Shown: positions 1-64,000 of the stretch, piece after piece
How the letters are laid out: every line of letters starts with the position of its first letter
Numbering within the stretch: the first letter of the stretch is position 1
DNA from: a virus
Lineage: Duplodnaviria > Heunggongvirae > Uroviricota > Caudoviricetes
Virus record (IMG/VR): IMGVR_UViG_3300017917_003366
Length of the DNA stretch: 64,000 nucleotides
Strand: one strand, 5' to 3'
The notes under the pieces: model-generated
Seen by the model: the letters and a program-made list of their open reading frames with translations, nothing else
Databases searched by the model: none
Told to the model about the DNA's origin: nothing
Translations under genes and position numbers: made by a program

Positions 1-96
1 TGGCATACGAGTACCTCTTGGGTCCTGTGTTGTCATTTCGGTTGCGAGTTCGATTAACTTCGCATACATTTCATCAGATACTTCTATTGTTTTCAT
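1..96 (-). CDS. Partial CDS (N-terminal 32 codons; gene continues beyond the left edge of the window), hypothetical
   Basis: ATG at 96..94 overlapping the TAA of the upstream gene (TAATG). The open frame runs to position 1 with no stop. Not in the ORF track because it is truncated. Confidence 0.3.
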   Translation of the reverse strand, partial: MKTIEVSDEMYAKLIELATEMTTQDPRGTRMP

Positions 97-695
97 TATG
101 ATAAAGAATTTGGTAAGTACAATAATGTGGGGTTCTTCTTTTGAATGTCGACGTGAGGATATATATTCTTAAACTGCAACACATCAAACCTTGAGGTTAT
201 AAAATGATAACCGTTCTTTGTTGGGACGATACATTCAATTTTATCTCCTTCAGGTCTGGTTGCATTAATAACTTTTGTCATTCTCACAACTTCATTTTCA
301 TCTGTTGTATCCAAATCAACAATCCATCTCTTCTCTTGAGTTTTGATTTGACCGACAACGGAATCAAACAATCCTTTCTGGTTGTGTTGTCCATTCTGAA
401 TACGTTGAGCAAGGTCAACCATCATACTCAGTGAAACATTAAAATGATTTTGTTTCTGTACATGGATGTATGCCCTTGCTTTGAACATCTCACATAGTTG
501 TTTAATCTCGTCGTATCTCCTGTCAAGATGTTCAATACTTTCAATACAATAAGTTTTAATTGTTCTTACTGACTGGTGGTTATCTCTTTCATCTTCAGGT
601 TGGTCTTTCTTTCTCTTGAATACATAAAGCATATAGAAATCTCCCTTCTCTGAGAAGTTCAAAAGACCTTTAACTAATTCAATATTGTCAATCAT
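96..695 (-). CDS. Hypothetical protein (199 aa), immediately downstream of and probably co-transcribed with the nucleotidyltransferase
   Basis: Long ORF 2 nt after the upstream gene; no motif I can name. Confidence 0.5.
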   Translation of the reverse strand: MIDNIELVKGLLNFSEKGDFYMLYVFKRKKDQPEDERDNHQSVRTIKTYCIESIEHLDRRYDEIKQLCEMFKARAYIHVQKQNHFNVSLSMMVDLAQRIQNGQHNQKGLFDSVVGQIKTQEKRWIVDLDTTDENEVVRMTKVINATRPEGDKIECIVPTKNGYHFITSRFDVLQFKNIYPHVDIQKKNPTLLYLPNSLS

Positions 696-696
696 A

Positions 697-1428
697 TTAT
701 TGTTCTAATGTTGGTTTAAGCCACAAAATATTCTTCTTAAAAATATAGTTTCTAAGTGCCGGGTAATCATTAAGAATCTTCAATGTTTTAATCGTATCGT
801 ATTTAAAACATTTAAATAACTCTTCTCTAATCCTTTCAACTGAAACTACTTTCATTTTTGTTTCATAATCATAATCTTGGATTACCCCATCCATGAACGG
901 TCCAATCCAAAATCCTTTGGTAACACAAAAACGAATTGCTCTAAGTATCCTCAACGGGTCATCATCAAATGTTACTTTACAATCCAATGGTGTTCTCAAG
1001 TAACCTCGTTTTAAATCTTCGATTCCGTTGAAGTAATCGATTAGGTTACCGTCAGTGTCTTTGGCAATCGCATTTAAAGTGAAATCCCTACGAATCAAAT
1101 CATCGTACAAGGTACCGGGTTCAATTATCGGTTGTCTTGTGCCAGGAATATATCCAACCTCTTTACGAGCCATCACAAAATCAGCAACACCTTGATGTTT
1201 GTGTCCCACCGGAAACTTTGCTCGTATGGTAAAACAATCGGGAGTAACTAAAAACAATTCAAACCCTTCCTGTTTAAGATATTCTTCAAGAATCCCAAAC
1301 ATGGAATGAGCAGAACTAACGTCTTTTAATAAATCATCTGATGGTACCGCAACATAATCGATATCCTTAGATTCTAATTCAAGAATCTCGTCTCTAACCT
1401 TACCACCAACTTCATAAAATGTAAACAT
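697..1428 (-). CDS. tRNA nucleotidyltransferase / poly(A) polymerase head-domain protein (CCA-adding enzyme family, Pol-beta superfamily)
   Basis: N-terminal GGKVRDEIL plus DIDYV (GGxVRD...DxD signature), RRDFTLNAIA (RRDFTINA motif) and DPLRILRAIRF (DPLRxLRAxRF) are all present in order. ATG verified at 1428..1426. Confidence 0.75.
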   Translation of the reverse strand: MFTFYEVGGKVRDEILELESKDIDYVAVPSDDLLKDVSSAHSMFGILEEYLKQEGFELFLVTPDCFTIRAKFPVGHKHQGVADFVMARKEVGYIPGTRQPIIEPGTLYDDLIRRDFTLNAIAKDTDGNLIDYFNGIEDLKRGYLRTPLDCKVTFDDDPLRILRAIRFCVTKGFWIGPFMDGVIQDYDYETKMKVVSVERIREELFKCFKYDTIKTLKILNDYPALRNYIFKKNILWLKPTLEQ

Positions 1429-1432
1429 GCAA

Positions 1433-1466
1433 CAAATATAAAAAATTTTTTCGAATATCCAAAAAA
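1433..1466 (-). promoter_or_regulatory. Bacteroidetes-type promoter candidate (TTTG -N19- TATATTTG) upstream of the nucleotidyltransferase gene
   Basis: Minus-strand sequence TTTGGATATTCGAAAAAATTTTT TATATTTG TTGC ATG. The -7-like TAnnTTTG and -33-like TTTG have 19-nt spacing. Confidence 0.4.
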
Positions 1467-1490
1467 ATAAAACCCCTTTCGGGGTTTTTT
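1462..1490. terminator. Bidirectional rho-independent terminator hairpin (aaaacccc-tttc-ggggtttt) flanked by A and T tracts
   Basis: 8-bp GC-rich stem with 4-nt loop, T-run on both strands. It sits between the stop of the 96-aa ORF and the start of the next gene. Confidence 0.6.
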
Positions 1491-1525
1491 ATTCATCGTA
1501 GAAATCTACGTAATCAATATAATCC

Positions 1526-1816
1526 TCATCCACGGTATTCGTATAAGTCCCACTCGGGTTTGTTAAAACCATACATTCTATGGATGTGAGAATTCTCAGA
1601 CCAATCTACTTTCGCTCGACGTTTGATTTCAGTCAGGTATCGTTTAGCTTCCTTTATGTCATCAAACAACTTTGGTCGGTAATCTCCATCCTTTTCCTTT
1701 TTCTTCGGCCACATTGTGGTCCAAATATTCTCCAAATCATTGGTATCTTGATTAATGAATTGGATTGTTTCTTTACTGTGGTAAAGGTCTTGAATGATAT
1801 ATTTTTTATCAGACAT
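1526..1816 (-). CDS. Hypothetical protein (96 aa)
   Basis: ORF followed by a terminator hairpin. Confidence 0.45.
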   Translation of the reverse strand: MSDKKYIIQDLYHSKETIQFINQDTNDLENIWTTMWPKKKEKDGDYRPKLFDDIKEAKRYLTEIKRRAKVDWSENSHIHRMYGFNKPEWDLYEYRG

Positions 1817-1865
1817 TTTGTTTTGATTTAAGGTTTTATTAAATGTACTAAAAAAATTTTAGGTA

Positions 1866-2432
1866 TTAAAACAGCGACTTCAAATTTTCTTTTTCAATTG
1901 CACCTTTCACCGCTCGAACATATCCATCACCGGCTTCGGCGTAAACCTTTGAAAGATACTGATAATACTCCTGTTCGTTTCTGATATCAGAAAGATATCT
2001 ACACTGATAAAAAGCATAATCGTAAAGAGATTCGTACCAGTTTTCATAGTATGCGTGCCCATGTTGAGTGCCCACCGCAGTGTTTATTCTTACTGTTGCT
2101 TGTTTCATTCCAAAGAGATTGTGGTTCTCTCTGAATATCCTACTATTGAAGTTTCCTGTTTCAATAATGGATTGTGCCATCACAATATGTGGGAACCTAA
2201 CATTTAATCGTTTTAGTTCTTCCACCATCTTTTCTTTACTGAATTTATTCTTCTCAGCTTCTAAACTAATGACCATCAATTCTTTTTCGTAATGGTCGAG
2301 AGAAGCAAATCTTTGGAATCTCCCAAGTAAAAAAGAACCAATCATTAAAATGATTATTGAAGAGAAAAACCATTTTGTTTTTTTCGTGTCCTTTTTCCAA
2401 CGTAACGACTGTTCATCAAATCTGTAAAACAT
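1866..2432 (-). CDS. Membrane-anchored peptidoglycan hydrolase, glucosaminidase (FlgJ/mannosyl-glycoprotein endo-beta-N-acetylglucosaminidase) family
   Basis: N-terminal TM segment (WFFSSIIILMIGSFLLG). Motif AQSIIETGNFNSRIFRENHNLFGMK matches the glucosaminidase AQAxLESGWG...NNLFGIK signature. ATG verified. Confidence 0.6.
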   Translation of the reverse strand: MFYRFDEQSLRWKKDTKKTKWFFSSIIILMIGSFLLGRFQRFASLDHYEKELMVISLEAEKNKFSKEKMVEELKRLNVRFPHIVMAQSIIETGNFNSRIFRENHNLFGMKQATVRINTAVGTQHGHAYYENWYESLYDYAFYQCRYLSDIRNEQEYYQYLSKVYAEAGDGYVRAVKGAIEKENLKSLF

Positions 2433-2714
2433 AACATTAATTTTTAAGGTTAAACAAAAAATAAGCCAAAATTTAGTTTGTCGAATAATGTGACTCGTAA
2501 TAAGTCTTGGTCATCAAATGACCTCTTGTCACTTTACTAAACGAAAGTGCCTCTTGGAAGGTTTCAAAAAAGTATACCGATTTATCGGTTACAATTACCC
2601 ATCCTTTTTCTTTTGTTAATTCGGGGCGTTCTAAATTCATAGTTTGTTAGAATTAATTTCATAACAAACATAAAACATATTTTTGGAATATCCAAAAAAA
2701 TATTCTAAAAAATT

Positions 2715-3020
2715 TTAAAAACTTTTGTAGGGAACGTCAACTTCGATTTCCCAACTTGGGTGACGTAATCTGAAATACTTAATCAAACCCAACACATGTT
2801 CGTTGTGTTCGTCATTAACCAAACGATAAGTAACCTCTCTGACAATCTTACCATCATCGTATGCAATCTCGATGTTTCCCATTACCGCCATGAGCTTTCC
2901 ATCATAATAGATGTCAGTACCTTGGAAACTAAATTTATCGGTAGAAATGTTACGCAGGGGGTTAGATGCACAACCTATAACAATAAAGGTTGTGACAATT
3001 AGGAGTGTGATTTTTTTCAC
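2715..3020 (-). CDS. Predicted lipoprotein (101 aa)
   Basis: Signal peptide with lipobox MKKITLLIVTTFIVIG-C-AS. Confidence 0.55.
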   Translation of the reverse strand: MKKITLLIVTTFIVIGCASNPLRNISTDKFSFQGTDIYYDGKLMAVMGNIEIAYDDGKIVREVTYRLVNDEHNEHVLGLIKYFRLRHPSWEIEVDVPYKSF

Positions 3021-3430
3021 GGTCTTGAGTTCAGTTCTTGGGTTAATCTTTCACGTACCTTATCGCTGATGGGGATTGAGTTACCATCCTCATCAATGCG
3101 AACAAACGTGATGTTAGTTGATAGAAGAACATCCTCTTCATGTGTGTATACATTGAAAGAACGAGCTTCTAAATAGAGAGTTATGGACGTGCTACCAATC
3201 TTGGCAACCTCACCATAGATTTTAAGAAGTGACCCTTCTTTAGCTGGTTTCTTAAACACGCACTTATCAATACAAATTGTCACCATTCGTCTGTTGTGAC
3301 AAACCTCCATCGCGTAAGCAGCTGCTGATGCGTCAATCCACGCCATGAGTTTTCCCCCGAAGAGATTCCCATGAAACCCTAAATCGGATTTCTTAATGGG
3401 GTGCATGTTAATTAAATTCAATTTCTTCAA
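3017..3430 (-). CDS. Acyl-CoA thioesterase, hotdog fold (YciA/ACOT-like)
   Basis: HGNLFGGKLMAWIDASAAAYA matches the acyl-CoA hydrolase HGGxxxxxxDxxAxxxA motif. The track start is TTG; an in-frame ATG (M9) at 3406 is an alternative start. Confidence 0.6.
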   Translation of the reverse strand: MKKLNLINMHPIKKSDLGFHGNLFGGKLMAWIDASAAAYAMEVCHNRRMVTICIDKCVFKKPAKEGSLLKIYGEVAKIGSTSITLYLEARSFNVYTHEEDVLLSTNITFVRIDEDGNSIPISDKVRERLTQELNSRP

Positions 3431-3432
3431 AA

Positions 3433-3627
3433 TTATAGATTACCTAAATTAAAACGTTTAATAAGGATATCGTAAATTGATTTTAATTTGAATGATTTAA
3501 ATGAATCATTCTTTTTAATCACGTTAAACATTACGACATCATTTTCAACTTCCTTTCTCTTTTCGAATTCCTTAAAAGATTCCTCAAGAGTTTTGTCAAT
3601 CCAGTTTTTCATGTGTTTAGTTTTCAA
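3433..3627 (-). CDS. Hypothetical small protein (64 aa)
   Basis: ORF packed between neighbours. Confidence 0.4.
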   Translation of the reverse strand: MKTKHMKNWIDKTLEESFKEFEKRKEVENDVVMFNVIKKNDSFKSFKLKSIYDILIKRFNLGNL

Positions 3628-4115
3628 AACAAATAAATTTTCGCCCCCAATGTGAAATTGGTCTTCCCATCTCGATACATTTCTTGGAAGGTGTGCAAAG
3701 ATAGATATAATGGATTTACGATTCTAAAATCTACACCTACCTTACCAACCATTCCATTGTACGTTTTAAAGATGGAGGGACCAATCCCACCACTTATAAA
3801 CAATCTTTTTACCTTTTTGTTCTGATAAACATAATTTATTAAATAATAAGCATTTACCGGTTGACTGTTCAACACAAACGGGTCACTCTGAACAAGATAT
3901 ATACCTAATGAAATTGGTCTGTGACCTAATTCAATAGATGATATTGAATTTTTAGAGTTAAAACCGTAACCAACGGTATAGAACGTGTTATAGTTTCTTG
4001 GTCCATAAGCCAATGAATGGTTAAACAAACGAGAGCCGAGTCCCGGATTGAGTTGTGATAATACCTGAGTGTTTGTCAGTACTAATACCAATAAAACTAT
4101 AACTAATCTTTTCAT
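3624..4115 (-). CDS. Secreted small beta-barrel outer-membrane protein candidate (163 aa)
   Basis: Cleavable signal peptide MKRLVIVLLVLVLTNTQVLSQ. Alternating hydrophobic pattern and C-terminal ...GAKIYLF (aromatic terminal residue typical of the OMP beta-signal). Confidence 0.5.
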   Translation of the reverse strand: MKRLVIVLLVLVLTNTQVLSQLNPGLGSRLFNHSLAYGPRNYNTFYTVGYGFNSKNSISSIELGHRPISLGIYLVQSDPFVLNSQPVNAYYLINYVYQNKKVKRLFISGGIGPSIFKTYNGMVGKVGVDFRIVNPLYLSLHTFQEMYRDGKTNFTLGAKIYLF

Positions 4116-4507
4116 TTTATTAATGGTTCTAAACCTACTTTGTCAAATACTAAATTTGTTATTTTTCGAAACGATGCATCGGTTTCATATACATCTTCGA
4201 ACTTCCTCACGTTGTGAATTGCCGTGGTGTGGTCTCTGTTACCAATCTTATGTCCTATGTGAACAAAAGTAGACCTACATTTTTTTCTTAGAATGTATGA
4301 GATAATAAGTCGAACATCAACCAATTCTCTTTTACGTTCTTTTGAGACCATTCTTTCATGAGGAATTTTAAATTTCTCAAGAACGATTTTTATTATTTGG
4401 TCTTCACTCATCCTGTCTTTTAAGTTTAACAAATATGGATGTTCACTCACATCCAACATTTCAATTTTAAGACCGGGATATATGTAAGGACTTATTTTAT
4501 TGCTCAT
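4112..4507 (-). CDS. Stand-alone DnaA C-terminal (domain IV) DNA-binding protein
   Basis: SKERKRELVDVRLIISYIL...IGHKIGNRDHTTAIHNVRKFE aligns with E. coli DnaA domain IV (SKRRSRSVARPRQMAMAL...[21 protein letters not shown]). Confidence 0.75.
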   Translation of the reverse strand: MSNKISPYIYPGLKIEMLDVSEHPYLLNLKDRMSEDQIIKIVLEKFKIPHERMVSKERKRELVDVRLIISYILRKKCRSTFVHIGHKIGNRDHTTAIHNVRKFEDVYETDASFRKITNLVFDKVGLEPLIK

Positions 4508-4769
4508 TCGATAATTCTTGAATTTGTTTTAAATAATCAGTAACCTCATCTTCGCTCAGATAACCAATAACATCATTTGTGATTGGAGTATCGTAAGTTA
4601 AGTTACCATTAGAATCTAATATCGCCATCTCGTATAAACCATTCTTACCACCATAAGTGTATGGTCCTTTAACTACAGATGCACCATATCCATTATCAAA
4701 TTGAATTCGAGATGCAACTCCCATGTTATGAGGTCTGTCTTCAAAAACTAAATCCTTGAAAGTTTTCAT
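4497..4769 (-). CDS. Hypothetical protein (90 aa)
   Basis: ORF in operon context. Confidence 0.45.
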   Translation of the reverse strand: MKTFKDLVFEDRPHNMGVASRIQFDNGYGASVVKGPYTYGGKNGLYEMAILDSNGNLTYDTPITNDVIGYLSEDEVTDYLKQIQELSNEQ

Positions 4770-4975
4770 TAATCTACTATTTTACGTACAAAATAAGAGT
4801 GTCCTGAATCGGTGTTTGCGTTTAGTATTTCTACCATTTTGTTTACCTCATCTTCATTTTCGAATTCCTCAACTTCTCCTTGCGAGTCATTCATGATTAC
4901 GTGGACATAATGAGGTTCTCCATCTGCATGAAGTTTGTCCGTAACCATTTTCTTTACGATAATGTATCTTGCCAT
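4769..4975 (-). CDS. Hypothetical protein (68 aa)
   Basis: ORF in operon context. Confidence 0.4.
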   Translation of the reverse strand: MARYIIVKKMVTDKLHADGEPHYVHVIMNDSQGEVEEFENEDEVNKMVEILNANTDSGHSYFVRKIVD

Positions 4976-4977
4976 TT

Positions 4978-5526
4978 TTAAACTGATAAATAAAGTCGGT
5001 TATGATTGTACAAAGCAACGGGATTAGAATCGGCAATCAAACCATACTTGTCCATTACGTGCTCGTAAGCTTTCTCTTGTGGTTCATTAATAACCTCAGA
5101 TAAAATATTACAGAATCCAAAGTTAGATTCATCAACAACATCTTGTTTTGTGCCGGGTAATCCACAGTAGTATGCCTCCCCAACCTCAGAGATGAACATC
5201 CCGGAGTAGAATCCTTTAAGTCCATGAAGGTCCACAAACCTATCGGCGTTACACCAAATAAAAACTGAGTTGTCTTTTTCCATCAATAAAGGAACCATCG
5301 TTTGGTCAATGATGTAACCACCGGCACCTCCGAATCTTCCGATACTAAACAATCCACCGGGTGAACCGTGACCCATCATCATAACGCGGTCGTGTTCTCT
5401 TATTAACTTTTTTATGTCTTCTTTACTAACCCCACCAGTAACAACTGTCTTGTTAGGAATTGGGTTGTAGACGATATCCAAGAAAGACGTTGATTTGTCT
5501 TCGGGATGTATAATTAATGTTTTCAT
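4978..5526 (-). CDS. Hypothetical protein (182 aa)
   Basis: ATG verified at 5526..5524; preceded by a promoter-like motif. Confidence 0.5.
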   Translation of the reverse strand: MKTLIIHPEDKSTSFLDIVYNPIPNKTVVTGGVSKEDIKKLIREHDRVMMMGHGSPGGLFSIGRFGGAGGYIIDQTMVPLLMEKDNSVFIWCNADRFVDLHGLKGFYSGMFISEVGEAYYCGLPGTKQDVVDESNFGFCNILSEVINEPQEKAYEHVMDKYGLIADSNPVALYNHNRLYLSV

Positions 5527-5530
5527 ACCA

Positions 5531-5562
5531 CAAAGATATTAACAACATTTGAATATTCCAAA
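5531..5562 (-). promoter_or_regulatory. Bacteroidetes-type promoter candidate (TTTG -N20- TATCTTTG)
   Basis: Minus-strand TTTGGAATATTCAAATGTTGTTAA TATCTTTG TGGT ATG. Confidence 0.4.
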
Positions 5563-5600
5563 AAATATTTCAAATATTTTTATATAAATCTATTTTTGTT

Positions 5601-6584
5601 TTATCCTCTGCGGAGATTCGCTTCGACCATCGGCATTGCTTCTGACATAATCTCACCAATTGGTCGAGCTTCGTTTACCACCGCTCTTTCCTCCATTGGT
5701 GCTTCACTCATTTCCATCATTGGTTCTTCTTGAACTGTCATCTCCATATCCGCGGGTTCGGGTTCAATCATACGTGACTTCTCATAAATTCGAGCAAAAT
5801 TCTCTTCGATTTTTCTATCTTCTTCGCTCAAGAATTGCATGTTTGGTACTGCGAGTTCATTTTGAAATTCCTTTCTGATAATTTCTAAAATGAATGTTGG
5901 TAAGGTTGTTTCCATCGAATCAACTCGACTATCGGTTTGATTCCAAAATGAAAGTTCGGGGTCATCTTTTAACAATGATTTAAATGCCGCCACTTTTAAT
6001 CCGGTAAGTTTGTTAATCACATAAACCAAGATACCTTTCTTTGAATAACGAAGGAAGTATTCAGGATTGCTCTCAGATGCAGTACACCATTTTGTTGATG
6101 AACCATATTTGCGAGATGCCAAGTATGTTAATGGTCTCAATACCACCCACTCATTGTCATTGTGTAATTTAATAACCTGTTTTTCCAAATCCTTCTCCAT
6201 GGTTTTGATTTCCGCCAAACTATTGGCACTCATTACCATTTCGAAATTGGTATACTTTGAAAGGTCATTGTCGGCAATCAAGCCTCTCTCATTGTACTCA
6301 CAGAATTTTTGAAAAGCTTTGATATCTGATTGGTTGAACATTGTGTCAATCAAACGATAGAAGAATATCATTTGGAAGTCAGATATCTCATCCAATCTAT
6401 TCGGTGAAATGTCAAAAGTATTTGTGAGTTCTCTTTTTATATCTCTAATGTAACTATCGGAATTACGGGTCTTCTTCATTATTCGAAGAAGTGTTTCAAC
6501 ATACTTTGGTTTACCCTCAGGTACAAAGATTTTTAAAAGTTCAGTAACGTTGATAACGTTTTCGGAATTATTTCTTAGATTCAT
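5601..6584 (-). CDS. Hypothetical protein (327 aa) with Met/Glu/Pro-rich acidic C-terminal tail; shares a Cys-containing motif with the two large paralogs at 19.6-22.9 kb
   Basis: ...GSSTKWCTASESNPEYFLRYSKKGILVYVI... resembles EGYNMKNCMSKQFV...SYVYLS and EGSFMHHCVASYAN...SMIVSI in the other two proteins. Confidence 0.5.
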   Translation of the reverse strand: MNLRNNSENVINVTELLKIFVPEGKPKYVETLLRIMKKTRNSDSYIRDIKRELTNTFDISPNRLDEISDFQMIFFYRLIDTMFNQSDIKAFQKFCEYNERGLIADNDLSKYTNFEMVMSANSLAEIKTMEKDLEKQVIKLHNDNEWVVLRPLTYLASRKYGSSTKWCTASESNPEYFLRYSKKGILVYVINKLTGLKVAAFKSLLKDDPELSFWNQTDSRVDSMETTLPTFILEIIRKEFQNELAVPNMQFLSEEDRKIEENFARIYEKSRMIEPEPADMEMTVQEEPMMEMSEAPMEERAVVNEARPIGEIMSEAMPMVEANLRRG

Positions 6585-6601
6585 GTTATTTTGGTTTTTA
6601 A

Positions 6602-7267
6602 TTAGTACTGTGTTCTTAAAATTTCAATTACATCCCAAGCGTCTTCAAGTGCGTTATGTGTAACAATACCATTGATGTTTGCTCGTTCTTTACATGTTGT
6701 TAGTGATGGGAGTGATTTATCTTCTTTCCAATCAACAAATAAAATTGCTGGGTCAAGAACTCTTTGTCGAGTTCTAATAAGTTTCTTCCACCAAGGAAGG
6801 TCTTCGAGGAATAGTTTATCAAACGTTCCAAAGTTTTTACCGGCAACGTTGATTGTGATTGGTGGGGTGTTACCACCGAACACCGGAAATGGTATACCAT
6901 CAACAATTCTAACGGTCTTTAATGATTCAACATGCATCATGTAACCATTGGCCCACAAGAAGTCATAAAACTTTTGCACAACGTCATCTTCAGTACAAAA
7001 AATATAATCAGTGTGATTATTCATATTTGCTTTAGTTTCATCATCACCTTCCAAGTAATCACCAATCATCCCAATGATTTCTTTATTCATTGTAATTGCT
7101 CTTGGTGAACCTTGAATAGTGTGTTGTAGAACTATAGCATTAAACTTTGGTAGTTCCTCGTATGGTAATTTCTTTTCGGTATCTTCAATGATAGCTCCGA
7201 TAGATAAGATATTGTTCATATCAGGATTCAAACCTGACGTTTCAATATCGATACTTACATATTTCAT
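6602..7267 (-). CDS. DnaQ-like (DEDDh) 3'-5' exonuclease
   Basis: Exo I motif VSIDIETSGL and Exo III motif HNALEDAWDVIEIL. Confidence 0.7.
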   Translation of the reverse strand: MKYVSIDIETSGLNPDMNNILSIGAIIEDTEKKLPYEELPKFNAIVLQHTIQGSPRAITMNKEIIGMIGDYLEGDDETKANMNNHTDYIFCTEDDVVQKFYDFLWANGYMMHVESLKTVRIVDGIPFPVFGGNTPPITINVAGKNFGTFDKLFLEDLPWWKKLIRTRQRVLDPAILFVDWKEDKSLPSLTTCKERANINGIVTHNALEDAWDVIEILRTQY

Positions 7268-7458
7268 TAATCAAACATTTTAATAAATGCAACAATCATA
7301 ACAAATAAAAAGATAAGGGCAAAACCTCCCCATAACGGAGCAGTTACCCACCACCATGACCAAGTAATATAACCGGTAAGTTTTAAGGTCATAAAAATTA
7401 AAAACATCAGACCGAAGAATCCTACTCCTCCTGATGAACTTGAGCTGTTGTTCGACAT
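7267..7458 (-). CDS. Small two-TM membrane protein (63 aa)
   Basis: Ser-rich N-terminus followed by two hydrophobic helices; ATGA overlap with the downstream gene. Confidence 0.45.
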   Translation of the reverse strand: MSNNSSSSSGGVGFFGLMFLIFMTLKLTGYITWSWWWVTAPLWGGFALIFLFVMIVAFIKMFD

Positions 7459-7459
7459 A

Positions 7460-7933
7460 TTAAATTATATTATATTTCTCTCTTAAAGTTTTCAGTGTTT
7501 CTGCTGCAGATGTATGAAGGATTCCCTCACCACCATCTTCAATCCAACCTTGAATGTTGTCAGGTCGGTCATCAATAAGAATATGATTGGGTGCCGCAAA
7601 TTCTCTTTTACGAGCGGCACTTCTTAGAATCAATTCAACACCGGGTAATTCTCTTTGAACCCAATCGAACTTACCAATTCGTGAATCGTTACTTCTTGAT
7701 GGTGCGGATAAAAGTGTTGGGTTGTATTTTGAGATGACCACCCATAAATCATTACCATCGGGCATCCATTCCATATTTACCCAAAAGTCATATCCCGCAT
7801 TATTAATCGGGTCCCAAAAGTTTTTATCGTTAAAATGTTGACCGGCAATGTCTACGCCGGTAAGGTCAAAGTATGCCTTATCGAAGTTCGTTAGAACTCC
7901 ATCCATATCACAGTATATCTTGTATTCTCCCAT
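7460..7933 (-). CDS. 5'(3')-deoxyribonucleotidase-like HAD phosphatase (NT5C family)
   Basis: YCDMDGVLTNF (HAD motif I DxDGV) near the N-terminus and ILIDDRPDN (motif III). The track start at 7951 is a TTG; the in-frame ATG at 7933 fits the promoter/leader geometry. Confidence 0.6.
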   Translation of the reverse strand: MGEYKIYCDMDGVLTNFDKAYFDLTGVDIAGQHFNDKNFWDPINNAGYDFWVNMEWMPDGNDLWVVISKYNPTLLSAPSRSNDSRIGKFDWVQRELPGVELILRSAARKREFAAPNHILIDDRPDNIQGWIEDGGEGILHTSAAETLKTLREKYNII

Positions 7934-7948
7934 CGTTGAGATTTTATA

Positions 7949-7975
7949 CAAATATACTAAAATATTCTAAATAAA
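7949..7975 (-). promoter_or_regulatory. Promoter candidate with TATATTTG -7-like element
   Basis: Minus-strand ...TTTAGAATATTTTAG TATATTTG TATAAAATCTCAACG ATG. The -33 TTTG is degenerate (TTTA). Confidence 0.3.
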
Positions 7976-7993
7976 AAAAATTAAATGAAAAAA

Positions 7994-8329
7994 TTACCAG
8001 TTTTCTTCTTGGTCATCGAACTCATCTTCGTCATCTTCGTAGTCATCATCCTCGTCTTCCCAAAGATAATCCTCCTCCAACTCTTCAATAAGTGCTTCGT
8101 AAACTAAATCTTCATTTACCCATTCAGGTAAATCCTCATCTTCATTTGATTCAAAATGTTTTATATCGATATCTTCTCTGCTTATATAAGGAGAATCTCC
8201 AAATGAATCATCCATGACCTCTTCTTCTCTAAAGAACGTGTAGGTAACATACACATCGAATTCATCTGTTCCGTTTGGGTCGTAAACGGTGACTACTTTG
8301 TTGTTTAAACCTTTTTTAGATTTTGCCAT
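7994..8329 (-). CDS. Highly acidic hypothetical protein (111 aa, Asp/Glu-rich C-terminus)
   Basis: ORF with extreme acidic composition (EDDEDEFDDQEENW). Confidence 0.45.
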   Translation of the reverse strand: MAKSKKGLNNKVVTVYDPNGTDEFDVYVTYTFFREEEVMDDSFGDSPYISREDIDIKHFESNEDEDLPEWVNEDLVYEALIEELEEDYLWEDEDDDYEDDEDEFDDQEENW

Positions 8330-8358
8330 ATCAATTGTTAGTGATATTTATTACTAGA

Positions 8359-8889
8359 ATGTTCAAATATATATCTGAAATATTATCAAAATTCACTCAA
8401 GGTCAAAGAATTGTGGCTCTTTTACTGTTATTATTTTCAATAACATTAATATCTGTGGGTCCAAAAATCGTTGAGTCATTCACATCAAGTAGTGAAGAAT
8501 TGGAATTAAGGGTACAATCTCAGAACACACAAATCATTCAATTAAATAAAAGGGTAAACGAATTAACCACTCAGATTATTGATAATCAAAGAGAGTGTAC
8601 CAATTCGATTGTTGTTAGAGAAGCCGAGATTTTGATGGAGATTGCGGAACTTGAACGTAGAATTAAAAATGAGATGAAGAATCAAAATGGTTTGGTGAAA
8701 GAGGAGGAGATTTTTGTTAATAGAATGGAGAAATACGATGGTGAGTTCCCAAGAGTGGCAATGTCACCAGCACCTGAACCAAAACCCGTTAAAATAGAAA
8801 CCCCTCAAACAAATCAAATGATGCTCGAGGGGCTTTCAAAAATTAAGTCAAACATTAAAAAGGACATCAAGTCCAAAAGTGGTAATTAA
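8359..8889 (+). CDS. Plus-strand membrane-anchored coiled-coil protein (about 176 aa from the ATG)
   Basis: Fills an otherwise empty 560-nt gap. Has a TM segment (RIVALLLLLFSITLISVG) and heptad-like region. The track start at 8323 is TTG; the first ATG is at 8359. Confidence 0.4.
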   Translation: MFKYISEILSKFTQGQRIVALLLLLFSITLISVGPKIVESFTSSSEELELRVQSQNTQIIQLNKRVNELTTQIIDNQRECTNSIVVREAEILMEIAELERRIKNEMKNQNGLVKEEEIFVNRMEKYDGEFPRVAMSPAPEPKPVKIETPQTNQMMLEGLSKIKSNIKKDIKSKSGN

Positions 8890-9156
8890 TTACTTCTGAC
8901 CAAGGATATTACCTGATTTGGTATCAACGACAACAATGTTACCTTGTTGGTCCTTACCGATAACAACATCACTGGTGTCAGTTGGGGTTTCGTCACCCAT
9001 TTCTTTTTCCAATTCTCTTTCTGCTTCATAATCCTCATAACCCGGTAATTCCTCAGGTTGGATTTTAGTGTCGAAGTCATCGAATTGAGCTTCACTAATC
9101 GTTCTCTTTACAATATTTTCAATATCTGAAAGTTTTAATTTAATAACCTTAGCCAT
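8890..9156 (-). CDS. Hypothetical acidic protein (88 aa)
   Basis: ORF; the competing frame at 8886..9095 has low-complexity basic content. Confidence 0.4.
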   Translation of the reverse strand: MAKVIKLKLSDIENIVKRTISEAQFDDFDTKIQPEELPGYEDYEAERELEKEMGDETPTDTSDVVIGKDQQGNIVVVDTKSGNILGQK

Positions 9157-9190
9157 ACTATGTTTTTATATATAAATATCATTTCCCAAT

Positions 9191-9215
9191 AAAAAACCCC
9201 TCCGAAGAGGGGTTT
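9191..9215 (-). terminator. Rho-independent terminator (cccctc-cgaa-gagggg + T tract on the minus strand)
   Basis: GC hairpin directly after the stop of the SPFH gene. Confidence 0.55.
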
Positions 9216-9217
9216 AA

Positions 9218-10168
9218 TTATTTAATACCTAACATTATGTTTTGACCACTTCCCAACATGGTTTCGGGGAGTTTCCCGTTCCATCTTTCAATCCATTGTT
9301 GTTGTAACAACATCTGTGTAAGGGTCTTTTGTTTTAATGAGTTCGCCTCCGCTTCCGCCTTTGCTGAGGTCAACATAGCTTTAGCATTACCCTCTGCGGT
9401 TGCGATTTTAATCTTGGCTTGTGCTTCCGCCGTTTTAACCTCATTTTCCGCCCTGAGAGCCGCTTGAACTGCGTTGTTCTTGGCTTCAATTGCTTTCTTA
9501 AATGTTTCAGGGTAAACCAAGTTAGAAGTAAACTGAGCGATTGTAAACCCTTCTCTTAGTAATTGGGATTCCAAAATTCGTCTAACCTCAATCTCATATT
9601 GCTGTCGGTTACCAATCAACTCATCGGCGGTGTACTTGTTTGTTGCCAAACGGAAAGCATCGAACACTGCGGTTTTAAGGAACCCCTCTTCAATACTACC
9701 GAGGTCTCTACGGTACTTAGAGAAGATTGAAGGTACCTTTTCACGTTGTACTGAGTAGTTGATGATTGGGCTCACGTGGAACTCACTACCGTCCTTAGAA
9801 TTGACAATAAATGAATTGTCACCTGTGTACTCTTTATGTTGAACGAAGGTTGGGAACTCGTAGATACTATGAGTAAAAGGATTGTAGAATACCATACCGG
9901 TTACTTCGGTTACGTTATCTACGCCCTTGTTATCACCATATAGGTTTACTTTGACACCAACGTGTCCTGCATCGATTCTCTCACAAGAGAAGAAAAGTGT
10001 GATAAGTAGGAAAAACCCTACTACGCTGAAAATAATTTTTCTTACCATTTTTTTTATTTTAATTGATTGTTCTTGATTAAATTCTTCTTCTAATCTGTTT
10101 AATTCTTCCTCCGTTCTGCGATTACCATAACGGTCATATCTTTCACTGTATCTGTTAAACTTTGCCAT
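9218..10168 (-). CDS. SPFH/band-7 (prohibitin/HflC-like) membrane protein
   Basis: N-terminal TM segment. SPFH-like core followed by Ala/Glu/Lys-rich coiled coil (AEAQAKIKIATAEGNAKAMLTSAKAEAEANS). Confidence 0.65.
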   Translation of the reverse strand: MAKFNRYSERYDRYGNRRTEEELNRLEEEFNQEQSIKIKKMVRKIIFSVVGFFLLITLFFSCERIDAGHVGVKVNLYGDNKGVDNVTEVTGMVFYNPFTHSIYEFPTFVQHKEYTGDNSFIVNSKDGSEFHVSPIINYSVQREKVPSIFSKYRRDLGSIEEGFLKTAVFDAFRLATNKYTADELIGNRQQYEIEVRRILESQLLREGFTIAQFTSNLVYPETFKKAIEAKNNAVQAALRAENEVKTAEAQAKIKIATAEGNAKAMLTSAKAEAEANSLKQKTLTQMLLQQQWIERWNGKLPETMLGSGQNIMLGIK

Positions 10169-10538
10169 TGTTCTTAGGTTTTTTTGTCTTTGGTTTTGGT
10201 TTCTTTACCGCCTTAATTGGTGGTGTCTTCTTAGTTGGGTGTTGACCTTTAGTTACTGTTGGGTCGTAATCCAATTCCGTTTCGGGTTCTTTATCTTCGT
10301 CTATGTTTAAAGAGATAATCATTTCGGGGTCCTTAACATCAAACCAAGTATTCTTTACAAAGTAGAACACAAAACCGAGAGTTAGGACTCCTGAAACACC
10401 ACTGACGATATTTGACATTGTATTAGCCGCGGTTAAACCTGGCCAGATGACAAATTCAAATAATCCGATAACACCAACTGAAACAAAAAATGTTAACAAG
10501 AAGGGAGATTTACATAAATCAATAAATGACTTTTTCAT
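10155..10538 (-). CDS. Membrane protein with Lys/Pro-rich C-terminal tail (127 aa)
   Basis: Two hydrophobic helices and a KKPKPKTKKPK tail. Confidence 0.45.
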   Translation of the reverse strand: MKKSFIDLCKSPFLLTFFVSVGVIGLFEFVIWPGLTAANTMSNIVSGVSGVLTLGFVFYFVKNTWFDVKDPEMIISLNIDEDKEPETELDYDPTVTKGQHPTKKTPPIKAVKKPKPKTKKPKNNGKV

Positions 10539-10747
10539 AGTTTGGTTTTTAAAGGAGGATTGGGTTCAAATTCAAATTAAAAGATTAGAAAGAGTGTTAA
10601 AGTTTGACGTGGGAATTTTGAGTGTTTGACATCTGAGTGTTGAGTTCCAATCAAAATCGTCTTATCATTTACCACTAATTGCTGAATATTTGTAGGTACG
10701 TCGCAATGACGAATCAATTAACCATCCTTCTCCCCCAATCCAAGTTC

Positions 10748-11179
10748 TTAGATTTCGGTGTATGTGTTGAATTTATCCAACTCATCCTGAATCAATTCTA
10801 TTCTCGCCTCCATATCTTTCACCATGGTATCTCTTTCCACAGTGTTGATTTCAGCGTGACGAATGATTGGTTCGTTTTCGTTCCAACGATTTCTTTCTTT
10901 ACCCTGAGCACAGTTTAAACTTTTTAGATGTTTAATCTGACTTTTAAGTTCTGACATCATAAAAATCTTATCGTACACCGGTGCGTTAGCACGATGGATT
11001 CGAGATTTCAATGACACCAACTCATCCGAATACTGTTGCCATTTCTGAAGAGCTTCAGTGGCAGAGTAAGGACGAGCGTTCCCTTCCTCAATACTATTGT
11101 ATGTGGAAGCTTTAGAGAACTCCTCGGAAATCAACGTTACCAATTTGTTCTTTCTTTTTAATGCTTGTTTAATATTCAT
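10748..11179 (-). CDS. Hypothetical protein (143 aa)
   Basis: ORF. Confidence 0.45.
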   Translation of the reverse strand: MNIKQALKRKNKLVTLISEEFSKASTYNSIEEGNARPYSATEALQKWQQYSDELVSLKSRIHRANAPVYDKIFMMSELKSQIKHLKSLNCAQGKERNRWNENEPIIRHAEINTVERDTMVKDMEARIELIQDELDKFNTYTEI

Positions 11180-11225
11180 CTGACTTCTTTTTTAAAATAT
11201 AAAAAATTAATTTTGATTTTCCAAA

Positions 11226-11879
11226 TTATCCAACAACATTTTGCATATCATCCATGTGATGGTCGAGTGGTCCCATCTCGGAACCGATTTCTCGTTTCTT
11301 CAACATCTTGATTACTTCATGCAAATCATATGGTTCGAATTCAGGATTACCATCCATACCAATATCCATACGACGACCATTACTAATCTTTTGGTTGTGT
11401 GGTAAATGACAATGTCCATGAAGGTGAACACGACCTTTACGAAGGTTATTCCAACTTGATATTGGGTAATGGCAACATTCTATTGTTTCTCCCATATATT
11501 CAAATTGCTCGAACCATGAAACACTCAAGAATAACTTTCGAATATCTCCACGATTCCTATCAATGTGGTGGTCGTGATTACCCAAAACCAAATGAATGTT
11601 TTGACAGATAATTCTATTCCTGAATTCCTCAATCTTTTCAAATCCACCGAATGACCAATCACCCAAATGAATTAATATATCATCTTGACCAACAAGTGAA
11701 TTGATGTTGTTTACAATTGCGGCGTTCATCTTTTCAATAGTTGGGAAGTCCCTTGTTTGATTAACAGGGATATCACCATTCGGTAACCTCCAATTCGTTA
11801 CACCACGACATATGTTCGTGTGTCCATAATGTGTATCGGATGTAATCCAAACTTTCTTCTCTTTTTCTAACTTAATCAT
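11226..11879 (-). CDS. Calcineurin-like metallophosphoesterase (Ser/Thr phosphatase-like)
   Basis: Motifs SDTHYGH (DxH), GDWSFGG (GDxxxRG-like), GNHDHH (GNHD/E) and HGHCH. Confidence 0.7.
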   Translation of the reverse strand: MIKLEKEKKVWITSDTHYGHTNICRGVTNWRLPNGDIPVNQTRDFPTIEKMNAAIVNNINSLVGQDDILIHLGDWSFGGFEKIEEFRNRIICQNIHLVLGNHDHHIDRNRGDIRKLFLSVSWFEQFEYMGETIECCHYPISSWNNLRKGRVHLHGHCHLPHNQKISNGRRMDIGMDGNPEFEPYDLHEVIKMLKKREIGSEMGPLDHHMDDMQNVVG

Positions 11880-11880
11880 A

Positions 11881-12381
11881 TCAACTAAAATCTGTGGACG
11901 AACTTACTCGAAGTCCGTCGATTATTAAATCATCATATTTCTCATCATCCAACCAAAAGGACCCATGTCCTCTCGCTCTTTCCGCTTTACGATATTCTTC
12001 GTTAACAACCCAACCATCTGGTTGACCCCATTCAAGTGCCATAGCAATAAACTCCTCAACGTTCCATTCTTCACCGTATTCATCAACAACTCTACCTGAA
12101 CGAATGAATGAGAGTAGTTCTTCTTTATTTGAATAATGTTTGTTCTTATGGAAATTCCAACAAAACTTCCACCCACCACTTCGTTTACCTAAATGAATGT
12201 TAGTTCCGTCAATAAAAATACCCCACGGACTTTCTCTACCCCATTGGTCATCAATGGGTTCGTTAAAACCGCACTCAATGTTAATTGGAGTTAAATCCAA
12301 ATCCATAACTCGTTGAACTAGAACCTTTTTTCGTTCTTCCATTTCTTCCGCCCGTGGAATTCTATAATAGTTCGTACCCAT
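11881..12381 (-). CDS. Hypothetical protein (166 aa)
   Basis: ATG verified; promoter-like motif upstream. Confidence 0.5.
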   Translation of the reverse strand: MGTNYYRIPRAEEMEERKKVLVQRVMDLDLTPINIECGFNEPIDDQWGRESPWGIFIDGTNIHLGKRSGGWKFCWNFHKNKHYSNKEELLSFIRSGRVVDEYGEEWNVEEFIAMALEWGQPDGWVVNEEYRKAERARGHGSFWLDDEKYDDLIIDGLRVSSSTDFS

Positions 12382-12398
12382 TTTTTATGATTATTGTA

Positions 12399-12429
12399 CA
12401 AATATATAAAATATTTTGTGATATACAAA
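12399..12429 (-). promoter_or_regulatory. Bacteroidetes-type promoter candidate (TTTG -N19- TATATTTG)
   Basis: Minus-strand TTTG TATATCACAAAATATTTTA TATATTTG TACAATAATCATAAAAAA ATG. It lies immediately downstream of the terminator at 12441-12467. Confidence 0.45.
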
Positions 12430-12440
12430 AAAATTTACAA

Positions 12441-12467
12441 AAAAAAATCCCCGATTTCTCGGGGATT
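12441..12467 (-). terminator. Rho-independent terminator (tccccga-tttc-tcgggga + T tract on the minus strand)
   Basis: 7-bp GC-rich stem followed by a 7-nt T run on the minus strand. Confidence 0.55.
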
Positions 12468-12493
12468 CTTATAACTAATTGAAAATCAGTTTA

Positions 12494-12838
12494 TTATTCT
12501 GAAACGTATTCGGCAAATGTTAAATTAGGATTCTCGGTTGTAAACTTCTCGATTAAGAAATCTTGAACTGAAGATAACAACTGTTCGTATGGGTCAGTTA
12601 ATGAAACATCAAAACTTAATTCTGTTCTGCCGATGTTATTAACAGTAAATTGTGAAACTGTCACTAATTGTAGTGAGGTCACATTACCCGGATTAGTAAC
12701 TTCTTTTTCAACACATAATTGACACTCAACATCCAATCTACCCATAGGTACTTGTTTAACATTTAATGCAATGACTGCATCTTTAACATAACTTTCGTTG
12801 TTTGGATTTGGGAAAAACCCTGTTACTTGTATAGCCAT
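12494..12838 (-). CDS. Hypothetical protein (114 aa)
   Basis: ORF; ATGA overlap with the upstream gene. Confidence 0.45.
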   Translation of the reverse strand: MAIQVTGFFPNPNNESYVKDAVIALNVKQVPMGRLDVECQLCVEKEVTNPGNVTSLQLVTVSQFTVNNIGRTELSFDVSLTDPYEQLLSSVQDFLIEKFTTENPNLTFAEYVSE

Positions 12839-14025
12839 TAATTATTTAATTTTTTTACGATTCTCTTTATTAACTTCTCAGTTAAAGCTTCGTTTACATT
12901 TCTCTTAATTTGATATTGTTTAACTGTAGCCACTTTCAAAGTTTCTTTAGGGTCAATTGCTTCGATTTGTGATTTTAAATCTGCAATCGCTTGTAGTAAT
13001 GCGTTCACTACGTTGATGTCGTCCATCACAGTATACTCATCAGTAAACTGTTTTGTTGGGTCGAGTTGTGCGGTAGTTGTTGCTTGGAATAATTTATCAT
13101 CTAAGAATCCACCTCTTAATCCACTCTCATCACTTAACTTCTTACCAATCTTGTTTGTCATTCTAACGTTCCAAGTAAAGCTCTCACCTATCTTCTCACC
13201 GGAGATTTTGAAATCCATACGAATTGAAACGTCAAGGTTCTTCTCTTCTAAACCATAAGCATCTAATTTGTATACATCAGTTTTACCTGCGTATTGCTTT
13301 TGGTTCTTTTTATCTGCCGCCCAATTAGAGTAATTGTTATTGTATTGTCTCGCTAAGTGATATGTTTTCATCTCAGGAGTGTCACCACCCTTAACACGAG
13401 CAATTGCCGCTTTTAAGAAGTCCTGTACTGTTTCGTAAGCGTTGTAGTTGTGGGTTTCGTAAACAATTTTTTCATTATCAAATCTTGTGTATAGATTGAT
13501 ATGTTTACGGTCTCTCGCGATAATTGTTGGAATACTTCTTTTGTTTAATACCTCAGAGAATTCTTCGTTAGTGAACTCACCATCGATAACCGAGAATAAT
13601 TTTCTCTTAATCTTTTCTTGTGCTGACATCTTTTCACCTGAAGCATAATAAGGAGTACCTGTTTTATAACTTCTTGGTTGGTCCTTAGTTCTTTTACAAG
13701 CAACTAATTCAGGTTCTATTTTGTGTAGAGCACCTAAACTATCTAACCATTCTTTATTCTTCTCAATGAACTCATTTAGTTCATCACAATCCAAAGGAAC
13801 GATTAGTTTTTCTTTACCCGATTCTAATGTTGGGTTTAATATCCACGCATCGGGAACTCCATGTTCACCTGGAGGTGTTGGGTTATCCTCTTTCCAAACC
13901 GGTTGGAACTTCTTTGGTTTACCCTCATCTCTCATTCCCTTCTGTCTTAATGCCATTTCATCGACATCAACACCATGGGATTCTCTAATGAGAGTTTTCA
14001 AATATTTTTCGGTATTCTTATTCAT
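12838..14025 (-). CDS. Hypothetical protein (395 aa)
   Basis: Long ORF. Confidence 0.5.
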   Translation of the reverse strand: MNKNTEKYLKTLIRESHGVDVDEMALRQKGMRDEGKPKKFQPVWKEDNPTPPGEHGVPDAWILNPTLESGKEKLIVPLDCDELNEFIEKNKEWLDSLGALHKIEPELVACKRTKDQPRSYKTGTPYYASGEKMSAQEKIKRKLFSVIDGEFTNEEFSEVLNKRSIPTIIARDRKHINLYTRFDNEKIVYETHNYNAYETVQDFLKAAIARVKGGDTPEMKTYHLARQYNNNYSNWAADKKNQKQYAGKTDVYKLDAYGLEEKNLDVSIRMDFKISGEKIGESFTWNVRMTNKIGKKLSDESGLRGGFLDDKLFQATTTAQLDPTKQFTDEYTVMDDINVVNALLQAIADLKSQIEAIDPKETLKVATVKQYQIKRNVNEALTEKLIKRIVKKLNN

Positions 14026-14071
14026 CTAACGATATATTTTTACTATATATAAATACCGCCGAAATTGGTAT

Positions 14072-14302
14072 TTATTTCATTCCATGTAGAATGAGTCTTA
14101 CTTTTTTACCGAGTTCCATATCATTAGGTGTATCTCTAATCATATCTACCGGAACACATATCGTGTCCTCACCATCGGTTTTTCTATAACATGAGATACA
14201 TAATTGACCAAGACCCTCAATATAACCTTGTCTATTGTCAATGTGTGTGTCGATTTCGTAGGGGGTAACTTTCCCACATGATACGCAGATTTCTTTAGCC
14301 AT
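14072..14302 (-). CDS. Zinc-ribbon small protein (76 aa)
   Basis: CVSCGK...CISCYRK...CVP Cys pairs. Confidence 0.45.
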   Translation of the reverse strand: MAKEICVSCGKVTPYEIDTHIDNRQGYIEGLGQLCISCYRKTDGEDTICVPVDMIRDTPNDMELGKKVRLILHGMK

Positions 14303-14355
14303 TGTTGTTCGTTTTAACTAAAGATAGGAAATATTTTAAATAAAAAAAAATATTT

Positions 14356-15810
14356 TTATGCCATAGTTTCAGAACCTGACGGTTTTTTGACATTAAGTTT
14401 TGCCATTACCGGTGCAGATATTCTGTGTGCTTGTGCTGCCAACGTATTAAGGTGTTTTTCATAGTCAGGAGCCGAAGCGTATCTGTTACCACTTTTGTTT
14501 ACGAAGTTGGTAATCAAATCTTTAGCGGTCCTTCCTTTACCCAAATAGTTCTTGGCAACCAAGTTATAGTATGCGTTGATACCTGATTGAACCTCACTAT
14601 GTTCGATATTCGCTCCCGAATCTGTATTCCCCACGTTGAATGGGTTCTTAGTACGGATTGGTCTACTTTCTAACTTACCGTTACGGATACCACCTTCTAA
14701 TACCAATTGACTTAATGCCAATTCGGGTGGTACATATCTTTGATATCTCATAAATGCTTCCTTAGCACCTTTAGCCATCATTTCTCCTGTGATTCCCAAT
14801 GGGTTAGGACCATTAGCACTTATGAATTTCTGACAGATTTCAGCGTATGCGTCGAAACCTTCATTTGTATTTAAATCTAAATCTGTAAACTCAGCACTAC
14901 CACCGGTAAGAACCGCGTCAATAAACACTTTAATCTCTTCTGATTTAACTCCTCTTTCTTTAAGTAATTCAATCAATTTATTCAACATCTCGGGAGTTGC
15001 TTGACTGTTACCAGAACCTTTAGCCGTTCCTTCACCATATTGTAAATGGAAATGTCCACCTGTTGCTGCCCCTGATGGATTGGTGTACTCGTCTATATAG
15101 GAGAACTTAGAATCTTTTGATTTGTATTTGTTTAAGATATTCATGAAGGATTTAGCGTTTTCTGAATTGTATGGTTTTAAAACCAAATCAATTGCCTTAC
15201 CTTCAGTGTGTTTACTTTTATAACCCACCTTTTTGTGGAAATTGTCATTTCCTGCGGTAACTATTACCTGTACATTTGGATTTGTTTGTTTGTAATCTTT
15301 TAGAATGTCACTAACTATTTTACTTATTTCGTCTGTGATATTACCACCACTTGAAATTTCAGCACCCTTTTCATCATAACCTAACGAATCTAATGTACTT
15401 CTTAAATCAGAAGCGTCTTCTTTAAGTTCCCCAACCTTTTCAGTTGTAAATTTTCTAACGGCTTGTGCGGTTTCAGGTCCAAATAATCCATCGACACCAT
15501 GTTTAGGAAGTTCGTATCCTAATAAGATTAAACCAATTTGCATTGATTCTACCGCCTTTTGAAAGGTGAACCCTCCTTTTGATTGCTGTGTTAAACCACC
15601 ACTAGCGGCGGCATCTTCCAAAGTTTTGAAAAATTCAGCAACATCTGCACTAACTAAGTCAGCCTTTCTTGGGTCGTCTTTCTTTTCAGATTTACCACCC
15701 TTTAAACCGACTTTTTGAAGAATAGTATCAATAAAACCCTCATTGATTACATTATTTCCATATGTAATCCCGTGGATTCTTTCTAATTCTTCCTGTAAAC
15801 TCTTCTTCAT
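14356..15810 (-). CDS. Multi-domain cell-wall hydrolase: PG-binding domain, M15 (VanY-like) peptidase motifs and C-terminal glucosaminidase/lysozyme-like region
   Basis: PG_binding_1-like LQIGLILLGYELPKHGVDGLFGPETAQAVRKF. M15-like SKHTEGKAIDLV (HxxGxAxD) and GGHFHLQY (HxH). C-terminal ALSQLVLEGG...NPFNVGN resembles the glucosaminidase signature. Confidence 0.6.
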   Translation of the reverse strand: MKKSLQEELERIHGITYGNNVINEGFIDTILQKVGLKGGKSEKKDDPRKADLVSADVAEFFKTLEDAAASGGLTQQSKGGFTFQKAVESMQIGLILLGYELPKHGVDGLFGPETAQAVRKFTTEKVGELKEDASDLRSTLDSLGYDEKGAEISSGGNITDEISKIVSDILKDYKQTNPNVQVIVTAGNDNFHKKVGYKSKHTEGKAIDLVLKPYNSENAKSFMNILNKYKSKDSKFSYIDEYTNPSGAATGGHFHLQYGEGTAKGSGNSQATPEMLNKLIELLKERGVKSEEIKVFIDAVLTGGSAEFTDLDLNTNEGFDAYAEICQKFISANGPNPLGITGEMMAKGAKEAFMRYQRYVPPELALSQLVLEGGIRNGKLESRPIRTKNPFNVGNTDSGANIEHSEVQSGINAYYNLVAKNYLGKGRTAKDLITNFVNKSGNRYASAPDYEKHLNTLAAQAHRISAPVMAKLNVKKPSGSETMA

Positions 15811-15834
15811 ATCTAAATAAATATCACTAATAAA

Positions 15835-15861
15835 TATTAAAAAACCCCTTTTCAGGGGTTT
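15835..15861 (-). terminator. Rho-independent terminator hairpin (aacccct-tttc-aggggtt) overlapping the stop codon of the upstream HAD gene
   Basis: 7-bp stem followed by a T tract on the minus strand. Confidence 0.5.
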
Positions 15862-16427
15862 AAAAATTGAATTATTTTGTCTTTTATTCCTGACTGTTTT
15901 ATACCTTCATCACCCTTTGGTGTTAGAACAAAGTTATCCAAACCCCAATCTTTCCATTCCTCACCATTTTTACCCATATCAAGGTCGTCAATTGAAACCC
16001 AATGGGTAACCTCAGGATGGTCATGTAAGAATTGTTTAATCTCAATGACACGTGTCATCTCTAAATCCCAACGTGGAGACCAAACCCAAACCATATCATT
16101 GTACCAATTACATTGACCTAAGTTGGTGGTCACCGCAATTGGTTTTTTGATGATACCTTGTAGTTCGTAGTATTCACCCAATTCATCCAAGTTTGCATGG
16201 TGTTTCCAATCAGAACTGACAACGATTTCTGCACCGGTTTCTTCTAAGATTTGATTAAGTACTTGAACCGCTTTCTTGTTAAAGTTGTCAAATCGATACT
16301 GTAATGGAATTTCTCTACTTGACATGGATAGTTTACGTCCTCCCCATTTGTCTTGTTTTTTGTAACGACCGCCCCACTCTGAGGACAAACAGATTACTCC
16401 GTCGTGGTCTAAAAATATAACTTTCAT
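15852..16427 (-). CDS. HAD-like phosphatase of the 'Swiss-army-knife' RNA-repair HAD type (paralog 1)
   Basis: N-terminal MKVIFLDHDGVICL (DxDGV motif I at the extreme N-terminus). Confidence 0.55.
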   Translation of the reverse strand: MKVIFLDHDGVICLSSEWGGRYKKQDKWGGRKLSMSSREIPLQYRFDNFNKKAVQVLNQILEETGAEIVVSSDWKHHANLDELGEYYELQGIIKKPIAVTTNLGQCNWYNDMVWVWSPRWDLEMTRVIEIKQFLHDHPEVTHWVSIDDLDMGKNGEEWKDWGLDNFVLTPKGDEGIKQSGIKDKIIQFLNP

Positions 16428-16429
16428 AA

Positions 16430-17002
16430 TTAATAGTTCAATTCTATGACGGTTTTTTCCAACATCGCCTTAGCAATTTCGTAGTAGTGTTGGTTAAAAC
16501 CATCTTTGTTTCTCGGTGAAGGTAACACATGAACAAAATGATTCTTTTGTCGATATAACATATCTGAATCATCATCTATGATAATGTAGTTCTCAATACA
16601 GGACTCATCCATTATTTTTTGCTGTTCCTCTTCTGACCAATTTATGTGGTGAAATTTTAAGTCATTCTCCAAGTAATATTCAATCTCTAAACCTCTTGGT
16701 ATATGTAATTTTGGTGTCCTCAATAGTGGGGTGATTCCAATAATCTCACCACTCATGTTTTCATATTCCCAAACCTTTTGCATAAACTCAATCCCACTCA
16801 TTCTCCAAGTTGATGAGATTACAATCTTGGCATTTGTCTCATCGATTAGTTTATTTAAAAGGTCTTTACTACGAACACAGAATCTTTGGTAATGGTCCTT
16901 GCGTCCATCTTCCCATGTCCATTCTTGGTACTGACATTCACCGGCTCGATAAGCGTTTTCACAATTCAATACGCCATCAATATCTAAAAAGATTATCTTC
17001 AT
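16430..17002 (-). CDS. HAD-like phosphatase of the 'Swiss-army-knife' RNA-repair HAD type (paralog 2, tandem)
   Basis: N-terminal MKIIFLDIDGVLNCENAY and IIIDDDSD motif III. Same architecture as the downstream paralog. Confidence 0.55.
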   Translation of the reverse strand: MKIIFLDIDGVLNCENAYRAGECQYQEWTWEDGRKDHYQRFCVRSKDLLNKLIDETNAKIVISSTWRMSGIEFMQKVWEYENMSGEIIGITPLLRTPKLHIPRGLEIEYYLENDLKFHHINWSEEEQQKIMDESCIENYIIIDDDSDMLYRQKNHFVHVLPSPRNKDGFNQHYYEIAKAMLEKTVIELNY

Positions 17003-17004
17003 TA

Positions 17005-17358
17005 TTATCTGTAATAAATGAATTTAGGGAAGTCACCAAATACAAATTTGGCTACATTACATAACCAAAAGGTGTAATCAAATTCTATCCCTTTGTATGT
17101 ACCCATTTGATACCAAGCACCTTCACCCATTTCAAAACCTTCAATCCTTCCTAAACAATCAAGTTCCAACACATCACTATTTTCAAAAGGTTCATCAGAT
17201 AAAGTTAGATATACTTGGTATTCGTCATCCCCTGAATTAATCATTTCTAAAAAGAGGTCAGCACCGGCAACCATTTGAAGTTCCCACTTCTCTCCTGTCC
17301 ATTCAGGTAAATCAACAAACCAACCTATTTCATCTTTATAAAATCTAAAGGTTCTCAT
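17005..17358 (-). CDS. Hypothetical acidic protein (117 aa)
   Basis: ORF. Confidence 0.45.
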   Translation of the reverse strand: MRTFRFYKDEIGWFVDLPEWTGEKWELQMVAGADLFLEMINSGDDEYQVYLTLSDEPFENSDVLELDCLGRIEGFEMGEGAWYQMGTYKGIEFDYTFWLCNVAKFVFGDFPKFIYYR

Positions 17359-17573
17359 TTTTTAGGTTTAATTAGCAAACACTCATAACATATAACAGAT
17401 AATCCACTAAGGATTGGTATTGGTTTGCCACATTTTTTACAATTATTAATACTATTGTTCTGCATAGAATTTTTTGAATACTCCTTTAAACTCTTTTGAA
17501 TATGTTTTATAGACGACATCACTCCACGAGGAGAGTTTACCGGTAGACATGAAAGCTTGGATTTCATCATCAA
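17355..17573 (-). CDS. Small Cys-rich (zinc-finger-like) protein; 5' end uncertain
   Basis: CKKCGK...CYEC. Overlaps the 3' end of the upstream 229-aa ORF by 122 nt in another frame; the true start is probably an internal Met. Confidence 0.3.
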   Translation of the reverse strand: MMMKSKLSCLPVNSPRGVMSSIKHIQKSLKEYSKNSMQNNSINNCKKCGKPIPILSGLSVICYECLLIKPKK

Positions 17574-18141
17574 TTATTTTTTTATCATCGACATATCCAA
17601 CTTTTATTAAGTGTTTCTTTAATTGATTGTAATGAGATGGTTTAATATGTGAAATCAAATAATCCATCTCCACTTTATATTTTAAATTGGTATAATATAA
17701 TCCGTGAGCAATCTCATGATTCATCGTTGATGATTTCAAAGTATCTGCACCAATCAAATACCATGGGTGAGGTATGCCTTCATTTTTTATTTGCGATTCT
17801 CTATCACAATAATTAATGATTTCGCTCATTATCTCATCGTAATTGGTTTCGGTTTTCTTAAACAATCTTTTTGCTTCAAATAAAATATTTGAAGGGATGT
17901 TATAACCGCTCCAATCTACGGGGTATGTGAAAACTAATTTCTTATTTGTTTTCGTATAGAGTCTCATGTACTGCTCCAACGTAAAGAATTGTCTTCTTAT
18001 TTCAGGGAACGGTGATTCGTAAAACTCTTGGTATCTACAAAATAACATTGACCTATCGTAATTGTCTTTGATTACGACGGCGAATATGTATGGTTTTATT
18101 TCTTCAATATGTCCCTTAACTAAAGGATTATCTATTATCAT
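17452..18141 (-). CDS. Hypothetical protein with HExxH zincin-like motif (229 aa)
   Basis: MNHEIAHGLYY motif. Confidence 0.4.
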   Translation of the reverse strand: MIIDNPLVKGHIEEIKPYIFAVVIKDNYDRSMLFCRYQEFYESPFPEIRRQFFTLEQYMRLYTKTNKKLVFTYPVDWSGYNIPSNILFEAKRLFKKTETNYDEIMSEIINYCDRESQIKNEGIPHPWYLIGADTLKSSTMNHEIAHGLYYTNLKYKVEMDYLISHIKPSHYNQLKKHLIKVGYVDDKKIIDDEIQAFMSTGKLSSWSDVVYKTYSKEFKGVFKKFYAEQ

Positions 18142-18329
18142 TATTTGCCATTAAGAAATTGATTAGATAGGGAATCTGTTTTGATTTCGTCGATGTTTTG
18201 CATCTCTACCTTTTTATTCTCGTTTCTTAATTTATTAATCTCCCTTCTTTGGAAGTAACATAATAACAATAGTGCCAGTGCTCCGGCCATCGTTAAGTTC
18301 TTTTGGTTTTTTTTAAAAAATTCTATCAT
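18141..18329 (-). CDS. Small membrane protein (62 aa)
   Basis: Single TM segment (LTMAGALALLLLCYF). Confidence 0.35.
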   Translation of the reverse strand: MIEFFKKNQKNLTMAGALALLLLCYFQRREINKLRNENKKVEMQNIDEIKTDSLSNQFLNGK

Positions 18330-18495
18330 AAATTAAAATTCAGATTCTGTGTGATTTTTATCTTCATCCTCATCCCACCACAAAAAGTCCTCACCTTTAT
18401 AATCGGGATGATTCTCTTTCATATAATCAATTGCCTCCACCCAAAAATAAACTAGAGGTGCGAGTATAACCATCATAATTAAAAATATCCAAAGA

Positions 18496-18753
18496 TTACC
18501 CATTTTTTTGTTTTTCTAAAGATTTACGTAATTCTTCGGCAAACTCTTCTTTAATCTCCTCAATTGATTTTATGATTCTACCTCTTTCATCAACAATGTT
18601 GCCGTCTTTATCTAAAAGATTACCATTTTCATCCATATGAGGTGCGGTACTAAATGCGAATACGAAAATTAGTATCCCCACAATTAAGAACCCAAGAAAG
18701 TAATATAATATCATCATGGCGTAAAATATTTTGATTTCCAAAATTGGTACCAC
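18496..18753 (-). CDS. Small membrane protein (85 aa)
   Basis: N-terminal TM segment (ILYYFLGFLIVGILIFVFAF). Confidence 0.4.
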   Translation of the reverse strand: MVPILEIKIFYAMMILYYFLGFLIVGILIFVFAFSTAPHMDENGNLLDKDGNIVDERGRIIKSIEEIKEEFAEELRKSLEKQKNG

Positions 18754-19112
18754 TTTCTCTTTTGTACTGGTTTACATAGAGAAAACGGATTATCACCGAA
18801 GTTCACTTTACCTAAATACTTCGAAGAAAGAACATTTAAGAAAATTTCATGATATTCCACAGGAATTGTATTGAAATCTGCGGTGATATCAACCCTTAAA
18901 GTAATTGGTCCATTATTGTGCTGAACAACTAACATTTCTTGCATCTTCACTATTGTGGATGTTTTAATATCAATCCATTCTCCACCAAATCCTATTTCCA
19001 TGTGATTTTCATTGTTGGGGTTTTGTAATGTCATTTCTTCTTCAATAATTGGTTCTACTTTTTTCTTTCTTCTACTCGGTTTCGTGCTCGAGGTATTGTT
19101 CACATTTGTCAT
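18714..19112 (-). CDS. Hypothetical protein (132 aa)
   Basis: ORF. Confidence 0.4.
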   Translation of the reverse strand: MTNVNNTSSTKPSRRKKKVEPIIEEEMTLQNPNNENHMEIGFGGEWIDIKTSTIVKMQEMLVVQHNNGPITLRVDITADFNTIPVEYHEIFLNVLSSKYLGKVNFGDNPFSLCKPVQKRKWYQFWKSKYFTP

Positions 19113-19344
19113 AGGTTTCTTTATCTATTTCTTTTAGGTAGTCAAAAGTCAATTCATATCTACCACTTATTGTTGACTCATTAAACCATTCAGAATAGAT
19201 ACTATCCTTTTCGTTTGTAACCTTCACCAAATCCGTTCTGAGAGTTTTATTTTCCTCATCTACTTTGGCATACTGTATCATCAACCAAATAGTGAGTAAC
19301 ATCAATAACATCAAATATGTTATTGGATTCTTTAGATATTTCAT
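19072..19344 (-). CDS. Small membrane protein (90 aa)
   Basis: TM segment LMLLMLLTIWLMI. Confidence 0.4.
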   Translation of the reverse strand: MKYLKNPITYLMLLMLLTIWLMIQYAKVDEENKTLRTDLVKVTNEKDSIYSEWFNESTISGRYELTFDYLKEIDKETYDKCEQYLEHETE

Positions 19345-19609
19345 AGTTAAAATTTAAAAAATTTCTTCGGCGATACCTAATATCTCAGCAATACAAAGTA
19401 GAGCGGCGGCGCCGGTAAAGTTTAAAGTAAAGAGACAATAACATGCCCCAATTCGTATACCCGACTTCACAATACTAATTCTGAAGTGGACATTAGTTTT
19501 TGATTCTTTTTCTTGCATATATAAATGATAAGTAAATTTTTTCTTTTTTCCAAATCCTTGACAAAACTAAACACCACAATGGAATTTAACAAATATTTTT
19601 TAGAATATC

Positions 19610-20998
19610 TTAAATAAAATCGAATTTTTCCTTCTTTATTTCTAAATTTTGGAAGTTTTCCATCCTTTTGTTTAAGATTTCTATAGATTTGTTAAACAAT
19701 TTATCAACCGGAGTATTAGCTTTACCATATGATTGTGAGAGTTTACCCTTACGATATTGTAAGTTTATCGTTTTTTTATTGTGTGTCATTGAGAGATAAA
19801 CATAGGAGAGCGCCGTGACAAATTGCTTACTCATACAATTTTTCATATTGTACCCTTCGGTTATGAAATCATCTTCAGTTTTTAAAATTCTAATCTCAAA
19901 TTTCTCATCATCAATTATGATTGGTTCTTCTATCTGTTTAACAAAATCACCTGAGTGACTCACTCTAACTCTATAACCTTTTTTGAAATAGTTTTTTAAG
20001 CTCTCCCATTTTTTAAACATTAACTCAAAACTGTCATCATCTTTGGCGTTGAATTTAACTTCCATATTTTTATTCAATAAAAAATCTCTGATAGTTAATA
20101 CTTCATTTAATGAATGAACTAATGAGTTGGATTGTAATCCTGACTTCTCCCAATTATTAAACAGTGATACCAAGAACTTCTTCTCCGATTCATTTTTCAA
20201 AGTGTGATAACGATTGTTGGAGACATTAATTCCACAACAATGTTCCATCCAATCGATTTGTTTTAAATAATCAATATAATTGTCACCAAATAATTTACAG
20301 ATGTAACTCAACGTTCTAATGTTTACGTCTCTGTCCTGCGCTTTATTTATTTCACCGATTAGGTATTTGGTTTTAATACCATACGAATCGAGTACTGCCG
20401 GTATGAATTTATATTCATTCTCCTTTAACCATTTTGTTTTGGGATAATCATGTAACAATGAATAGTACACGCCGTCATGACCTTTGATTTTCTTTTTATC
20501 CAAATGAAAATCTACAATCAAATCATAAAAGCTATTAAGGTTTGTCTTGTTAATATAATCTTTGTCTTTGAGGTGTTCGATTTCAATTAACGGGGTTAAT
20601 CTTGATACAAGATATCTTACCACATCATCACACGCTCGTTTATATTTCACACCCCAATAGTTGGTTCTCTTCTCACCTTTTAAGCAACCATTTTCAGTTA
20701 AGTCCAACAGATAATCAAATCTATTATCACCTCTCTTACTTTTATTTTTTATCATTTCTTCACCCAAACTTTCATTGACCAGTTGATAAACGATATTAAA
20801 GTTTCCATTTTTTAATTTCAAACTAAATCCATGGGATATTAAAATCTTTTTGAGCTTACCAAATCTTTTGTAATCAAAAGAGAACTCGGAATAGAAATGT
20901 ATATCTTCTGAGGTTTCATATAACCTCATCTCGCAAACATATTCAAGATTTGTTTTGCGTTCTTTTTTAACTTGTCGGTGATTAACCAATAAATCCAT
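19610..20998 (-). CDS. Large hypothetical protein (462 aa), paralog of the 626-aa neighbour
   Basis: Shares VLDSYGIKTKYL and the C-terminal EGYNMKNCMSKQF block with the adjacent 626-aa ORF. Confidence 0.55.
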   Translation of the reverse strand: MDLLVNHRQVKKERKTNLEYVCEMRLYETSEDIHFYSEFSFDYKRFGKLKKILISHGFSLKLKNGNFNIVYQLVNESLGEEMIKNKSKRGDNRFDYLLDLTENGCLKGEKRTNYWGVKYKRACDDVVRYLVSRLTPLIEIEHLKDKDYINKTNLNSFYDLIVDFHLDKKKIKGHDGVYYSLLHDYPKTKWLKENEYKFIPAVLDSYGIKTKYLIGEINKAQDRDVNIRTLSYICKLFGDNYIDYLKQIDWMEHCCGINVSNNRYHTLKNESEKKFLVSLFNNWEKSGLQSNSLVHSLNEVLTIRDFLLNKNMEVKFNAKDDDSFELMFKKWESLKNYFKKGYRVRVSHSGDFVKQIEEPIIIDDEKFEIRILKTEDDFITEGYNMKNCMSKQFVTALSYVYLSMTHNKKTINLQYRKGKLSQSYGKANTPVDKLFNKSIEILNKRMENFQNLEIKKEKFDFI

Positions 20999-21043
20999 AT
21001 ATAAAATATATATGGACTCACGGTCATTATGTAGTGTTAATTT

Positions 21044-22924
21044 CTAAAAACCAAATGGGTCGTTTTCTAAAAACCCGGCACCTCCACCCGCTTGTGGGAT
21101 TGGTACTTCCTTACCGTTAATTTTGACCCTAACTTTCTTAACATCAATGTGGTCGAGTAATCTCGAATACCTCAATGATTTAATTCTATCTGACACAACA
21201 CTAAGTGCTTTATTGAAATGTTCGGGTGGTATCCGATTACAGAAATGTCGTTCTTGTGTAACGTGACCTGTTTTCTTTTCGTACTCACAAGTTACCCTAT
21301 CCATTCCATTATTTAAACGAATAGATACAATCATTGAAGTTTCTTTATTTGCATACGATGCGACACAGTGGTGCATGAAAGAACCTTCCTCGGCATACTC
21401 CTCTTCCCTCTTTAGTATTGTGGGATGGAATTCATAGATTTCATCATTGAATTCATAAATGATTGGGGTTTCAATCTTTCTTACCGTTCTGTTATCATAA
21501 ACATATTCTTTGGACCAACCTTTACGAATAGTTAAGATTAATTTGGTTAATTCCAAGTGTTCGGTATGAAACTCATCGTAGGTCGTTGACCTTAATTTAT
21601 ATGAAGGGTCGTACTCCTTTAATTTTTTAATCATGTCAACGTGGTCCCTAAACAAACTGTATAATCCACTAACTGCTCTTAATGGTGCTTCGTTACCTCC
21701 TTTGACAAGTGAGTTGATGATTTTAATTATATTTTCCTTTTCTGATTGTTCCAAATCATGTTGTTCAGACACTTTTCTCGCATTAATCGGGATTGGTGAC
21801 TGGTAAACATTCTTTTCTTTTTTATCAAAAAACTTTAAAACCTTTTCATCCAAATTACCCATGTACTTACTATACTCACCACCAAAGAAACTTGCGAAAT
21901 TCCTTATCTCAAGGATGTCCATATAGGTGTTGGTATGGAATAACTTGTTTGTGAATTTTGATTTGATTCCGTAACTATCCAACACCGATAATATTAATTT
22001 ATTATCATTCCGTTTTAGGTACTTCTGACCCGGATAATGGAATCGAATTAAGGACATGTAATCATTTGGTACCTTAATCTTCTTTGTTTTAACAAAGAAA
22101 TCAATAAACCTTTTTAATAGGTCATTTCTACCTTCATTCTCCCTGATGTTAGGTAGCCATGAATTTAATTGACCCATCTCCTCCAAGATTGCTTGTATAA
22201 ACTCGGTATCGTTAATTGTTTTACAAAACTCAGGATAGATTTTAAGATTCCCATTTACTGAGTTAATGAAATTAAAGAAAAAATTTGATGTGATGAGACG
22301 CTCAACAAATGCAAAGGAGTTTTTTCTAAAACGTGTACTCCTACTATTACCAATAACATTTGTTTCACCTATTGTGAAGTTACCGGTTGATAGGTCGAAT
22401 GTTAAACTCTCGGAATGAAATTTCCTTTTAAAGTATATTTTATTTACTCCTCTGTATTTTGTAAATTTCTTTGCCTTGATAACAAGTTTTCCTTCATCAA
22501 TAACAATTGTTCTTTCTATTGTTACTATAATAATAGATGATGAGGGTCTACCGTAATGTCTTTTGATGTGTTTGTCTTCGGTGGTGTAGAAATTCTCCCC
22601 ACCATCAGTACCATAAAAGCTTATGAATGGAACTTTACTATGTTCCTTTGGTTCGTCATTATCTAAATGATAATGATTGGTTTTCCTATTATTCTTTTTT
22701 TTGAAGAAGGTGATATCAGTAACAACTTTTCTAAATGGAGTTGGACGTTTTTTAAGCTCATCAATTAAACGAACTGTGTTCTCACCAAATATGTCATCGA
22801 AATCGTAATTCTTGGTCTCATGTTTATTCATTCGTTTTAACATGATACCCCTATCCTGAATGTTACAATAATCCTTACAGACCTTGATTATTGCGTATTG
22901 AAATCTCTGATTTAATATTTCCAT
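21044..22924 (-). CDS. Large hypothetical protein (626 aa), paralog of the 462-aa neighbour
   Basis: Shares VLDSYGIKSKF and the C-terminal EGSFMHHCVASYAN block. Confidence 0.55.
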   Translation of the reverse strand: MEILNQRFQYAIIKVCKDYCNIQDRGIMLKRMNKHETKNYDFDDIFGENTVRLIDELKKRPTPFRKVVTDITFFKKKNNRKTNHYHLDNDEPKEHSKVPFISFYGTDGGENFYTTEDKHIKRHYGRPSSSIIIVTIERTIVIDEGKLVIKAKKFTKYRGVNKIYFKRKFHSESLTFDLSTGNFTIGETNVIGNSRSTRFRKNSFAFVERLITSNFFFNFINSVNGNLKIYPEFCKTINDTEFIQAILEEMGQLNSWLPNIRENEGRNDLLKRFIDFFVKTKKIKVPNDYMSLIRFHYPGQKYLKRNDNKLILSVLDSYGIKSKFTNKLFHTNTYMDILEIRNFASFFGGEYSKYMGNLDEKVLKFFDKKEKNVYQSPIPINARKVSEQHDLEQSEKENIIKIINSLVKGGNEAPLRAVSGLYSLFRDHVDMIKKLKEYDPSYKLRSTTYDEFHTEHLELTKLILTIRKGWSKEYVYDNRTVRKIETPIIYEFNDEIYEFHPTILKREEEYAEEGSFMHHCVASYANKETSMIVSIRLNNGMDRVTCEYEKKTGHVTQERHFCNRIPPEHFNKALSVVSDRIKSLRYSRLLDHIDVKKVRVKINGKEVPIPQAGGGAGFLENDPFGF

Positions 22925-23003
22925 AAAATTTGTGTTCGGTGGTCAAATATACAAAATTTTTTTGTGAAATCACTATTTATATAAAAAATTTATAATATGG
23001 CAG

Positions 23004-23147
23004 CTAAAGGTTCAAAAGGTGGAAGTAAATCCAATGTTTCAATGAAAGTTAGTTTCGGTAAGAAAGGTACCGGAAAAGCTAAGAAATCATTCAACAAACA
23101 CGACCGCAAAGAAAAGAACTACAGAGGACAAGGTGGTCGTCGTTGAC
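23004..23147 (+). CDS. Small highly basic Gly/Lys-rich ORF (about 47 aa) on the plus strand in an intergenic gap
   Basis: ATG...TGA ORF MAAKGSKGGSKSNVSMKVSFGKKGTGKAKKSFNKHDRKEKNYRGQGGRR; not in the track (shorter than 60 aa). Confidence 0.25.
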
Positions 23148-23477
23148 TCACTGAAACATCTGTAGAAGGTAGTAAGATAACTTATACCCTGTGAATGCAC
23201 CTAATGCCGATGGTATTGGGAACACTATCATTTTACCCAAATCAGTCACATATTTCGGTCGGTTTACAATACGACCCATGAAATAGTAATATATTATATA
23301 ACCAATAAGAACAGCGATATCAGTTCGGGTGGCAATGAACACAACCAACGTTGCACCAATAAACCCAAATGTGAAGTTGTCCCGTATACCTTCCCAAATT
23401 TCGTATATACTAGCATTTTTATATTCCTTTACAATCTTATTAAACTGAACCTTCTGTTTTCTTATTACTTTTTCCAT
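23148..23477 (-). CDS. Membrane protein (109 aa)
   Basis: Two hydrophobic helices. Confidence 0.4.
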   Translation of the reverse strand: MEKVIRKQKVQFNKIVKEYKNASIYEIWEGIRDNFTFGFIGATLVVFIATRTDIAVLIGYIIYYYFMGRIVNRPKYVTDLGKMIVFPIPSALGAFTGYKLSYYLLQMFQ

Positions 23478-23725
23478 TACTTATTTTTAGTGGACCTTAT
23501 ATAAATTGTTATTCCCGCAGGTCCCGCGGTAACATCGTATGTGTTAAATCTATTGTCGGTCACATAACCGAAATCATCAAATCTAAAAATAATAACATCT
23601 TCTCCCTCAAAGATTCCGTGAATGGCATTAGTGTAGTAATCAATCGTTGGATGTTTAATCATACCTAACTTCCAAGAGTTTTTATATTCTTCTACCAGTT
23701 CTTCAGGGGATATGTATAATATCAT
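23477..23725 (-). CDS. Hypothetical protein (82 aa)
   Basis: ORF; ATGA-type overlaps. Confidence 0.4.
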   Translation of the reverse strand: MILYISPEELVEEYKNSWKLGMIKHPTIDYYTNAIHGIFEGEDVIIFRFDDFGYVTDNRFNTYDVTAGPAGITIYIRSTKNK

Positions 23726-23973
23726 TAATCAATATTGAATTCGTTGTTTAGATATTCTTGATACTTCACTTGAGCCATGTGTTCGTAGTGTTGTTCTCTG
23801 GTGTGTCGTTGAATAGTTTCAACCACAGCATCTGCATGTTCCTGTCCGAATTTTTCTACCATTTCGGTATAATCGTCAGTGTTCTCAAAATTTAAAAGGT
23901 TATCCACCACTTCATACACTTTAGTAGATGCTAGTGGTTCAAAATCTTCGAAGGTTAATTTTAAATCGCTCAT
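23725..23973 (-). CDS. Hypothetical acidic protein (82 aa)
   Basis: ORF. Confidence 0.4.
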   Translation of the reverse strand: MSDLKLTFEDFEPLASTKVYEVVDNLLNFENTDDYTEMVEKFGQEHADAVVETIQRHTREQHYEHMAQVKYQEYLNNEFNID

Positions 23974-24194
23974 ATAATTCGTTTGTTTATCTCGTGTAGA
24001 ACCTCAACACTATCATATCTCGGAGAGTAAATGAAGTCCCATAATGTTTTCCTTTTACTGAAAGGATGTGGTTGGGACATTGCCCATTTCTTACCCCATT
24101 CAAAATCTTCAACCGACCATCTTAAAGGTCTGTTTGGTTTCTTTACAAATAATCTTCTAAAAAATAATATTAACCACATATCAATAAATATCAA
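23970..24194 (-). CDS. Hypothetical protein (74 aa)
   Basis: ORF. Confidence 0.35.
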   Translation of the reverse strand: MIFIDMWLILFFRRLFVKKPNRPLRWSVEDFEWGKKWAMSQPHPFSKRKTLWDFIYSPRYDSVEVLHEINKRII

Positions 24195-25408
24195 TTACTT
24201 AAAGGTGCTTTTATTGTTGGGTGCGATTCATAATTCAATAGTTCAAAATTATGAATACTATAATAATCCAAATCTAACTTGTTTGGGTTAGGTTTTCCAT
24301 GTTCAAATAAAGTACGACTTATATTCAATGTTGGTAATTTATATGGTTCTCTGGTACGATATGGTATTTTATAAATTTCATAGTACTCACTCATACCCCC
24401 ACCAAACGGCGCCAAATCTTTTATGGCCATTTCATAACCATTTGGACCCATGGCATTTTTTAACATCTCTTCTCTTTCTTCATGAGAATACTTTCTACCA
24501 ATCTGTTCCTTCGCTTGTTCGATATGGTTTGAATATAGATGTACATCACCTAAGTTACCAATCAATTCATCAGGAACCATATTAACTTCTTTAGCGATGA
24601 TTTCAAGTAGTAAACCATAAGAAGCAATATTGAATGGTAAACCTAAGAATGTATCCACTGAACGTTGATTCCACATTAATGAGATTGCTCGTTTTGGAAC
24701 TCTTAAACTATCCATATGGACGTGATGATAATCCGAGTTTCTATTTAATGGGTCTCTTGTTTTGTTGAAGTAATCAATTCGTTCATCCAAGTTCAACTCT
24801 CTTGTATAAACCTGAAATCCGTAATGACAAGGTGGAAGTACCATTCGGTTTAATTCACCTACATTCCAAGCATTAACCATTAATCGTCTTGAGTCTGGAT
24901 TGTTTTTAAGGTCATTGATTAGGTTTGCGATTTGGTCTGTGTTAGAATTTAATCCTTCCCAACTTCTCCATTGTTCACCATACACGGGACCGAGTTCACC
25001 CCACTTTTTAGCAAACTCATCATCTGTTTTGATTTTGTTGATGAACTCTTCTTGTGTAAAAAACTTATAAGTACCCCTTTCAGTTTTTAACATTTCATCA
25101 TTAGCCAAAATATCTGGGTTTGATGATTTATAATTCTTATAAGCATCACCATCCCAAATATGACAACCATTATCAACCAAATACTTGATGTTGGTGTCTC
25201 CTCTTAGAAACCATATCAACTCGGTTACCATAGTTTTCCAAGCCATCTTCTTAGTAGTTAGAAGAGGAAACCCTTCACTCATCTTGTGACGGATTTGTCT
25301 ACCGAATACTGAAATAGTGCCGGTACCTGTTCTGTCTTTCTTCTCCACACCATTATCTATGATGTCCTGAAGAAGTTTCTGATATTGTTTATCAATATTA
25401 TTCATCAT
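24191..25408 (-). CDS. thyA: Thymidylate synthase (ThyA) family enzyme, unusually long (405 aa) with two internal insertions
   Basis: Canonical ThyA blocks in order: DRTGTGTISVFG, FPLLTTKK, ELIWFLRGDTN, GELGPVYGEQWRSW, PPCHYGFQVY (catalytic Cys), GLPFNIASYGLL (Asn retained, so a dUMP substrate), DVHLYSNH and C-terminal HPTIKAPLS. Insertions of about 40 aa before LGPVYG and about 30 aa after the Cys block. Confidence 0.8.
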   Translation of the reverse strand: MMNNIDKQYQKLLQDIIDNGVEKKDRTGTGTISVFGRQIRHKMSEGFPLLTTKKMAWKTMVTELIWFLRGDTNIKYLVDNGCHIWDGDAYKNYKSSNPDILANDEMLKTERGTYKFFTQEEFINKIKTDDEFAKKWGELGPVYGEQWRSWEGLNSNTDQIANLINDLKNNPDSRRLMVNAWNVGELNRMVLPPCHYGFQVYTRELNLDERIDYFNKTRDPLNRNSDYHHVHMDSLRVPKRAISLMWNQRSVDTFLGLPFNIASYGLLLEIIAKEVNMVPDELIGNLGDVHLYSNHIEQAKEQIGRKYSHEEREEMLKNAMGPNGYEMAIKDLAPFGGGMSEYYEIYKIPYRTREPYKLPTLNISRTLFEHGKPNPNKLDLDYYSIHNFELLNYESHPTIKAPLSN

Positions 25409-25767
25409 TCAAATGTTTGAATTTTAGCGTCGACCTCTTTTAATTCTGACCATGTTCCAAGATAGGTGATTGCTCTAACCTTTCGGTTATCAATCCACAC
25501 ATATTCTTGTCCGTCTTTAATTCTTGGTTTATCCATGACCAATCCGTGGTACTTAAATCCTTTTTCTTTTAACCACGTTTCGGTCACTTCTCTGTCTTTA
25601 CTCTCACGTGCGGTAAAGAATGTAATCACATTACCTTCATTGTACCACTTGTTGATAATTTCTAATGCGTTTGGGAAATGATTCGCCGTTGGGTAGAGAT
25701 GACTCTCTTCATTTTTAATATCATCACAAATCGTCCCATCAATGTCAATTAAAAATACTTTATTCAT
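25405..25767 (-). CDS. Small HAD-superfamily phosphatase (120 aa)
   Basis: VFLIDIDGTICDD (DxDGT motif I) at the N-terminus. Confidence 0.5.
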   Translation of the reverse strand: MNKVFLIDIDGTICDDIKNEESHLYPTANHFPNALEIINKWYNEGNVITFFTARESKDREVTETWLKEKGFKYHGLVMDKPRIKDGQEYVWIDNRKVRAITYLGTWSELKEVDAKIQTFE

Positions 25768-25987
25768 TTTCTTTTAAAATCTCATAACTTTTTTGGAATT
25801 GAACTCCAATCATAATGGTTAACCACCTAAAAGTAAATCCCCAAGCAGGTGTATAAACACCGGTTTCGAGAAATACTTCCTTACTGTAAAAAAATACGAA
25901 AGTTGGGATAATAAACCAATGGTATCTTTTGTTGTAGATAAAAAAATCTTTATCCCAAACTATCTTCGTTTTGTTCTCGTTTTTCAT
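25760..25987 (-). CDS. Small membrane protein (75 aa)
   Basis: Hydrophobic helices (WFIIPTFVFFY; WLTIMIGV). Confidence 0.35.
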   Translation of the reverse strand: MKNENKTKIVWDKDFFIYNKRYHWFIIPTFVFFYSKEVFLETGVYTPAWGFTFRWLTIMIGVQFQKSYEILKENE

Positions 25988-26174
25988 CTTTTAGTTTTGA
26001 AATACATTTGAAGATACAGTACGATTCATCGATATCAAATGCACCTTGTTTTGCTGCATGACTAATTGCCAAATCAATAAGCGTAAGTGCATTTTTGGTA
26101 TCAATCTCCTCTAAGAATTGAACCAAATCTTCTTTATTATCGTACTCGAATCCTCCACCAAATAGTGATGACAT
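25950..26174 (-). CDS. Hypothetical protein (74 aa)
   Basis: ORF. Confidence 0.35.
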   Translation of the reverse strand: MSSLFGGGFEYDNKEDLVQFLEEIDTKNALTLIDLAISHAAKQGAFDIDESYCIFKCISKLKDEKREQNEDSLG

Positions 26175-26185
26175 ATGTTTAAGTT

Positions 26186-26506
26186 TTAATCGTCGTAATC
26201 ACCGGTTGTTCTTCTTAGAAGTTTATCAACCTCGTCTTCCTTTTCTTTTAATTCGATAATTCTTATGTAGTAAGCATTTTCATCAGATTCAGGAGCATCC
26301 GCTTTAATGTTTTTATCAAACCACTTCGCAAACCATTTCCCCTTGTACATTAAAACTTGGCATCTTTCACCAAATTCATCGGCATCTACTTTGTCTAGTA
26401 AACCTTCATCAACAAGTTTATTTAATACGATTTCTTTAACCTTGTTAAAGTTTGACATTTCTGAAGTTAAGTCCATATCTATCGTCTTTTTTAAAATATA
26501 ATACAA
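26186..26506 (-). CDS. Hypothetical protein (106 aa)
   Basis: ORF. Confidence 0.4.
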   Translation of the reverse strand: MYYILKKTIDMDLTSEMSNFNKVKEIVLNKLVDEGLLDKVDADEFGERCQVLMYKGKWFAKWFDKNIKADAPESDENAYYIRIIELKEKEDEVDKLLRRTTGDYDD

Positions 26507-26537
26507 ATATACGAGAAATCCAAATAATTATAGAAAT

Positions 26538-26903
26538 ATGTTAGCAATAATAAACGGAAAACAATTCCAAGGAGAATACCTAACCCAACCTCATGAGATT
26601 CAAAAGGGGATGATGGGTAGAGATTCTCTTGATGGTTGTATGGTTTTTAAAATGGGAATGGGGCACCACACGTTTTGGATGAAAAACTGCGTTATCCCAT
26701 TAGATATTGTATTTGTAAACAAGAATAGAATTTCCCATATACATCAGAATTGTCCTCCAGCAGATTCACACGATATGAATCCACCGAGGTATACTGGTAT
26801 TGGTGACCACGTAATTGAATTCCCTGCCGGTACCTGTCAAGGTTGGAAGGTTGGGGATAAGGTTAACCTCTATCTTGGTACTCCACAGAACCCTGTGGGA
26901 TAA
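26538..26903 (+). CDS. DUF192-family protein (COG1430-like)
   Basis: GMMGRDSL, FWMKNCVIPLDIVFV and VIEFPAG blocks match the DUF192 consensus (GLMgR...FWMknTliPLDiiF...vLElpaG). ATG verified; plus strand. Confidence 0.55.
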   Translation: MLAIINGKQFQGEYLTQPHEIQKGMMGRDSLDGCMVFKMGMGHHTFWMKNCVIPLDIVFVNKNRISHIHQNCPPADSHDMNPPRYTGIGDHVIEFPAGTCQGWKVGDKVNLYLGTPQNPVG

Positions 26904-27621
26904 AATCATAGGTAACCTTCGGTTTCACTTTCTCAAACACCCAAAAGTAACTGTGGTATTTTCTTGCGTGATGTTGTTTGGACCACTTGGTTCCGTTGAA
27001 CGCATTTACTCTAATGTTAGATGTTAAAACAAACATGTCTCTCGGATAGAATCCAAGTGAGTAAGCCATGTTCATAACCATAACGTGACTAAAGTATTGT
27101 TTACCTCCTGACACTGTGTCCTGACATTTCATCACTACAAATCCACCGTCTTCGCACAATCTGTAAAGTTCTTTGAGTGTGTTGTAGTAATTTGATTTTA
27201 AATCATCGTAGGTTCCATAACCTTCAAATCTTTTAGCAATGATGGAACTTCCTTCTCTATTGTTTCTGTAACGAGCCCCACTACCAACAATAACGAATGG
27301 TGGGTCGTACATAATATTTTTCATTGAGCCAGATTCAAATGGTAAGTCCTCTGAGTTTGCTTCGATGACATGGTCGTAATGAGGATAAAGGTCGGTCTTA
27401 TGTACCGGGTCAGGTAATCCCTTCCAAAAATTTCCTTTTGAATAGGTGCAATCCAAATCGAATCGCTCAATACCATACAAATGCATAATATTAGTAATTG
27501 CTTCATGGTTAGAGGTATACACACTCTTTACCATCTTAAAATCTTTATCCATAGTTGTCATATCATTGAATTTATAAAAATATAAATAAAAATTTTCAAA
27601 TAACCAAACAACGCTACACAT
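26863..27621 (-). CDS. Putative DNA (N6-adenine/N4-cytosine) methyltransferase
   Basis: IMYDPPF (DPPY-type catalytic motif IV) and a Gly-rich candidate AdoMet motif. Confidence 0.5.
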   Translation of the reverse strand: MCSVVWLFENFYLYFYKFNDMTTMDKDFKMVKSVYTSNHEAITNIMHLYGIERFDLDCTYSKGNFWKGLPDPVHKTDLYPHYDHVIEANSEDLPFESGSMKNIMYDPPFVIVGSGARYRNNREGSSIIAKRFEGYGTYDDLKSNYYNTLKELYRLCEDGGFVVMKCQDTVSGGKQYFSHVMVMNMAYSLGFYPRDMFVLTSNIRVNAFNGTKWSKQHHARKYHSYFWVFEKVKPKVTYDFIPQGSVEYQDRG

Positions 27622-27694
27622 TATCCAAAAAACCTCGTATTCTTAGATAGAAACTTTTAAGAAGTAATATAATTATAAGAAAAAAGAATCAATT

Positions 27695-27874
27695 ATGGGA
27701 TGTGGATGTAAAAAAAGAAATCAAACCCCTGTTCAACCATCGAACACTGTGGTAATGACTGAAGGTCAATCGACTACTACTCAACAAATCAATCTTGTTG
27801 ACCAGCAACAAGTGGAGTTATTAGTAAGGAAGATTGAGGAAATCAACGACACTTTAGAGGAAACTGAGGAATAA
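27695..27874 (+). CDS. Small ORF (59 aa, N-terminus MGCGCKKRN...) followed by a strong terminator
   Basis: ATG at 27695, TAA at 27872-27874. A perfect hairpin terminator follows 12 nt downstream. Not in the track (shorter than 60 aa). Confidence 0.35.
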   Translation: MGCGCKKRNQTPVQPSNTVVMTEGQSTTTQQINLVDQQQVELLVRKIEEINDTLEETEE

Positions 27875-27885
27875 TCACTACATAA

Positions 27886-27912
27886 ATCGCGACATCATGT
27901 CGTGATTTTTTT
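27886..27912 (+). terminator. Strong rho-independent terminator (atcgcgacat-c-atgtcgtgat + TTTTTT)
   Basis: 10-bp stem (one G-U pair) followed by a 6-nt T tract. It separates the small ORF from the glycan operon. Confidence 0.65.
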
Positions 27913-27970
27913 ATCTAAACCATATATATTTATTATATACAGATATAATTTTTATATAAAATTTTAAACA

Positions 27971-28174
27971 ATGAGTAAAGAATCTAACACTAAGCTAACT
28001 AGCGTAAAAATCATCGACAAGAACTACTACGAATTCAAAAGAGTTACCCTCGGTTCTGATTTGACGTTACAAAAATTCGTTAACAGAGCTATCGATTTAT
28101 ATCTGAGAGAAAACGAGTTTAAAAATAAAATTGACATTCACGAAACCGGTGGAGTTAAAAACTCAAAGTACTAA
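27971..28174 (+). CDS. Ribbon-helix-helix (CopG/Arc-like) putative transcriptional regulator heading the glycan operon
   Basis: FKRVTLGSDLTLQKFVNRAIDLYLRENE has the beta-strand, helix, helix pattern of RHH proteins. Confidence 0.45.
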   Translation: MSKESNTKLTSVKIIDKNYYEFKRVTLGSDLTLQKFVNRAIDLYLRENEFKNKIDIHETGGVKNSKY

Positions 28175-28177
28175 TTC

Positions 28178-29536
28178 ATGAAGAAAAAGATTTTATTATT
28201 ATCCGATGATTTGAGAACAACATCGGGAGTCGGCACTATGTCCAAGGAAATTGTTCTCGGTACAATACACAAATACGATTGGGTTCAATTGGGTGGTGCA
28301 ATTAATCATCCTGAAGCCGGTAAAATTGTTGACATCAACGAAGATGTGAGAGAAAGAACAGGAGTAAAAGATGCAAATCTAAAAGTTATTCCTAACAATG
28401 GTTATGGTAACATATTCACTTTGAGAATGTTATTGGAGGTTGAGAAACCTGATGCCATTATACACTTCACTGACCCACATTACTGGCAATGGTTATATGA
28501 AGCGGAACATGAGATAAGACAACAGATTCCAATCTTGTACTATCATGTTTGGGATAACCTACCTGACCCTCTATTCAATAGGGATATCTATGAGAGTTGT
28601 GATTGGATTGGATGTATTTCCAAACAAACATACGGTCTTGTTAAAAGAGTTGGTTCAATTGATACGGAAGAATCGTACCAACCATTAAAGGATTGGCAAG
28701 TAAGTTATGTACCTCACGGTATCAACCCTGAAGTATTTAAACCGGTGGATACATTATCCGAAGAGTTAGGTAAACACATCTACAACAATAAAGAATATGA
28801 TTTCATTTTATTCTTTAACAACAGAAACATCAAGAGGAAACAACCAGGTGATGTTATCCTATCCTACAAATTATTCTGTGATTCACTTTCAAAAGAAGAA
28901 TCTGAAAGATGTTTACTCTTAATGCACACAACACCAATTGATGAGAATGGTACAGACCTAACCGCAGTTGCTAAAAGTGTTTGTCCCGATTATGATGTTA
29001 AATTTATTAATATAAAATTGGAACAGGAGAAGTTAAATGAGTTATACAATACAGTTGATTGTACAATTAACATCTCCAACAATGAAGGTTTTGGTTTAGG
29101 TACCGCAGAAAGTATCATGGCCGGTACTCCGATTATTGTAAATGTTACAGGTGGTTTACAAGACCAATGTGGTTTCAATTACACGGCAGAGGATTATGTT
29201 ACATTCGGTTCATTACATGATAAGAAAACACACGGTTCAACTAAACACGGTGAATGGGTTGTACCAGTGTGGTCTGATGTAAATAATTTAAATGGTTCTG
29301 TACCAACACCATATATCTACGAAGATAGAGTTAACAACTATATGGTTGCCGACGCGATTGGTCAAGTTTATAGTTGGGGAAGAGAAGAAAGAAAACGTAG
29401 AGGTTTGATTGGTAGAGAATGGGCAATGAAGAACCTATCAAATAAAGTTATGTGTGATGGTATTATCGATGGAATCGAAACCACATTCAAAAACTATAAA
29501 CCAAGAAAGAGATTTGATTTATATAAAATAGTATGA
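28178..29536 (+). CDS. Glycosyltransferase, GT4-like (GT-B fold)
   Basis: N-terminal ILLLSDDLRTTSGVGT and C-terminal NISNNEGFGLGTAESIMAGTPIIVNVTGG match the GT4 E-x-FG...EAMAxGxPVI signature. Confidence 0.6.
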   Translation: MKKKILLLSDDLRTTSGVGTMSKEIVLGTIHKYDWVQLGGAINHPEAGKIVDINEDVRERTGVKDANLKVIPNNGYGNIFTLRMLLEVEKPDAIIHFTDPHYWQWLYEAEHEIRQQIPILYYHVWDNLPDPLFNRDIYESCDWIGCISKQTYGLVKRVGSIDTEESYQPLKDWQVSYVPHGINPEVFKPVDTLSEELGKHIYNNKEYDFILFFNNRNIKRKQPGDVILSYKLFCDSLSKEESERCLLLMHTTPIDENGTDLTAVAKSVCPDYDVKFINIKLEQEKLNELYNTVDCTINISNNEGFGLGTAESIMAGTPIIVNVTGGLQDQCGFNYTAEDYVTFGSLHDKKTHGSTKHGEWVVPVWSDVNNLNGSVPTPYIYEDRVNNYMVADAIGQVYSWGREERKRRGLIGREWAMKNLSNKVMCDGIIDGIETTFKNYKPRKRFDLYKIV

Positions 29537-30780
29537 TGAAACCATTTTTATTATTTAGAGGACCTGTTGAAACCATTAGCGGTTACGGTGCACACTCAAG
29601 AGATTTATTAAAAGCACTCCGTGATATGGACTTATTTGATATTAGAGTTGATTCATGTAATTGGGGTAACAATCCAAGAACAGCATTAAAGGACAAGAAT
29701 GAATTTCATGATTGGATTAAAGTAAATAAAATCCATTCAATAAGTTCTACTCCTGATGTGTATGTTCAAGTTACAGTACCAAGTGAGTTTCAAAGAATTG
29801 GTAAATTCAATATCGGAATTACTGCCGGGATTGAAACCACTCAAGCACCAAAGGATTGGGTAGATGGTTGTAACAGAATGGATTTGATTATTACCACTTC
29901 AAATTTCAGTAAGGAGGTTTTACTTCAAACAGTTTACAATGAAATGGATAAGATGACGGGTAAACTGATTAAACAATATAGAATTGAAAAACCTGTTGAG
30001 GTATTGTTTGAAGGTGTTGACACATCAATCTATAACAATAAATTTAATAGTTTGAATATTGGAATTAAGGAAGATTTTTGTTATCTTTTTGTTGGTCACT
30101 GGTTGAAAGGTGATGTAGGTCAAGATAGAAAGGATGTTGGTATGTTGATAAAGTGTTTTGTTGAATCATTTAAAGACAAGGAAGACCAACCGGCTTTGAT
30201 TTTGAAAACATCCGGAGCTAGTTTCTCAGTTAAAGAAAGAGAATCGTTCAAAAAGAAAATAAAAGATTTGGTAAAGGGTGTTGATAATCCTCCTCCAATC
30301 TATTTGTTGTTCGGACAACTAACCGATGAAGAAATGAATGAGTTATATAACCACCCAAGAATTAAATCCATGGTAACCTTAACAAAGGGTGAGGGATTTG
30401 GTAGACCTTTATTGGAGTTTTCAATGACGGGTAAACCAATCATTGCATCAAATTGGTCAGGTCACAGGGATTTCTTACCAATGGACAAGGCAATTATGAT
30501 AGGCGGTTCATTGACGGAAGTTCATTCTAGTGTCGTTGATAATTTCATCATCAAAGATTCAAAATGGTTTACCGCAAATTACGGTGAGTGTGTTGAAGTA
30601 TTAAAAGTGGTGAAAGAAGATTATGATAAATTCTATGAGAACTCACAGGTTTTAATGGAAGAGAACAGAGAGAAGTTCTCAATGGAGAAGATGAAAGAAA
30701 AGTTCGAATCAATCATTACACCATTTACAATAAAACCAAAAGAAGTTAAAATAAACATACCTCAATTAACTAAACTATAA
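29533..30780 (+). CDS. Glycosyltransferase, GT4-like (GT-B fold)
   Basis: TLTKGEGFGRPLLEFSMTGKPIIASNWSGH matches the GT4 C-terminal signature; ATGA overlap with the upstream gene. Confidence 0.6.
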   Translation: MMKPFLLFRGPVETISGYGAHSRDLLKALRDMDLFDIRVDSCNWGNNPRTALKDKNEFHDWIKVNKIHSISSTPDVYVQVTVPSEFQRIGKFNIGITAGIETTQAPKDWVDGCNRMDLIITTSNFSKEVLLQTVYNEMDKMTGKLIKQYRIEKPVEVLFEGVDTSIYNNKFNSLNIGIKEDFCYLFVGHWLKGDVGQDRKDVGMLIKCFVESFKDKEDQPALILKTSGASFSVKERESFKKKIKDLVKGVDNPPPIYLLFGQLTDEEMNELYNHPRIKSMVTLTKGEGFGRPLLEFSMTGKPIIASNWSGHRDFLPMDKAIMIGGSLTEVHSSVVDNFIIKDSKWFTANYGECVEVLKVVKEDYDKFYENSQVLMEENREKFSMEKMKEKFESIITPFTIKPKEVKINIPQLTKL

Positions 30781-31016
30781 TGGATTTTAAATTCGGTAGA
30801 GATAATAATGATTTTTCTTTAAAGATTAGAAGAGCTAGAAGATTAAGAGCAGGGTGGACACCCGAGCTTGCACAAGACATTCAAGCTTTTCATAATATTG
30901 ATGCCGAATCAGAACTAGTTAGATTATTAACCGAAGAAATCACGAGACAGGTTGACAGGGAGATTATAAATGAACTTATGAATAAAGATAAATTTGAATT
31001 TAAATTCGGAAGATAA
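30780..31016 (+). CDS. Small protein (78 aa) beginning and ending with an FKFGR motif
   Basis: MDFKFGRDNNDFSL...KDKFEFKFGR. The motif recurs at the start of the next ORF. Confidence 0.4.
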   Translation: MDFKFGRDNNDFSLKIRRARRLRAGWTPELAQDIQAFHNIDAESELVRLLTEEITRQVDREIINELMNKDKFEFKFGR

Positions 31017-31291
31017 TGGGATTGAAGAATTTTAAATTTGGTAGAGATAACTATACAAATGATTTTACACTAACCGATTTTAATCTACCCTTATTAAGAA
31101 TCGCACCCGCAGTTGTGTTTCAACAAACAGAATGGGTGTTTCAATTTGATGAGGGGGAGCCTGTGGTATTTGCTTCACAACAAGAAGAACCCAATCTAAC
31201 AATCACATTAAACAATACAAACCACGCATCAATAGAATTCACAGACAATAACAAAAAATTTAAAATATTCGCAAGGGAGAGACAACAATGA
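31016..31291 (+). CDS. Small protein (91 aa) beginning with NFKFGRDNYTNDFTL
   Basis: Shares the N-terminal FKFGRDN-x-NDF(S/T)L motif with the upstream ORF; the DNA differs by synonymous changes, indicating protein-level conservation. Confidence 0.4.
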   Translation: MGLKNFKFGRDNYTNDFTLTDFNLPLLRIAPAVVFQQTEWVFQFDEGEPVVFASQQEEPNLTITLNNTNHASIEFTDNNKKFKIFARERQQ

Positions 31292-31914
31292 AAATCAGCT
31301 ATGGAATCACGGTATGTAATGAATTAAAGGAAATTAAAACCTTATTACCATTATTAATTGAACACAAAAGAGTTGAGGACGAAATTATAGTCCTGTACGA
31401 TGAGAAAAATGGTAAACAAGAAGTCCTTGATTATCTTTTACCATTTAACAAACTACCCAATGTTCAAACATGGAGAGGAATGGTGTTTGTTAATGACTTC
31501 GCCATTTGGAAAAATAAATTAAATGGATATTGTTCAGGAGATTATATTTTCCAACTCGATGCAGATGAATTGATTACAAAAGAATTGATACAGGATTTAC
31601 CATCTGTAATCGAATCAAATCTTGAGGTTGATTTATTTGTGTTCCCAAGAATCAATACCGTGAAAGGAATTACTGATGACCACATTAAGAGATGGGGATG
31701 GAAAATGGATGAGAAAGGTAGAATCAACTTTCCTGATTGGCAAGGAAGATTGTACAAGAAGGGTTTAAACTGGCATGGAAAGGTTCATGAGAAAATCATC
31801 GGAGCCAAAACATATTCCCTAATGCCTGAGGATGATGGCTATTGTATCATTCACGAAAAGACGATTGAAAGACAAGAAAGACAAAATAATTTATATTCAA
31901 AAATTACTAAGTAA
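31288..31914 (+). CDS. Glycosyltransferase family 2-like
   Basis: N-terminal ISYGITVCNELKEIKTLLP...IIVLYDE resembles the GT2 start (SVIIPTYNE...). Confidence 0.5.
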   Translation: MKISYGITVCNELKEIKTLLPLLIEHKRVEDEIIVLYDEKNGKQEVLDYLLPFNKLPNVQTWRGMVFVNDFAIWKNKLNGYCSGDYIFQLDADELITKELIQDLPSVIESNLEVDLFVFPRINTVKGITDDHIKRWGWKMDEKGRINFPDWQGRLYKKGLNWHGKVHEKIIGAKTYSLMPEDDGYCIIHEKTIERQERQNNLYSKITK

Positions 31915-32669
31915 TGAAATTAATACTAGCAACAGGTTCTGATTTAAACTACCTAAGTAAGATGAGACCTTACTTAAAATCTATAGAATCAAATTCAAAC
32001 TTTGATAAAAACATTTTGGTGTTTGTTGGTGAGGATGAGATACAACTTCCCTTTAAAAATATTGACATAGTTAACTTACCTGTGGGTAGAATTCAATCGT
32101 TGAATAGTAATAAGTGTGTTCAACATGGTGACTTCTTAAATTCTCCGGCGTTTGATTCTATGACTGAAGATGATGATGTTATCATCTATACTGATGGTGA
32201 TATAATCATACAAAGAAACTTGTCTGAAGATGAAATTAAATTCTATAATTCATTCAAAGATGGGGACGTGTATGTTGGATACAACGCATCACCAACAGAT
32301 ACGTTGGCAGATGAGGCGACGAGATTAGGAAAGACGGGTGCAGTTTCACCATACGTGAATATTGGTGTTTGGGGAATAACAAAGGTTTATAACACTGGTG
32401 TTCTTGCCATGAATAAAAAAACATGGGTGAAATTATTAGAGAGATACAACACATTATATCCTCACGTAGAACCTATGTTCTATCATTATGCAAAACAACA
32501 ATGGTTGATTTCATATATCATTGGTACCGACAAAGAGTTTAATGTAATCGAAATGGGTTATGATGTTCATAACCATAAACATTACCCAAGTCCTGTTGGA
32601 ACTTCTCAAGATGAAAATGGAGACGTTTACTTTAATAATAAAAAAGTTCTATTCAAACATAAGTGGTAA
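31914..32669 (+). CDS. Putative nucleotide-sugar-dependent glycosyltransferase (DxD-containing, GT-A-like)
   Basis: IIYTDGDIIIQ (DxD-like). Weak. Confidence 0.35.
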   Translation: MKLILATGSDLNYLSKMRPYLKSIESNSNFDKNILVFVGEDEIQLPFKNIDIVNLPVGRIQSLNSNKCVQHGDFLNSPAFDSMTEDDDVIIYTDGDIIIQRNLSEDEIKFYNSFKDGDVYVGYNASPTDTLADEATRLGKTGAVSPYVNIGVWGITKVYNTGVLAMNKKTWVKLLERYNTLYPHVEPMFYHYAKQQWLISYIIGTDKEFNVIEMGYDVHNHKHYPSPVGTSQDENGDVYFNNKKVLFKHKW

Positions 32670-33541
32670 TGAAATTAATCATTTTTGTCTTTGCTGGTCG
32701 AGAATATTGTATGAATTTACAATTACCATACATTATCAAAATCTTAAATGAGTATCCCGATTCGGAATACCACGTATGGAATTTTGCCAGAAATGAAAAT
32801 GACAACCAATATCTGAACACATTACCAAGTAAACACGATAGGATAAAAATCTTCAATGATTATTATGAAGGACCGAATCCTATAAAAGAATGTACTAAGA
32901 AACCAAACCACATTTGTTATTGTGAAAAATGTAGAACAGGTAAATGGTCTGAACCTTATAAATTCTATTCAAGTGATGAATATTCTGATTGTTTGTTTTT
33001 GAAATTGGATGATGATATTGTTTATATGGATTTAGATGGATTTGGTTCCTACCTAAAAACGATTAAAGACAATCCCGAATGTGTCATTAGTGCCAATGTC
33101 ATAAACAACGGAGTATGTGCATACTTTGACCCAATTATTAAAGAAAAAGTTATATCTAATAGATTAATTTTAAAAGAGGATAAATTTAATAAATGGTTTA
33201 TACTTTGTGTTGATTATAATTTTTTAAACCTATGTCATGATATGTTTTTATCTAATGAGTATACCAAAGTGGAGAATGTGATTGCATTTACTGATAGTAA
33301 AATCAGCATCAACACCATTGGGTTCAACCATAACATAATGTGTGAAGTTGGCGGAATACTTTCAAAATTGGCCGATAAGATACATGATGAAATGGTTTTC
33401 AGTCATCACACAACTGTTTTAATTTATCAAAATTTTATAACATCTCATTTACATTTTAGTGACCAAAATGCTAAGATGTCTGAAGATGTAAAAAAAACAT
33501 ATATTCAAAAGTATAAAGAATTATGCAGTACGATTATCTAA
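32663..33541 (+). CDS. Hypothetical protein, possibly a glycosyltransferase-like DxD protein
   Basis: LKLDDDIVYMDLDG. Weak. Confidence 0.35.
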   Translation: MVMKLIIFVFAGREYCMNLQLPYIIKILNEYPDSEYHVWNFARNENDNQYLNTLPSKHDRIKIFNDYYEGPNPIKECTKKPNHICYCEKCRTGKWSEPYKFYSSDEYSDCLFLKLDDDIVYMDLDGFGSYLKTIKDNPECVISANVINNGVCAYFDPIIKEKVISNRLILKEDKFNKWFILCVDYNFLNLCHDMFLSNEYTKVENVIAFTDSKISINTIGFNHNIMCEVGGILSKLADKIHDEMVFSHHTTVLIYQNFITSHLHFSDQNAKMSEDVKKTYIQKYKELCSTII

Positions 33542-34620
33542 TAGTAGGGACCGGATTCTTCGGTTCCATTTGTGCACATGAATTAACTAAATCAGGTAAG
33601 AAGGTCTTAGTTATTGATTCTCGTAATCACATTGGCGGGAACTGTTATACCGAGAATAAAGATGGTATCAATATTCAAGTATACGGTGCACATATTTTTC
33701 ATACATCAAATAAAGAAGTGTGGGATTGGATTAATCAATTCGCTGAGTTCAATACCTATCGTCACCATGTACTGGCAACATATGATAATGAGATTTACTC
33801 ATTACCATTTAGTATGTTTACATTCAATAAATTGTGGGGTGTTAATTATCCACACGAAGCCCAAGAGAGGATTAAATCACAATCTATCAGTATTGATGAA
33901 CCAACTAACTTAGAGGAGCAAGCAATCAAACTTGTGGGTAAAGATGTTTACGAGAAACTAATCAAAGGTTACACTCATAAACAGTGGATGAAGGACCCAA
34001 AGGAATTACCAAAAGAAATCATTAAACGTTTACCTGTTCGATTCACATGGGACAATAATTATTTCTTTGACAAGTATCAAGGAATCCCAATCGGTGGATA
34101 CACTCAGATATTTGAAAAGTTATTAGAAGGTATCGATGTTCAATTGAACACTAACTACTTTGATGGTAACTTACCTCCACATAAGAAAGTAATTTTCACA
34201 GGACCAATCGATAAGTTCTTTGGATACAAGTATGGTAAGTTAGAATATAAAACGGTTAGGTTTGAGCACGACCACTTGAATCAAATAAACTATCAGGGAG
34301 TACCTGTGATGAACTATACCAACTACGAAGTACCATACACCAGAATTATTGAACATAAACATTTCGAAGGTGTTGATACCAACTCAACATGGATTACACG
34401 TGAATACCCAACACAATACATCCCTGATGTTACCGACCCTTATTATCCGGTGAATGACAAAGAGAATAACGAAATGTTCTCCAAGTACAAAGAAGAAGCC
34501 GAACAGGTAAAAGAATGTGTGTTATTTGGTGGTAGATTGGGTGAGTACAAATACTACGACATGCATCAGGTAATAGAATCGGCACTTAACTTCATTAAAA
34601 AAGAAATCAATGGACATTAG
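33523..34620 (+). CDS. glf: UDP-galactopyranose mutase
   Basis: YDYLIVGTGFFGSICAHELTKSGKKVLVIDSRNHIGGNCYTE...YGAHIFHTSNKEVWDWINQF...YSLPFSMFTFNKLWG closely follows the Glf consensus (FAD-binding GxGxxG plus HIFH block). Confidence 0.85.
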   Translation: MQYDYLIVGTGFFGSICAHELTKSGKKVLVIDSRNHIGGNCYTENKDGINIQVYGAHIFHTSNKEVWDWINQFAEFNTYRHHVLATYDNEIYSLPFSMFTFNKLWGVNYPHEAQERIKSQSISIDEPTNLEEQAIKLVGKDVYEKLIKGYTHKQWMKDPKELPKEIIKRLPVRFTWDNNYFFDKYQGIPIGGYTQIFEKLLEGIDVQLNTNYFDGNLPPHKKVIFTGPIDKFFGYKYGKLEYKTVRFEHDHLNQINYQGVPVMNYTNYEVPYTRIIEHKHFEGVDTNSTWITREYPTQYIPDVTDPYYPVNDKENNEMFSKYKEEAEQVKECVLFGGRLGEYKYYDMHQVIESALNFIKKEINGH

Positions 34621-35713
34621 TTTAGTACTCGCAGTATTCAATAAATTAGATTTAACTAAGGATTGTTATAAAAGAATCCGTGAGATATATCCCGATGCCC
34701 CTTTTGTTATCAGTAGCGGTGGTTCAACAGATGGAACCAAAGAATGGTTAGAATCTTTAGAGGACGATAATCTTTCCTATATCCACGATGACGATAAATT
34801 AGTTTTCTCTGAGAACTACAATGCTGCAATTAAGTTGGTGGATACCGAGAAACTAGTTCTTATTCACAACGATATGGTCATTGGGAGACACTTTCTTGAG
34901 AATTTGGATAGATTACTCACACCAGATACTTTGCTCTCTTATACGACGTTAGAACCACCAATTTTCAAAGGTCATAACAGACCGGGTAAGTTGATAGTGG
35001 ACATGGGTTACGGATTCCATGATTTCAAATGGGAAGAGTTCGACGAGTTTGTTGAGGAGAATAAATCCGATTGTAAAATATATGACGGAGCAGTATTCTT
35101 TATGAGTGGATATAAGAAGATGTTTGAGGATGTTGGATTCTTTGATGGGTTTAGTTTTGTTCCCGCATTTGCTGAGGATGATGACTTCTTAATCAGAGCC
35201 AAACTCAAAGGATATAAACTCAAAACAACCACTTGTGCTATCACATATCACTTTGTTTCTCAAACATCAAGATTCAGTGAAGAATTCAAGAAGGACAGAA
35301 TGAAGTATGAGATTAACTCAAATAGAAACTTCGTCCGTAAATGGGGCATCCCAATTCCAGCATTTAACGAGTTACGTTATTGGGAGGATGATGGATTCAG
35401 ATATAAAACATTTACCATGGGTTTAACCACCCGAAGTAGAGCGAGATTGTTTGAGGTGGAACCATTCTTCGATAAGATTGATTTAGGGATGATTCCTGAG
35501 GATTATTTGGAGAATGAACAGAAGAACACCCGATATGATTTAAGGTCAAAATTCGTCCTTACAGACCTTGTAGATGTGATGGTATATGAAATGAGTCCAA
35601 TGACTGATGAGGATATCTATGTCCTTCAAAAATTACGTCTTTCGATACCTTACTATGAACCGGGTGAATACAAAGTTGGTTCATTAAAAATAGAAATAAA
35701 AAAGGGGGTATAA
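34610..35713 (+). CDS. Glycosyltransferase family 2
   Basis: ISLVLAVFNKLDLTKDCYKRI...SSGGSTDGTKEWL (GT2 N-terminal signature) and LIHNDMV (DxD-like). Confidence 0.55.
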   Translation: MDISLVLAVFNKLDLTKDCYKRIREIYPDAPFVISSGGSTDGTKEWLESLEDDNLSYIHDDDKLVFSENYNAAIKLVDTEKLVLIHNDMVIGRHFLENLDRLLTPDTLLSYTTLEPPIFKGHNRPGKLIVDMGYGFHDFKWEEFDEFVEENKSDCKIYDGAVFFMSGYKKMFEDVGFFDGFSFVPAFAEDDDFLIRAKLKGYKLKTTTCAITYHFVSQTSRFSEEFKKDRMKYEINSNRNFVRKWGIPIPAFNELRYWEDDGFRYKTFTMGLTTRSRARLFEVEPFFDKIDLGMIPEDYLENEQKNTRYDLRSKFVLTDLVDVMVYEMSPMTDEDIYVLQKLRLSIPYYEPGEYKVGSLKIEIKKGV

Positions 35714-35726
35714 AACCCCCTTTAAC
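35696..35726. terminator. Bidirectional terminator hairpin (aaaggggg-tataaaa-ccccttt) at the convergent junction
   Basis: 8-bp stem; the stop codon of the GT2 gene lies in the loop; T/A runs on both sides. Confidence 0.6.
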
Positions 35727-35744
35727 CACTCTAACTACTCGAAC

Positions 35745-36209
35745 TTATTCAGTTGGTTTTTGTACCAACATGAACAATAAGTTATAATCGTCTGTCGTTT
35801 CTCCTACCTTATCTAAATCCTCCATTGTTAGTGGAGTATATTCAATTTCTTTTTCTTCACTCAATAATGCATTGAATTCGTTTTGGAATTCTACGTATTG
35901 TGGATTGAGTTCTCTTGAAATGACTTTATCATTTTCATCTTTTTGTTCGATGAATACTCCGATTTGAATTCCACCTTTACCATCGTCTTCACCGTGCTTT
36001 TGGATAATTTCATCACGGAGGGTTTCAATTGATTTGCGTTCTGCTGCCAATCTATCACCCAATTCACTCAACCAATACTTGGTCTTCAACGGTAATTTAT
36101 GTTTTCTAAATCCGACGAAAACTTCTTTTCCGTTTTGTGGATTCACAAAACCATTAATCTCACTTTCTAATTGTAGAACTTGTCCTAATTTTAATGTTAG
36201 TTTTGCCAT
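35745..36209 (-). CDS. Hypothetical protein (154 aa)
   Basis: ORF. Confidence 0.45.
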   Translation of the reverse strand: MAKLTLKLGQVLQLESEINGFVNPQNGKEVFVGFRKHKLPLKTKYWLSELGDRLAAERKSIETLRDEIIQKHGEDDGKGGIQIGVFIEQKDENDKVISRELNPQYVEFQNEFNALLSEEKEIEYTPLTMEDLDKVGETTDDYNLLFMLVQKPTE

Positions 36210-36262
36210 CTTATCTATTTTATTTTTTCTTTATTATACGAATTATTTTTCAGTTTGTCAAG

Positions 36263-36823
36263 TCAATACCACCAACCTTTACCACTAAATTCCGCAAAAT
36301 CAAATAATAAATTGATTCTGTCTGTGGTCCCGTAATTATTTACTTCATGTTGACGCATATTATTCAATTCAAACATTTGTCCAATCTCGAAGAATCTACG
36401 TTCATCCTCAACAATGTATTCTACTTTATCCCACTCACAAAATAATGGAACATGAATACGATGTGATAGATTATATGAACCCCCAACATCTTTGTGTGAT
36501 TTAATTGATGAACCTGCCGGTAATCGAACCAAAACCGCTCGAACAACATAACCCCAATTATATTCGTGTTCTAATTTTTTTAATAGGGGGTCAATTAGTT
36601 TTTCAAAATCCAATCTTTCATACAATTCATGTTTGGTACCATTGAAATGTCTGAAGTCATTGTCATAGATTATTGCGAGAGTTTTTGATGCACCATGCAT
36701 TGGATTAGCATCTTGTCTCCAAGTGTATCTATCCCACTCATCGGTAGGGATTTCTGAAACCTTGTCCAACCATGGTTGGATATCAACTTTACCGTAATCT
36801 TTGAAATTTTCTTTTATATTCAT
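36263..36823 (-). CDS. Aspartyl/asparaginyl beta-hydroxylase-family cupin (2OG-Fe(II) oxygenase-like)
   Basis: VRLPAGSSIKSHKDVGGSYNLSHRIHVPL...EDERRFFEIGQMFELNNMRQHEVNNYGTTDRINLLFDF matches the Asp_Arg_Hydrox core (HxD...RxHxPL...H). The track start at 36931 is a GTG; the ATG at 36823 gives an ATGA overlap with the upstream gene. Confidence 0.55.
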   Translation of the reverse strand: MNIKENFKDYGKVDIQPWLDKVSEIPTDEWDRYTWRQDANPMHGASKTLAIIYDNDFRHFNGTKHELYERLDFEKLIDPLLKKLEHEYNWGYVVRAVLVRLPAGSSIKSHKDVGGSYNLSHRIHVPLFCEWDKVEYIVEDERRFFEIGQMFELNNMRQHEVNNYGTTDRINLLFDFAEFSGKGWWY

Positions 36824-37824
36824 ACGATAGTAAATAATGCGTAAGTTAACATTAATGCAATCCAAATAATGAGTGCTTTTAGGTATGTCATAAATCCTGT
36901 GTGGAAATACTTTTGACCTATTGGTAAACACTTATGTGATGGTGAAATTAGATATGCCGAATACTCCAATGTGAAAAACAAAACAAAGTACTTCATACCA
37001 AATGCTGCGGTTAGTAAACTAACAATTCCCGCATACTTAGATGACGAACCCAAGAGGAATGATGCAATAAATCCAATCATCGAAACAAGAATGATATTCT
37101 TTGTTGGGATATAATGTTTTATGAATGTTTCAATGTAATCATAATTGGCATTAACTATGTTTCCAAGAATAATAACAAATGCAACAATCACAAGTAATTC
37201 CCAATTAATATAATCCAATAGTTTATACCATGAATTGGAATAACTGATTAGATAGAACGTGAACACAGTAAATGCCAAGAAGTAGTAAGGAGTGAAACAA
37301 CTTATCAGTATTGTACTTAGGAATGGTAGAACAACCAATGTCATGTTCTTTTTGTTTATCGGTTCATCCTTTACTTCAATATCAATTTCGTCATCGTTAA
37401 GTGACATGATATAAAATGTGATGTACAATGCGGTTATCAATAAAAGTGGCCACACATAAGACATGAATGTCATATATGATAACCCCAAGACCGCCATTGG
37501 GATGATTACAGTTTTTTCAAGGGGTGACCATAGATAATAGTGGTGAGTTGCCAAGTAATCTATGATACCAAACTTCTTTCTCTTCTTATTATCTACAGGT
37601 GCAATACTATTCAACATACTGGCAGATAATGCAACTCTACCGGGTATTGGGAGTACCCCACCAAACAATGATACAAGAAAGACAACGGCTTTCTTTGATT
37701 TGATTTTTTGTGTTAGTAACCTAAATAAATCCGTAAGGTATCCTCTTTCTTTGAGGATACCCGTTACGAACATTATTAAAAGTAAATAAACAAGAAACTC
37801 TTGTCCTTTAATTAAAATCTCCAT
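36820..37824 (-). CDS. Polytopic inner-membrane protein (about 9-10 TM segments), function unknown
   Basis: Hydrophobic helices throughout; translationally coupled to both neighbours. Confidence 0.55.
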   Translation of the reverse strand: MEILIKGQEFLVYLLLIMFVTGILKERGYLTDLFRLLTQKIKSKKAVVFLVSLFGGVLPIPGRVALSASMLNSIAPVDNKKRKKFGIIDYLATHHYYLWSPLEKTVIIPMAVLGLSYMTFMSYVWPLLLITALYITFYIMSLNDDEIDIEVKDEPINKKNMTLVVLPFLSTILISCFTPYYFLAFTVFTFYLISYSNSWYKLLDYINWELLVIVAFVIILGNIVNANYDYIETFIKHYIPTKNIILVSMIGFIASFLLGSSSKYAGIVSLLTAAFGMKYFVLFFTLEYSAYLISPSHKCLPIGQKYFHTGFMTYLKALIIWIALMLTYALFTIV

Positions 37825-38774
37825 GCGAAAATTATTGTGCTACGTGACGCTTTAGATTCTTGTGTGAATCCTGGCATCGTTTCGACGGTTAAATAAGCGT
37901 GACCATTAAAACGGTATTGGATTAGCGGTCCGAAATAAACTTCGTTACTTCCACCACCATAATCATTACGGCGATACATTCCACTTACACCTAATGTCAA
38001 ATCATTATTGATGATATGACCATAAGATGCGGTTGATGCGTACTCGGGTTCTCTATCTTCTTTGGTGTCCGCCAAATTACCTTCATAGATAAGGTTTAAA
38101 CCCCAAATACCTTTATTACCGATTCTGTCACCAAGTAATAACTTTGGTTCGATACCCCATCTACCATCTAACATTTTCATTTCATAGTAGATAGTTGGGT
38201 TGCCCCAAATCTTACCCCAATCGGCAAGTGCGTATCTTAATTCCCATGAGAAGCCCCTCCAACTGAAGGTCTTGTTGCCATTTTCACCATCATAAACGGT
38301 ATGAGAATACAGGTCTAATTGTAATCTCTTTCCTAAACCGAAGGTGAATTCATCCCTCATTCTAATTTGGGCCGGACCGTCCCTGCGGTCACGAATGTCA
38401 AACCATTTCTCATACATGACCGAACCTGGTGGGTTCATCACGTAGACCCTAGTTGAAGGGAACATCCTCATTGTACTCCACAAAGGTTGATTGTATGGAC
38501 CTACCTTTGTTTGGAGGGGATATTTCTTTGCAGTTACAATAACAGTTGCCATTTCCAATGGACCTCTAATGGTATCTTCTACCTTTGTTGTGTCCTTGGT
38601 TCTTGCCTGTTCTGAACCCCTACTTATAGCCGAATTGCTGTATTGTGCATTTACAGATGTTGCACCCATCATAACAAGGAGAAACACTAACTTCCCCGTT
38701 TTGTTCCCAACAAACCCAATGATTGTTGAAACAGCGTTGACCAACCAAAATGATGGTCTTGTTGTTGTTTTCAT
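37812..38774 (-). CDS. Outer-membrane beta-barrel protein candidate (320 aa)
   Basis: Signal-peptide-like segment (LVFLLVMMGATSVNA-QY). Gly/Tyr/Trp-rich alternating strands and C-terminal ...IIFAWRF beta-signal. Confidence 0.5.
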   Translation of the reverse strand: MKTTTRPSFWLVNAVSTIIGFVGNKTGKLVFLLVMMGATSVNAQYSNSAISRGSEQARTKDTTKVEDTIRGPLEMATVIVTAKKYPLQTKVGPYNQPLWSTMRMFPSTRVYVMNPPGSVMYEKWFDIRDRRDGPAQIRMRDEFTFGLGKRLQLDLYSHTVYDGENGNKTFSWRGFSWELRYALADWGKIWGNPTIYYEMKMLDGRWGIEPKLLLGDRIGNKGIWGLNLIYEGNLADTKEDREPEYASTASYGHIINNDLTLGVSGMYRRNDYGGGSNEVYFGPLIQYRFNGHAYLTVETMPGFTQESKASRSTIIFAWRF

Positions 38775-38851
38775 TCTTTTTGTTATTAATGAAATTTATG
38801 TGTCAAAGCACCTTACAATAATAACAAAAAATATTCGAATTATAAAATGTT

Positions 38852-39106
38852 TTACTTTTGAAATCCTAACTTTTCCCAAATAATTTTGAAGGGACAAATT
38901 CCTGTCAACGCGGCAAGTGGTAATAGAATTGGTGGTGCCCAATGTAACCAACTTACATTTTCAAATCCCGCTAAACAGTTAGCTATGAACACAACAATCC
39001 CAATTGAAAGGAAAGTCATTCTACCTGATGGGGACACATCCCCTAAATTACATAGTTTTTTCATATGATATTTCTTAAAATAATTGTTAATGAAATTATT
39101 ATCCAC
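38852..39106 (-). CDS. Small membrane protein (84 aa)
   Basis: Two hydrophobic helices. Confidence 0.35.
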   Translation of the reverse strand: MDNNFINNYFKKYHMKKLCNLGDVSPSGRMTFLSIGIVVFIANCLAGFENVSWLHWAPPILLPLAALTGICPFKIIWEKLGFQK

Positions 39107-39393
39107 AAAGTATTAAAAACAATAAGTGTGGGTAATGATTTTTTCATACTTGACCAAATCAAAAGGGACGATGTTAAAAGGGTGAAAAAGTGTAACCACC
39201 AAATCTCCTTACCGAAGATTAACCCCGGTACGATGATGGCGGCTTTAGCCATCCATGCTGCAAATTCAATTACGTTATAATCAGTCCAATAAGATTTGTA
39301 CTTGTACATTAAAATCTTATCCTTTATTCTACTGTAACCAATGAAGTAGAAAAGTAATCCAATAAAAATTGTGTAGCTAATAATGTTAATCAT
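39061..39393 (-). CDS. Membrane protein (110 aa, 3 TM segments)
   Basis: Hydrophobic helices. Confidence 0.4.
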   Translation of the reverse strand: MINIISYTIFIGLLFYFIGYSRIKDKILMYKYKSYWTDYNVIEFAAWMAKAAIIVPGLIFGKEIWWLHFFTLLTSSLLIWSSMKKSLPTLIVFNTLWIIISLTIILRNII

Positions 39394-39559
39394 CGATTCG
39401 TTTTAATAATTCTTCTTTTATTTCTTCCGCAGGTGTACCCTTATGGAATTGAAATGGTTTATTACATCTACATTTAAATTGTACATAATCGTCAACCAAT
39501 TCTTTATATTTTAATTCTAAAAATTCAATTCGTTCTTTTAACTGATTAATCTCTTCCAT
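39386..39559 (-). CDS. Small coiled-coil/CxC peptide (57 aa) between the halogenase and membrane genes
   Basis: ATG at 39559..39557 and TAA at 39388..39386. MEEINQLKERIEFLELKYKELVDDYVQFKCRCNKPFQFHKGTPAEEIKEELLKRIDD. Not in the track (shorter than 60 aa). Confidence 0.25.
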   Translation of the reverse strand: MEEINQLKERIEFLELKYKELVDDYVQFKCRCNKPFQFHKGTPAEEIKEELLKRIDD

Positions 39560-41081
39560 ATTTCTCCCTTAATTGTTCGTATAAGTTTGGTAATAGTTCG
39601 GTTAACAATTTCGTTTCGTATTTAATTAAATCTATTTTCTTTTCCATGTATGGTAGATAGTTTTCTTTGATTGAAACTCTTGGGGTTCTACCAAATGGAT
39701 TGTTGTAGAAGAATCCGGTTCCCCATAACCATTGGAACCAATTCACCGAACCAAAGATTCTACCTCTGAATAGTTCCTCCGCCGGTCTCACCGCCATAAT
39801 CTGTAACTTCTGCATCAAAGTATCAGGAATGAATGATTTGGTTTTACAATCCCTCCAAAACGGAGTATCATCTCTTTGACATGTTAGATAGTGAGCGTGA
39901 ATGAAATCACGAATGTCAATCATCATATCAATATTATCTCTATTGATTGTGTCGATTGTTTGAGATGTGTAGTTTAATTCATTCTTCTCAAGTTCAGTTG
40001 CCAATGTCGACATGATTCCTTGGAAGGTTGAGATTCCTGTTGATTCCATTGGTTCGGCGAATCCACCGGCCAATCCACATGCAACAACATTCTTAACGGC
40101 AACTCTTTCTCGAGTACCAACTCTCATGTTGATTTTTAACACATCACCTTCATACCCACCATGGAATTCTCTAAACTCTTTTTCCGCTTCTTCATCTGTA
40201 ATGTACTTAGATGAATAAACATAACCCGAACCGATTCTATCATAGATTGGTGTTTTCCATAACCAACCACTATTCATCGTATATAATCTACTGTACGGTT
40301 CCATTTCAGAATGTTTATCCTTATATGGAATTGGTGCAGCAATTGCTTTATCACAGAACAATGATTCCTCAAATGAAATGAATGGTTCACCCATCACCGC
40401 TTCAATTAATGCTCCTTTAAAACCAGAACAATCAATGTAAAGGTCTGCTTTAAATTTCTGTTGGTCCCATAATTTAATATCTTGAATGAAACCGAAGTCG
40501 TCGAGTTTAACTTGTTTCAAATCACCCTCAACAAACTTTACTCCATTAGGGATACAAACTTTCTTCTTGATTACTTCAGCGAATTTGACAGCATCAAAGT
40601 TGTAACTGTAAACGCTTTCAATATCACTATAGGTTGGGATGTAACTTAATTCATCATCAACGGTCGGTGATAGATTCTGAAGTGCTAAAGTTGGGGAAAG
40701 GAACAACTCATTTATTTTATGTGGGTCGTTCTCATGATATTTTAAAAGGTATTGTAGAAGATTTGTTTTCTGATTAATGTACAATGTTTGTTCGTTCTCC
40801 ACCAATACAAAGTGGTCACCTTTTTTTGACCAATTCATAAATCTTCCTCCGTATTTGTAAACTGCGGAAGATTCTTCCATCCAATCTTTTTCTTCCAAAC
40901 CAATAAACTTCATAAAGGAGTGAAGACTTGCGGTTGAACTTTCACCCACCCCAATGGTTCCAATTTTATTGGAATGGATTAATGTGATATCGAGTTTATC
41001 TTTAAATACTTTTGATAGTAATGCCGCGGTCATGATACCCGCGGTACCGCCACCGACGATTAATATTTTTTTAACTTCCAT
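39546..41081 (-). CDS. Flavin-dependent halogenase, tryptophan-halogenase family
   Basis: KILIVGGGTAGIMTAALLSK (GxGxxG FAD site). ITLIHSNKIGTIGVGESST. GWLWKTPIYDRIGSGYVYSSKYITDEEAEKEF (WxWxIP-like motif plus the GYVYSS block). ATG verified. Confidence 0.8.
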   Translation of the reverse strand: MEVKKILIVGGGTAGIMTAALLSKVFKDKLDITLIHSNKIGTIGVGESSTASLHSFMKFIGLEEKDWMEESSAVYKYGGRFMNWSKKGDHFVLVENEQTLYINQKTNLLQYLLKYHENDPHKINELFLSPTLALQNLSPTVDDELSYIPTYSDIESVYSYNFDAVKFAEVIKKKVCIPNGVKFVEGDLKQVKLDDFGFIQDIKLWDQQKFKADLYIDCSGFKGALIEAVMGEPFISFEESLFCDKAIAAPIPYKDKHSEMEPYSRLYTMNSGWLWKTPIYDRIGSGYVYSSKYITDEEAEKEFREFHGGYEGDVLKINMRVGTRERVAVKNVVACGLAGGFAEPMESTGISTFQGIMSTLATELEKNELNYTSQTIDTINRDNIDMMIDIRDFIHAHYLTCQRDDTPFWRDCKTKSFIPDTLMQKLQIMAVRPAEELFRGRIFGSVNWFQWLWGTGFFYNNPFGRTPRVSIKENYLPYMEKKIDLIKYETKLLTELLPNLYEQLREKYGRD

Positions 41082-41090
41082 AAAATTTTT

Positions 41091-41822
41091 TTATCCGTTT
41101 GAAGGTGGAACTGCATCGAAACGTGAGTCACCCGGAATGATTGTTCTTTCTACTGGTAAAACCACATTGATGATATCATCTCCTTCTGCGGTCTTTAACT
41201 GATTAACGTATGTTTCTTCGTCAACAAATAACTGAGTAACTTGAGTATTGTAATTGTCAACTGCGTTGAGTACTAACGGTACTAAATCCGCAACAGTTGT
41301 ATTCTTAACGGTAGCTAACGCAGATAATGTCGGCGTGTCAACAGTGTTGTCGGCAAGATACATTCTTGCTTCATCCTCCTGTAACTTCCAAGTCGCTCTT
41401 TCTTGTGGAGTTTTGTTTGCTGATAAGGTTTCAAATTTGTTTTTAAAATAATTTCTAACCATTCTAATTCTCAACCATCTGATTGCTTCGTATCTGTCGA
41501 TAACTTCAGCATCGGTCATCGGTCTTTTGATTCTAATACCTTTTAATTTATCAAAATCTTCATCAAAGAATTCTTCTTCTTGTCCACTTGAGTAACCCTT
41601 ATACAATTTAGCAGAATCTTTGGTTGCCACATAAAATGCCAAACCATCAATTACTTGTTGTGGACATAATTGAATACTGTACTTATTAAGTGTTGCTAAC
41701 GATATTAAATTAATATCGGGTATTGAAGCAAAGAAGGTATTGTCAGCATATCTTACAATTTCTAATCCGCTTAAATTTGGTTGTGGTTCTCCTTGTGGGA
41801 CATTAAATGCGATGTAATCCAT
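41091..41822 (-). CDS. Hypothetical protein (243 aa)
   Basis: ORF. Confidence 0.45.
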   Translation of the reverse strand: MDYIAFNVPQGEPQPNLSGLEIVRYADNTFFASIPDINLISLATLNKYSIQLCPQQVIDGLAFYVATKDSAKLYKGYSSGQEEEFFDEDFDKLKGIRIKRPMTDAEVIDRYEAIRWLRIRMVRNYFKNKFETLSANKTPQERATWKLQEDEARMYLADNTVDTPTLSALATVKNTTVADLVPLVLNAVDNYNTQVTQLFVDEETYVNQLKTAEGDDIINVVLPVERTIIPGDSRFDAVPPSNG

Positions 41823-42478
41823 TATTGTTGTTGTTTAAAATCAATTTCTTTTATTTGACCTGATTGTAATTGTTCTTGGTCACCTACCATATCTAAATAT
41901 TTTACTTGACCCTTTACTTCGTTCGCAATCTTAGTTGTTTCAACTAAAGCCGCTCTAAAATTTTCAGGTCCCATCTGCATCAATGCTTCAAGGTTACCAA
42001 CCCCAATACGTCCAACGGTTAAAATCTCAAGAGCCGATTGTGTTGCCAATCGTTTAATCCAATAATCATGTTCATGAGCTTCTTGATTACTCATCATTTC
42101 ATTAACATCATATTGTGCTCTGAACTCACTTTCAATCTTTTGTAGATTTTCTATTTCAGATATAATTCTCGTTCTATTTCTTAAAATATTTTCATATGTG
42201 ATATCATTTTTCTTAATATCAAATTCATATAATTTCTTTTGTGCCGGAGACGTTTCACTCTCCATTTTTTCAAATAATAAATCTCTTTCTAATCTATTTT
42301 TTTCAACTTCTAAGTTGATTTGTTCGGCGTTCGTGTAACGAACTTCTAATTCCAATAAAATTTGTTTAAACTGTCGGTATGGATTGTGTTGGGAATTAAC
42401 AACAAAATGTTTGATTTGAAACTCCGACATGGAGAAAACCATATCCTTATACTCTTTTGGTAACAACTCTTCTTTCAT
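41822..42478 (-). CDS. Hypothetical coiled-coil protein (218 aa)
   Basis: ORF with heptad-like segments. Confidence 0.45.
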   Translation of the reverse strand: MKEELLPKEYKDMVFSMSEFQIKHFVVNSQHNPYRQFKQILLELEVRYTNAEQINLEVEKNRLERDLLFEKMESETSPAQKKLYEFDIKKNDITYENILRNRTRIISEIENLQKIESEFRAQYDVNEMMSNQEAHEHDYWIKRLATQSALEILTVGRIGVGNLEALMQMGPENFRAALVETTKIANEVKGQVKYLDMVGDQEQLQSGQIKEIDFKQQQ

Positions 42479-42527
42479 AATATTACTTTTGTACTAAAAT
42501 ATAAATAAAAGTTTTCAAAAAAACAAG

Positions 42528-44114
42528 TTAATAGGAACTCCACATTGGGGAAGCCGAACTAAGTTGTCTTGGTGCATCGGCAATATTAACCACAGTTTCA
42601 ATATTATAGTTAATCTTATCCGTATGAGCGTTTTGTCCTGAATTACAGTTATAACCACCAGCAAAGTACCCCCAATTCATTCCCATAACACCCGATTGTT
42701 CGTTGTTATATAGCGTTTGAGATGCGGTACTACTTAATGTCCATGTTGAGGTAACCATATCGAACTTGAATATTCTGTTACCGTCCGTACTTGTACAGTA
42801 TGACCCTCCCCAGTTACCTGCTAAGAAGAATTTCTCATGTTTACTGTTAACACCTTTCTCAGCACCACCACCGGGTAAACCTAATGAACCGGGACTGTTT
42901 GTTGTTGTAATTACTGCCCACGTATCAGTGGCGTGAGTCATTCTATTTGTTACGGTGTTAGAACCACCGTATGAAGATGCGAATTGGAAACTGTAATCTT
43001 TGTTAAACCAACCAACACCATATTGACCTGAAGGGGAACCACCCGCACTTGACCATGTTTCAGTATTAAATCTTAGAATATCCATGGTTGACCCACCTTT
43101 ACCATGTTCAAATGCTCTTAATCCATATGTCGCAACGGTATTGTAAAGGTCACCTTGGTAACTTGGTAACGATGACGGCATAAATCCAACACCTTCTTGT
43201 GAAGATGACGGTGAACCACCGGCACCATTCGGTCTGTTGGCAATTGCTTGTACAGAATCTGTAGGGAAGTTTACCCTATCATTTGTTACGTCTCCATTCT
43301 GTACATTGTGGAAAACATAACCGTTAACTAGTGAACTTGCCCATCCACCGTACTTAATTGCCTTATTTAAATTATTCGACATTGTGGACCAAGCATCCGT
43401 AGCAAACGCTAGTTTGGTTACCTGATTATAAATTGTTCCACCAATATACCCCCCACCAATAAAACCTCTAATTAAATTAAGTGAGAAACGATATAAATCT
43501 CTATCGAATCCAAATACTTCTCTACCGTTGTGTCTTAAACTTGCGTAGTTATCAACAATTGTTAATGGGTTACCATTTGAACCCGCTTCACCACAAATAA
43601 CACAAACAGCATCTGTTGATGCAATTGTTGTACTTGATGAATTTGTAAAGTTTGTCCATGGGCCGTCCGCACTAATTGTTGAATATTGTAATGTTAATAC
43701 ATTTCCCGAGCGTTGCCATTTTAACCAATACCCCGGTGCAGATGAACCATTACTCTGTATCGGAGCATGATATTGACCGAAGAAGGTTGCGGAATAACCA
43801 TTAGGAAAACCTGAGGTATTCAATGCACCTGCATATGGTCCCGCGCCATCCGCAGAGTAACCATTAAAATCAAAGTGGTGAACGTTTGGTCCATATACAA
43901 ATCCTGCACCGATATAATCGTGTGCCCAATAAGCAACGATTCTAAAATCTTCTCCCGCAGCAAATGTTCTATTATACACCACAGTAGTATAACCACCTGA
44001 TGGGGGTGTAAATGTTTTGTTACCATTTGACAATGTTCCACCTGTGTGATAGGTCGATGCCTTTCTCCATCCGGGACTTCCATCTAATATTTCTATGTTA
44101 CCGTTTACTATCAT
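42528..44114 (-). CDS. Putative receptor-binding/tail-fibre protein, paralog C (528 aa; extra N-terminal domain plus Gly/aromatic repeat domain)
   Basis: N-terminal MIVNGNIEI. Repeat blocks GGGYIGG...ATDAW. C-terminal ...WGYFAGGYN...HTDKINYNIETVVNIADAPRQLSSASPMWS is shared with the two upstream paralogs. Confidence 0.5.
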   Translation of the reverse strand: MIVNGNIEILDGSPGWRKASTYHTGGTLSNGNKTFTPPSGGYTTVVYNRTFAAGEDFRIVAYWAHDYIGAGFVYGPNVHHFDFNGYSADGAGPYAGALNTSGFPNGYSATFFGQYHAPIQSNGSSAPGYWLKWQRSGNVLTLQYSTISADGPWTNFTNSSSTTIASTDAVCVICGEAGSNGNPLTIVDNYASLRHNGREVFGFDRDLYRFSLNLIRGFIGGGYIGGTIYNQVTKLAFATDAWSTMSNNLNKAIKYGGWASSLVNGYVFHNVQNGDVTNDRVNFPTDSVQAIANRPNGAGGSPSSSQEGVGFMPSSLPSYQGDLYNTVATYGLRAFEHGKGGSTMDILRFNTETWSSAGGSPSGQYGVGWFNKDYSFQFASSYGGSNTVTNRMTHATDTWAVITTTNSPGSLGLPGGGAEKGVNSKHEKFFLAGNWGGSYCTSTDGNRIFKFDMVTSTWTLSSTASQTLYNNEQSGVMGMNWGYFAGGYNCNSGQNAHTDKINYNIETVVNIADAPRQLSSASPMWSSY

Positions 44115-45085
44115 GACATGTGACCACTATACATGGGACACCCGGCAGATAATGCTCGAGGTGCATCAAAAACTTTTATTACTGTATCTGTATTATATTC
44201 GACTCTATCTGTGTGTGCATTTTGAACTCCATTGTAACCACCAGCAAAATATCCATGGTTTTGTCCCATAACTACCGGTTGTTCGTCATTATTCAATGTT
44301 TGTTCATATGGATTTGTCATATATGATTCTGTGGTGTGCATGAATTTCATAAATGGTGCAACAATACCACCGGGGTGAACATATGATTTACCGTCTTTTG
44401 TCGGTAACCCTTTACCCCAATATGATAAACTTAATGTGTAGTTTGGTGATGGTGAACGAGTTGACCAAGTTTCATTTGAATAATCATATCTTCTTGTTAC
44501 TCCATCGTTAGCTAATGACCATCCATAATTTTTATCAAACCACGCCTGATTGTAAGATTGGTCACCAGCATAAATGGTACCATCAGAAGCCGCTCTAAAT
44601 GTATCGGTATTGAATGTGAATTTCTCATAGTTTGTTGAGCTGTTTGCTAACGTATAACCTTTACTTCCGAACATTGTACCATTTGGTTCATATCCAACAC
44701 CATGTTGGATTGTACTTGGTATCGAACCGTAGGACCTGTTATCAATGGCGGTCACATTCTCTGTGGCAAATGCCATTTTTTTATTTATCAAACCATAAGA
44801 ACCCCAATCACCCCATAAAATGTAACCATAAATGTGTGAGGAAAAGTGTCCACCATATCTATGAGGAGTAACCAAGTTTGCGTTTGCTGAAGTTCCGTAT
44901 GTGTCGGTTGCATTTTGAATAGTTGTCACAACGGTCCATCCGGCATTACTGATATAACCACCACCAATATAACCTTTGGTTAATGATAAACCTTGTTTAT
45001 AATCGTCGACAATGTACTCAAGGTTGAGTGCCGCACCTTTATAAAGCATAGTTCCCGTATAATCTATTCTACCGTATACTTTCAT
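44111..45085 (-). CDS. Putative receptor-binding/tail-fibre protein, paralog B
   Basis: Starts MKVYGRIDYTG (ATG at 45085; the track's GTG start at 45154 is rejected). Ends NHGYFAGGYN...HTDRVEYNTDTVIKVFDAPRALSAGCPMYS. Confidence 0.5.
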   Translation of the reverse strand: MKVYGRIDYTGTMLYKGAALNLEYIVDDYKQGLSLTKGYIGGGYISNAGWTVVTTIQNATDTYGTSANANLVTPHRYGGHFSSHIYGYILWGDWGSYGLINKKMAFATENVTAIDNRSYGSIPSTIQHGVGYEPNGTMFGSKGYTLANSSTNYEKFTFNTDTFRAASDGTIYAGDQSYNQAWFDKNYGWSLANDGVTRRYDYSNETWSTRSPSPNYTLSLSYWGKGLPTKDGKSYVHPGGIVAPFMKFMHTTESYMTNPYEQTLNNDEQPVVMGQNHGYFAGGYNGVQNAHTDRVEYNTDTVIKVFDAPRALSAGCPMYSGHMS

Positions 45086-45086
45086 A

Positions 45087-46067
45087 TTAAATTGGACTCC
45101 ATATACCTGAAGCAGATGACAATGACCTTGGAGCATCTGCAATGGCAACTGCACTATCGGTATCGTAATAAACTTTATCGCTAAATGCGTTTTGATTTAA
45201 AATAGTTTGGTATCCACCTGCTAAGTAACCATGGTTTTGTCCCATAACTCCTGTGTTCTCACAGTTTGGTATGGACTGACTTCCATAATTCATTGTCCAA
45301 GTAGATATTATATTTCTATATTGACGTAAACTATTATCAATATGTGAACTTACACTTGTAAGGTAAAATTTACCTTTTTTACTGTTTACTCCCTTTTCGA
45401 GGGAATTGCCGGGTAATCCTAAACTACCAGGGGAATTTGTTGTTGGTTGGACTCTCCACGTTTCACTAGCAAATGGATATATTCTTGTTTGGTTCGCACC
45501 TGACTGATAATGATATCCATATTCTCTATCAAACCACCCAACTGAGTGGTCTGCGGTTCCAATATTTGCATCAGTTGTATTTGTGAACGTGTCGGTGGCA
45601 AAGGTTAAAATATCATAACCCGTGGAACCATTACCACAAGTATATGCTTTAGTTCCGAATGGAACACCTGTTGATTCATAACCAACTCCTTGTTGAATTG
45701 TTGATGGTGAACCCCCACAATAACCTCTGTTACCAATTGTGGTCATCACTTCTGTAGCCAAATTTATTTTATCATTTCCACAATACCCATTTTGATTATT
45801 TAGAAAATAATAACCGTGAGTATGGGCAGATGCCCAACCACCATATTTGTTTGGGTAACTTAAAGTACTTGAGCTTGTTCCCCAAGCGTCGGTGGCATAT
45901 TTTAATGTGGTTATTGCTGTCCAAACAGAACTTCCAATATAACCACCACCAATAAGTCCGCGAATTAGAATTAAACCAAGTTCATAATGGTCATCACGCA
46001 AGGTCTTTATGTCACGACCTTGTACTGTAAGATTTCCGGTGAAATTGATGTTACCATTAACTTTCAT
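45087..46067 (-). CDS. Putative receptor-binding/tail-fibre protein, paralog A (326 aa)
   Basis: MKVNGNINFTGNLTV... followed by about 6 blocks with GY..GG / TDxW periodicity. Ends NHGYLAGGY...YDTDSAVAIADAPRSLSSASGIWS. Confidence 0.5.
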   Translation of the reverse strand: MKVNGNINFTGNLTVQGRDIKTLRDDHYELGLILIRGLIGGGYIGSSVWTAITTLKYATDAWGTSSSTLSYPNKYGGWASAHTHGYYFLNNQNGYCGNDKINLATEVMTTIGNRGYCGGSPSTIQQGVGYESTGVPFGTKAYTCGNGSTGYDILTFATDTFTNTTDANIGTADHSVGWFDREYGYHYQSGANQTRIYPFASETWRVQPTTNSPGSLGLPGNSLEKGVNSKKGKFYLTSVSSHIDNSLRQYRNIISTWTMNYGSQSIPNCENTGVMGQNHGYLAGGYQTILNQNAFSDKVYYDTDSAVAIADAPRSLSSASGIWSPI

Positions 46068-49000
46068 TATTTATTTCCTTTGAGTTCGTCGATTTCCTTT
46101 TTAAGGTCTTTTATCGCTTCAATTAATAAAGCTGTTAATCTTCCATAAGATACGGAATCAGGACGACCTTCTGTATCGAATCCGACAGCTTCTGGTAAAA
46201 TTTTTGCCACTTCTTCCGCAATAACCCCCGCTTCTTTCTGTTCGTTATTAATTTTGGTATAGGTTACACCACTCAATTGAAGAACTTTCTCCAAACCATT
46301 TTCAATTTGAACGATATCTTTCTTGTATCGGATAGATGAGTTCTCGGTGATTCTACCGTTAACAACCAAGTTGTTATAGATTAATGCTCCTCCGAAGTAT
46401 AAGTGAGATGATGACGTACTTTGGTCACCGTAGAAGAAGAATTCGGCACCGTAGTTGATTCCATCTTCGGTTGGGTTGTTATCGGTAATCTGCATGTAAC
46501 AATCCATTGGTGTACCATCTTGTAAACCGAATATACTTGAAACGAACGCAGTTGCGTACATGTAATCGTAGTAAGGATTCACATACACACCACCTGTACC
46601 ATAAACAGAGTTACCTGAACCCCACAATACTTGGTATGTTGAGTTACTATCGTTGTTGTAGTTAATGGTTACTTGTGATGCAGAACCCGCACTAGTTGCG
46701 TAGTTTACAGATTGTGAACCAATGTTACTTGTAGTGATAGCACTTGATGCCGGCTGATAGTAAGAACCATGTTGACCATCTAATAAATCGGCATCAAGTC
46801 CAGAACTTGCACCGTCATTACCTGCGTGCCATACCGTGTTACCTCTAATGGTTACCGCTCCTGTTGAACCGTCAATTTTAAAGTCATTCTGACCGAATCT
46901 ACCCATTACAACAGTATAATCGGCAAATGCTTCGATAACGGGTAAACCTGAGATTGTGTTAACCGAGAAGATACTATCTGTCATATCATCGGTTACAGTA
47001 AACAATCTACCGTTCACACCATCAACCGCAACAACTTCTGCGTTTGCTCCACTACTATTGAATCTAACAGTACCTAAGTTTGAATAACCATTTGGATTTA
47101 AGTAATAGTTGGTATCACTAATATCATAAAATATTGGTGCCCTTACTGATTGGTCACTATTCCAACTGCCGTCATTTGCCGCCCAAGAACCCCAAGTGTT
47201 TGAACTGCTTAGGAAACCGATTCTACTACTATTACAATGGATACGACGAGTTGTTTCGTCGGTATCTGTCATGTAGATATCTGAAGATGTACCACTACCA
47301 ACAGTTAAAGCTCCAAATATCTGAACATTATAACTATTATCCATTCTTAAACCCCAGTTTCCACCTGAGTTTAAGAAACCAATTTGATTTGATGAGTTCG
47401 CATATACATAACCTCTTAATGCATTCACATGTCCACCGGTGTAGAATCTAATTGATGATTCGCTATTTGTTGATGAGACATCCCAAAATCCATTTGATTG
47501 GGATGATAAGTGCATCGTTGTGGTTTCATTGTATAAACCTGTATTGGAATTATCATTTCTAAACCATGCGGTGGTGTATGTATTTGAGAATCTAACAGTA
47601 CTTGATGTTGATACTCGTTGGTTTTCCAAAGGTTGGAATCGAGCATCTGATTCGGTTTCTGTAAAATACCTATCATCATGTGTATGTGATGATTCTGCAT
47701 ATTTTCCATCAATGTCAACTGTTACGGTGCCTCCATCATTACGTGTAAGTGTGATGATACCATTACTTGTATTAAATGATGCCGATGTTACATAATAGTT
47801 TGTATCGGTATATGATGTAATCCATCCAGGGTTTGTAGAAACACTACCATCAGCCATTAAGAACTGAGAAGAACTTCCTCCCGTCTTAACGAATGCAGTT
47901 GCTCTGATGTTACCCGTTACCGCTAACTTGTAACCTGAAACTGAAGTGTTACCCATTCCAATTTCACCGGTTGTTGCGATATAGAAATCGTTTTGATTGT
48001 AACGACCCATGATTACCCTGTAATCTGAGAACGCTTCAATTACAGGAACACCTGCAATTGTATTAACTGAGAATAAACTGTCACTTAAATCATCTGTGAT
48101 TGTGAACAATCTACCATTAACACCATCAACTGTGAATACTTCAGTTCCACTTGCGGTACTGTTTAATTTAACAGTTGCCAAGTTTGAGGTACTTGCCGGA
48201 TTTAAGAAGTATGTCGTATTGTCAAAATCATAGTAAGTTGAACCGTAGAATAATGGTGCCCCACTATTTCTTTCAATAATATTTGCCCAACCACTACCAG
48301 CACTATTTAATATTCTCCAGTTACCCGCATTTTGAATACCACCTGTACCAATTTCAAGTAAACTATCAATGTATACTTGTTTACTGTTATAGTTTCTAAT
48401 CCATGTAGTATCAGTCATGTACCATCCACCACCGTATGTTTCACTATACCAACCGGTATTCCCTGTACTTCTAAACCATCCTGATGAAACAAATGAACCC
48501 GCATATACATAATCTGAAGATGGATTCACGTAAACACCTGCGGTTCCGTAAACCGCGTTTCCTGAACCCCACAATAATTGATATGTTGAGTTACTATCGT
48601 TGTTGTAACTAATTGCCCCAAGATACGTTCCCGCTTCTTGGTATTTTCCATCAATATCTACCGTGTAAGTTCCTCCATCATTTCTTGAGAATGTGATAAT
48701 ACCATTGCTTGTATTAAATGATGCGCTCGTTGTATAATAGTTTGTATCAACATATGATGTAATATAACCATTCGGATTGGATGCGGGATAGTAATATGAA
48801 CCATGTTGACCGTCAAGTAAATCGGCATCAAGTGTTGACCCCGAACCTTGATGAGATATCTGTGCCGGATGGACCATACCAACACCTTCGGTTCCTTCAT
48901 TATCGGAGTCACTAAATGATAAACCTGTTAGATGGAATCTCCCAACCTGCACTGTGAATCTAATAGCAGTATAATCATCTAAACCAGATGCCACAAATGT

Positions 49001-52000
49001 GACAGTACTACCATCGTGGTTAACACCCTCGTCAGTATTTTCAACGGTTTGTCTTGTGTTTATTCTTCTCAAGAACACAAGTGCTCCTCCAGTTTGGATA
49101 CCATGTATATCAACATAACCACCACTACTCCAACATAATTGTGAAATCCATGCGGATTTCATTCCACTAGGTATATTAAATTGAATCCAAGCACCTGCAT
49201 CACCATATGTGTATGAATTAAATGCGGTATCGAATTTTGGATTACCCCATTCATCATTACTCGTCGCAGTAGTCCATGTTCCACTCGTTGATGCCGGTGA
49301 TGCCACATTAACTTCAGTTTGACCATTTACACTTTTGTAACGACCATCAATATCAACTGTTACCGTACCACCATCATTACGTGTAAGTGTGATGATACCA
49401 TTACCCGTATTAAATGATGCACTTGTAACGTAATAGTTAGTATCCACATATGAAGTAATCCAACCTGGATTTGTTGATACAGAACCATCAGCCATTAGGA
49501 ATTGTGATGAAGAACCACCACTCTTAACAAATGATGATGCAGTAACAGATGATGAGAATATACCGGTACCTGTAGTATCAAACGTAATTGGGGTTGCACC
49601 CGCACCGAACATTCTAACACCACCACCACTTGAGTATTGTAATTCTACATAACCACTACTTCTATTGATTTGTGCTAAATTAAATGTGATATATCCGTCG
49701 TTGAATCCACCACTAAACGTAACCGCAGTAGATGTAGAAGCACCTCTTGCCGTTACTGTCGCCAATGTATCCGTTTCAGAATATGATGTTAAGAATGAAG
49801 ATGCGTGATATCCATCAAGGGTGTCAGCATCCAATCCACTTCCACTACCATCATTATTTGAGTGCCATACTGTTCCGCCATTGATTGTTGCGGTTCCAAT
49901 ATGTGCAAATGAACCACTTGTTAATAATGAACCACTAACAGTAGTTGTTGTACCACTAACTACAAGTGAATTCATACCAAATGAACCCATCACAACTCTA
50001 TCGTCAGAGAACACCTCTAATACAGGTAAACCTGAGATATCGTTAACTGAGAACAACGAACCTGATAATGTATCGGTTACTGAGAACAATTGTCCAAGTG
50101 AACCTTGTACATCAAATACTAAACTACCTGAACCATAAACTTGTAATGGAACTGACGGTGATGTTGTATCTGATTCACCATAACCAACTCTAACACCTCT
50201 CGCAACAGTTAAGTAACCGTTGGTTGTAAGTGACATCGCACCTTGTGATGTGTTATGTCCATCATCTCCCCACCAGAAACCTCTGTCATCGTCGTTGTTC
50301 ATTTGGAAGGTCATCGCCCAATCGGCAAGTCCACCGAAATTGTTTCCGGATTCCATACCGATAGCATATGTTCCACTATTACTATAAACGTTATACTTGT
50401 TTCTTGTTGAGGAAGCATTCGTTCCGTAAACACCCGTTGCAGTTACATTATTAAATGTTGGGCTGTCAGTTGTACCTAAGTTTTGGTTAATCGTATATGA
50501 AGTAATGTTACTTGCATTACCACTAATATTTCCTGTAATCTTTGAACCAGCAAGTGCCGTAATCCATGCGGGATTTGAATATGTTCCTGTTGTATAAACT
50601 CCATCAGTTACCGTTGCGGCGTTTCCTGAGATATTAATACCCCAAGTACCGTTTTCATAAAGATATTTGTAACCTGAACCATTTTTAAAGAAACCATCGG
50701 TTGCGATATATGCCCTTAAATTACCTGATTGTGTAAACCAAATTGGTTCATCACTATCGTCCTGTGTACCAATTTCTAAATAAGATAATCCCGCTCCGTT
50801 ACCTGTAGATACAAATCTAATAAATGCGGCATCGGTATTCATTCCCCAGAACACACCTAAACCTGAAGTTGTACCAAAGGTTAAATTACCTGTCATGGTG
50901 TCACCACTCTTAGAAACTTTGTTTCCAATTGATGTGGTAATTGTTGTTGCGAAGTTTGCATCGTCACCAAGCGCCGCCGCCAACTCATTAAGAGTATCTA
51001 ACGCCGCGGGAGCACTATCAATTAAGTTGGTAATCTGTGTTTGAACATAACCTGTGGTCGCATAACCTTGACCACTGTGATTACCCCATCCAAATGCGGT
51101 GTCCCAGTTAGTTTTGTTATATCCTGTAATTGCTGTAGAACCACCGAAGAAGTTACCAATTTCAGTTTCTGTATAATATCTTGTATCAGTTGTAGTTGAA
51201 TAGTTGTTTGTATTCAAATACTCATATTGTGTTGTGTCTCCACCACCATAAATTGGTCCTGTTGTAATTATACCACCTTGAGGTGCTTGGTCCAAATCAA
51301 CTTGTGCTGGAACTTCAGTTAAAGCGGGGAAATTATTAATATCACCCGGGTCAACACCATCAGCAACCCAATCCTTAATAACCCAACCTTGGTTTTGGAT
51401 ATTTTCTAACATCCAAGCTTGAACTTGACATGATGAGTCGTCAATATAAACCTGTAGTAAAGCACCATCATATGTTGAACCATCGACAATACGAAGAGTT
51501 CTAAATGGATTACCACTATATCTTGAGTTAATTAATACGGTAATATCAGAGTAGTTACCATAGTGATGTGTTGCATAGAACACAACCGATTGGTGATTAC
51601 CACTTGATGTGTCTCTTAATATAAATCTACCAACCGCTCTGTTACCGGGATTAGCAGCAATTGTGTACCAACCAGCGGCTCTGTTAACATCGGATGTTTT
51701 TGCGTATGGTAGATATCTATCATCGTGTGTATGAACGGATTCAGCATATTTTCCATCAATATCAACTGTGTACGTATTCCCATCGTTACGAGAGAATGTG
51801 ATTACACCGTTTGATGTATTAAATGTTGCACCTGTGGTATAGTAATTTAAATAAGAACTAATGTAACCACTTGGGTTAGATGATGGATAATAAGAAGTTG
51901 TATCAACAGTTAATGTACCATCAGAACTACTTGTTTTTAAGAAACCATTCGATGTATAACCATTTAATGTGATTACTCTACTTGGTGAAACTTGCATCCA

Positions 52001-55000
52001 AGTTGATAGCGAAGTTGATGAACCGTTTGATATTCCAAAATAGAAGTTACTTCCATTATGTCCCATCGACCAATTATGGTTAGTTCCCGCATTACCACCA
52101 ATACCGGTTGTAACACCCCAACCACCATCACCAATACCACCCGCAACAACTCTATTTGAAAATGAGTTTGGATTTATACCTGTACTGTTCGCAAGAATTG
52201 CATTTGAATTATTGGTTAATCCTGTTGTTGTTAATCCTCCATTAAATGATACCGCAGTGGTTGTACTTGCACCTCTCGAGGTTACTGTGGCCAACGTATC
52301 GGTTTCGGAATATGATTCTAAGTATCTACCATCTAAATCAACGGTGTATGTTCCACCATCATTTCTTGTAAATGTAACAACACCATTTCCGATATTGAAT
52401 GTTGCACCTGTTGTAAAGTTGTTAGTGTCAGTAACGGTTTCAGTTGCCGTAGTGATACCTGTGATATGTCCAAATGAATCAAGAAGGATGTCTTGAATGT
52501 AAGTTCTTCCGGAGTTATTTGATGAACTTGCAGCACTTACCGAAGGGTGCGCAGTTAAATAAGTGTTACTATCTAATGTACCGTCACCTTTAACAAACTG
52601 AGAGGATGATGCACCTTGAGTGATGAATGATGCGGCAGTTATTGGTAGGGAGGTTATACCATTTCTAGAAACAACATCTTCTAAAGTATCCACTTCAGTA
52701 TATGATGTTAAGAATCTTCCATCAATATCTACCGTAAATGTACCGCCACCATTATTATTGGTGAACGTAATAACACCATTACTTGTATTAAATGTTGCAC
52801 CCGTTGTAAACGTATCTGTTACAGTTTCAGTTGCCGTAGTTATACCAGTAATGTGACCGAATGAATCAAGAAGAATATCTTGGATATACGTTCTACCACT
52901 ATTGTTAGAAGAACTTGCGGCACTCACTGAAGGGTGAGCGGTTAAGTATCTACCTTCTAAACTTATGTCAATATTTCCACCGTCGTTTCTTGTTAATCTT
53001 AGATTACCCGTGCCGGTATTAAACGTTCCACCTGTTACATAGTAATTCGTGTTATCTAAGAAAGCAGATAAATCAATATCACCACTAAAGGCACCACCTG
53101 TACCTGTGAATCTTAATGTTGTTCCAAGTAAAACGACATTATTAATAAAATCGTTTGTGTCAACAACTGTTTCAGTTGCTGTAGTTATTCCTGTAATGTG
53201 TCCAAAACCATCTAAAAGAATGTCTTGAATGTAAGTTCTGCCTGAGTTGTTTGATGAACTTGCAGCAGTCACAGAAGGGTGTGCGGTTAAGTATCCACTA
53301 TCGTTGGTAAACATCGAAATGTTACCTGTTACATTCTGTAAAACTCTACCGTTAGATAAAACTAATGTTCCCCCAACATAAAGTGCTGAGTTAACAAGGT
53401 CGAACTCGGTACCTCCTCTAATAATAAGTGGGTACTTATCAAATGCCGGTCCTTGATAATCATCGACATGGAAAACGAATCTATCGTTTGTTGTTGCGTT
53501 ATCTCTTAATTGGAAAACAAAATCAATACTATCTGAAGATGGTTGAATTGCGTAAATTCTAGCACCGTCATTATTTAATGTCCAATCGAAACCTTTACCA
53601 CTTGTTGGGAATGTTCCTGCTAAGTCAACGAAAGTTAAATCGGCAGCATTACCTAACGTAACATTTCCATTAAATGTTACAGGAGTTGCGGTTGATGCGC
53701 CTCTTGCAGTAACGGTTGCTAATGTATCTGTTTCACTAAATGATGTCAGGTAAGTGTTACTATCTAATGTACCATCACCTTTAACAAACTGAGAAGATGT
53801 TCCACCTGAAGTTATGAACTTAGGTGCTGTTAAGTTACCCGTCATCGTGTCACCACTCTTAGAAACTTTGTTTCCAATTGCAGTTGCGATTGTTGTCGCA
53901 AAGTTCGGGTCATCACCAAGTGCCGCCGCCAACTCATTTAATGTGTCAAGAGTTGTTGGTGCAGAATCCACCAAGTTCGCAATCTGAGTAGAAACATAAC
54001 CTGAAATACTTGCGGTATATGTACCACCATCACTCTTAGTGAATGTGATTAAACCTGTTGTACTATTTGTTGTACCACCGGTTGTATATGTGTCAACAAC
54101 GGTTTCGGTTGCTGTTGTAATTCCTGTAATATGACCAAAACTATCTAATAAGATATCTTGGATGTATGTACGTCCACTATTGTTCGACGAACTTGCCGCA
54201 GATACCGATGGGTGAGCAGTTAAATAACGACCCTCCAAATCAACATCTATTGTTCCTCCATCGTTACGAGTTAAACGTAGATTACCCGTACCGGTATTAA
54301 ACGTACCACCTGTTACATAGTAATCGGTAGATGATGTTCCGTATCTACCATCCAAATCAACGGTATATGTTAATCCGTTATTCTTTGTAAAGGTTAAAAC
54401 ACCATCACCTGTATTGAAGGTAACACCCGTAGTGTGTGTATCCACAACAGTTTCTGTTGCGGTTGTTATTCCCGTGATGTGACCGAAAACGTCAAGTAAA
54501 ATATCTTGGATGTATGTTCTTCCACTATTGTTCGAAGAAGACGCCGCAGATATTGTTTGGTGTAAACTATCAAATACCACAGTATTGGTACCCGGCATTA
54601 ACGTTATGTTCATGTTACCACCTTCTTGAAGTGTAACTGTTTCATTAAAGTTAATGTCTTCAGATGTTGTACCGTCGGTTAATCTCCAAGAACCATTTAA
54701 TGCAGTTGCGATAGAACTACTAACAGCACTGTATCCTGTTGTCCCTGTGATATTAATTTGGGCAGAACCCGAAACTAATGACGGAGCATTTTGAATATAT
54801 GAGTAATCAATTGAACCACTGATTCCGCTTGTTACTTTTAACGAACCAGTGATTTCGGTGTTACTGATTATTTTTACTTTACTACCATCATCATAGATGT
54901 TAGAGTTGTCCAAGTGGTCACCCCCAACAGATTTAGGTATTCTTGTACTTGTTAAACCCAATTCATCACCAAGAGAACCTGTGTTTCTTGGACCCGAAAG

Positions 55001-56188
55001 TAACATACCGCCCGAGTACATACTACCCGATGCGTTTTGATAAATCCAGTGATTATTTAATGAATCCCATAAAAGAGATGCGGTTGCTAAATGTGAGTTT
55101 GAACCCGAATCGAATACCACTAAACCACCAAATCTTTCAATTGGTTCAAATACGTTTGTATAAATGAATGGACCTGTTAAGTTTAGGTTTGATGATGTAA
55201 CATACACAAATGATGAGGTACCAAGTACACTAATGTTTTGTGTAATTGTAATCGAACCACTGATAATCTGATTACCATTGATTGTTTGTGAACCTGAGAT
55301 ATCTAATGAACCTGTTAATTGGTATGAACCCGAAAGTGATTTTGTATTTGCCCAAACACTTCCACTTCTCATTAATAAATCACCATGTGATAAACTTCCT
55401 GTGTCGATTCTAACATTATGGAGTTCGTCGATTTCGTAACCGTTATCGACCTTAACAAAAATGGACCCGACGTTTGCATGCGCTCTAACAACATAACCAA
55501 TAATAACGGTGTGTTGGGGCGCTTGTGGTTTTATGTTTGTAATCCTCCCCGCAACTGTCGGCGATAGGTATAACATATCACCATCATTCCACAATTCTCC
55601 TTGTAACGCACCGGTGGTATTGATGTTTCTTACCAATCCATTTGCGGTGATAAACCCTTCTTGGTTATCATCTATATTTTCGGTGGCAAGACCTAAAGTT
55701 TCCGCCGAGTTGTCGTCATTATCGGCTTGTGCTAATTTTACCTTTATTCTATTTCCTTGTGCCCCAAATATTTTAACCGCATTATATGTAGATTCGAGTA
55801 AATTAACACCTGATTTGTTTACCACCCTTACTAATTGTTCTTGTCCAACTTGAAGGGTTACGTTTCCACCTTTCATCCCGATATCGACAGTTCCGTCGGT
55901 ATCGTTCCATGTCATTCTACCAATACCACCGACAACTGTTGAACCTGTATTAAAATCAATATAATCTGTGCGCAGAACACCTGTTAGTGAACCACTAATA
56001 GAACCGGTAACGTTTAAACTACCCGTTACTGTATGAGTATCAGTTATTTGGTCACCAACTTTAGCGTTCCCATGAACAGTTAATGAACCCGTTACGGTTT
56101 GAGAACCACTTACGGTGACTCCACCTTTAAAATTGGATGAACCCGATACTTGTAACGACCCCGTTACGTCTGCGTCAAATATTCTCAT
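46067..56188 (-). CDS. Giant tail-fibre/tail-spike-like structural protein (3373 aa) with internal tandem domain repeats and a C-terminal intramolecular-chaperone (peptidase S74) domain
   Basis: N-terminal Gly/Ser/Thr-rich beta-helix-like repeats (VTGSLQVSGSSNFKGGVTVSGSQTVTGSLTV). Five near-identical about 40-aa units (LTAHPSVSAASSSNNSGRTYIQDILLDSFGHITGITTATETV). Many copies of TGATFNTSNGVITFTRNDGGTYTVDIDG(R/K)Y. The C-terminal roughly 120 aa match the Peptidase_S74 auto-cleaving chaperone consensus and end in a coiled coil (full aligned motif in the finding at 46067-56188). ATG verified at 56188. Confidence 0.8.
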   Translation of the reverse strand: MRIFDADVTGSLQVSGSSNFKGGVTVSGSQTVTGSLTVHGNAKVGDQITDTHTVTGSLNVTGSISGSLTGVLRTDYIDFNTGSTVVGGIGRMTWNDTDGTVDIGMKGGNVTLQVGQEQLVRVVNKSGVNLLESTYNAVKIFGAQGNRIKVKLAQADNDDNSAETLGLATENIDDNQEGFITANGLVRNINTTGALQGELWNDGDMLYLSPTVAGRITNIKPQAPQHTVIIGYVVRAHANVGSIFVKVDNGYEIDELHNVRIDTGSLSHGDLLMRSGSVWANTKSLSGSYQLTGSLDISGSQTINGNQIISGSITITQNISVLGTSSFVYVTSSNLNLTGPFIYTNVFEPIERFGGLVVFDSGSNSHLATASLLWDSLNNHWIYQNASGSMYSGGMLLSGPRNTGSLGDELGLTSTRIPKSVGGDHLDNSNIYDDGSKVKIISNTEITGSLKVTSGISGSIDYSYIQNAPSLVSGSAQINITGTTGYSAVSSSIATALNGSWRLTDGTTSEDINFNETVTLQEGGNMNITLMPGTNTVVFDSLHQTISAASSSNNSGRTYIQDILLDVFGHITGITTATETVVDTHTTGVTFNTGDGVLTFTKNNGLTYTVDLDGRYGTSSTDYYVTGGTFNTGTGNLRLTRNDGGTIDVDLEGRYLTAHPSVSAASSSNNSGRTYIQDILLDSFGHITGITTATETVVDTYTTGGTTNSTTGLITFTKSDGGTYTASISGYVSTQIANLVDSAPTTLDTLNELAAALGDDPNFATTIATAIGNKVSKSGDTMTGNLTAPKFITSGGTSSQFVKGDGTLDSNTYLTSFSETDTLATVTARGASTATPVTFNGNVTLGNAADLTFVDLAGTFPTSGKGFDWTLNNDGARIYAIQPSSDSIDFVFQLRDNATTNDRFVFHVDDYQGPAFDKYPLIIRGGTEFDLVNSALYVGGTLVLSNGRVLQNVTGNISMFTNDSGYLTAHPSVTAASSSNNSGRTYIQDILLDGFGHITGITTATETVVDTNDFINNVVLLGTTLRFTGTGGAFSGDIDLSAFLDNTNYYVTGGTFNTGTGNLRLTRNDGGNIDISLEGRYLTAHPSVSAASSSNNSGRTYIQDILLDSFGHITGITTATETVTDTFTTGATFNTSNGVITFTNNNGGGTFTVDIDGRFLTSYTEVDTLEDVVSRNGITSLPITAASFITQGASSSQFVKGDGTLDSNTYLTAHPSVSAASSSNNSGRTYIQDILLDSFGHITGITTATETVTDTNNFTTGATFNIGNGVVTFTRNDGGTYTVDLDGRYLESYSETDTLATVTSRGASTTTAVSFNGGLTTTGLTNNSNAILANSTGINPNSFSNRVVAGGIGDGGWGVTTGIGGNAGTNHNWSMGHNGSNFYFGISNGSSTSLSTWMQVSPSRVITLNGYTSNGFLKTSSSDGTLTVDTTSYYPSSNPSGYISSYLNYYTTGATFNTSNGVITFSRNDGNTYTVDIDGKYAESVHTHDDRYLPYAKTSDVNRAAGWYTIAANPGNRAVGRFILRDTSSGNHQSVVFYATHHYGNYSDITVLINSRYSGNPFRTLRIVDGSTYDGALLQVYIDDSSCQVQAWMLENIQNQGWVIKDWVADGVDPGDINNFPALTEVPAQVDLDQAPQGGIITTGPIYGGGDTTQYEYLNTNNYSTTTDTRYYTETEIGNFFGGSTAITGYNKTNWDTAFGWGNHSGQGYATTGYVQTQITNLIDSAPAALDTLNELAAALGDDANFATTITTSIGNKVSKSGDTMTGNLTFGTTSGLGVFWGMNTDAAFIRFVSTGNGAGLSYLEIGTQDDSDEPIWFTQSGNLRAYIATDGFFKNGSGYKYLYENGTWGINISGNAATVTDGVYTTGTYSNPAWITALAGSKITGNISGNASNITSYTINQNLGTTDSPTFNNVTATGVYGTNASSTRNKYNVYSNSGTYAIGMESGNNFGGLADWAMTFQMNNDDDRGFWWGDDGHNTSQGAMSLTTNGYLTVARGVRVGYGESDTTSPSVPLQVYGSGSLVFDVQGSLGQLFSVTDTLSGSLFSVNDISGLPVLEVFSDDRVVMGSFGMNSLVVSGTTTTVSGSLLTSGSFAHIGTATINGGTVWHSNNDGSGSGLDADTLDGYHASSFLTSYSETDTLATVTARGASTSTAVTFSGGFNDGYITFNLAQINRSSGYVELQYSSGGGVRMFGAGATPITFDTTGTGIFSSSVTASSFVKSGGSSSQFLMADGSVSTNPGWITSYVDTNYYVTSASFNTGNGIITLTRNDGGTVTVDIDGRYKSVNGQTEVNVASPASTSGTWTTATSNDEWGNPKFDTAFNSYTYGDAGAWIQFNIPSGMKSAWISQLCWSSGGYVDIHGIQTGGALVFLRRINTRQTVENTDEGVNHDGSTVTFVASGLDDYTAIRFTVQVGRFHLTGLSFSDSDNEGTEGVGMVHPAQISHQGSGSTLDADLLDGQHGSYYYPASNPNGYITSYVDTNYYTTSASFNTSNGIITFSRNDGGTYTVDIDGKYQEAGTYLGAISYNNDSNSTYQLLWGSGNAVYGTAGVYVNPSSDYVYAGSFVSSGWFRSTGNTGWYSETYGGGWYMTDTTWIRNYNSKQVYIDSLLEIGTGGIQNAGNWRILNSAGSGWANIIERNSGAPLFYGSTYYDFDNTTYFLNPASTSNLATVKLNSTASGTEVFTVDGVNGRLFTITDDLSDSLFSVNTIAGVPVIEAFSDYRVIMGRYNQNDFYIATTGEIGMGNTSVSGYKLAVTGNIRATAFVKTGGSSSQFLMADGSVSTNPGWITSYTDTNYYVTSASFNTSNGIITLTRNDGGTVTVDIDGKYAESSHTHDDRYFTETESDARFQPLENQRVSTSSTVRFSNTYTTAWFRNDNSNTGLYNETTTMHLSSQSNGFWDVSSTNSESSIRFYTGGHVNALRGYVYANSSNQIGFLNSGGNWGLRMDNSYNVQIFGALTVGSGTSSDIYMTDTDETTRRIHCNSSRIGFLSSSNTWGSWAANDGSWNSDQSVRAPIFYDISDTNYYLNPNGYSNLGTVRFNSSGANAEVVAVDGVNGRLFTVTDDMTDSIFSVNTISGLPVIEAFADYTVVMGRFGQNDFKIDGSTGAVTIRGNTVWHAGNDGASSGLDADLLDGQHGSYYQPASSAITTSNIGSQSVNYATSAGSASQVTINYNNDSNSTYQVLWGSGNSVYGTGGVYVNPYYDYMYATAFVSSIFGLQDGTPMDCYMQITDNNPTEDGINYGAEFFFYGDQSTSSSHLYFGGALIYNNLVVNGRITENSSIRYKKDIVQIENGLEKVLQLSGVTYTKINNEQKEAGVIAEEVAKILPEAVGFDTEGRPDSVSYGRLTALLIEAIKDLKKEIDELKGNK
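47704..49545 (-). repeat. Pair of long near-identical coding repeats (about 200 nt) at 47704-47899 and 49344-49545, plus diverged copies of the same about 30-aa motif elsewhere in the gene
   Basis: Both encode ...FVK(S/T)GGSSSQFLMADGSVSTNPGWITSY(V/T)DTNYYVTSASFNT(G/S)NGIITLTRNDGGTVTVDIDG(R/K)Y with about 90% nucleotide identity. Confidence 0.65.
52425..54565 (-). repeat. Five near-identical coding repeats (about 120 nt core, period about 340-390 nt) within the giant fibre gene
   Basis: Plus-strand cores near 52425-52560, 52830-52945, 53170-53290, 54090-54215 and 54455-54565 all encode ...SAASSSNNSGRTYIQDILLD(S/G/V)FGHITGITTATETV. Confidence 0.7.
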
Positions 56189-56283
56189 GTAAAGTTCTTA
56201 TTATTTTTATAGATAAATACTTCAAAACCCCAATCTTTATTCCTTTAAAAGTTATTTATTGATAGTATATTCTATAAATATGT

Positions 56284-56736
56284 ATGATACGACACACACT
56301 GGTCAAAGATGACCTAATTCATATCGAAAATTCTGAGGTTTTTGTAAAAGAAATTTTTGAGGTTACAAATTGTGATATTCAAACCACAATCGACAACTTT
56401 AATTCACTTTACGAGTGGGATAAAATGTTCAATGTGGAAGAAACGGCAAGAAGATTTGAGGAAAACCACCGTTTTTTTATTTTTTATCACAAAGATTTGG
56501 TGGTTGGACATTGTTGGGTTGACCCCGTATCAATGAATGAATCTAATATATATGTATATAATGTTTTTGTTGACAAAACAAAACATGATAAGGATGTGTG
56601 TGATAGCACCGTTTATTTCTCTAAACTTGCCACGATGTTATTTTCTGAAGGTTATAAGGTAATCCACGCAGATGTGGATGATTGGCACAAAAAATCCCAA
56701 TCCTTTTGTCAAAGATTGGGATTCAAATCTATTTAG
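56284..56736 (+). CDS. Plus-strand hypothetical protein (150 aa), possibly GNAT-like acetyltransferase
   Basis: Lone plus-strand gene between the fibre gene start and a convergent gene. The C-terminal ...DDWHKKSQSFCQRLGFKSI resembles the GNAT C-terminal helix. Weak. Confidence 0.3.
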   Translation: MIRHTLVKDDLIHIENSEVFVKEIFEVTNCDIQTTIDNFNSLYEWDKMFNVEETARRFEENHRFFIFYHKDLVVGHCWVDPVSMNESNIYVYNVFVDKTKHDKDVCDSTVYFSKLATMLFSEGYKVIHADVDDWHKKSQSFCQRLGFKSI

Positions 56737-56890
56737 AATAGATTAACTCAAGTGTTTATCTTTAATTTTTTGAATTACTGTGTTAAACAAATTATTAATC
56801 ACAACCTTATCGGTCGTCGTTGTTTTTTTTACTATTGGAGTTTTTTCAACTCTTGTAAATTGTCTATTTTTATTATTTTCTGTATTCATA

Positions 56891-58540
56891 TTAAGTATTT
56901 TTAGAATTATTACAAAATGGACATGGTTCACCGCCAGAAAAAACTGGATTAGGGTTTTCGGGGTCATATGGTTCAGAAATACAACAAACCACCTCATTAC
57001 AATAAGGTGCACCTAAACCCAAACCATAACACTCCTCCGCATTAAATCCTGTATATAAATCGGGAAAATCACAAGGTATATCACATCTCCAATACATCAT
57101 GTATCCAGGATACCAACATCTACATACCGGTGCATTGTGTTGGATAATAAAATAATTTGGTGATTGTGTAGACTCGTCCATGGTTAAATATAAATCGATG
57201 TCCTCTACGTCAATCGAATATACATTTTCTCTTGAATACGTGTAGTGTTCAGAAACAACCGCAGATGTTTCAAAAAGATTTGTATTCTTATTTACTATTA
57301 CAAATTCGTCACCTAATTCTACTTTGGAGAATGGAACAAATATTAATATTTCATTTCGTTTTATTAAAACTAATGAGGTATCAACATCAGAAAATTTTAA
57401 ACCATTTTCTAATGTGAGGTATCTAATCCATACGGATGCGTTGATTGTTACAATTGATTGTATGGTTGTTGACGAAATTGTACTAGCGGAAAAAACTTCT
57501 TCTGTATTTCCTGAATATTGTAATGGCTCAAACTCACTTTCATTGTCAGGTAGACCAAACAATTTAATTGTTTTTAAAGAATCATTCAATGATAACTGTG
57601 ATGGCGAAACTAATGTCCCATCATTTTTGAGGATTAAATTAGTACTATCGGAATTGTATTCAATACCATCGTATCTTTTACCATATTTCTGCAAATATTT
57701 CGGTCTTTCCCATACTTGTATTTCGGTATTGATAGTATCAACAGTATTATCAATACTACATGAATTGGTGTGGATAAACGGGTCAATTAAATTAATAACA
57801 TTTAATTCACTACCATAAACTAAACCAATACTTCTATATGTTTTTAATTTACCATTTTCCAAATCATTAGTGTTTATCACATATTCTTGTAATAATGTAT
57901 TTGGGGGTAAATTAGTTTTTAAATCACTTAACTGCTCCTGAGTTTCTATCTTATAAACTTTTGGGTATTCAGAGTAATCTGTGGTTGGATATCGTTGTTT
58001 AACAATATAATTTGGGTAATTACCGTTATCTTTCAAACTGTCCCCAATCATATCAAATCCAAATGTTGAATGATTTATGTACGTTTTAACAATTGAATTT
58101 GGGGAAGAATCATATAAAAGTTTTAGAAATTCAAAATTATCTTTAGCATATGTTTCATCAATCAATGCCGTGGAGTCATATGATTGTCTTATAATTAATT
58201 TATTTGGGGAATCTACTGTTGATGGTGTTACTTGGTTCTTACTGTCCACTACTTGTTTTGTAATTGTTAAACCACTGTAGTATTTGTCGAACATTGCCCC
58301 AATACCCTTTATTGTATCATTGGGGTAGTCACTATTAATTGCATAAACCGGTCCCGCATTTAATAATATTAACTCTATTTCGGTGATATTATTTTCAGAT
58401 ATTAGATTATCTAATTCAGTTTTATTAAAATATGGTTCAATTGATATGGGGGCTGCGACGATTCCTGTGTTTATTTCTAAAACTTTAAAGGAATTATCGA
58501 CATCCTTAACAAAATCAATTGCTATTAAAACACTTCTCAT
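56891..58540 (-). CDS. Hypothetical protein (549 aa) with a Cys-rich C-terminal module
   Basis: C-terminal ...CRCWYPGYMMYWRCDIPCDFPDLYTGFNAEECYGLGLGAPYCNEVVCCISEPYDPENPNPVFSGGEPCPFCNN (12 Cys in about 75 aa). N-terminal VLIAIDFVKDVDNSFKVLEINTG resembles the C-terminal subdomain motif of ATP-grasp enzymes. ATGA-coupled to the upstream Cys-rich gene. Confidence 0.5.
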   Translation of the reverse strand: MRSVLIAIDFVKDVDNSFKVLEINTGIVAAPISIEPYFNKTELDNLISENNITEIELILLNAGPVYAINSDYPNDTIKGIGAMFDKYYSGLTITKQVVDSKNQVTPSTVDSPNKLIIRQSYDSTALIDETYAKDNFEFLKLLYDSSPNSIVKTYINHSTFGFDMIGDSLKDNGNYPNYIVKQRYPTTDYSEYPKVYKIETQEQLSDLKTNLPPNTLLQEYVINTNDLENGKLKTYRSIGLVYGSELNVINLIDPFIHTNSCSIDNTVDTINTEIQVWERPKYLQKYGKRYDGIEYNSDSTNLILKNDGTLVSPSQLSLNDSLKTIKLFGLPDNESEFEPLQYSGNTEEVFSASTISSTTIQSIVTINASVWIRYLTLENGLKFSDVDTSLVLIKRNEILIFVPFSKVELGDEFVIVNKNTNLFETSAVVSEHYTYSRENVYSIDVEDIDLYLTMDESTQSPNYFIIQHNAPVCRCWYPGYMMYWRCDIPCDFPDLYTGFNAEECYGLGLGAPYCNEVVCCISEPYDPENPNPVFSGGEPCPFCNNSKNT

Positions 58541-58809
58541 ATTAAAGTTTTTTCACTCTTAGGTAAATATAAGTCCCCATCAACTTCGGACCATTTTTTT
58601 AAAGGACACGGATTATTTGATTTGGTATAAACTTTTTTACCTATAGGACAACCACACTCCCCACAAAAAGCCGACCATTTTTGATTAAAAATCTTTTTCA
58701 TTGAGGGACAAGTTTCACAAATAGAGGTTCGTTTGTCCGCCAATTCTTTTTCTTGTGGTGTTGGGTTAAATGATGATGCCCAAGCAGTTACAATTTCTTT
58801 TACATCCAT
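58537..58809 (-). CDS. Small Cys-rich protein (90 aa)
   Basis: CETCP...FCGECGCPIGKK...NPCP (7 Cys; a zinc-binding-like spacing). Confidence 0.45.
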   Translation of the reverse strand: MDVKEIVTAWASSFNPTPQEKELADKRTSICETCPSMKKIFNQKWSAFCGECGCPIGKKVYTKSNNPCPLKKWSEVDGDLYLPKSEKTLI

Positions 58810-58971
58810 ATCTTATTAGATAAATAGTTACTTATCAAAGTATACGGAAAAAACATTAATGATTGTAGATAAACGGGTCCCTTTTTTTGAGCTCCTCAAG
58901 TTTCTTTTTGAATCTCTTCTTCCTCTGTCTTTCTTCCCAAAGACTCTTAACCCAACCTATAATTTTCTTAA

Positions 58972-60642
58972 TCATACCTTTCTTATTAAATAGTTCCCCA
59001 TGACAAGTATATCCATTTCCGTATCTAAAAATGTGTCCATAGCATCTTGTGGGGTCAATACCATAGTTTTATCCTTGACATTGAAGGATGTGTTTAAAAG
59101 GATTGGGTATCCACTATAATTCTCATACTCCTTCAATAACCTATAGATTGGATTGAAGGGGGTTACAGATTGGATTCTTGCCGTTCCATCAACGTGGGTG
59201 ATTGATGGTAGTTTATCTCTGTATTTTTCTTTAACCTTAACAACCTGATTCATATATGGTACAAATCCACTGTATTCAAAATACTTCTTTTGGTCCTCAA
59301 AGGTTACCATCGGAGCAAAGGGTCTGAATCCTTCTCTCTTCTTAATTACCTTATTGATTTTGTCCTTCATATTGGGTAATGTTGGGTTGGCAAGTATTGA
59401 CCGATTACCCAAAGCCCTTGCTCCGAACTCTATATTACCTTGAAACCACCCAACGACCTTACCTGACATGATTTCTTCTGAAACTCTTCTGTTTAAATTG
59501 GTGGTAAGTTGATATTTCCTGAAGTTGATTCCGGTTGTTTTATTTAAAACTTTAAGAATGTCGACTTCAGTATAATCGGGACCAAGAAATGCATCCGTGT
59601 GAATTCTAATTGGTCGTTTTTTTGTGTGAAAGTAATTTAAACACGTACCGATACAAGAACCCGCATCTGATGGCGCTGGTGGAATCCATAATCTTTTGAA
59701 ATCGGTATTATCTAAAATCTTACCATTAGCAGTACCGTTATAAGCACAACCACCACCCAACGCAAGATTGGTTGAATCGGTAAACAATTGAATATCTCTT
59801 AATACCTCAAACAGTATTGATTCGTATTTCTCTTGAACCGTTGCAGCAATGTCCATATGGTCCTGAGTTATTGGTTCTTCGGGTAATCTGTTTTCAATTC
59901 CCATTAATTCAATCAATTCCTCATTAAACATCAAGCAATCCCTATCCCATGAGAAATAAACCATGTTGGTTTTAAGTGATGCACAATTATGTGCAATCAG
60001 TTGGTTAATCTTATCACGATATTTTTCAGGGTTACCGTAAGGTGCCAATCCCATTAATTTGTATTCACCTTCGTTTGGTTTAAAACCAATAAACGATGTC
60101 ATTGCCGAATAGAATAAACCTACCGAGTGTGGGTAAACACATAATGGAACAATTTTAAATTCACCCTTATTAATGTACCCAACTGACATTGTTTCCCATT
60201 CACCAACACCATCTACTGATAAAATAACCGCATCATTAAATGGGGAAGAATAATATGAATAGAATATGTGCGAATCGTGATGATTCGAAAAGAAAACGTT
60301 ATCTGATATTTTTTTTAATTCTCTCCTTAATTTCCAATGATTAATTTTTGTTTTGATGAAGTTTTTTGACACTTCAACAGGACACTCTAAGAAATTTTTA
60401 AAGAATGTATTATTAACTCTATCGGATTTTAATTGTGGATTTTCATAGAAACAAACCGATTCAATTTCGTTTCTTTTGATATGATACTTGTCAAAAATGT
60501 ATTTTAATGCATTGACCGGAAATCTATTATCATGTTTTATACCTGTGAATTTTTCTTCTTCGCAAGCAAAAACCAATTGACCCTTCTTGAAGAGACAAAC
60601 TGATGAGTCATGATAATATGCTGATATTCCAATTACGTACAT
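58972..60642 (-). CDS. Carbamoyltransferase, NodU/CmcH (TobZ-like) family
   Basis: N-terminal MYVIGISAYYHDSSVCLFKKGQLVFACEEEKFTGIKHDNRFP matches the family signature (ILGIS..YHDSAAAL...AAQEERFSR.KHD). The length (556 aa) is typical. Confidence 0.8.
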   Translation of the reverse strand: MYVIGISAYYHDSSVCLFKKGQLVFACEEEKFTGIKHDNRFPVNALKYIFDKYHIKRNEIESVCFYENPQLKSDRVNNTFFKNFLECPVEVSKNFIKTKINHWKLRRELKKISDNVFFSNHHDSHIFYSYYSSPFNDAVILSVDGVGEWETMSVGYINKGEFKIVPLCVYPHSVGLFYSAMTSFIGFKPNEGEYKLMGLAPYGNPEKYRDKINQLIAHNCASLKTNMVYFSWDRDCLMFNEELIELMGIENRLPEEPITQDHMDIAATVQEKYESILFEVLRDIQLFTDSTNLALGGGCAYNGTANGKILDNTDFKRLWIPPAPSDAGSCIGTCLNYFHTKKRPIRIHTDAFLGPDYTEVDILKVLNKTTGINFRKYQLTTNLNRRVSEEIMSGKVVGWFQGNIEFGARALGNRSILANPTLPNMKDKINKVIKKREGFRPFAPMVTFEDQKKYFEYSGFVPYMNQVVKVKEKYRDKLPSITHVDGTARIQSVTPFNPIYRLLKEYENYSGYPILLNTSFNVKDKTMVLTPQDAMDTFLDTEMDILVMGNYLIRKV

Positions 60643-61778
60643 TATTTCTTTGAACCATAGTAGATTGTGTCTTTATTAATTCTTTCTCTCCAAGGGTCCA
60701 AAACCACACTTCCACTCGGGAAGATAGTATCATTAAAAACATTTCTATGTCCTAATAAATAAATAGCAGGACCATTTATTTCATCGTACCTAACCTCATT
60801 AATGAAACTACCTATAAGAATGGAATAAGAACCATCAATATATTCGACACCGGGTTTATAGCTCTTACCCATAATAACCACAGATAAACCATGTTCAATA
60901 GATAAATCAATTAATCGATTGGCAATGTTTCTTGCTTGTTTTTCCCTTGATGTCATAATCGCATCAAATAAATCATAACCCAAGCCCAATCTTTGTGCCA
61001 TATATCTCAATGCAATATTATCACGTGGGTGACAAGAACCTCCGTCTCCCATCCCCGCTTTCATATAAGCCGGTCCCATGATTCTATATGTACTTCTTTC
61101 AAGTGCACCGGTCACCACATCAGTATTCATATTTCCATTTAATTCAGCCACATCTTGAATCATATTGACAATTGAAATCTTTGCCGATATAAATGTGTTG
61201 TAGAATATTTTAATCGCCTCAGCATCATCCCATGTACCGATTTCATATCTTGTTTGTGGTGATATAATTGTTTGATAGAAATCCTTTAAGATTTTAGCGT
61301 CAGTTGTTTCTGAACCATCTTCTGTACCAATAATCACCATCTCAGGATTAACCATATCGTTTTTAACGGTACCCATCGCAATTAGATATGGATTATAGAT
61401 GAACCTATAGTTTTCAACCAACGGAATAAACTCCCTACGAGTAGTACCAGGTAAAACTGTGGATATTAAAACAACTAGCTGTTGCTTGTTAGTATATTGA
61501 TTGATTTCTGAAAGTATGTTTTTAACTATACTGTAATCAAAATCCTTTGGTGGTAGATGTGATGTTGGTTGTTTACCGTCATATAATGGGTCGTGGGGAG
61601 TAGGTACAGCAATAAAGATTAAATCTTTATCCTTACACACTTCCTCAATTGTACTCACCATATTAAAATTACCTGGCGTAACATTATTCACATCATAACC
61701 TTCAACAAAATGTTTTTCTGCCATGACCTCGGAAACCTCTTTACCAAGTTTTCCAACACCAATAAATCCTATTTTCAT
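60642..61778 (-). CDS. Nucleotide-sugar dehydrogenase (UDP-glucose/GDP-mannose dehydrogenase family)
   Basis: N-terminal Rossmann MKIGFIGVGKLG and catalytic-Cys motif GMGDGGSCHPRDNIAL (family GxGGxCxPKD). Confidence 0.7.
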   Translation of the reverse strand: MKIGFIGVGKLGKEVSEVMAEKHFVEGYDVNNVTPGNFNMVSTIEEVCKDKDLIFIAVPTPHDPLYDGKQPTSHLPPKDFDYSIVKNILSEINQYTNKQQLVVLISTVLPGTTRREFIPLVENYRFIYNPYLIAMGTVKNDMVNPEMVIIGTEDGSETTDAKILKDFYQTIISPQTRYEIGTWDDAEAIKIFYNTFISAKISIVNMIQDVAELNGNMNTDVVTGALERSTYRIMGPAYMKAGMGDGGSCHPRDNIALRYMAQRLGLGYDLFDAIMTSREKQARNIANRLIDLSIEHGLSVVIMGKSYKPGVEYIDGSYSILIGSFINEVRYDEINGPAIYLLGHRNVFNDTIFPSGSVVLDPWRERINKDTIYYGSKK

Positions 61779-62563
61779 AAATAAATCTTCTTTGTTAATT
61801 TTCTATTTACCAAATCATTATGTTCATTTTTAAAAAAAATTTCACACTCATTCATTGTTTTTATTTTGTCAATATTTGATTCTATTTTTAATACATCATT
61901 TTCGGTGATTTTTAAATCAATATCCATGTGTTTCAATAACACATCTCTAATCCATTTATAATGACTAATCGGTCTTGGGTGATAGTCATCTGCTCCTTTA
62001 TCCCATTTTTTGGTTGTCACCCAAAAATTACCTCTATATAGATACGAATGAAAATCTTGTAAATGTAAATTCACATTTGATTGAGTTATTTTAACTAAAG
62101 AATTTAACTCATTTGATAATTTGAAATTTTCAAAGTAATTACCGTAATTTTCATATAAATTATTTACAGAACCAAATAGGTATTTAACATTTTTCTTATC
62201 TAAAAAATCTTTAATTAGAGTAATTGAATACATTGATTTAAAAATTAAACCATCAATTGTATATAACTCATTTTCATATTTTGATAGTGATGAGCTAGTT
62301 ACTTGCCCAAATTCTCCCCACTCTGAATTATTTGAAATAATTAAATCCCATCGAATTGGTGTGGTAAACAAAATAATAATAGTATCATTCTGATTAAGTT
62401 TATATTTTCTATCCGTTTCTAACAATCGATATAATATCGATTCATTTCCCGAACCCCTAATACCAACATTATGTCCTTCGTTTCCATATAGAATCATGTC
62501 TGCCCATGTCGGCCAAACATATTCCGTAAAACTACAACCGAATGTGAATATTCTATCTGCCAT
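61775..62563 (-). CDS. SGNH/GDSL-like hydrolase candidate (paralog 1)
   Basis: N-terminal IFTFGCSFTEY (GDS-like block I) and GIRGSGNES. Confidence 0.4.
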   Translation of the reverse strand: MADRIFTFGCSFTEYVWPTWADMILYGNEGHNVGIRGSGNESILYRLLETDRKYKLNQNDTIIILFTTPIRWDLIISNNSEWGEFGQVTSSSLSKYENELYTIDGLIFKSMYSITLIKDFLDKKNVKYLFGSVNNLYENYGNYFENFKLSNELNSLVKITQSNVNLHLQDFHSYLYRGNFWVTTKKWDKGADDYHPRPISHYKWIRDVLLKHMDIDLKITENDVLKIESNIDKIKTMNECEIFFKNEHNDLVNRKLTKKIYL

Positions 62564-63233
62564 TAATTTTATTTTTTATCAATTCTTTTAATTTATTGTG
62601 ACCCGAAAAACTAGGGTGACTATCCATAAAATATTTTATCGGGTCCTCATCATATACCGTCAATTTATTTGACATGAAATACTCATTTAATGATGTATTT
62701 TTGGGGTTATTAATTGTTGGTAGTTTTATGATGTTTTCATCCTTCTTACTAAATTCATCAAACAAATAAAGAGTATGTATTTTAATGTTTTTATTTTTAA
62801 TTAAAAAATGCATTAAATTAATTGTATCATTATATGTAAAACGGTATCTTTTTGATTGCCATGTTAAAATATAATCAAGTAAAATTTCTATTTCACGGTC
62901 TGTCTTGGTTGAAAAGGGTCCGTCATTTCTTTTAGTGTCAATCCCGAGTTCCGGTAAACCGGTACTTGAGAAGTAGCTGTCATCTGTATCGTCATCAAAG
63001 AACCCAATTCTATTAAATCCTGTGAATTGGTATAATACAATGTCCCCGTCTTTAAGATTATTTAAGTTCTGATTAAACCTATAGAACAATATGTCATTTG
63101 ATGCACCAGCAGATGATAAATTTTTAATGTTATAATTTAACTCTTTAGCTAATAAGTTACCGTATGTACTTTCTTGTGGTACGCCGGAGTGTCCTGATGA
63201 AAAAGAACAACCAAAAACCCAAATAGTATTCAT
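62553..63233 (-). CDS. SGNH/GDSL-like hydrolase candidate (paralog 2)
   Basis: N-terminal IWVFGCSFSSGHSG and SSAGASNDIL (GxND block III-like). Paralogous to the upstream gene. Confidence 0.4.
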   Translation of the reverse strand: MNTIWVFGCSFSSGHSGVPQESTYGNLLAKELNYNIKNLSSAGASNDILFYRFNQNLNNLKDGDIVLYQFTGFNRIGFFDDDTDDSYFSSTGLPELGIDTKRNDGPFSTKTDREIEILLDYILTWQSKRYRFTYNDTINLMHFLIKNKNIKIHTLYLFDEFSKKDENIIKLPTINNPKNTSLNEYFMSNKLTVYDEDPIKYFMDSHPSFSGHNKLKELIKNKINGR

Positions 63234-64000
63234 ATAATTTTATTAAATGTTTTAAACTCAAATAACTTATTTAAAAAATTATTTAAATCAGTTAATTCAA
63301 AGAATTTATTATAATTATGCACCAAAACATCTGTCATTTCTTCCCTAATCTTATATAACTCCGATACATTCATTTTTGATATGTCTTCACATAGTTTAAT
63401 AACCATATCCAATCTTCTTTCAAAATTAACTTCAGTATCATAGCTTTCGTCTATCCATTTATCAAATGTTTTAAATCCAATTGTTTTTAGGTATTTTAAT
63501 GCGTTTGGATTCCCATAAATTATGAATGGTTGTTTGGCGATAATAGGTTTGTAAGTCTTTTCAGAAAAGAACAAATTATCAGAGTTGACATTTGTTTCCG
63601 AAACTAAAGAGATAAATGTTTTATGATGCATAAAATAATCAAAATCGTCTGCCTGATTTAACTCTAAATTTTTGTCATCGACGTTGATTTCAAATTCCAT
63701 TGTTTGAAAAAATTCATTTATTTTTTTCGCCCTATCAATATTTTTTATCTTTTCAGAAAAGTTATGTATGGTATAATGAAACTTATTTGTTGTTCCACCA
63801 TAAGATAATATAATGTTATTTAGTATTGTTGGGTTATTTAAAATTTCATAAACCAGTATTTTTCTATGGACATGGGGTCTTCGATTATAACAAAGGATTT
63901 TCTTTTCGATTGTTGCATCGTTTTTTGGAATCACCGGTGGTTTATCCTTGTTAATAAACCATGGGTAATCTAAAAAATAATTGTACGATAGATATGAAAA
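63230..64000 (-). CDS. Hypothetical protein, 5'-partial (the ORF continues past the right edge of the window)
   Basis: The reading frame stays open from 63934 to 64000 (...FSYLSYNYFLDYPWFINKDKPPV-IPKNDAT...). The track's GTG start at 63934 is therefore unlikely. Confidence 0.45.
   Translation of the reverse strand, partial: FSYLSYNYFLDYPWFINKDKPPVIPKNDATIEKKILCYNRRPHVHRKILVYEILNNPTILNNIILSYGGTTNKFHYTIHNFSEKIKNIDRAKKINEFFQTMEFEINVDDKNLELNQADDFDYFMHHKTFISLVSETNVNSDNLFFSEKTYKPIIAKQPFIIYGNPNALKYLKTIGFKTFDKWIDESYDTEVNFERRLDMVIKLCEDISKMNVSELYKIREEMTDVLVHNYNKFFELTDLNNFLNKLFEFKTFNKII

Follow-up and report, generated by a model that had tools for sequence, protein, structure and literature searches.

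The 64,000-nt stretch of Caudoviricetes DNA analysed here (IMG/VR record IMGVR_UViG_3300017917_003366; in the following, the window) carries near its left end an ORF with the signatures of class II tRNA nucleotidyltransferases, which encodes the head and neck of such an enzyme but neither its body nor its tail. This raises the question of whether the gene is intact, what supplies the missing part, if anything does, and which RNA ends the protein would act on. In the original prediction the adjacent 199-aa ORF was proposed as a possible source of the body, and both the enzyme and two groups of phosphatases encoded elsewhere in the window were seen as parts of a dispersed RNA-repair and anti-defence toolkit. 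The two genes at the centre of the question are the following.

697-1428, minus strand: short class II nucleotidyltransferase gene (NTase; head and neck, PHROG 24229), identified by its ORF, PF01743, phrog_24229, an AF2 model (pLDDT 89.6) and Foldseek
96-695, minus strand: stand-alone AEP-fold protein of 199 aa (ORF199; phrog_14949), co-directional, starting 1 nt past the NTase stop

The NTase ORF runs from ATG to TAA and encodes 243 aa. Its strand, which had not been given before, is minus. Both Pfam models named in the original prediction were searched: PF01743 (PolyA_pol head) matched with E = 2.3e-16 and 60.7 bits (cut-off 23) over profile positions 2-126 of 126, whereas PF12627 gave only a faint match under the cut-off of that model (E = 0.03). 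The phage family phrog_24229 ('tRNA nucleotidyltransferase', 245 positions) was matched with E = 9.7e-63, NTase residues 4-240 being aligned to positions 6-242. Longer models are covered in their first part only. In the full-length phage family phrog_2244 this is just the first ~206 of 392 positions, and in the CCA and PcnB models of NCBIfam (360-470 positions) the first ~210-260. The cut-offs of the NCBIfam equivalogs were all missed, with 99, 94 and 90 bits against 290, 451 and 439 bits, respectively. Because more than 4,500 homologues with E<=1e-5 were found in a metagenomic protein collection, the assignment is far beyond chance. [quoted passage not shown] This kind of protein is already known, PHROG 24229 being an annotated phage family, to which the present gene adds a member.

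The three signatures quoted in the original prediction are all found in the 243-aa ORF, as GGKVRD (aa 8-13), RRDFTLNA (aa 113-120) and DPLRILRAIRF (aa 157-167). Residues were mapped by HMMER alignments to solved enzymes, and their roles were taken from a review (PMC3925840). In this way, the following core elements could be located.

1357-1407, minus strand: motif A, G8-G-K-V-R-D13 ... D22-I-D24, with two catalytic carboxylates (sequence; aligned to D55/D57 of the T. maritima CCA enzyme, TmCCA)
1159-1182, minus strand: third catalytic carboxylate D83 (aligned to TmCCA D99) and basic/acidic (B/A) motif R88-K-E90
1114-1158, minus strand: flexible loop, aa 91-105, with Y93, R98 and P100 conserved (alignment, loop length)
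1069-1092, minus strand: motif B, R113-R-D-F-T-L-N-A120 (alignments)
928-969, minus strand: motif D, F154-DDDPLRILRAIRF167, with the base-templating pair D157/R160 (translation, alignment)

The DxD pair, whose absence would have spoken against the assignment, is present as D22-I-D24, which corresponds to D55/D57 of TmCCA, and D83 corresponds to TmCCA D99 and to E74 of the A. aeolicus A-adding enzyme. [quoted passage not shown] The loop of 15 residues is within one residue of the loop length of the A. aeolicus A-adding enzyme, which is also the best PDB sequence match of NTase, and its pattern YxxxTRxP resembles the loop consensus 'Yxxx(x)SRxP' (PMC7014341). Addition of the terminal A requires both the B/A motif and the flexible loop, the latter being absent from bacterial CC-adding enzymes (PMC7014341). 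Conservation was assessed in an alignment of 32 close homologues (A3) and in a second one, to which phage homologues at 43-63% identity were added (A4). D22, D24, D83, D157 and R160 are invariant in both, the latter showing the same for R113, R114, D115, F116, T117, N119 and A120 of motif B. R88-K-E90 of the B/A motif and Y93, R98 and P100 of the loop are likewise kept across the 32 close homologues and A4.

In the AlphaFold model of NTase (pLDDT 89.6), the chain begins with a beta-sheet head, continues in helices as far as residue ~229 and closes with a tail of low confidence. A Foldseek search with this model retrieved 46 chains at E<=1e-9, which belong to CCA-adding or A-adding enzymes or to bacterial poly(A) polymerases; 4wc2, 1vfg, 5hc9 and 1miv are among them (E about 1e-13). 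The superposition extends over the whole query, with a TM score of 0.56-0.74 by query length, and covers under half of each target (0.32-0.50 by target length). For the comparison with CCA- and A-adding enzymes, the two TM scores are 0.64-0.74 and 0.36-0.50, respectively. By alignment, the C-terminus of NTase falls near residue 260 of the CCA enzyme from T. maritima. Judged from sequence and predicted fold, NTase consists of head and neck and lacks the helical body and tail. The 'only head/neck' description given originally is thus borne out by matches to the N-terminal half of the NCBIfam models and by a superposition that is query-wide but covers less than half of the targets. In CCA enzymes, the acceptor and T helices are recognised by the body and tail (PMC3925840), for which the wording 'constituting the tRNA binding site' has been used (PMC8563995). 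In their place, the phage protein has a short extension with a motif of its own.

709-726, minus strand: family-specific C-terminal motif L235-W-L-K-P-T240 in a basic tail (alignment)

L237 and T240 are invariant in homologues from phages of Bacteroidota, Actinobacteria and cyanobacteria, including those of Microbacterium and Synechococcus phages. The region around the motif is modelled with a pLDDT below 60, and the pI of the last 54 aa is 9.7, compared with 5.3 for the whole protein.

Relatives of NTase were found in 453 phage records by tblastn, the best phage matches all being about 240 aa long. Among them are the Cellulophaga phages phi17:2 and phi4:1 (47% identity) as well as Microbacterium (about 45%) and Synechococcus phages (44%), whose homologues have the same length; in all of these, the protein is annotated as tRNA nucleotidyltransferase. 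An unannotated human-gut phage scaffold (MT835470) encodes a protein of 61% identity. The members of PHROG 24229, such as phi17:2 gp032, Microbacterium phage Cece gp237 and Synechococcus phage B23 gp209 (~240-245 aa, 44-47% identity), share the motifs of NTase including the C-terminal (L/I)W/R-L-x-P-T tail. IMG/VR added 80 loci of 61-84% identity on contigs of up to 373 kb, often about 185 kb. Across the 84 loci analysed, the length of the NTase ORF stays within 240-282 aa, and this constancy in phages of three host phyla indicates a selected architecture and not a fragment.

Cellular homologues were searched in 185,579 prokaryotes, represented by one genome per species. The best matches have 36-48% identity, mostly 36-42%, and belong nearly all to Bacteroidota. 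The 45 cellular homologues that were checked are all full-length, with a median of 475 aa and a minimum of 467 aa. As the phage homologues from other host phyla (44-46%) are about as close to NTase as, or closer than, most cellular enzymes of the host lineage, the sequence comparison suggests that the short form is a phage-borne lineage rather than a product of host genes truncated time and again. A part in RNA repair has been discussed for the CCA-adding enzymes of large phages (PMC7824862), and a literature search returned no paper characterising a body-less phage CCA enzyme.

The reduced length admits two explanations in which NTase alone would not be a working enzyme. It could be a cca gene that was captured from a host and is decaying without a function, as it is half as long as its nearest cellular homologues. 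This reading is effectively refuted and is excluded by the conservation of the family: thousands of homologues of constant length in phages of three host phyla share invariant catalytic residues and a conserved C-terminal motif. According to the other explanation, NTase is one subunit of an obligate two-subunit enzyme, in which ORF199 binds the tRNA and stands in for body and tail. The genes lie on one strand with a single nucleotide between them, and ORF199 is the most persistent neighbour of NTase, being present in 65 of 84 loci and in 15 of 25 lineages (80% NTase identity). Its strand is that of NTase in every case, whereas the gene order is variable and its position ranges from 5 kb upstream to 6.4 kb downstream. 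The nature of ORF199 makes this arrangement very improbable. Its predicted fold is not an all-helical bundle but the alpha/beta fold of primase-polymerases of the archaeo-eukaryotic primase (AEP) type, and D127 and D129 (W-I-x-D-x-D) as well as G162 and H164 (K-x-G-x-H) are invariant in 55 sequences. We take these DxD and GxH motifs to be AEP motifs I and II; at aa 183, a candidate position for AEP motif III, D or E is common in the 55 sequences, but not invariant. None of the Pfam AEP models matched ORF199, and a fold search of BFVD returned uncharacterised phage proteins only. Furthermore, an exhaustive search yielded 1,644 representative clusters, almost all of stand-alone proteins of about 200 aa. 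No fusion with PolyA_pol was found: within the top 150 representatives, the ten longest proteins are without a relevant Pfam domain. The two families also occur apart. Lak-B5, crAss cr116_1, Tenacibaculum pT24, Dulem virus 40 and MT835492 have an ORF199 homologue but no NTase within 6 kb, and ORF199 is absent from the vicinity of the short NTases in Microbacterium and Synechococcus phages. ORF199 is therefore not the body of the CCA enzyme, as had been proposed, but a small stand-alone enzyme of the AEP superfamily with a DxD/GxH site of its own. The structures of both proteins were predicted separately; in a MAFFT alignment of an NTase-linker-ORF199 fusion, NTase homologues were smeared across the fusion (27-29% apparent identity).

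In annotated phages, the ORF199 family was found in Bacteroidota phages only (25 records). In the gut clade ORF199 adjoins DNA polymerase A (PolA), which suggests replication and speaks further against a role as NTase subunit, and in crAss cr116_1 its homologue shares its region with DNA polymerase I and an RNA ligase. A role in replication, in view of the PolA adjacency, or in RNA-end repair would fit. In the latter case, NTase and ORF199 might rebuild tRNA 3' ends as two separate enzymes: after deep trimming or cleavage, the AEP protein would fill in the 3' nucleotides of the acceptor stem with the 5' strand as template, and NTase would then add CCA, mirroring the rebuilding of 5' ends by the Thg1-like enzyme that relatives encode next to the two. 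We consider this hitherto unrecognised two-enzyme route quite improbable; if it were true, it would be a complete phage answer to defences that cut the acceptor end, e.g., nucleases of the Cas12a3 type.

The gene neighbourhood of NTase was analysed by clustering all ORFs within 10 kb of the gene in the 84 loci, with a check against Pfam. The following gene families accompany NTase.

RNA ligase (PF09414, some with a PHA02142 OB domain): 52 of 84 loci
PNKP (AAA_33 kinase and HAD_PNKP): 38 of 84 loci
Metallophosphatase family a (MPE_a): 32 of 84 loci
Thg1-like 3'-5' polymerase (PF04446): 29 of 84 loci
Stand-alone HAD: 27 of 84 loci
Metallophosphatase family b: 22 of 84 loci

After dereplication, at least one of ligase, PNKP and Thg1 is located beside NTase in 13 of 25 lineages. 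In the closest IMG/VR relative (L019, 84% identity), the order is NTase, Thg1-like polymerase, RNA ligase and AEP. These families belong to the phage RNA-repair repertoire described by Iyer et al. (PMC7824862; cf. PMC2904730), which includes stand-alone 'Swiss-army-knife' HAD phosphatases, calcineurin-like phosphoesterases, a CCA-adding enzyme and Thg1. We infer from this neighbourhood in the relatives, as good contextual evidence, that the substrate of NTase is tRNA. Many of the relatives share ancestry, and the repair context may partly be inherited synteny.

In the window itself, the domain assignments of the original prediction for the two groups of phosphatases could be verified.

11226-11879, minus strand: calcineurin-like metallophosphatase (PF00149, E = 2e-8; phrog_547 'phosphoesterase', E = 5e-45), a possible RNA-end healing enzyme by inferred link
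15852-16427 and 16430-17002, minus strand: tandem stand-alone HAD_SAK_2 phosphatases (PF18143, E = 2.7e-20 and 6.9e-21)

HAD_SAK_2 is the family of the stand-alone 3'-phosphatase of phage RNA repair (PMC7824862), and both the HAD pair and the metallophosphatase fall in clusters that accompany NTase in relatives (HAD and MPE_a). RNA ligase, PNKP and Thg1, however, were found neither in the 64-kb window, by tblastn with all cluster members of the relatives and by cluster HMMs against six-frame ORFs, nor in the 10 kb to the left of it, as represented by the flank of a 98%-identical relative. From NTase on, this flank encodes AEP, a 175-aa ORF, a Nampt-like protein, a 263-aa ORF and a PRPP-synthetase-like protein.

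The possible tRNA substrates differ among the phages. No tRNA or other known RNA family was detected in the window by ARAGORN and Rfam, and no tRNA gene is located in the 10 kb to the left of it in the 98%-identical relative. MT835470 (117 kb) also carries NTase and zero tRNA genes, and tRNAs within 10 kb of NTase were found in only 3 of 80 IMG/VR loci. One of the relatives (L050) has 20 tRNA genes 2-10 kb downstream of NTase, and the Cellulophaga phage phi17:2 has 22-23 tRNA genes. CCA is not encoded in any of the 42 tRNA genes checked in these two phages (22 of 22 in phi17:2, 20 of 20 in L050); in all of them, the discriminator (N73) and C74 are followed by A, T or rarely G. As the full CCA is not encoded, the tRNAs of phi17:2 and L050 need the addition of CCA or CA. 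In phages without tRNA genes, NTase would probably act on the tRNAs of the host. Nucleases that strip tRNAs of their 3' tails in defence are known, one of them from a Bacteroidetes bacterium (PMC12851939), and this makes a role of NTase in counter-defence plausible.

Taken as a whole, NTase is probably a minimal class II CTP/ATP:tRNA nucleotidyltransferase whose task is to complete CCA ends or to restore them, its activity, tRNA substrate, CCA product and role all being deduced from sequence, predicted structure and gene context. The head would provide the two-metal site (D22, D24, D83), the B/A motif, the flexible loop and the ribose-selecting motif B, and the neck the amino-acid template D157/R160 for the selection of C and A. 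The helical body and tail, which anchor the acceptor/T-arm in cellular enzymes, have been lost, and contact would probably be restricted to the acceptor end, perhaps via the basic conserved C-terminal tail. During infection, such an enzyme would add or restore the 3'-terminal CCA of tRNAs or part of it. It could mature CCA-less phage tRNAs where these are present and, where they are absent, mend 3' ends of host tRNAs that were hit by exonucleases or defence nucleases. Because body and tail are absent, specificity for tRNA and a stop after CCA are not assured.

For this reason, two readings with a different product have to be weighed. NTase may have a partial activity and add the terminal A only, or C75 and A76 only, to C74 or CC ends, together with the CCA enzyme of the host. 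The A. aeolicus A-adding enzyme as best PDB match would agree with this, as would the 42 tRNA genes of two NTase-bearing relatives, which all encode N73 and C74 and hence fit a start at C74, though this regularity may stem from rules of 3' processing and not from NTase. The restriction to A addition has, moreover, been attributed to the C-terminal part of A-adding enzymes, which restricts the ends that reach the active site (PMC7014341, PMC3925840) and is absent here, so that we regard a partial activity as unlikely. The other reading is an untethered RNA 3'-tailing for host takeover, by which C and A would be added to many RNAs, or tRNAs would be over-extended, with decay or blocked aminoacylation as a consequence. 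The loss of the tRNA-anchoring domains (PMC3925840) and the lack of tRNA genes over the visible 74 kb would be in line with it, and two precedents can be named. Gp22 of the Klebsiella podophage fHe-Kpn01, a truncated CCA-NTase-like protein of 182 aa, is toxic in E. coli (PMC7291057), and MenT toxins demonstrate that extension of tRNA 3' ends can inhibit (PMC11541572). Gp22, however, represents a different and shorter family, and the toxic effect was observed when it was over-expressed. The strict conservation of the C/A template and of the elements for A addition also argues against unspecific tailing, and the recurring RNA ligase, PNKP and Thg1-like neighbours favour restoration over damage. 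Tailing of this kind is accordingly improbable.

Compared with known systems, NTase shares the head and neck fold, the catalytic triad, the B/A motif, the flexible loop, the motifs B, C and D and the Asp/Arg template with the class II enzymes of T. maritima (3h37/5hc9), G. stearothermophilus (1miv) and P. halocryophilus (6qy6) and with the A. aeolicus A-adding enzyme (1vfg/4wc2). Unlike these, it lacks the body and tail of about 130-230 residues, which bind the acceptor/T-arm, and has its own short basic tail. It also differs in setting from phi17:2 with its 22-23 tRNA genes, as the window has none and the surrounding gene content is different. In the relatives, NTase is located within 10 kb of genes like those of known phage RNA-repair sets, i.e., Pnkp/Rnl of T4 or the combination of ligase, PNK, HAD, CCA enzyme and Thg1 in jumbo phages (PMC7824862, PMC2904730), whereas the window keeps only the HAD_SAK_2 pair and the metallophosphatase, and its NTase is the short form, which is not mentioned in the accessible part of PMC7824862. 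Going by its description, Gp22 of fHe-Kpn01 is a comparable case of a truncated class II homologue in a phage without obvious need for tRNA maturation (PMC7291057), albeit from another phage group and host. MenT toxins transfer nucleotides onto tRNA 3' ends (PMC11541572, PMC10435456), a likeness that bears on the tailing reading only. They belong to another nucleotidyltransferase family of toxin-antitoxin systems without the class II motifs, and no sequence match to MenT was obtained in any search.

If NTase is active as predicted, the short family would be a class II CCA-type polymerase that works with head and neck alone. Structural accounts place tRNA binding and part of the specificity in body and tail, and the family would thus be a natural minimal system. 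With thousands of metagenomic members and with phage carriers whose hosts span at least three bacterial phyla, it could serve as a model for substrate choice and for termination after CCA. The tRNA 3' end would then join the sites that are kept up by gut and marine Bacteroidota phages during infection, which is timely in view of CRISPR Cas12a3 nucleases, some from Bacteroidetes, that cut tRNA tails. The repair theme around NTase has already been described for large phages; the interest of the gene is modest and lies in the body-less form and its AEP neighbour. For the window, the practical gain is a corrected annotation, with an intact NTase gene and an ORF199 that encodes an AEP-fold enzyme and not a missing half.

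The transcriptional setting of the gene was examined as well. A scan for sigma-70 promoters around NTase gave fewer sites than in shuffled sequences, the sigma-70 model being unsuited to Bacteroidota promoters. One element was found upstream of the gene.

1433-1488, minus strand: terminator-like hairpin (1469-1488), then TATATTTG (1433-1440)

The hairpin separates the upstream gene from NTase, and TATATTTG, which ends 4 nt ahead of the NTase ATG, fits TAnnTTTG, presumably the Bacteroidetes -7 promoter box. Hairpin and box suggest that NTase is probably the first gene of a new transcription unit.

Within a tally that covers two phages bearing the short class II tRNA nucleotidyltransferase (NTase), the discriminator base and C74 are encoded in all 42 tRNA genes checked. 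These genes lie in the following regions:

L017:37749-41138, tRNA genes of Cellulophaga phage phi17:2
L050:4038-19915, tRNA genes of an IMG/VR relative

In the same 42 genes, C74 is followed by A, T or rarely G, and a complete CCA was found in none of them. The regularity of C74 is not explained by chance, because only roughly one base in six is C in the AT-rich genomes of both phages.

The NTase gene itself is flanked by a possible promoter and encodes a conserved C-terminal motif:

1433-1488 (-), intrinsic-terminator-like hairpin (8 bp stem, T-run) followed by TATATTTG
709-726 (-), motif LWLKPT, NTase residues 235-240

TATATTTG comes after the hairpin and precedes the NTase start codon (ATG) by 4 nt; it resembles a Bacteroidetes-type -7 promoter box, and the NTase mRNA might be leaderless or nearly so. 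LWLKPT is conserved in short NTases whether their phages infect Bacteroidota, Actinobacteria or cyanobacteria; it lies within a basic tail of 54 residues (pI 9.7) and is predicted with low confidence.

The most persistent neighbor of the short NTase, present at 65 of the 84 NTase-bearing loci analyzed, is a family with an archaeo-eukaryotic primase (AEP) fold, phrog_14949:

96-695 (-), stand-alone AEP-fold protein of about 200 aa
L001:4374-4982, L004:7967-8581 and L019-L098, further members in relatives

The family comprises 1,644 representative clusters. Its DxD and GxH motifs are invariant, and its annotated records all come from Bacteroidota phages.

The sequence that borders the window on its left was read from a 98%-identical relative (L006:10600-14461), in which the NTase-AEP pair is followed by four ORFs:

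175-aa ORF, phrog_3205, first after the pair
506-aa nicotinamide phosphoribosyltransferase-like protein, phrog_448 (E=9e-156)
263-aa ORF, between the phrog_448 and phrog_619 proteins
323-aa ribose-phosphate pyrophosphokinase-like protein, phrog_619

We take the pairing of phrog_448 and phrog_619 to resemble the phage NAD+ reconstitution pathway (Adps/Namat), which counters NAD-depleting defences. Immediately downstream of the short NTase of phi17:2, a gene annotated as 'polymerase' (gp031, L016:17907-19058) carries Pfam PF00644, presumably the PARP catalytic domain; if so, it would be another NAD-linked gene adjoining the NTase.

Further genes of the window include an exonuclease and several modification, sugar and auxiliary enzymes:

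6602-7267 (-), DEDD-type 3′-5′ exonuclease, 221 aa
24191-25408 (-), thymidylate-synthase-family protein, 405 aa, longer than usual
26863-27621 (-), DNA methylase
28178-35713 (+ block), four or five glycosyltransferases and UDP-galactopyranose mutase
39546-41081 (-), tryptophan-halogenase-family flavoprotein (E=7e-110)
58972-60642 (-), carbamoyltransferase
60642-61778 (-), UDP-glucose/GDP-mannose dehydrogenase

The exonuclease has weak Pfam matches to RNase_T and Rv2179c-like exoribonuclease and is labeled by PHROG as a DNA polymerase exonuclease subunit; its substrate may be either RNA or DNA ends. The thymidylate-synthase-family protein and the methylase adjoin the glycosyltransferase block, and this region could serve DNA hypermodification or sugar metabolism. 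The halogenase-family flavoprotein, the carbamoyltransferase and the dehydrogenase are unusual as auxiliary enzymes in a phage.

Three other features were recorded:

46067-56188 (-), single ORF of 3,373 aa
19610-22924 (-), PcfJ-like proteins encoded side by side, one of 462 and one of 626 aa
9218-10168 (-), SPFH/Band-7 protein

Very large virion structural proteins occur in a related Cellulophaga phage, and phi17:2 likewise has an annotated SPFH protein (gp169).

What the first reader, a model, noticed from the sequence alone, without database searches (positions are those of the whole stretch)
27971..35726. Plus-strand 10-gene glycan-biosynthesis island with UDP-galactopyranose mutase, bracketed by strong terminators
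This is the only long plus-strand block in an otherwise minus-strand region. It opens with an RHH-type regulator, followed by two GT4 and two GT2 glycosyltransferases, two further DxD proteins, Glf and two small FKFGR-motif proteins, nearly all with 1-4 nt overlaps. It ends in a bidirectional hairpin terminator (35696-35726) and is preceded by a perfect hairpin (27886-27912). Glf implies synthesis of a galactofuranose-containing glycan. In a phage this could modify the host surface polysaccharide (a receptor-masking or seroconversion-like function), glycosylate virion proteins, or glycosylate hydroxymethylated DNA bases. The opposite-strand placement and terminator bracketing suggest a horizontally acquired moron.
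Basis: partly seen in the sequence, partly recalled or inferred. Interest (0 to 1): 0.75.

Follow-up and report, generated by a model that had tools for sequence, protein, structure and literature searches.

The report
Phage sugar-gene island with mini-capsid protein
A freshwater T4-like jumbo phage carries a self-contained operon of soluble sugar-adding enzymes, and inside it sits a small, rearranged copy of the most conserved piece of the phage's capsid protein; this small protein belongs to a widespread family that I found no description of, which hints that the sugars go onto the virus particle.

Summary
The plus-strand block is real: 10 tightly coupled ORFs (27971-35713) lie between two conserved hairpins. 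Glf is a full-length UDP-galactopyranose mutase (TIGR00031 404.7 bits against a cut-off of 303.75; 3e-133 to E. coli Glf). Two GT4, two GT2 and one PHROG glycosyltransferase are supported. The 'RHH' call and one 'DxD' protein are not.

The 'horizontally acquired moron' reading is not supported. GC and GC3 match the flanks. Every relative examined has the locus at the same place, on the same strand, with the same terminator. Only the cargo varies, down to gene presence or absence between strains that are 97-99% identical.

ORF4 (30780-31016) is a fragment of the T4-type major capsid protein gp23 (Pfam 2.8e-14). It belongs to a family of small 'mini-capsid' proteins of about 80-150 aa, with dozens of clear members and possibly hundreds. 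Longer members are circularly permuted, and most carry matching FKFGR-type motifs at both ends. Seven of nine contexts examined lie inside this glycan locus, and no deposited phage genome carries one.

No cluster protein is membrane-bound. Best reading (confidence about 0.4): cytoplasmic glycosylation of a phage-made acceptor, probably virion protein. Rivals are DNA glycosylation and host-surface modification.

The parts
27695..27874 (+). Small ORF (59 aa, starts MGCGCKK) that precedes the locus in all relatives (57-61 aa)
   Evidence: No family match.
27884..27908 (+). Intrinsic-terminator hairpin plus T-run, ending the small ORF's transcript and separating it from the operon
   Evidence: It sits at the same position with different, compensating stem sequences in L015, L017, L019, L025, L026, L028 and L030.
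27922..27959 (.). AT-rich palindrome (TATATA-N5-7-TATATA type) 10-50 nt upstream of the first gene; a candidate promoter or operator
   Evidence: Sequence read. Comparable palindromes occur upstream of the RHH-like gene in 7 relatives. Function is inferred.
27971..28174 (+). 67-aa conserved first gene (KLTSVK..LQK.VNRA.DLY); RHH-like only by pattern
   Evidence: Alignment A7 has 14 invariant columns across 9 loci, including cultured phage immuto gp182. No Pfam, NCBIfam, PADLOC or PDB-profile support.
28178..29536 (+). GT4-1, a GT-B glycosyltransferase (452 aa), soluble
   Evidence: PF20706 29.9 bits against 26 and PF00534 27.5 against 26.4. phrog_2170 6.8e-21. Best PDB hit is the chlorovirus NY-2A glycosyltransferase B736L, 3.8e-8. 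47.8% identical to Flavobacterium phage immuto gp181. No transmembrane segment.
29533..30780 (+). GT4-2, a GT-B glycosyltransferase (415 aa), soluble
   Evidence: PF00534 26.9 bits against 26.4. phrog_2170 4.9e-20. Weak PDB hit to WbaZ-1, 2.5e-4.
30780..31016 (+). ORF4: mini-gp23, 78 aa. It comprises the capsid-protein segment RRLRAGWTPELAQD..FHNIDAE..DREI bracketed by MDFKFGR at the start and FEFKFGR at the end
   Evidence: PF07068 Gp23 2.8e-14, profile positions 146-196 of 376. phrog_138 major head protein 1.9e-14. 52% identical to residues 355-402 of a 589-aa capsid protein. Family shown. Absent in L015-L018.
30784..30805 (+). Direct repeat copy 1 (FKFGRDN codons). Copies 2 and 3 lie at 30997-31018 and 31029-31050
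   Evidence: Copy 1 and copy 3 share 21 of 22 nt. The repeats bracket the roughly 237-bp segment that is missing in L015 and L017.
31016..31291 (+). ORF5: 91-aa beta-rich small protein. It starts with an FKFGR module and ends with FKIFARERQQ
   Evidence: 38 homologues at 59-97% identity with both end motifs invariant. It shares only the N-terminal module with the mini-gp23 family (hhalign 88%). It is not related to the capsid protein.
31288..31914 (+). GT2 (GT-A) glycosyltransferase, 208 aa, overlapping ORF5 by 4 nt
   Evidence: PF00535 26.3 bits against 23.3. The nearest named relatives are the peptide or protein glycosyltransferases SunS (NCBIfam 3.2e-6; PDB 7msp 4e-4), 7msk and GmaR; all are weak. 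Conserved in immuto gp178 and Mel-JY01.
31914..32669 (+). 251-aa protein of unknown family (contains YTDGD)
   Evidence: No significant family or PDB match. Conserved in close relatives.
32663..33541 (+). 292-aa putative glycosyltransferase; a strain-variable cassette (32683-33507)
   Evidence: phrog_4447 3.1e-46. Absent in L001, L004 and L007 and replaced by a methyltransferase in L002 and L003, although the flanks are 97-99.5% identical.
33523..34620 (+). Glf, UDP-galactopyranose mutase (365 aa)
   Evidence: PF03275 3.3e-75. TIGR00031 404.7 bits against 303.75. 3e-133 to E. coli Glf 1I8T over residues 3-360, with GxGxxG, PVRFT, YTRIIEHKHF, PYYPVND and EYKYYDM all conserved.
34610..35713 (+). 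GT2 glycosyltransferase, 367 aa; last gene of the operon
   Evidence: PF00535 3.9e-10, 40.4 bits against 23.3. Conserved in all GT4-type relatives.
35701..35723 (.). G5/C5 hairpin at the convergent junction with the minus-strand gene 35745-36209
   Evidence: The same hairpin with T-runs on both sides occurs in L015 and L016.

Best explanation
The block is one transcription unit of a freshwater T4-like jumbo phage; related contigs are 235-318 kb. It occupies a fixed locus whose frame is conserved: a small ORF, a terminator, an AT-rich palindrome and a 65-67-aa first gene. The enzyme cargo of the locus is exchangeable.

Shown:
- The operon encodes only soluble proteins: two GT4, two GT2 and one further glycosyltransferase, a bona fide UDP-galactopyranose mutase, and two small proteins translationally coupled to the glycosyltransferases.
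- ORF4 is a mini-version of the capsid protein gp23.
- ORF5 shares ORF4's N-terminal FKFGR module.

Inferred:
- Glf supplies UDP-galactofuranose.
- The glycosyltransferases build a Galf-containing oligosaccharide in the cytoplasm, directly on a phage-made acceptor rather than on a lipid carrier.
- The most likely acceptor is virion protein, that is, the capsid.
- The mini-capsid protein and ORF5 work with the enzymes as acceptor, docking adaptor or assembly-linked regulator, connecting the glycan machinery to the capsid protein.
- Cargo swapping between strains diversifies the glycan.
For: - Operon structure and soluble proteins.
- Glf.
- Glycosyltransferases.
- No Wzx, Wzy, Gtr or initiating transferase, and no transmembrane segment in any of the 11 proteins.
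- The core order small gene / GT4 / GT4 / (small gene) / GT2 is shared with Flavobacterium phage immuto and Microcystis phage Mel-JY01. These phages infect hosts of different phyla, which argues for a phage-intrinsic substrate.
- ORF4 is a gp23 fragment.
- The mini-gp23 family has 847 hits at E<=1e-5, and the best 120 are all 79-214 aa. Bracketing motifs and circular permutation are shown.
- Seven of nine mini-gp23 contexts lie inside this glycan locus, although the enzymes differ completely between them: GT4/GT4/GT2, GT2_5/DegT, Rml-type and GT92.
- Start and stop codons overlap between the glycosyltransferase genes and the small genes.
- The nearest solved or named relatives are a chlorovirus glycosyltransferase for GT4-1 and the peptide or protein glycosyltransferases SunS, 7msk and GmaR for the 208-aa GT2.
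- The only thymidylate-synthase homologue in the window is canonical: the Leu before PPCH is kept and PFNIASY carries Asn. The criteria for this come from PMC13326640.
Against: - Nothing here shows a glycosylated protein.
- The seven glycan-linked contexts come from one broad phage lineage at one syntenic locus, so they are not independent.
- Two other contexts, the marine L024 and L029, have no recognisable glycosyltransferase.
- Relatives L015-L018 keep the operon without a mini-gp23.
- Immuto and Mel-JY01 have the glycosyltransferase core without any FKFGR protein.
- The SunS and B736L similarities are weak, and all glycosyltransferase folds resemble one another.
- ORF4 and ORF5 have no Ser/Thr-rich tract typical of O-glycan acceptors.
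- A Glf in T4-like rhizobiophage RL38J1 has been assigned to DNA glycosylation (PMC13326640).
- Only 64 kb of a genome of more than 230 kb was seen.
- AlphaFold models of both small proteins are of low confidence.
Confidence: 0.4

Rival explanations
1. DNA glycosylation. The glycosyltransferases transfer Galf and other sugars onto hydroxylated or hydroxymethylated pyrimidines in phage DNA to evade restriction, as proposed for the T4-like rhizobiophage RL38J1. On this reading the mini-gp23 is unrelated cargo.
For: - PMC13326640 assigns a phage Glf to a Galf-containing DNA hypermodification.
- Glf homologues occur in the T4-like Rhizobium, Sinorhizobium and Aeromonas phages.
- All the enzymes are soluble.
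- Strain-level diversification of the glycan would also suit an arms race with restriction systems.
Against: - The only ThyA homologue in the window keeps the canonical residues (Leu before PPCH; Asn in PFNIASY) and is 2.7e-73 to true thymidylate synthases.
- In RL38J1, Glf stands alone and is not in an operon with glycosyltransferases.
- No glycosyltransferase here is named as a DNA glycosyltransferase by PHROGs, Pfam or NCBIfam.
- No DNA-modification gene was recognised among the window ORFs that were scanned.
- Limits: most of the genome is unseen, and my test for a second ThyA-like gene in immuto was too insensitive to count.
Confidence: 0.2
2. Host-surface remodelling, in the manner of seroconversion or receptor masking. 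The enzymes add Galf-containing side chains to host LPS, CPS or glycoprotein precursors during infection to block superinfection or the re-adsorption of progeny.
For: - Clusters of glycosyltransferases with nucleotide-sugar enzymes are classically annotated as LPS or CPS genes in large phages (general knowledge). PHROGs files the glycosyltransferases under 'moron, auxiliary metabolic gene and host takeover'.
- Cargo polymorphism resembles that of O-antigen loci.
- Relatives carry Rml-type, DegT and epimerase genes typical of surface-sugar pathways.
Against: - There is no membrane protein, flippase, polymerase, Gtr-type component or initiating phosphoglycosyltransferase.
- The glycosyltransferase core is shared by phages of Flavobacterium and Microcystis, whose envelopes differ.
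- This is a lytic T4-like phage, so there is no lysogen to seroconvert.
- This reading does not explain the capsid-derived partner.
Confidence: 0.2
3. The mini-gp23 is functionally independent of the sugars. It would be an inter-phage competition or anti-defence protein: a dominant-negative capsid fragment against co-infecting T4-like phages, or a decoy for host sensors of the capsid protein. On this reading it merely resides in a hypervariable island. This can be true together with any reading of the glycan genes.
For: - Minis keep exactly the most conserved gp23 segments. From my memory of T4 gp23, these include the stretch corresponding to the Gol region.
- Two contexts have no glycosyltransferase.
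- Homing endonucleases flank the locus in L026 and L028.
- ORF4 is at most about 66% identical to any of 81 sampled capsid proteins, so it is not a recent self-copy.
Against: - ORF4 is translationally coupled to the glycosyltransferases.
- The mini-gp23 persists at this locus while every enzyme around it is replaced.
- There are no PADLOC matches and no literature matches.
Confidence: 0.25
4. ORF4 is non-functional recombination debris: a capsid-gene scrap captured between repeats.
For: - ORF4 is missing in L015-L018. It is flanked by 21/22-nt direct repeats, and its 5' end is a near-copy of ORF5's 5' end.
Against: - The identical 78-aa sequence is indexed in 95 blocks of the contig collection.
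- Dozens of bracketed homologues keep an intact ORF, the same architecture and the capsid protein's invariant residues at 40-60% identity.
- End motifs are conserved at the amino-acid level despite synonymous codon differences.
Confidence: 0.07

Closest known systems
Glycosyltransferase cluster of Flavobacterium phage vB_FspM_immuto (gp182-gp169, NC_055915) and of Microcystis phage Mel-JY01
   Same: These are the closest cultured relatives. The order is the same: small first gene, GT4, GT4, (small gene), 207-226-aa GT2, then variable sugar-modifying genes. GT4-1 is 48% identical, ThyA 58.5% and the first gene about 40%.
   Different: There is no Glf, no FKFGR protein and no mini-gp23. Immuto has a 152-aa zinc-ribbon protein in that slot. 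The products of these clusters are uncharacterised as far as I could find.
Mycobacteriophage virion glycosylation operons (Freeman et al. 2023, cited in PMC12619734)
   Same: A phage-encoded cluster of soluble glycosyltransferases proposed here, and shown there, to decorate capsid proteins in the cytoplasm.
   Different: In that system the acceptors are C-terminal tails of the capsid and tail-tube subunits. No capsid-derived helper protein is known, the glycosyltransferases are unrelated, and the hosts are Actinobacteria. Glycosylation is not demonstrated here.
Chlorovirus capsid-protein glycosylation machinery (GT4-1's nearest solved relative is NY-2A B736L, PDB 3oy2)
   Same: Virus-encoded cytoplasmic glycosyltransferases that act independently of host pathways (general knowledge). 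The sequence match is 3.8e-8 over the C-terminal GT-B half.
   Different: It is a eukaryotic virus with a different capsid fold. B736L's own substrate is, to my knowledge, not established.
Galf-containing DNA hypermodification of Rhizobium phage RL38J1 (PMC13326640)
   Same: A T-even-like myovirus that encodes its own Glf; 47% identical to the Glf here.
   Different: That Glf stands alone among hypothetical genes, and the pathway needs a ThyA-like 5-hydroxy-dCMP synthase carrying N177D and L143E. The ThyA here is canonical.
T4 gp23 major capsid protein (PF07068)
   Same: ORF4 residues 18-68 match profile positions 146-196. Longer minis also match the N-terminal VRR..VQPM..G..F segment.
   Different: Minis cover at most a quarter of the fold and lack most of the capsid protein's length. 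They join the two segments in reversed order and add FKFGR-type end motifs. They cannot be capsid subunits.
Glycocin systems (SunA peptide with the SunS S-glycosyltransferase)
   Same: Small protein genes lie immediately upstream of, and overlap, a GT2 whose best named match is SunS.
   Different: The score is 26 bits against a cut-off of 350. The GT2 lacks SunS's C-terminal peptide-binding half. ORF4 and ORF5 contain no cysteine, there is no leader peptide, and no exporter or protease gene lies in the operon.

Membership tests
UDP-galactopyranose mutase (Glf; TIGR00031 / PF03275) | Full-length match above the curated equivalog cut-off | tested here: met
   404.7 bits against 303.75, residues 2-361 on profile positions 1-376. 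PF03275 3.3e-75.
UDP-galactopyranose mutase (Glf; TIGR00031 / PF03275) | N-terminal FAD-binding GxGxxG, and the conserved Arg and Tyr substrate-site motifs | tested here: met
   The alignment to E. coli Glf 1I8T (3e-133) conserves IVGtGfFG, PVRFT, NNYF.D.YQGIP, YTRIIEHKHF, PYYPVND and EYKYYDM. Which residues are catalytic is from my memory of the Glf literature.
GT4 / Glycos_transf_1 (GT-B) | Pfam PF00534 above the gathering score | tested here: met
   GT4-1 scores 27.5 against 26.4 and GT4-2 scores 26.9 against 26.4. Both are marginal, and only the C-terminal half matches. phrog_2170 gives about 1e-20.
GT2 / Glycos_transf_2 (GT-A) | Pfam PF00535 above the gathering score | tested here: met
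   The 208-aa protein scores 26.3 against 23.3 and the 367-aa protein scores 40.4 against 23.3.
Ribbon-helix-helix (CopG/Arc/MetJ) regulators | Match to an RHH profile or to a solved RHH protein | tested here: not met
   No Pfam, NCBIfam or PHROG-named match. A profile of 9 homologues against the PDB finds no RHH protein. Only the strand-helix-helix residue pattern is suggestive.
T4-type major capsid protein (PF07068) | Coverage of the capsid fold, with profile segments in their native order | tested here: not met
   ORF4 covers 51 of 376 profile positions. In P0205 the two matched segments are in reversed order relative to a 589-aa capsid protein. ORF4 is therefore homologous to the capsid protein but is not one.
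O-antigen / seroconversion systems (GtrABC, Wzx/Wzy-dependent) | Membrane components: flippase, bactoprenol-linked glycosyltransferase, polymerase or initiating transferase | tested here: not met
   No such Pfam or NCBIfam families. The maximum 19-residue Kyte-Doolittle hydropathy is 1.36, so no transmembrane segment is predicted in any cluster protein.
Phage DNA glycosylation pathways (T4 hmC-glucosyl; 5-hydroxy-C glycosyl) | A ThyA-like pyrimidine hydroxymethylase or hydroxylase with N177D and L143D/E | tested here: inconclusive
   The single ThyA homologue in the window is canonical (criteria in PMC13326640). More than 170 kb of the genome was not available, and the tblastn test in immuto was insensitive.
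Phage virion-glycosylation systems | Glycan demonstrated on capsid or tail proteins | not testable with these tools
   This needs mass spectrometry or glycan staining of virions.
Glycocin (SunS/SunA-type) systems | SunS-family glycosyltransferase above the cut-off, a Cys-containing leader-peptide substrate, and an exporter | tested here: not met
   26.3 bits against 350. ORF4 and ORF5 have no Cys. No transporter gene lies in the operon.

The most novel reading that the evidence does not exclude
Mini-gp23 proteins are a new class of capsid-derived small proteins. They are a circularly permuted fragment built from the capsid protein's most conserved segments, closed by matching FKFGR-type end motifs. 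They would physically couple a phage's own glycosylation machinery to its capsid protein. Three roles are possible: a docking adaptor that brings the glycosyltransferases to capsid subunits, a surrogate acceptor that then decorates the capsid, or an assembly sensor acting with the conserved first gene. If so, hypervariable capsid glycosylation would be a widespread trait of environmental T4-like jumbo phages that has not been recognised.
Probability: 0.25. Interest if true: 0.8.

Novelty: new variant of a known kind. Interest (0 to 1): 0.6.

Why it matters
Phage-encoded glycosyltransferase clusters are common in large environmental phages and are usually labelled 'LPS genes' without evidence. 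Here the gene content (all proteins soluble, no export machinery), the conservation across phages of unrelated hosts, and above all the recurrent capsid-derived partner protein point to the phage particle as the target.

If that is right, it would extend virion glycosylation from mycobacteriophages and giant algal viruses to abundant freshwater T4-like phages, with strain-level variation in the glycan.

Independently of the sugar question, the mini-capsid family is a well-defined and testable object. It has dozens of clear members and possibly hundreds, none of them in a cultured phage. Its members are permuted and carry co-varying end motifs. I found no description of it.

Tried and rejected
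- Megablast of the block against 50,697 phage records: no match.
- RHH assignment: no Pfam, NCBIfam, PADLOC or PDB-profile support.
- The 251-aa protein: no family; only KfiA at E=0.67.
- The 367-aa GT2 and the 292-aa protein: no useful PDB match.
- AlphaFold2 on ORF4 and ORF5 with family alignments: pLDDT 61 for both, so the models are not usable. ORF4 shows only two helices, and ORF5 shows six strands that include both end motifs. Foldseek with the ORF5 model against the PDB found nothing with E<=0.001.
- ORF5 as a hidden capsid fragment: rejected (hhalign probability 0.15).
- T4 late-promoter motif TATAAATA: 6 sites against 9.5 expected, and none placed before the operon.
- Sigma-70 promoter-like site count and terminator count: not above shuffles.
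- Foreign origin judged by composition: rejected.
- Literature searches for FKFGR, FKFFRG, capsid decoys, and the immuto or Mel-JY01 glycans: nothing relevant.
- Search for a mini-gp23 in cultured phages with three different queries: only true capsid genes were hit, about one place per record.
- Many database 'small gp23 proteins' (for example P0282, P0279, P0260) are frameshifted pieces of real capsid genes and were set aside.
- Test for a second ThyA-like gene in immuto: too insensitive to use.
- Link to the 'moraphages' of PMC12619734 (freshwater, 200-307 kb, Bacteroidota hosts predicted, four core glycosyltransferase families): plausible but not established.

Full report
OBSERVATION

They are packed with overlaps of 1-19 nt or a 3-nt gap. 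This is the only long plus-strand block in a window otherwise read on the minus strand, and GC skew flips with it.

Both hairpins exist, at 27884-27908 (with a T-run) and at 35701-35723. A consensus scan finds no more terminator-like sites than shuffles do (6 against 5.6), so the scan by itself proves nothing. What makes the hairpins credible is comparison. In seven relatives the same intergenic position holds a hairpin with a quite different stem sequence, always followed by a T-run and then by an AT-rich TATATA..TATATA palindrome just before the first gene. The G5/C5 hairpin after the last gene recurs in L015 and L016. The block is therefore a discrete transcription unit.

WHAT GENOME THIS IS

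There is no close DNA match among 50,697 deposited phage genomes. The flanks encode a thymidylate synthase, a tryptophan halogenase, a carbamoyltransferase, a UDP-glucose dehydrogenase and a 3373-aa ORF.

The closest cultured relative is the T4-like Flavobacterium phage vB_FspM_immuto: ThyA is 58.5% identical, GT4-1 47.8% and the capsid segment 48%. The exact ORF4 protein is indexed in 95 blocks of the metagenome contig collection; the contigs I could place are freshwater. Homologues of ORF5 sit on contigs of 245-318 kb. So this is an abundant, uncultured, freshwater T4-like jumbo phage, probably of Bacteroidota. It may belong to the recently named 'moraphages' (PMC12619734), but I could not establish that.

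THE ENZYMES

Glf is beyond doubt. It scores above the NCBIfam equivalog cut-off (404.7 against 303.75). It matches E. coli Glf at 3e-133 across the whole length, with the FAD motif and the conserved Arg and Tyr motifs intact.

- The two GT4 proteins only just pass Pfam's threshold, but they hit a PHROG glycosyltransferase family at about 1e-20.
- The two GT2 proteins pass Pfam.
- The 292-aa protein is a PHROG glycosyltransferase at 3e-46.
- The 251-aa 'DxD' protein and the 'RHH' first gene have no support from any profile library or from a profile search of the PDB. The first gene is nevertheless conserved in every relative, including immuto gp182.
- None of the eleven proteins has a predicted membrane segment. 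There is no flippase, polymerase, Gtr component or initiating transferase.

THE TWO SMALL PROTEINS

This is where the finding changes character. ORF4 (78 aa) matches the T4 major capsid protein family at 2.8e-14 (Pfam) and 1.9e-14 (PHROG major head protein). It aligns to the true capsid gene of more than 2,000 phages. It is 52% identical to residues 355-402 of a 589-aa capsid protein from a related jumbo contig. From my memory of T4 gp23 this is the strand-plus-long-helix segment around residues 263-322; I did not verify that with a structure. The real capsid gene is not in the window.

ORF4 starts MDFKFGR and ends FEFKFGR, and ORF5 starts MGLKNFKFGR. ORF5 (91 aa) has 38 homologues at 59-97% identity, in which the N-terminal FK.GR and a C-terminal FK(I/L)FAR are invariant. 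ORF5 is unrelated to the capsid protein, but it shares its first 24 columns with the ORF4 family (hhalign 88%).

A FAMILY OF MINI-CAPSID PROTEINS

An exhaustive phmmer search with ORF4, followed by a profile search, found 847 proteins at E<=1e-5. The best 120 are all 79-214 aa long, and many lie in the interior of contigs of 30-235 kb. About a tenth of the short ones are frameshifted pieces of real capsid genes and were discarded.

The genuine ones fall into three types:
- Bracketed forms, such as MEPFKFFSGY...DFKFFRGW and MRLTDFKLLKG...FKTFKLLRG.
- A marine form, MEPNKSIPSFCFE...GVIGIKSEIKPHTLI.
- A form ending ..TRRINGG.NHGIDYLNHW.RIG.

Longer members add a second capsid segment (VRR..DLV.VQPM..G..F). 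In the capsid protein this segment lies far upstream of the first one. In P0205, residues 16-74 match capsid residues 346-402 and residues about 77-120 match capsid residues 68-114. These proteins are therefore circular permutations of the two most conserved capsid segments, not truncations.

In 44 bracketed members the N- and C-terminal pentapeptides co-vary within a protein: 3.89 of 5 positions are identical, against 3.08 for shuffled partners, and 0 of 10,000 shuffles reach the observed value. The sequences are not independent, so this is a description and not a probability. The motifs differ by synonymous codons, so the conservation is at the protein level.

Three tblastn searches found no such gene in any deposited phage genome. 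The paper library has no mention of the motifs.

THE LOCUS IN RELATIVES

- Close strains (97-99.5% identical) differ by clean cassettes. The 292-aa glycosyltransferase (32683-33507) is absent in three contigs and replaced by a methyltransferase in two, and one contig has a 65-bp deletion in the 208-aa GT2.
- At 73-82% identity (L015-L018) the operon is the same but ORF4 is missing. The missing 237 bp are bracketed in the window by 21/22-nt direct repeats of the FKFGR codons, and ORF4's 5' end is a near-copy of ORF5's.
- More distant relatives (L019, L028, L030) have GT4-GT4-ORF5-like-mini-GT2, which is the reverse order of the two small genes.
- Still others (L025, L026 and the contig carrying P0052) keep the upstream frame and place a mini-gp23 directly after the first gene. 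The enzymes that follow are entirely different: GT2_5 with DegT, an acetyltransferase and an epimerase; Rml-type genes; or GT92.
- Two contexts, a marine contig with an extra fragment from the C-terminus of the capsid protein and L029, show no recognisable glycosyltransferase.

So the frame and the mini-capsid gene persist while the sugar enzymes are exchanged.

WHAT IT MOST LIKELY DOES

Shown: this is an operon of soluble glycosyltransferases, a UDP-Galf-forming mutase and two co-translated small proteins, one of which derives from the capsid protein.

Inferred: the operon carries out cytoplasmic assembly of a Galf-containing glycan on a phage-made acceptor. Five arguments favour a phage-intrinsic acceptor, and a protein one:
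1. The operon has no lipid-carrier or export machinery.
2. The glycosyltransferase core is shared by phages of Flavobacterium and Microcystis.
3. The capsid-derived partner recurs at this locus.
4. The closest solved or named relatives are a chlorovirus glycosyltransferase for GT4-1 and the peptide or protein glycosyltransferases SunS, 7msk and GmaR for the 208-aa GT2. All of these matches are weak.
5. The thymidylate synthase is canonical, not a base-hydroxylating homologue (criteria from PMC13326640).

I put this reading at about 0.4. DNA glycosylation is a serious rival (0.2), because a phage Glf was recently assigned to exactly that in rhizobiophage RL38J1. There, however, the gene stands alone. 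Host-surface modification (0.2) fits the usual annotation but not the missing membrane steps. The mini-gp23 might be unrelated to the sugars, acting in competition between phages or as a decoy (0.25, and compatible with any of the above). That ORF4 is mere debris is unlikely (0.07).

COMPARISON WITH WHAT IS KNOWN, AND NOVELTY

As a phage glycosyltransferase island with Glf, this is a new member of a known kind. The part that departs from anything I could find described is the mini-capsid family and its attachment to the glycan locus. I therefore rate the whole as a new variant of a known kind, with interest 0.6.

LIMITS

- No experiment exists on this locus or its relatives.
- Only 64 kb of the genome was seen.
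- The association statistics are small and phylogenetically dependent.
- The structure predictions failed.
- Several statements about T4 gp23 regions and Glf catalytic residues rest on my own knowledge and are marked as such.

Noticed in passing
window 32683-33507; L001-L008: Strains 97-99.5% identical differ by clean gene cassettes in the slot between the 251-aa gene and glf. The slot is empty in some, holds a 186-aa TylF-like methyltransferase in others, and holds the 290-292-aa glycosyltransferase in the rest. L001 also has a 65-bp deletion that truncates the 208-aa GT2.
   Followed up: yes
window 27922-27959 and the equivalent sites in L015, L017, L019, L025, L026, L028, L030: A conserved AT-rich palindrome (TATATA-N5-7-TATATA) lies between the terminator and the first gene of the operon. 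It is a candidate operator or promoter, possibly for the conserved 65-67-aa first-gene product.
   Followed up: partly
mini-gp23 family (P0044-P0278), window 30780-31016: The N- and C-terminal FKFGR-type pentapeptides co-vary within each protein (FKLL..FKLL, FKFF..FKFF, FKFGR..FKFGR). Many proteins end exactly at ..FKFGR or ..FKLLRG. This is unexplained; possibilities are paired strands, two copies of one docking or cleavage motif, or gene conversion.
   Followed up: partly
L024 6760-7441 (TARA marine contig, 131 kb): A marine phage has two adjacent minis. One is an 84-aa protein made of the C-terminal conserved strands of gp23; the other is a 146-aa permuted mini. They lie next to a Mom-like gene and three large proteins of unknown function that share repeated DWDW/DFDW motifs. 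No recognisable glycosyltransferase is present.
   Followed up: partly
window 24191-25408 (-): The thymidylate synthase is 405 aa, well above the 264-321 aa of the bacterial enzymes it matches best. The extra length comes from inserted segments (the match to the PDB enzyme falls into three pieces), but the catalytic motifs are canonical. Relatives have 414-429 aa versions.
   Followed up: partly
window 46067-56188 (-): A single 3373-aa ORF, presumably a giant structural or fibre protein. It was not analysed.
   Followed up: no
window 58972-61778 (-): A Nol-like carbamoyltransferase and a UDP-glucose dehydrogenase lie side by side, followed by three ORFs with no family match. This may be a second sugar-related module in the window.
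   Followed up: no
window 36263-38774 (-): Just downstream of the operon, on the other strand, lie an Asp/Arg beta-hydroxylase-like protein, a 334-aa DUF401 membrane protein and a 320-aa protein. The 320-aa protein looks, by eye only, like an outer-membrane beta-barrel. All three are conserved in relatives.
   Followed up: no
L017 6254-6550; L026 5936-6529; L028 879-1862: The locus attracts other insertions. A 98-aa chorismate-mutase-like gene lies between ORF5 and the GT2 in L017. GIY-YIG (L026) and LAGLIDADG (L028) homing endonuclease genes lie at the upstream edge.
   Followed up: no
protein database hits P0282, P0279, P0260, P0251, P0263, P0262, P0275, P0274, P0061: Many short 'Gp23-domain proteins' in metagenome gene catalogues are frameshifted pieces of real capsid genes. 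They run into the capsid continuation ..RKGAAWNLRWDYNGW.. and then go out of frame. They would inflate any count of the mini family.
   Followed up: partly
window 9218-10168 (-), 697-1428 (-), 1866-2432 (-): An SPFH/Band-7 protein, a poly(A)-polymerase/CCA-adding head-domain protein and a glucosaminidase are encoded in the left part of the window.
   Followed up: no

Follow-up and report, generated by a model that had tools for sequence, protein, structure and literature searches.

A modular accessory island of a large freshwater phage places a predicted halogenase and a beta-hydroxylase-family dioxygenase around an outer membrane protein and permease pair

The window studied here, a 64,000-nucleotide stretch of caudoviricete DNA (IMG/VR record IMGVR_UViG_3300017917_003366), harbors a block of seven genes at positions 36263-41081, all on the minus strand. 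The original prediction had counted eight, while the reading frames themselves were confirmed at their predicted positions and on the predicted strand. In the direction of transcription, the block leads from a halogenase gene (39546-41081, 511 aa) through three small ORFs (39386-39559, 39061-39393 and 38852-39064) to genes for an outer membrane protein (OMP; 37812-38774), a DUF401 permease (36820-37824, 334 aa) and a cupin (36263-36823, 186 aa). The successive junctions are a 14-nt overlap, an 8-nt overlap, an ATGA, a gap of 77 nt between the last small ORF and the OMP gene, a 13-nt overlap and a second ATGA. The tight coupling proposed earlier is borne out.

The block had been placed upstream of the tail-fibre module, yet it lies downstream of it in the direction of transcription. 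Two minus-strand genes at 41091-42478 (243 aa, phrog_1604; 218 aa, phrog_1409) connect the two regions. At the other end, a promoter-like site on the minus strand (36233-36261; TTGACA-17-TATAAT, 12 of 12 positions matching) sits between the cupin stop codon and the next gene (35745-36209). It is the sole perfect match within the window, and at least one such match arose in 12 of 100 shuffles; it likely marks the 3' limit of the block, though as evidence the match is weak. A convergent glycosyltransferase cluster (28178-35713), including a phrog_9677 gene read as UDP-galactopyranose mutase, adjoins the block, and further sugar genes are found at 58972-61778. We read the block as an accessory island of modular make-up that closes the run of tail-fibre genes in a large freshwater phage, which probably infects a member of the Bacteroidota.

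Judged from its sequence, the gene at 39546-41081 encodes a flavin-dependent, tryptophan-type halogenase with intact catalytic residues. The protein matches PF04820 (profile search, E=6.8e-110) and phrog_2928 and contains all three of the motifs on which the family assignment had been based, i.e., GGGTAG (GxGxxG), GWLWKTP (WxWxTP) and GYVYSS. The catalytic pair, left to be checked by the original prediction, is in place: Lys76 and Glu346 align to the Lys/Glu of solved Trp halogenases and are invariant across six phage homologues, as are GxGxxG and WLWKTP. Among solved structures, Th-Hal (5lv9, E=2e-83) and VirX1 (6qgm, E=6e-71) match best, and identity to the cyanophage enzymes amounts to 33-36%. 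The cupin likewise belongs where it had been assigned, to the Asp/Asn beta-hydroxylase family of Fe(II)/2-oxoglutarate dioxygenases. It matches PF05118 over profile positions 75-155 only (E=1.8e-11, 44.5 bits vs. a cut-off of 22.6), and six homologues (49-88% identical) all retain H110-x-D112, H159 and R169. LpxO was the sole and weak match in NCBIfam (E=0.002, 17 bits vs. a cut-off of 500). A start at ATG 36823, which overlaps the DUF401 stop codon as ATGA, is more likely than the listed one (36263-36931). Signal peptides are absent from halogenase and cupin, and both should therefore act in the cytoplasm.

The polytopic inner membrane protein predicted earlier is present and can be assigned by sequence to the DUF401/IT-superfamily permeases. 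It matches PF04165 (DUF401, E=1.9e-10), phrog_14035 (E=1e-84), TIGR00529 (E=1e-14, scoring 54 bits, far under the cut-off of 378) and, more weakly than DUF401, PF03600 (CitMHS, E=7e-5). Common ground with IT-superfamily transporters (DASS, AbgT, CitMHS) consists of the DUF401 and CitMHS matches and of the closest structural neighbors, the DASS proteins LaINDY and VcINDY and the AbgT protein YdaH, of a low-confidence model (pLDDT 61.5). Compared with the DUF401 profile, the N-terminus is about 60 residues shorter. DUF401 genes also occur, standing alone, in Ralstonia phage RP12 and two cyanophages, S-H25 and S-CAM4. Searching the literature for 'DUF401' brought up no relevant work, and we know of no member of the family with a known substrate.

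The OMP ending in FAWRF is indeed a beta-barrel, with 12 strands in its AlphaFold model (pLDDT 85.5); it carries a signal peptide (..VNA|Q), and a profile search of Pfam and PHROG gave no match. The protein models as an outer membrane channel of the FapF/COG4313 type. It differs from COG4313/Phenol_MetA_deg channels (PF13557; PDB 4rl8) and FapF (PDB 5o65) in that identity to the solved chains is 9-13%, a PF13557 match is lacking, a separate signature (QPRWT..RRFP.TR.YV; E.RYALADWGKIWGNPTLY) marks the family, and a TonB-box-like motif is combined with a tonB neighbor in PVC bacteria. To our knowledge, neither such a motif nor such a neighbor has been reported for COG4313 or FapF. The motif reads EMATVIVTA (residues 74-82); an N-terminal motif E.P.V.V.G is conserved in the family, V80 occurring in at least 90% of the sequences. 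Among 80 cellular loci with OMP homologues, 35 feature a recurrent ORF cluster after the homologue, and the three members of this cluster that were scanned all proved to be TonB_C genes (E about 1e-21 to 1e-27). Cellular OMP homologues never adjoin a halogenase, DUF401 or cupin gene. In nine loci, one of them halogenase-positive (L096), the OMP slot instead holds a protein of 590 aa that shares the signal peptide of the OMP, carries the motif IELKEVVVVGG and ends in Phe, and residues 63-134 of which match an annotated TonB-dependent receptor (E=1e-5); a Pfam search of this protein found no Plug or TBDR match. The OMP resembles TonB-dependent transporters in its TonB-box-like strand motif after the signal peptide, in the tonB genes next to its cellular homologues and in a slot swappable with a TonB-receptor-like protein. 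Unlike these transporters, which have 22 strands and a plug, it has 12 strands and no plug domain and is therefore excluded from that family.

Conservation of each small ORF in some relatives makes all three probable genes; not one of them is constant. The 57-aa ORF encodes a soluble protein whose N-terminus is coiled-coil-like and which contains a CxC motif; it found no match in a family search and has homologues (51-85% identity) only in some halogenase-positive loci. It is dispensable: the closest relative has a truncated remnant of it, and in L144 and L253 such a remnant measures 20 codons. The 110-aa ORF encodes a small membrane protein with about four hydrophobic segments (by eye). Its homologues (74-93% identical) lie directly upstream of the OMP gene in halogenase-positive loci and in three halogenase-free ones (L101, L112, L113), and a distant homologue (E=6e-21) ends a halogenase/dUTPase-fold/2OG-oxygenase cluster in L208 and L210. 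For the third ORF, listed as 84 aa from a GTG (38852-39106), a two-helix membrane protein of 70 aa is more likely, with ATG 39064 forming the ATGA overlap with the preceding stop codon. It matches nothing in Pfam, NCBIfam or PHROG and has homologues (76-94% identical) only in some halogenase-positive loci.

Comparison with about 90 related phage contigs revealed a mosaic instead of a single fixed operon. At its invariant core lie the overlapping OMP and DUF401 genes, whose 13-nt spacing (OMP end 8013, DUF401 start 8001) recurs across 72 DUF401-anchored IMG/VR loci. This pair is flanked upstream by the halogenase and downstream by the cupin, each a separate indel. Set against halogenase-free backbones, the cupin is a precise indel of ~565 bp between DUF401 and the gene that follows; L097 and L103, for example, are 82% identical over OMP-DUF401 and 86% downstream, apart from a precise cupin-sized gap. 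The two enzyme genes co-occur in every locus covering both positions, and neither was seen without the other. Each halogenase-positive backbone is nearest in DNA to a different halogenase-free backbone; the neighbor-joining tree carries no bootstrap support. The minimal conserved form, halogenase-OMP-DUF401-cupin, is seen in L007. In most relatives, OMP-DUF401 occurs without halogenase or cupin, and radical-SAM, unknown and methyltransferase (Methyltransf_24) genes, sometimes with a 2OG oxygenase, take their place. The flanking phrog_1604 and phrog_1409 genes co-vary with the enzyme cassette, identity to the window being 48-85% in halogenase-positive and 21-32% in halogenase-free loci. Homologues of phrog_1409 also lie near DUF401 in S-H25 and RP12, and in 11 distant viral loci they precede the halogenase by 3-4 kb. 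In a second phage lineage (L191, L192, L194, L226), an island of two halogenases and six 2OG oxygenases ends with DUF401 and, after it, an unrelated small barrel of the PF13505 type; the halogenase of this lineage is 33% identical to that of the window and its OMP is non-homologous. Among 74 distant halogenase-bearing viral loci, DUF401 is missing in 70 and the window-type OMP in all. Tight coupling and a gene order kept in relatives agree with the original prediction, but its single eight-gene unit does not hold: OMP-DUF401 alone is constant, the enzymes are an optional, co-varying pair and the small ORFs come and go.

The earlier statement that no known phage function explains this combination was too strong. 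Cyanophage Syn9 contains a halogenase and Fe/2OG-dioxygenase island directly after its tail-fibre genes (PMC2938197), the cyanophage halogenase VirX1 has been characterized (PMC8407142), and pelagimyophages have Asp/Asn beta-hydroxylases among their core genes (PMC7029224). In alpha- and gammaproteobacteria, neighborhoods of Trp-halogenase, JOR-JmjC or classical 2OG dioxygenase, TonB-class receptor and SapC have been described (Iyer, Abhiman, de Souza, Aravind 2010; PMC2938197). With these, the locus shares a lysine-bearing flavin halogenase, an HxD-type Fe/2OG hydroxylase, a TonB-tied outer membrane protein, a sporadic, mobile distribution and the predicted tailoring and uptake of a small amino-acid-derived metabolite. 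It differs from them in residing in a phage, in a dioxygenase of the PF05118 Asp/Asn beta-hydroxylase family instead of JmjC, in an outer membrane component that is usually a 12-stranded barrel instead of a 22-stranded receptor, in the additional DUF401 permease and in that a profile search of the window for SapC (PF07277) gave no match. The Syn9 gp41-gp54 island likewise combines halogenase and Fe/2OG oxygenases on one strand directly after tail-fibre/tail-fibre-assembly genes, and the halogenases of Syn9 and of cyanophage Syn10 (VirX1) are homologous to that of the window. However, Syn9 has two halogenases and up to ten PF13759/PF13640/JmjC oxygenases vs. one halogenase and one PF05118 cupin, and lacks the channel and permease pair that the window enzymes flank. 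Moreover, the host is not a cyanobacterium, and the closest solved relatives of the window halogenase are bacterial Trp halogenases, Th-Hal rather than VirX1. The locus thus resembles known clusters and is not unprecedented.

Tailoring plus transport is still the best reading, and we tentatively favor, at somewhat less than even chances, a coupling of tailoring enzymes in the cytoplasm with a route for small molecules across both membranes. Such coupling is suggested by the recurrent OMP-DUF401 overlap, the displacement of the OMP by unrelated proteins, the tonB-linked homologues, the strict co-occurrence of halogenase and cupin on differing backbones, two intact catalytic sites and the published precedents, namely the halogenase, dioxygenase and TonB-class receptor neighborhoods and the Syn9 island (PMC2938197). 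Against it speak the pair without enzymes in most relatives, DUF401 alone in cyanophages and Ralstonia phages, distant halogenase loci mostly without DUF401 and all without this OMP, cellular OMPs never located by the enzymes or DUF401, a TonB box that is a motif only and the poor DUF401 model. The region is also a known kind of accessory-gene hot spot. Co-location may hence reflect nothing but insertion tolerance at the end of the tail-fibre operon, a self-contained OMP-DUF401 uptake or envelope function having come to lie beside a separate, cyanophage-like enzyme pair. We regard this as unlikely, though it is the strongest competitor: the same enzyme-free pairs, solitary DUF401 genes and halogenase islands usually without DUF401 and OMP agree with it, as does the transporter-free Syn9 island at the same post-tail-fibre position. 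What argues against this reading is that halogenase and cupin flank OMP-DUF401 rather than adjoining each other, that start and stop codons overlap, that DUF401 and an OMP recur with halogenases and 2OG oxygenases in the second lineage and that the 110-aa membrane ORF recurs in a third halogenase cluster.

Envelope remodelling or superinfection exclusion is improbable. Here, the cupin would hydroxylate an envelope lipid or protein, as do LpxO and OlsC, the OMP would alter the surface, and the block together with the neighboring glycosyltransferases would change the receptors of the infected cell. The lipid A hydroxylase LpxO is the sole NCBIfam match of the cupin, the block abuts the glycosyltransferase/phrog_9677 cluster, sugar genes recur further on, and phage-encoded outer membrane barrels are common; however, the LpxO score falls far below the cut-off, the cupin lacks a membrane anchor, the barrel of the OMP is of the channel type and its cellular homologues are linked to tonB, and in a phage of large, lytic-type appearance late exclusion would be of little benefit. 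We also know of no halogenase role in envelope chemistry, which counts against this reading. Marginally less probable again is a modification of virion proteins, with halogenase and hydroxylase acting on Trp and Asp/Asn of tail fibres or nearby structural proteins. It fits the position of the block directly after the tail-fibre genes, the co-varying phrog_1409 and phrog_1604 neighbors and the link drawn by Iyer et al. between beta-hydroxylase genes and their predicted substrates, phage tail-collar and Gly-rich proteins (PMC2938197), but leaves the channel and permease pair between the enzymes unexplained; characterized halogenase relatives use small molecules (PMC8407142), and the window contains no Asx-hydroxylation consensus save a partial, non-conserved match (D-x4-F-x-C-x-C) in the 57-aa ORF. 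A RiPP-like pathway, in which a small ORF between halogenase and OMP, such as the 57-aa ORF with this motif, would be the precursor, halogenated, hydroxylated and exported via permease and OMP, is largely refuted for want of a conserved precursor: the halogenase/cupin-positive loci L007, L004, L138 and L144 either lack the 57-aa ORF or have it in truncated form, its aromatic position is changed in the L097 homologue, the other two small ORFs encode hydrophobic membrane proteins, and the minimal form in L007 has no small ORF at all.

Returning to tailoring coupled to transport, the OMP channel and the DUF401 permease would jointly carry a small solute across both membranes, most likely by TonB-energised uptake. 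The enzymes set around this pair are interchangeable. Halogenase and cupin may halogenate and hydroxylate one shared substrate, either aromatic or derived from an amino acid, and the OMP-DUF401 pair would have this compound or what is made from it as its cargo.

The original prediction counted eight genes between positions 36263 and 41081 of the window, whereas the ORF listing of the minus strand gives seven. In the direction of transcription these encode a halogenase of 511 aa (39546-41081), a 57-aa ORF (39386-39559), a 110-aa ORF (39061-39393), a short ORF listed with 84 aa from a GTG for which the ATG at 39064 is a more plausible start (70 aa), the predicted outer-membrane barrel, termed OMP here (320 aa, 37812-38774), a polytopic DUF401 protein (334 aa, 36820-37824) and a cupin (36263-36823) listed with 222 aa from a GTG, for which the ATG at 36823 is the more plausible start (186 aa). 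The successive junctions consist of a 14-nt overlap, an 8-nt overlap, an ATGA, a 77-nt gap, a 13-nt overlap and a further ATGA. Upstream in the sense of transcription lie the tail-fibre genes, i.e., a giant minus-strand ORF for a presumed tail fibre (3373 aa, 46067-56188) and two phrog_1417 proteins, and then small conserved phrog_1409 and phrog_1604 genes. The counterpart of the giant ORF in the related locus L004 carries a Peptidase_S74 domain. Downstream of the block, a 154-aa gene is followed by convergent plus-strand glycosyltransferase genes and a phrog_9677 gene (28178-35713), the product of which we take to be a UDP-galactopyranose mutase; the PHROG entry itself names no function. Genes for a Nol-like carbamoyltransferase and a UDP-glucose dehydrogenase are located at 58972-61778 on the minus strand, such that sugar-metabolism genes occur on both flanks of the tail-fibre/accessory block. 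The sets of sugar genes differ among relatives (epimerases, an Asn-synthase-like gene), making this a variable surface-glycan region as well.

When compared with 50,697 phage records, neither the DNA of the block nor the OMP and cupin proteins found a match. The only near-identical DNA match to deposited phages is a 148-bp stretch of the thymidylate synthase gene (24793-24940), which is 90% identical to Flavobacterium phages vB_FspM_immuto; the remainder of the first 25 kb gave no megablast match. The signal-peptide cleavage sites (..VNA/Q and ..SFG/Q, with the slash marking cleavage) fit the 'Q rule' of the Bacteroidota. Based on these cleavage sites and the match to Flavobacterium phages, the host is probably a member of the Bacteroidota. 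A sigma-70 consensus would be odd for such a host. Scans for sigma-70-type promoters (34 sites vs. 30.6 expected) and terminators (6 vs. 4.0 expected) stayed at chance level overall and do not define transcription units. The sole perfect TTGACA-17-TATAAT of the window is located on the minus strand at 36233-36261, between the cupin stop codon and the 154-aa gene, and a match of this kind arises by chance in 12 of 100 shuffles. A strong minus-strand hairpin with a T-run (35701-35723) follows the 154-aa gene at the point of convergence with the plus-strand glycan cluster.

Profile searches bore out the original assignments of the two enzymes and placed the polytopic protein: the first enzyme belongs to the Trp halogenase family, as judged by its PF04820 match and a conserved Lys/Glu pair, the cupin with its HxD...H signature to the Asp/Asn beta-hydroxylase family, as judged by its PF05118 match and metal residues, and the polytopic membrane protein is a DUF401 family member according to Pfam. 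The PF04820 match reaches 368.5 bits against a cut-off of 21 (E=6.8e-110), with residues 5-457 covering profile positions 1-444 of 458. The protein can be aligned end to end with the solved tryptophan halogenases Th-Hal (5lv9, E=2e-83), RebH and PrnA as well as with VirX1 (E=6e-71), its 80 C-terminal residues aligning only loosely with Th-Hal. The FAD motif GxGxxG is present as GGGTAG (G10-G15) and the WxWxIP motif as GWLWKTP, with Ile replaced by Thr. K76 (AVYKYGG), which we take to be the chloramine lysine, aligns with the Lys of ATYKLAV in Th-Hal and corresponds to PrnA K79, and Glu346, located within EPMESTG, is the counterpart of PrnA E346. GGGTAG, GWLWKTP, Lys76 and Glu346 are all invariant across six phage homologues. 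By sequence, the protein is a flavin-dependent tryptophan-type halogenase with predicted activity. Viral flavin halogenases such as VirX1 are prized as biocatalysts.

The PF05118 match of the cupin (44.5 bits vs. a cut-off of 22.6) covers only profile positions 75-155 of 157. As H110-x-D112, H159 and R169 are invariant in homologues of 49-88% identity (alignment A3), the protein is expected to be catalytically active as an Fe(II)/2-oxoglutarate dioxygenase of the Asp/Asn beta-hydroxylase family. The sole NCBIfam model touched is that of the lipid A hydroxylase LpxO (NF033391), an identity that we rejected at 17.3 bits against a cut-off of 500. Inspection of the 186-aa sequence revealed no hydrophobic segment that could serve as a membrane anchor.

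With regard to the polytopic protein, the PF04165 (DUF401) match amounts to 41.1 bits (cut-off 24) and is accompanied by a weaker CitMHS match and by a match to phrog_14035 (E=1e-84). Its relatives carry precomputed PF04165 annotations with or without PF03600, and the score for the TIGR00529 equivalog is not reached (54.4 bits vs. 378.4). A low-confidence structural model (pLDDT 61.5) found LaINDY and VcINDY (DASS) and YdaH (AbgT) as the top three Foldseek matches with E=0.05-0.15, which count as hints only because the model was built from a shallow alignment (75-100% identity). The model agrees with membership in the IT superfamily and says nothing on substrate. In the literature, a search for 'DUF401' led only to DUF401x families, which are unrelated.

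OMP is predicted to form a 12-stranded barrel, nearest in structure to channels of the COG4313/Phenol_MetA_deg/FapF type. The protein from the window does not match the PF13557 profile, and eight of 30 family members do so weakly (best E=1.4e-5). The family comprises 355 clusters at 50% identity and has the signatures QPRWT..RRFP.TR.YV, E.RYALADWGKIWGNPTLY and a C-terminal GWEF. Searching cellular genome contigs with a single OMP sequence gave nothing, whereas an alignment-based search uncovered homologues in metagenome-assembled genomes of Bacteroidota (57% identity) and in Planctomycetota, Verrucomicrobiota and some Gammaproteobacteria (31-43% identity). In the Bacteroidota locus L012, the OMP gene resides on a contig with ordinary housekeeping-like genes and follows the gene for a 1467-aa protein, the C-terminus of which is presumably a type IX secretion sorting domain. 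In 35 of 80 cellular loci, the OMP gene is closely followed by a recurrent ORF cluster on the same strand, the three scanned members of which have a TonB C-terminal domain (PF03544, E=1e-21 to 1e-27). A divergently oriented histidine kinase and a sigma-54 response regulator are encoded upstream in 23 cellular loci. Examples of cellular OMP loci are found in Chthoniobacter flavus Ellin428 (L085:4735-9495) and, among Planctomycetota and Verrucomicrobiota, in L046, L047, L025 and about 30 others. In none of the cellular loci does a halogenase, DUF401 or PF05118 gene neighbor the OMP gene, which argues against a cellular operon as the source of the four-gene set.

OMP is not a TonB-dependent transporter of the established kind: it has 12 rather than 22 strands, lacks a plug domain and matches neither PF07715 nor PF00593. 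After its signal peptide, an E.P.V.V.G motif is conserved (EMATVIVTA in the window, V80 at least 90% conserved) that by eye resembles a TonB box and is a candidate for this function. This widespread, unnamed barrel family may represent small, plug-less TonB-coupled channels.

Searches with DUF401, OMP, cupin and halogenase identified about 90 related phage contigs of up to 323 kb, in which gene presence was scored by a tblastn matrix. Nearly all of them keep the OMP-DUF401 pair, the 13-nt overlap of which is constant, together with the 154-aa gene that comes next. The halogenase is restricted to a minority, namely the window, L004-9, L096, L097, L152, L138, L151, L144, L251-253 and L258. Wherever both positions are covered, a locus has either both the halogenase and the trimmed cupin or neither, and the insertion point of the cupin always lies between DUF401 and the 154-aa gene. 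In halogenase-free loci, the slot upstream of OMP is occupied by genes for a radical SAM protein (CxxxCxxC, PF04055), a 346-aa protein matching no family and a Methyltransf_24 protein, in some cases along with a PF13759 2OG oxygenase (L103:4277-6967; also L091, L101, L112, L116, L143 and others). The 346-aa protein probably acts together with the methyltransferase, since the two are fused in two lineages (L135:2161-3825; L192:6307-7992). None of the small ORFs is obligatory. That of 110 aa is seen in three halogenase-free loci as well, those of 70 and 57 aa are confined to subsets of loci, and the minimal form, found in L007, is halogenase-OMP-DUF401-cupin. A reading of the 70-aa ORF as DUF2892/YgaP-like, made by eye, was dropped as it found no profile support.

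Comparison of the halogenase-positive locus L097 with the halogenase-free L103 illustrates this mosaic. Their DNA is 82% identical across OMP-DUF401 and 86% along 6.5 kb downstream, the matching stretches being separated by a clean, cupin-sized gap, and upstream of OMP homology is absent. Each halogenase-positive backbone is nearest in DNA to a different halogenase-free one, and the halogenase-positive loci occupy five separate places on a neighbor-joining tree of DUF401 (calculated without bootstrap). The mosaic DNA and the scattered tree point to two separate indels that flank the conserved pair and are inherited together, and this co-inheritance is the strongest argument for halogenase and cupin working together.

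The outer-membrane position is exchangeable, too. In nine loci (L120:6226-7998; L096:6197-7996; also L108, L119, L129-131, L148 and L149), a protein of 590-600 aa instead of the 12-stranded OMP is encoded directly upstream of DUF401. Apart from this replacement, L096, which has both halogenase and cupin, is a sibling of L097. The replacement protein shares its first ~46 residues, comprising the signal peptide and the start, with OMP and features a TonB-box-like IELKEVVVVGG, a plug-like SINGIRVNNG and a C-terminal ..LKYNF. It found no Pfam match even at E values up to 10 and no sequence match in the PDB. As the label derives from a match of 72 residues (63-134) to an annotated TonB-dependent receptor from an Emticicia plasmid (E=1e-5), we refer to the protein only tentatively as TonB-receptor-like.

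A second lineage emerged among 74 distant halogenase-bearing viral contigs (29-38% identity). Four of these, L191, L192, L194 and L226, encode DUF401 (E=1e-62) in a same-strand island in the order phrog_1409-like gene, six 2OG oxygenases, unknown-methyltransferase fusion, two halogenases, DUF401 and a 197-aa PF13505-type barrel (L192:3624-17416 in IMGVR_UViG_3300020731_000012). The island is similar to that of cyanophage Syn9, which follows tail-fibre genes as the block in the window does. DUF401 is missing from the other 70 contigs and the 12-stranded OMP from all 74. In L208 and L210, a cluster of halogenase, dUTPase-fold and 2OG-oxygenase genes ends in a homologue of the 110-aa membrane ORF (E=6e-21), and in eleven distant contigs a phrog_1409-like gene is found 3-4 kb upstream of the halogenase. 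DUF401 stands alone in the cyanophages S-H25 and S-CAM4 and in Ralstonia phage RP12. Its proximity to phrog_1409 and phrog_1458 genes in Synechococcus phage S-H25 (L001:3006-7017) and in RP12 (L002:4317-7038) hints at an older tie between DUF401 and a tail-fibre-adjacent module. In the jumbo phage RP12, there is an 8-nt overlap between the start of DUF401 and the phrog_1458-like gene.

Each component of the block is already known from phages, and the theme of halogenase, dioxygenase and TonB-linked outer-membrane protein is known from bacteria. In BFVD, outer-membrane barrels encoded by phages are common. Among viral halogenases, VirX1 of cyanophage Syn10 has been characterized; it prefers iodide and accepts a broad range of substrates (PMC8407142). 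Cyanomyovirus genes include prnA and asparaginyl beta-hydroxylases (PMC3037559), and an aspartyl/asparaginyl beta-hydroxylase is a pelagimyophage core gene (PMC7029224). Iyer et al. (2010; PMC2938197) described the Syn9 cluster, with ten dioxygenases and two halogenases, and an association of beta-hydroxylase genes with tail-collar and Gly-rich proteins. The same study described conserved proteobacterial neighborhoods in which one to three tryptophan halogenases are combined with a 2OG dioxygenase of the JmjC or classical type, SapC and a TonB-class receptor, predicted to make a halogenated siderophore-like metabolite. Like these, the window clusters a halogenase containing the catalytic Lys with an HxD dioxygenase. 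On the other hand, none of the window proteins matches SapC, and the outer-membrane protein is not a TonB-dependent transporter, a receptor-like protein occupying this slot only in nine relatives. What had been observed in the original prediction is therefore largely right, whereas its claim of one unprecedented eight-gene system does not hold in view of the mosaic among relatives, the optional small ORFs and the components known from phages.

We tentatively interpret the block as a modular 'tailor and transport' island. The TonB-box channel and the DUF401 permease would form a route across two membranes, and swappable cytoplasmic enzyme cassettes, in the window the halogenase and the beta-hydroxylase-family dioxygenase, would act on, or make, the transported small molecule. 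Channel function would then depend on TonB, the direction would be import and not export, and the enzymes would share a substrate and be linked to the transporters. That the locus is a hot spot of unrelated accessory genes is in line with the many loci that have one module without the other; we regard this as somewhat unlikely. We are more doubtful about an extension of the 'tailor and transport' reading in which the virus encodes a complete energised import-and-tailor pathway of 12-stranded TonB-dependent channel, DUF401 and interchangeable enzyme cassettes. A new class of small channel together with DUF401 would import a specific small molecule, or halide plus a co-substrate, and the cassettes would convert it, with halogenase and beta-hydroxylase in the window and radical SAM protein and methyltransferase in relatives. 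If true, this would provide the first function for DUF401, the first plug-less TonB-coupled channel family and a physiological context for viral halogenases.

A role in envelope remodelling or exclusion appears improbable, and modification of virion proteins even more so. Residues 42-51 of the 57-aa ORF, DDYVQFKCRC, fit [DN]-x4-[FY]-x-C-x-C from the EGF consensus for Asx hydroxylation, the first Cys of which is missing, and translation of the window in all six frames gave no other such match; the aromatic residue is not kept in the L097 homologue. The RiPP-like pathway originally suggested is the weakest explanation and highly improbable, as none of the small ORFs accompanies the enzymes across relatives in the way a precursor gene would: the 57-aa ORF is missing or truncated (L144) in several loci with halogenase and cupin and has decayed to a 20-codon remnant in the closest relative, and its partial motif is not conserved.

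The interest of the locus lies in two enzymes that are strictly co-inherited although a conserved transporter pair separates them, in the swappable outer-membrane slot and in the barrel family with its possible TonB coupling. It offers a comparative system in which one channel and permease backbone is equipped with a halogenase/hydroxylase pair in some phages and a radical-SAM/methyltransferase set in others, and in which the outer-membrane component is a 12-stranded barrel, a TonB-receptor-like protein or, in the other lineage, an 8-strand-type barrel. If enzymes and transporters do not cooperate, the locus is another accessory-gene hot spot behind tail fibres, ordinary in large aquatic phages. 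If they do, the solute carried by the transporters would be a clue to what the halogenase acts on, a function could be assigned to DUF401, and the barrel family, widespread in Planctomycetota, Verrucomicrobiota and Bacteroidota and with neighboring tonB genes, would be a candidate for a new TonB-coupled channel.
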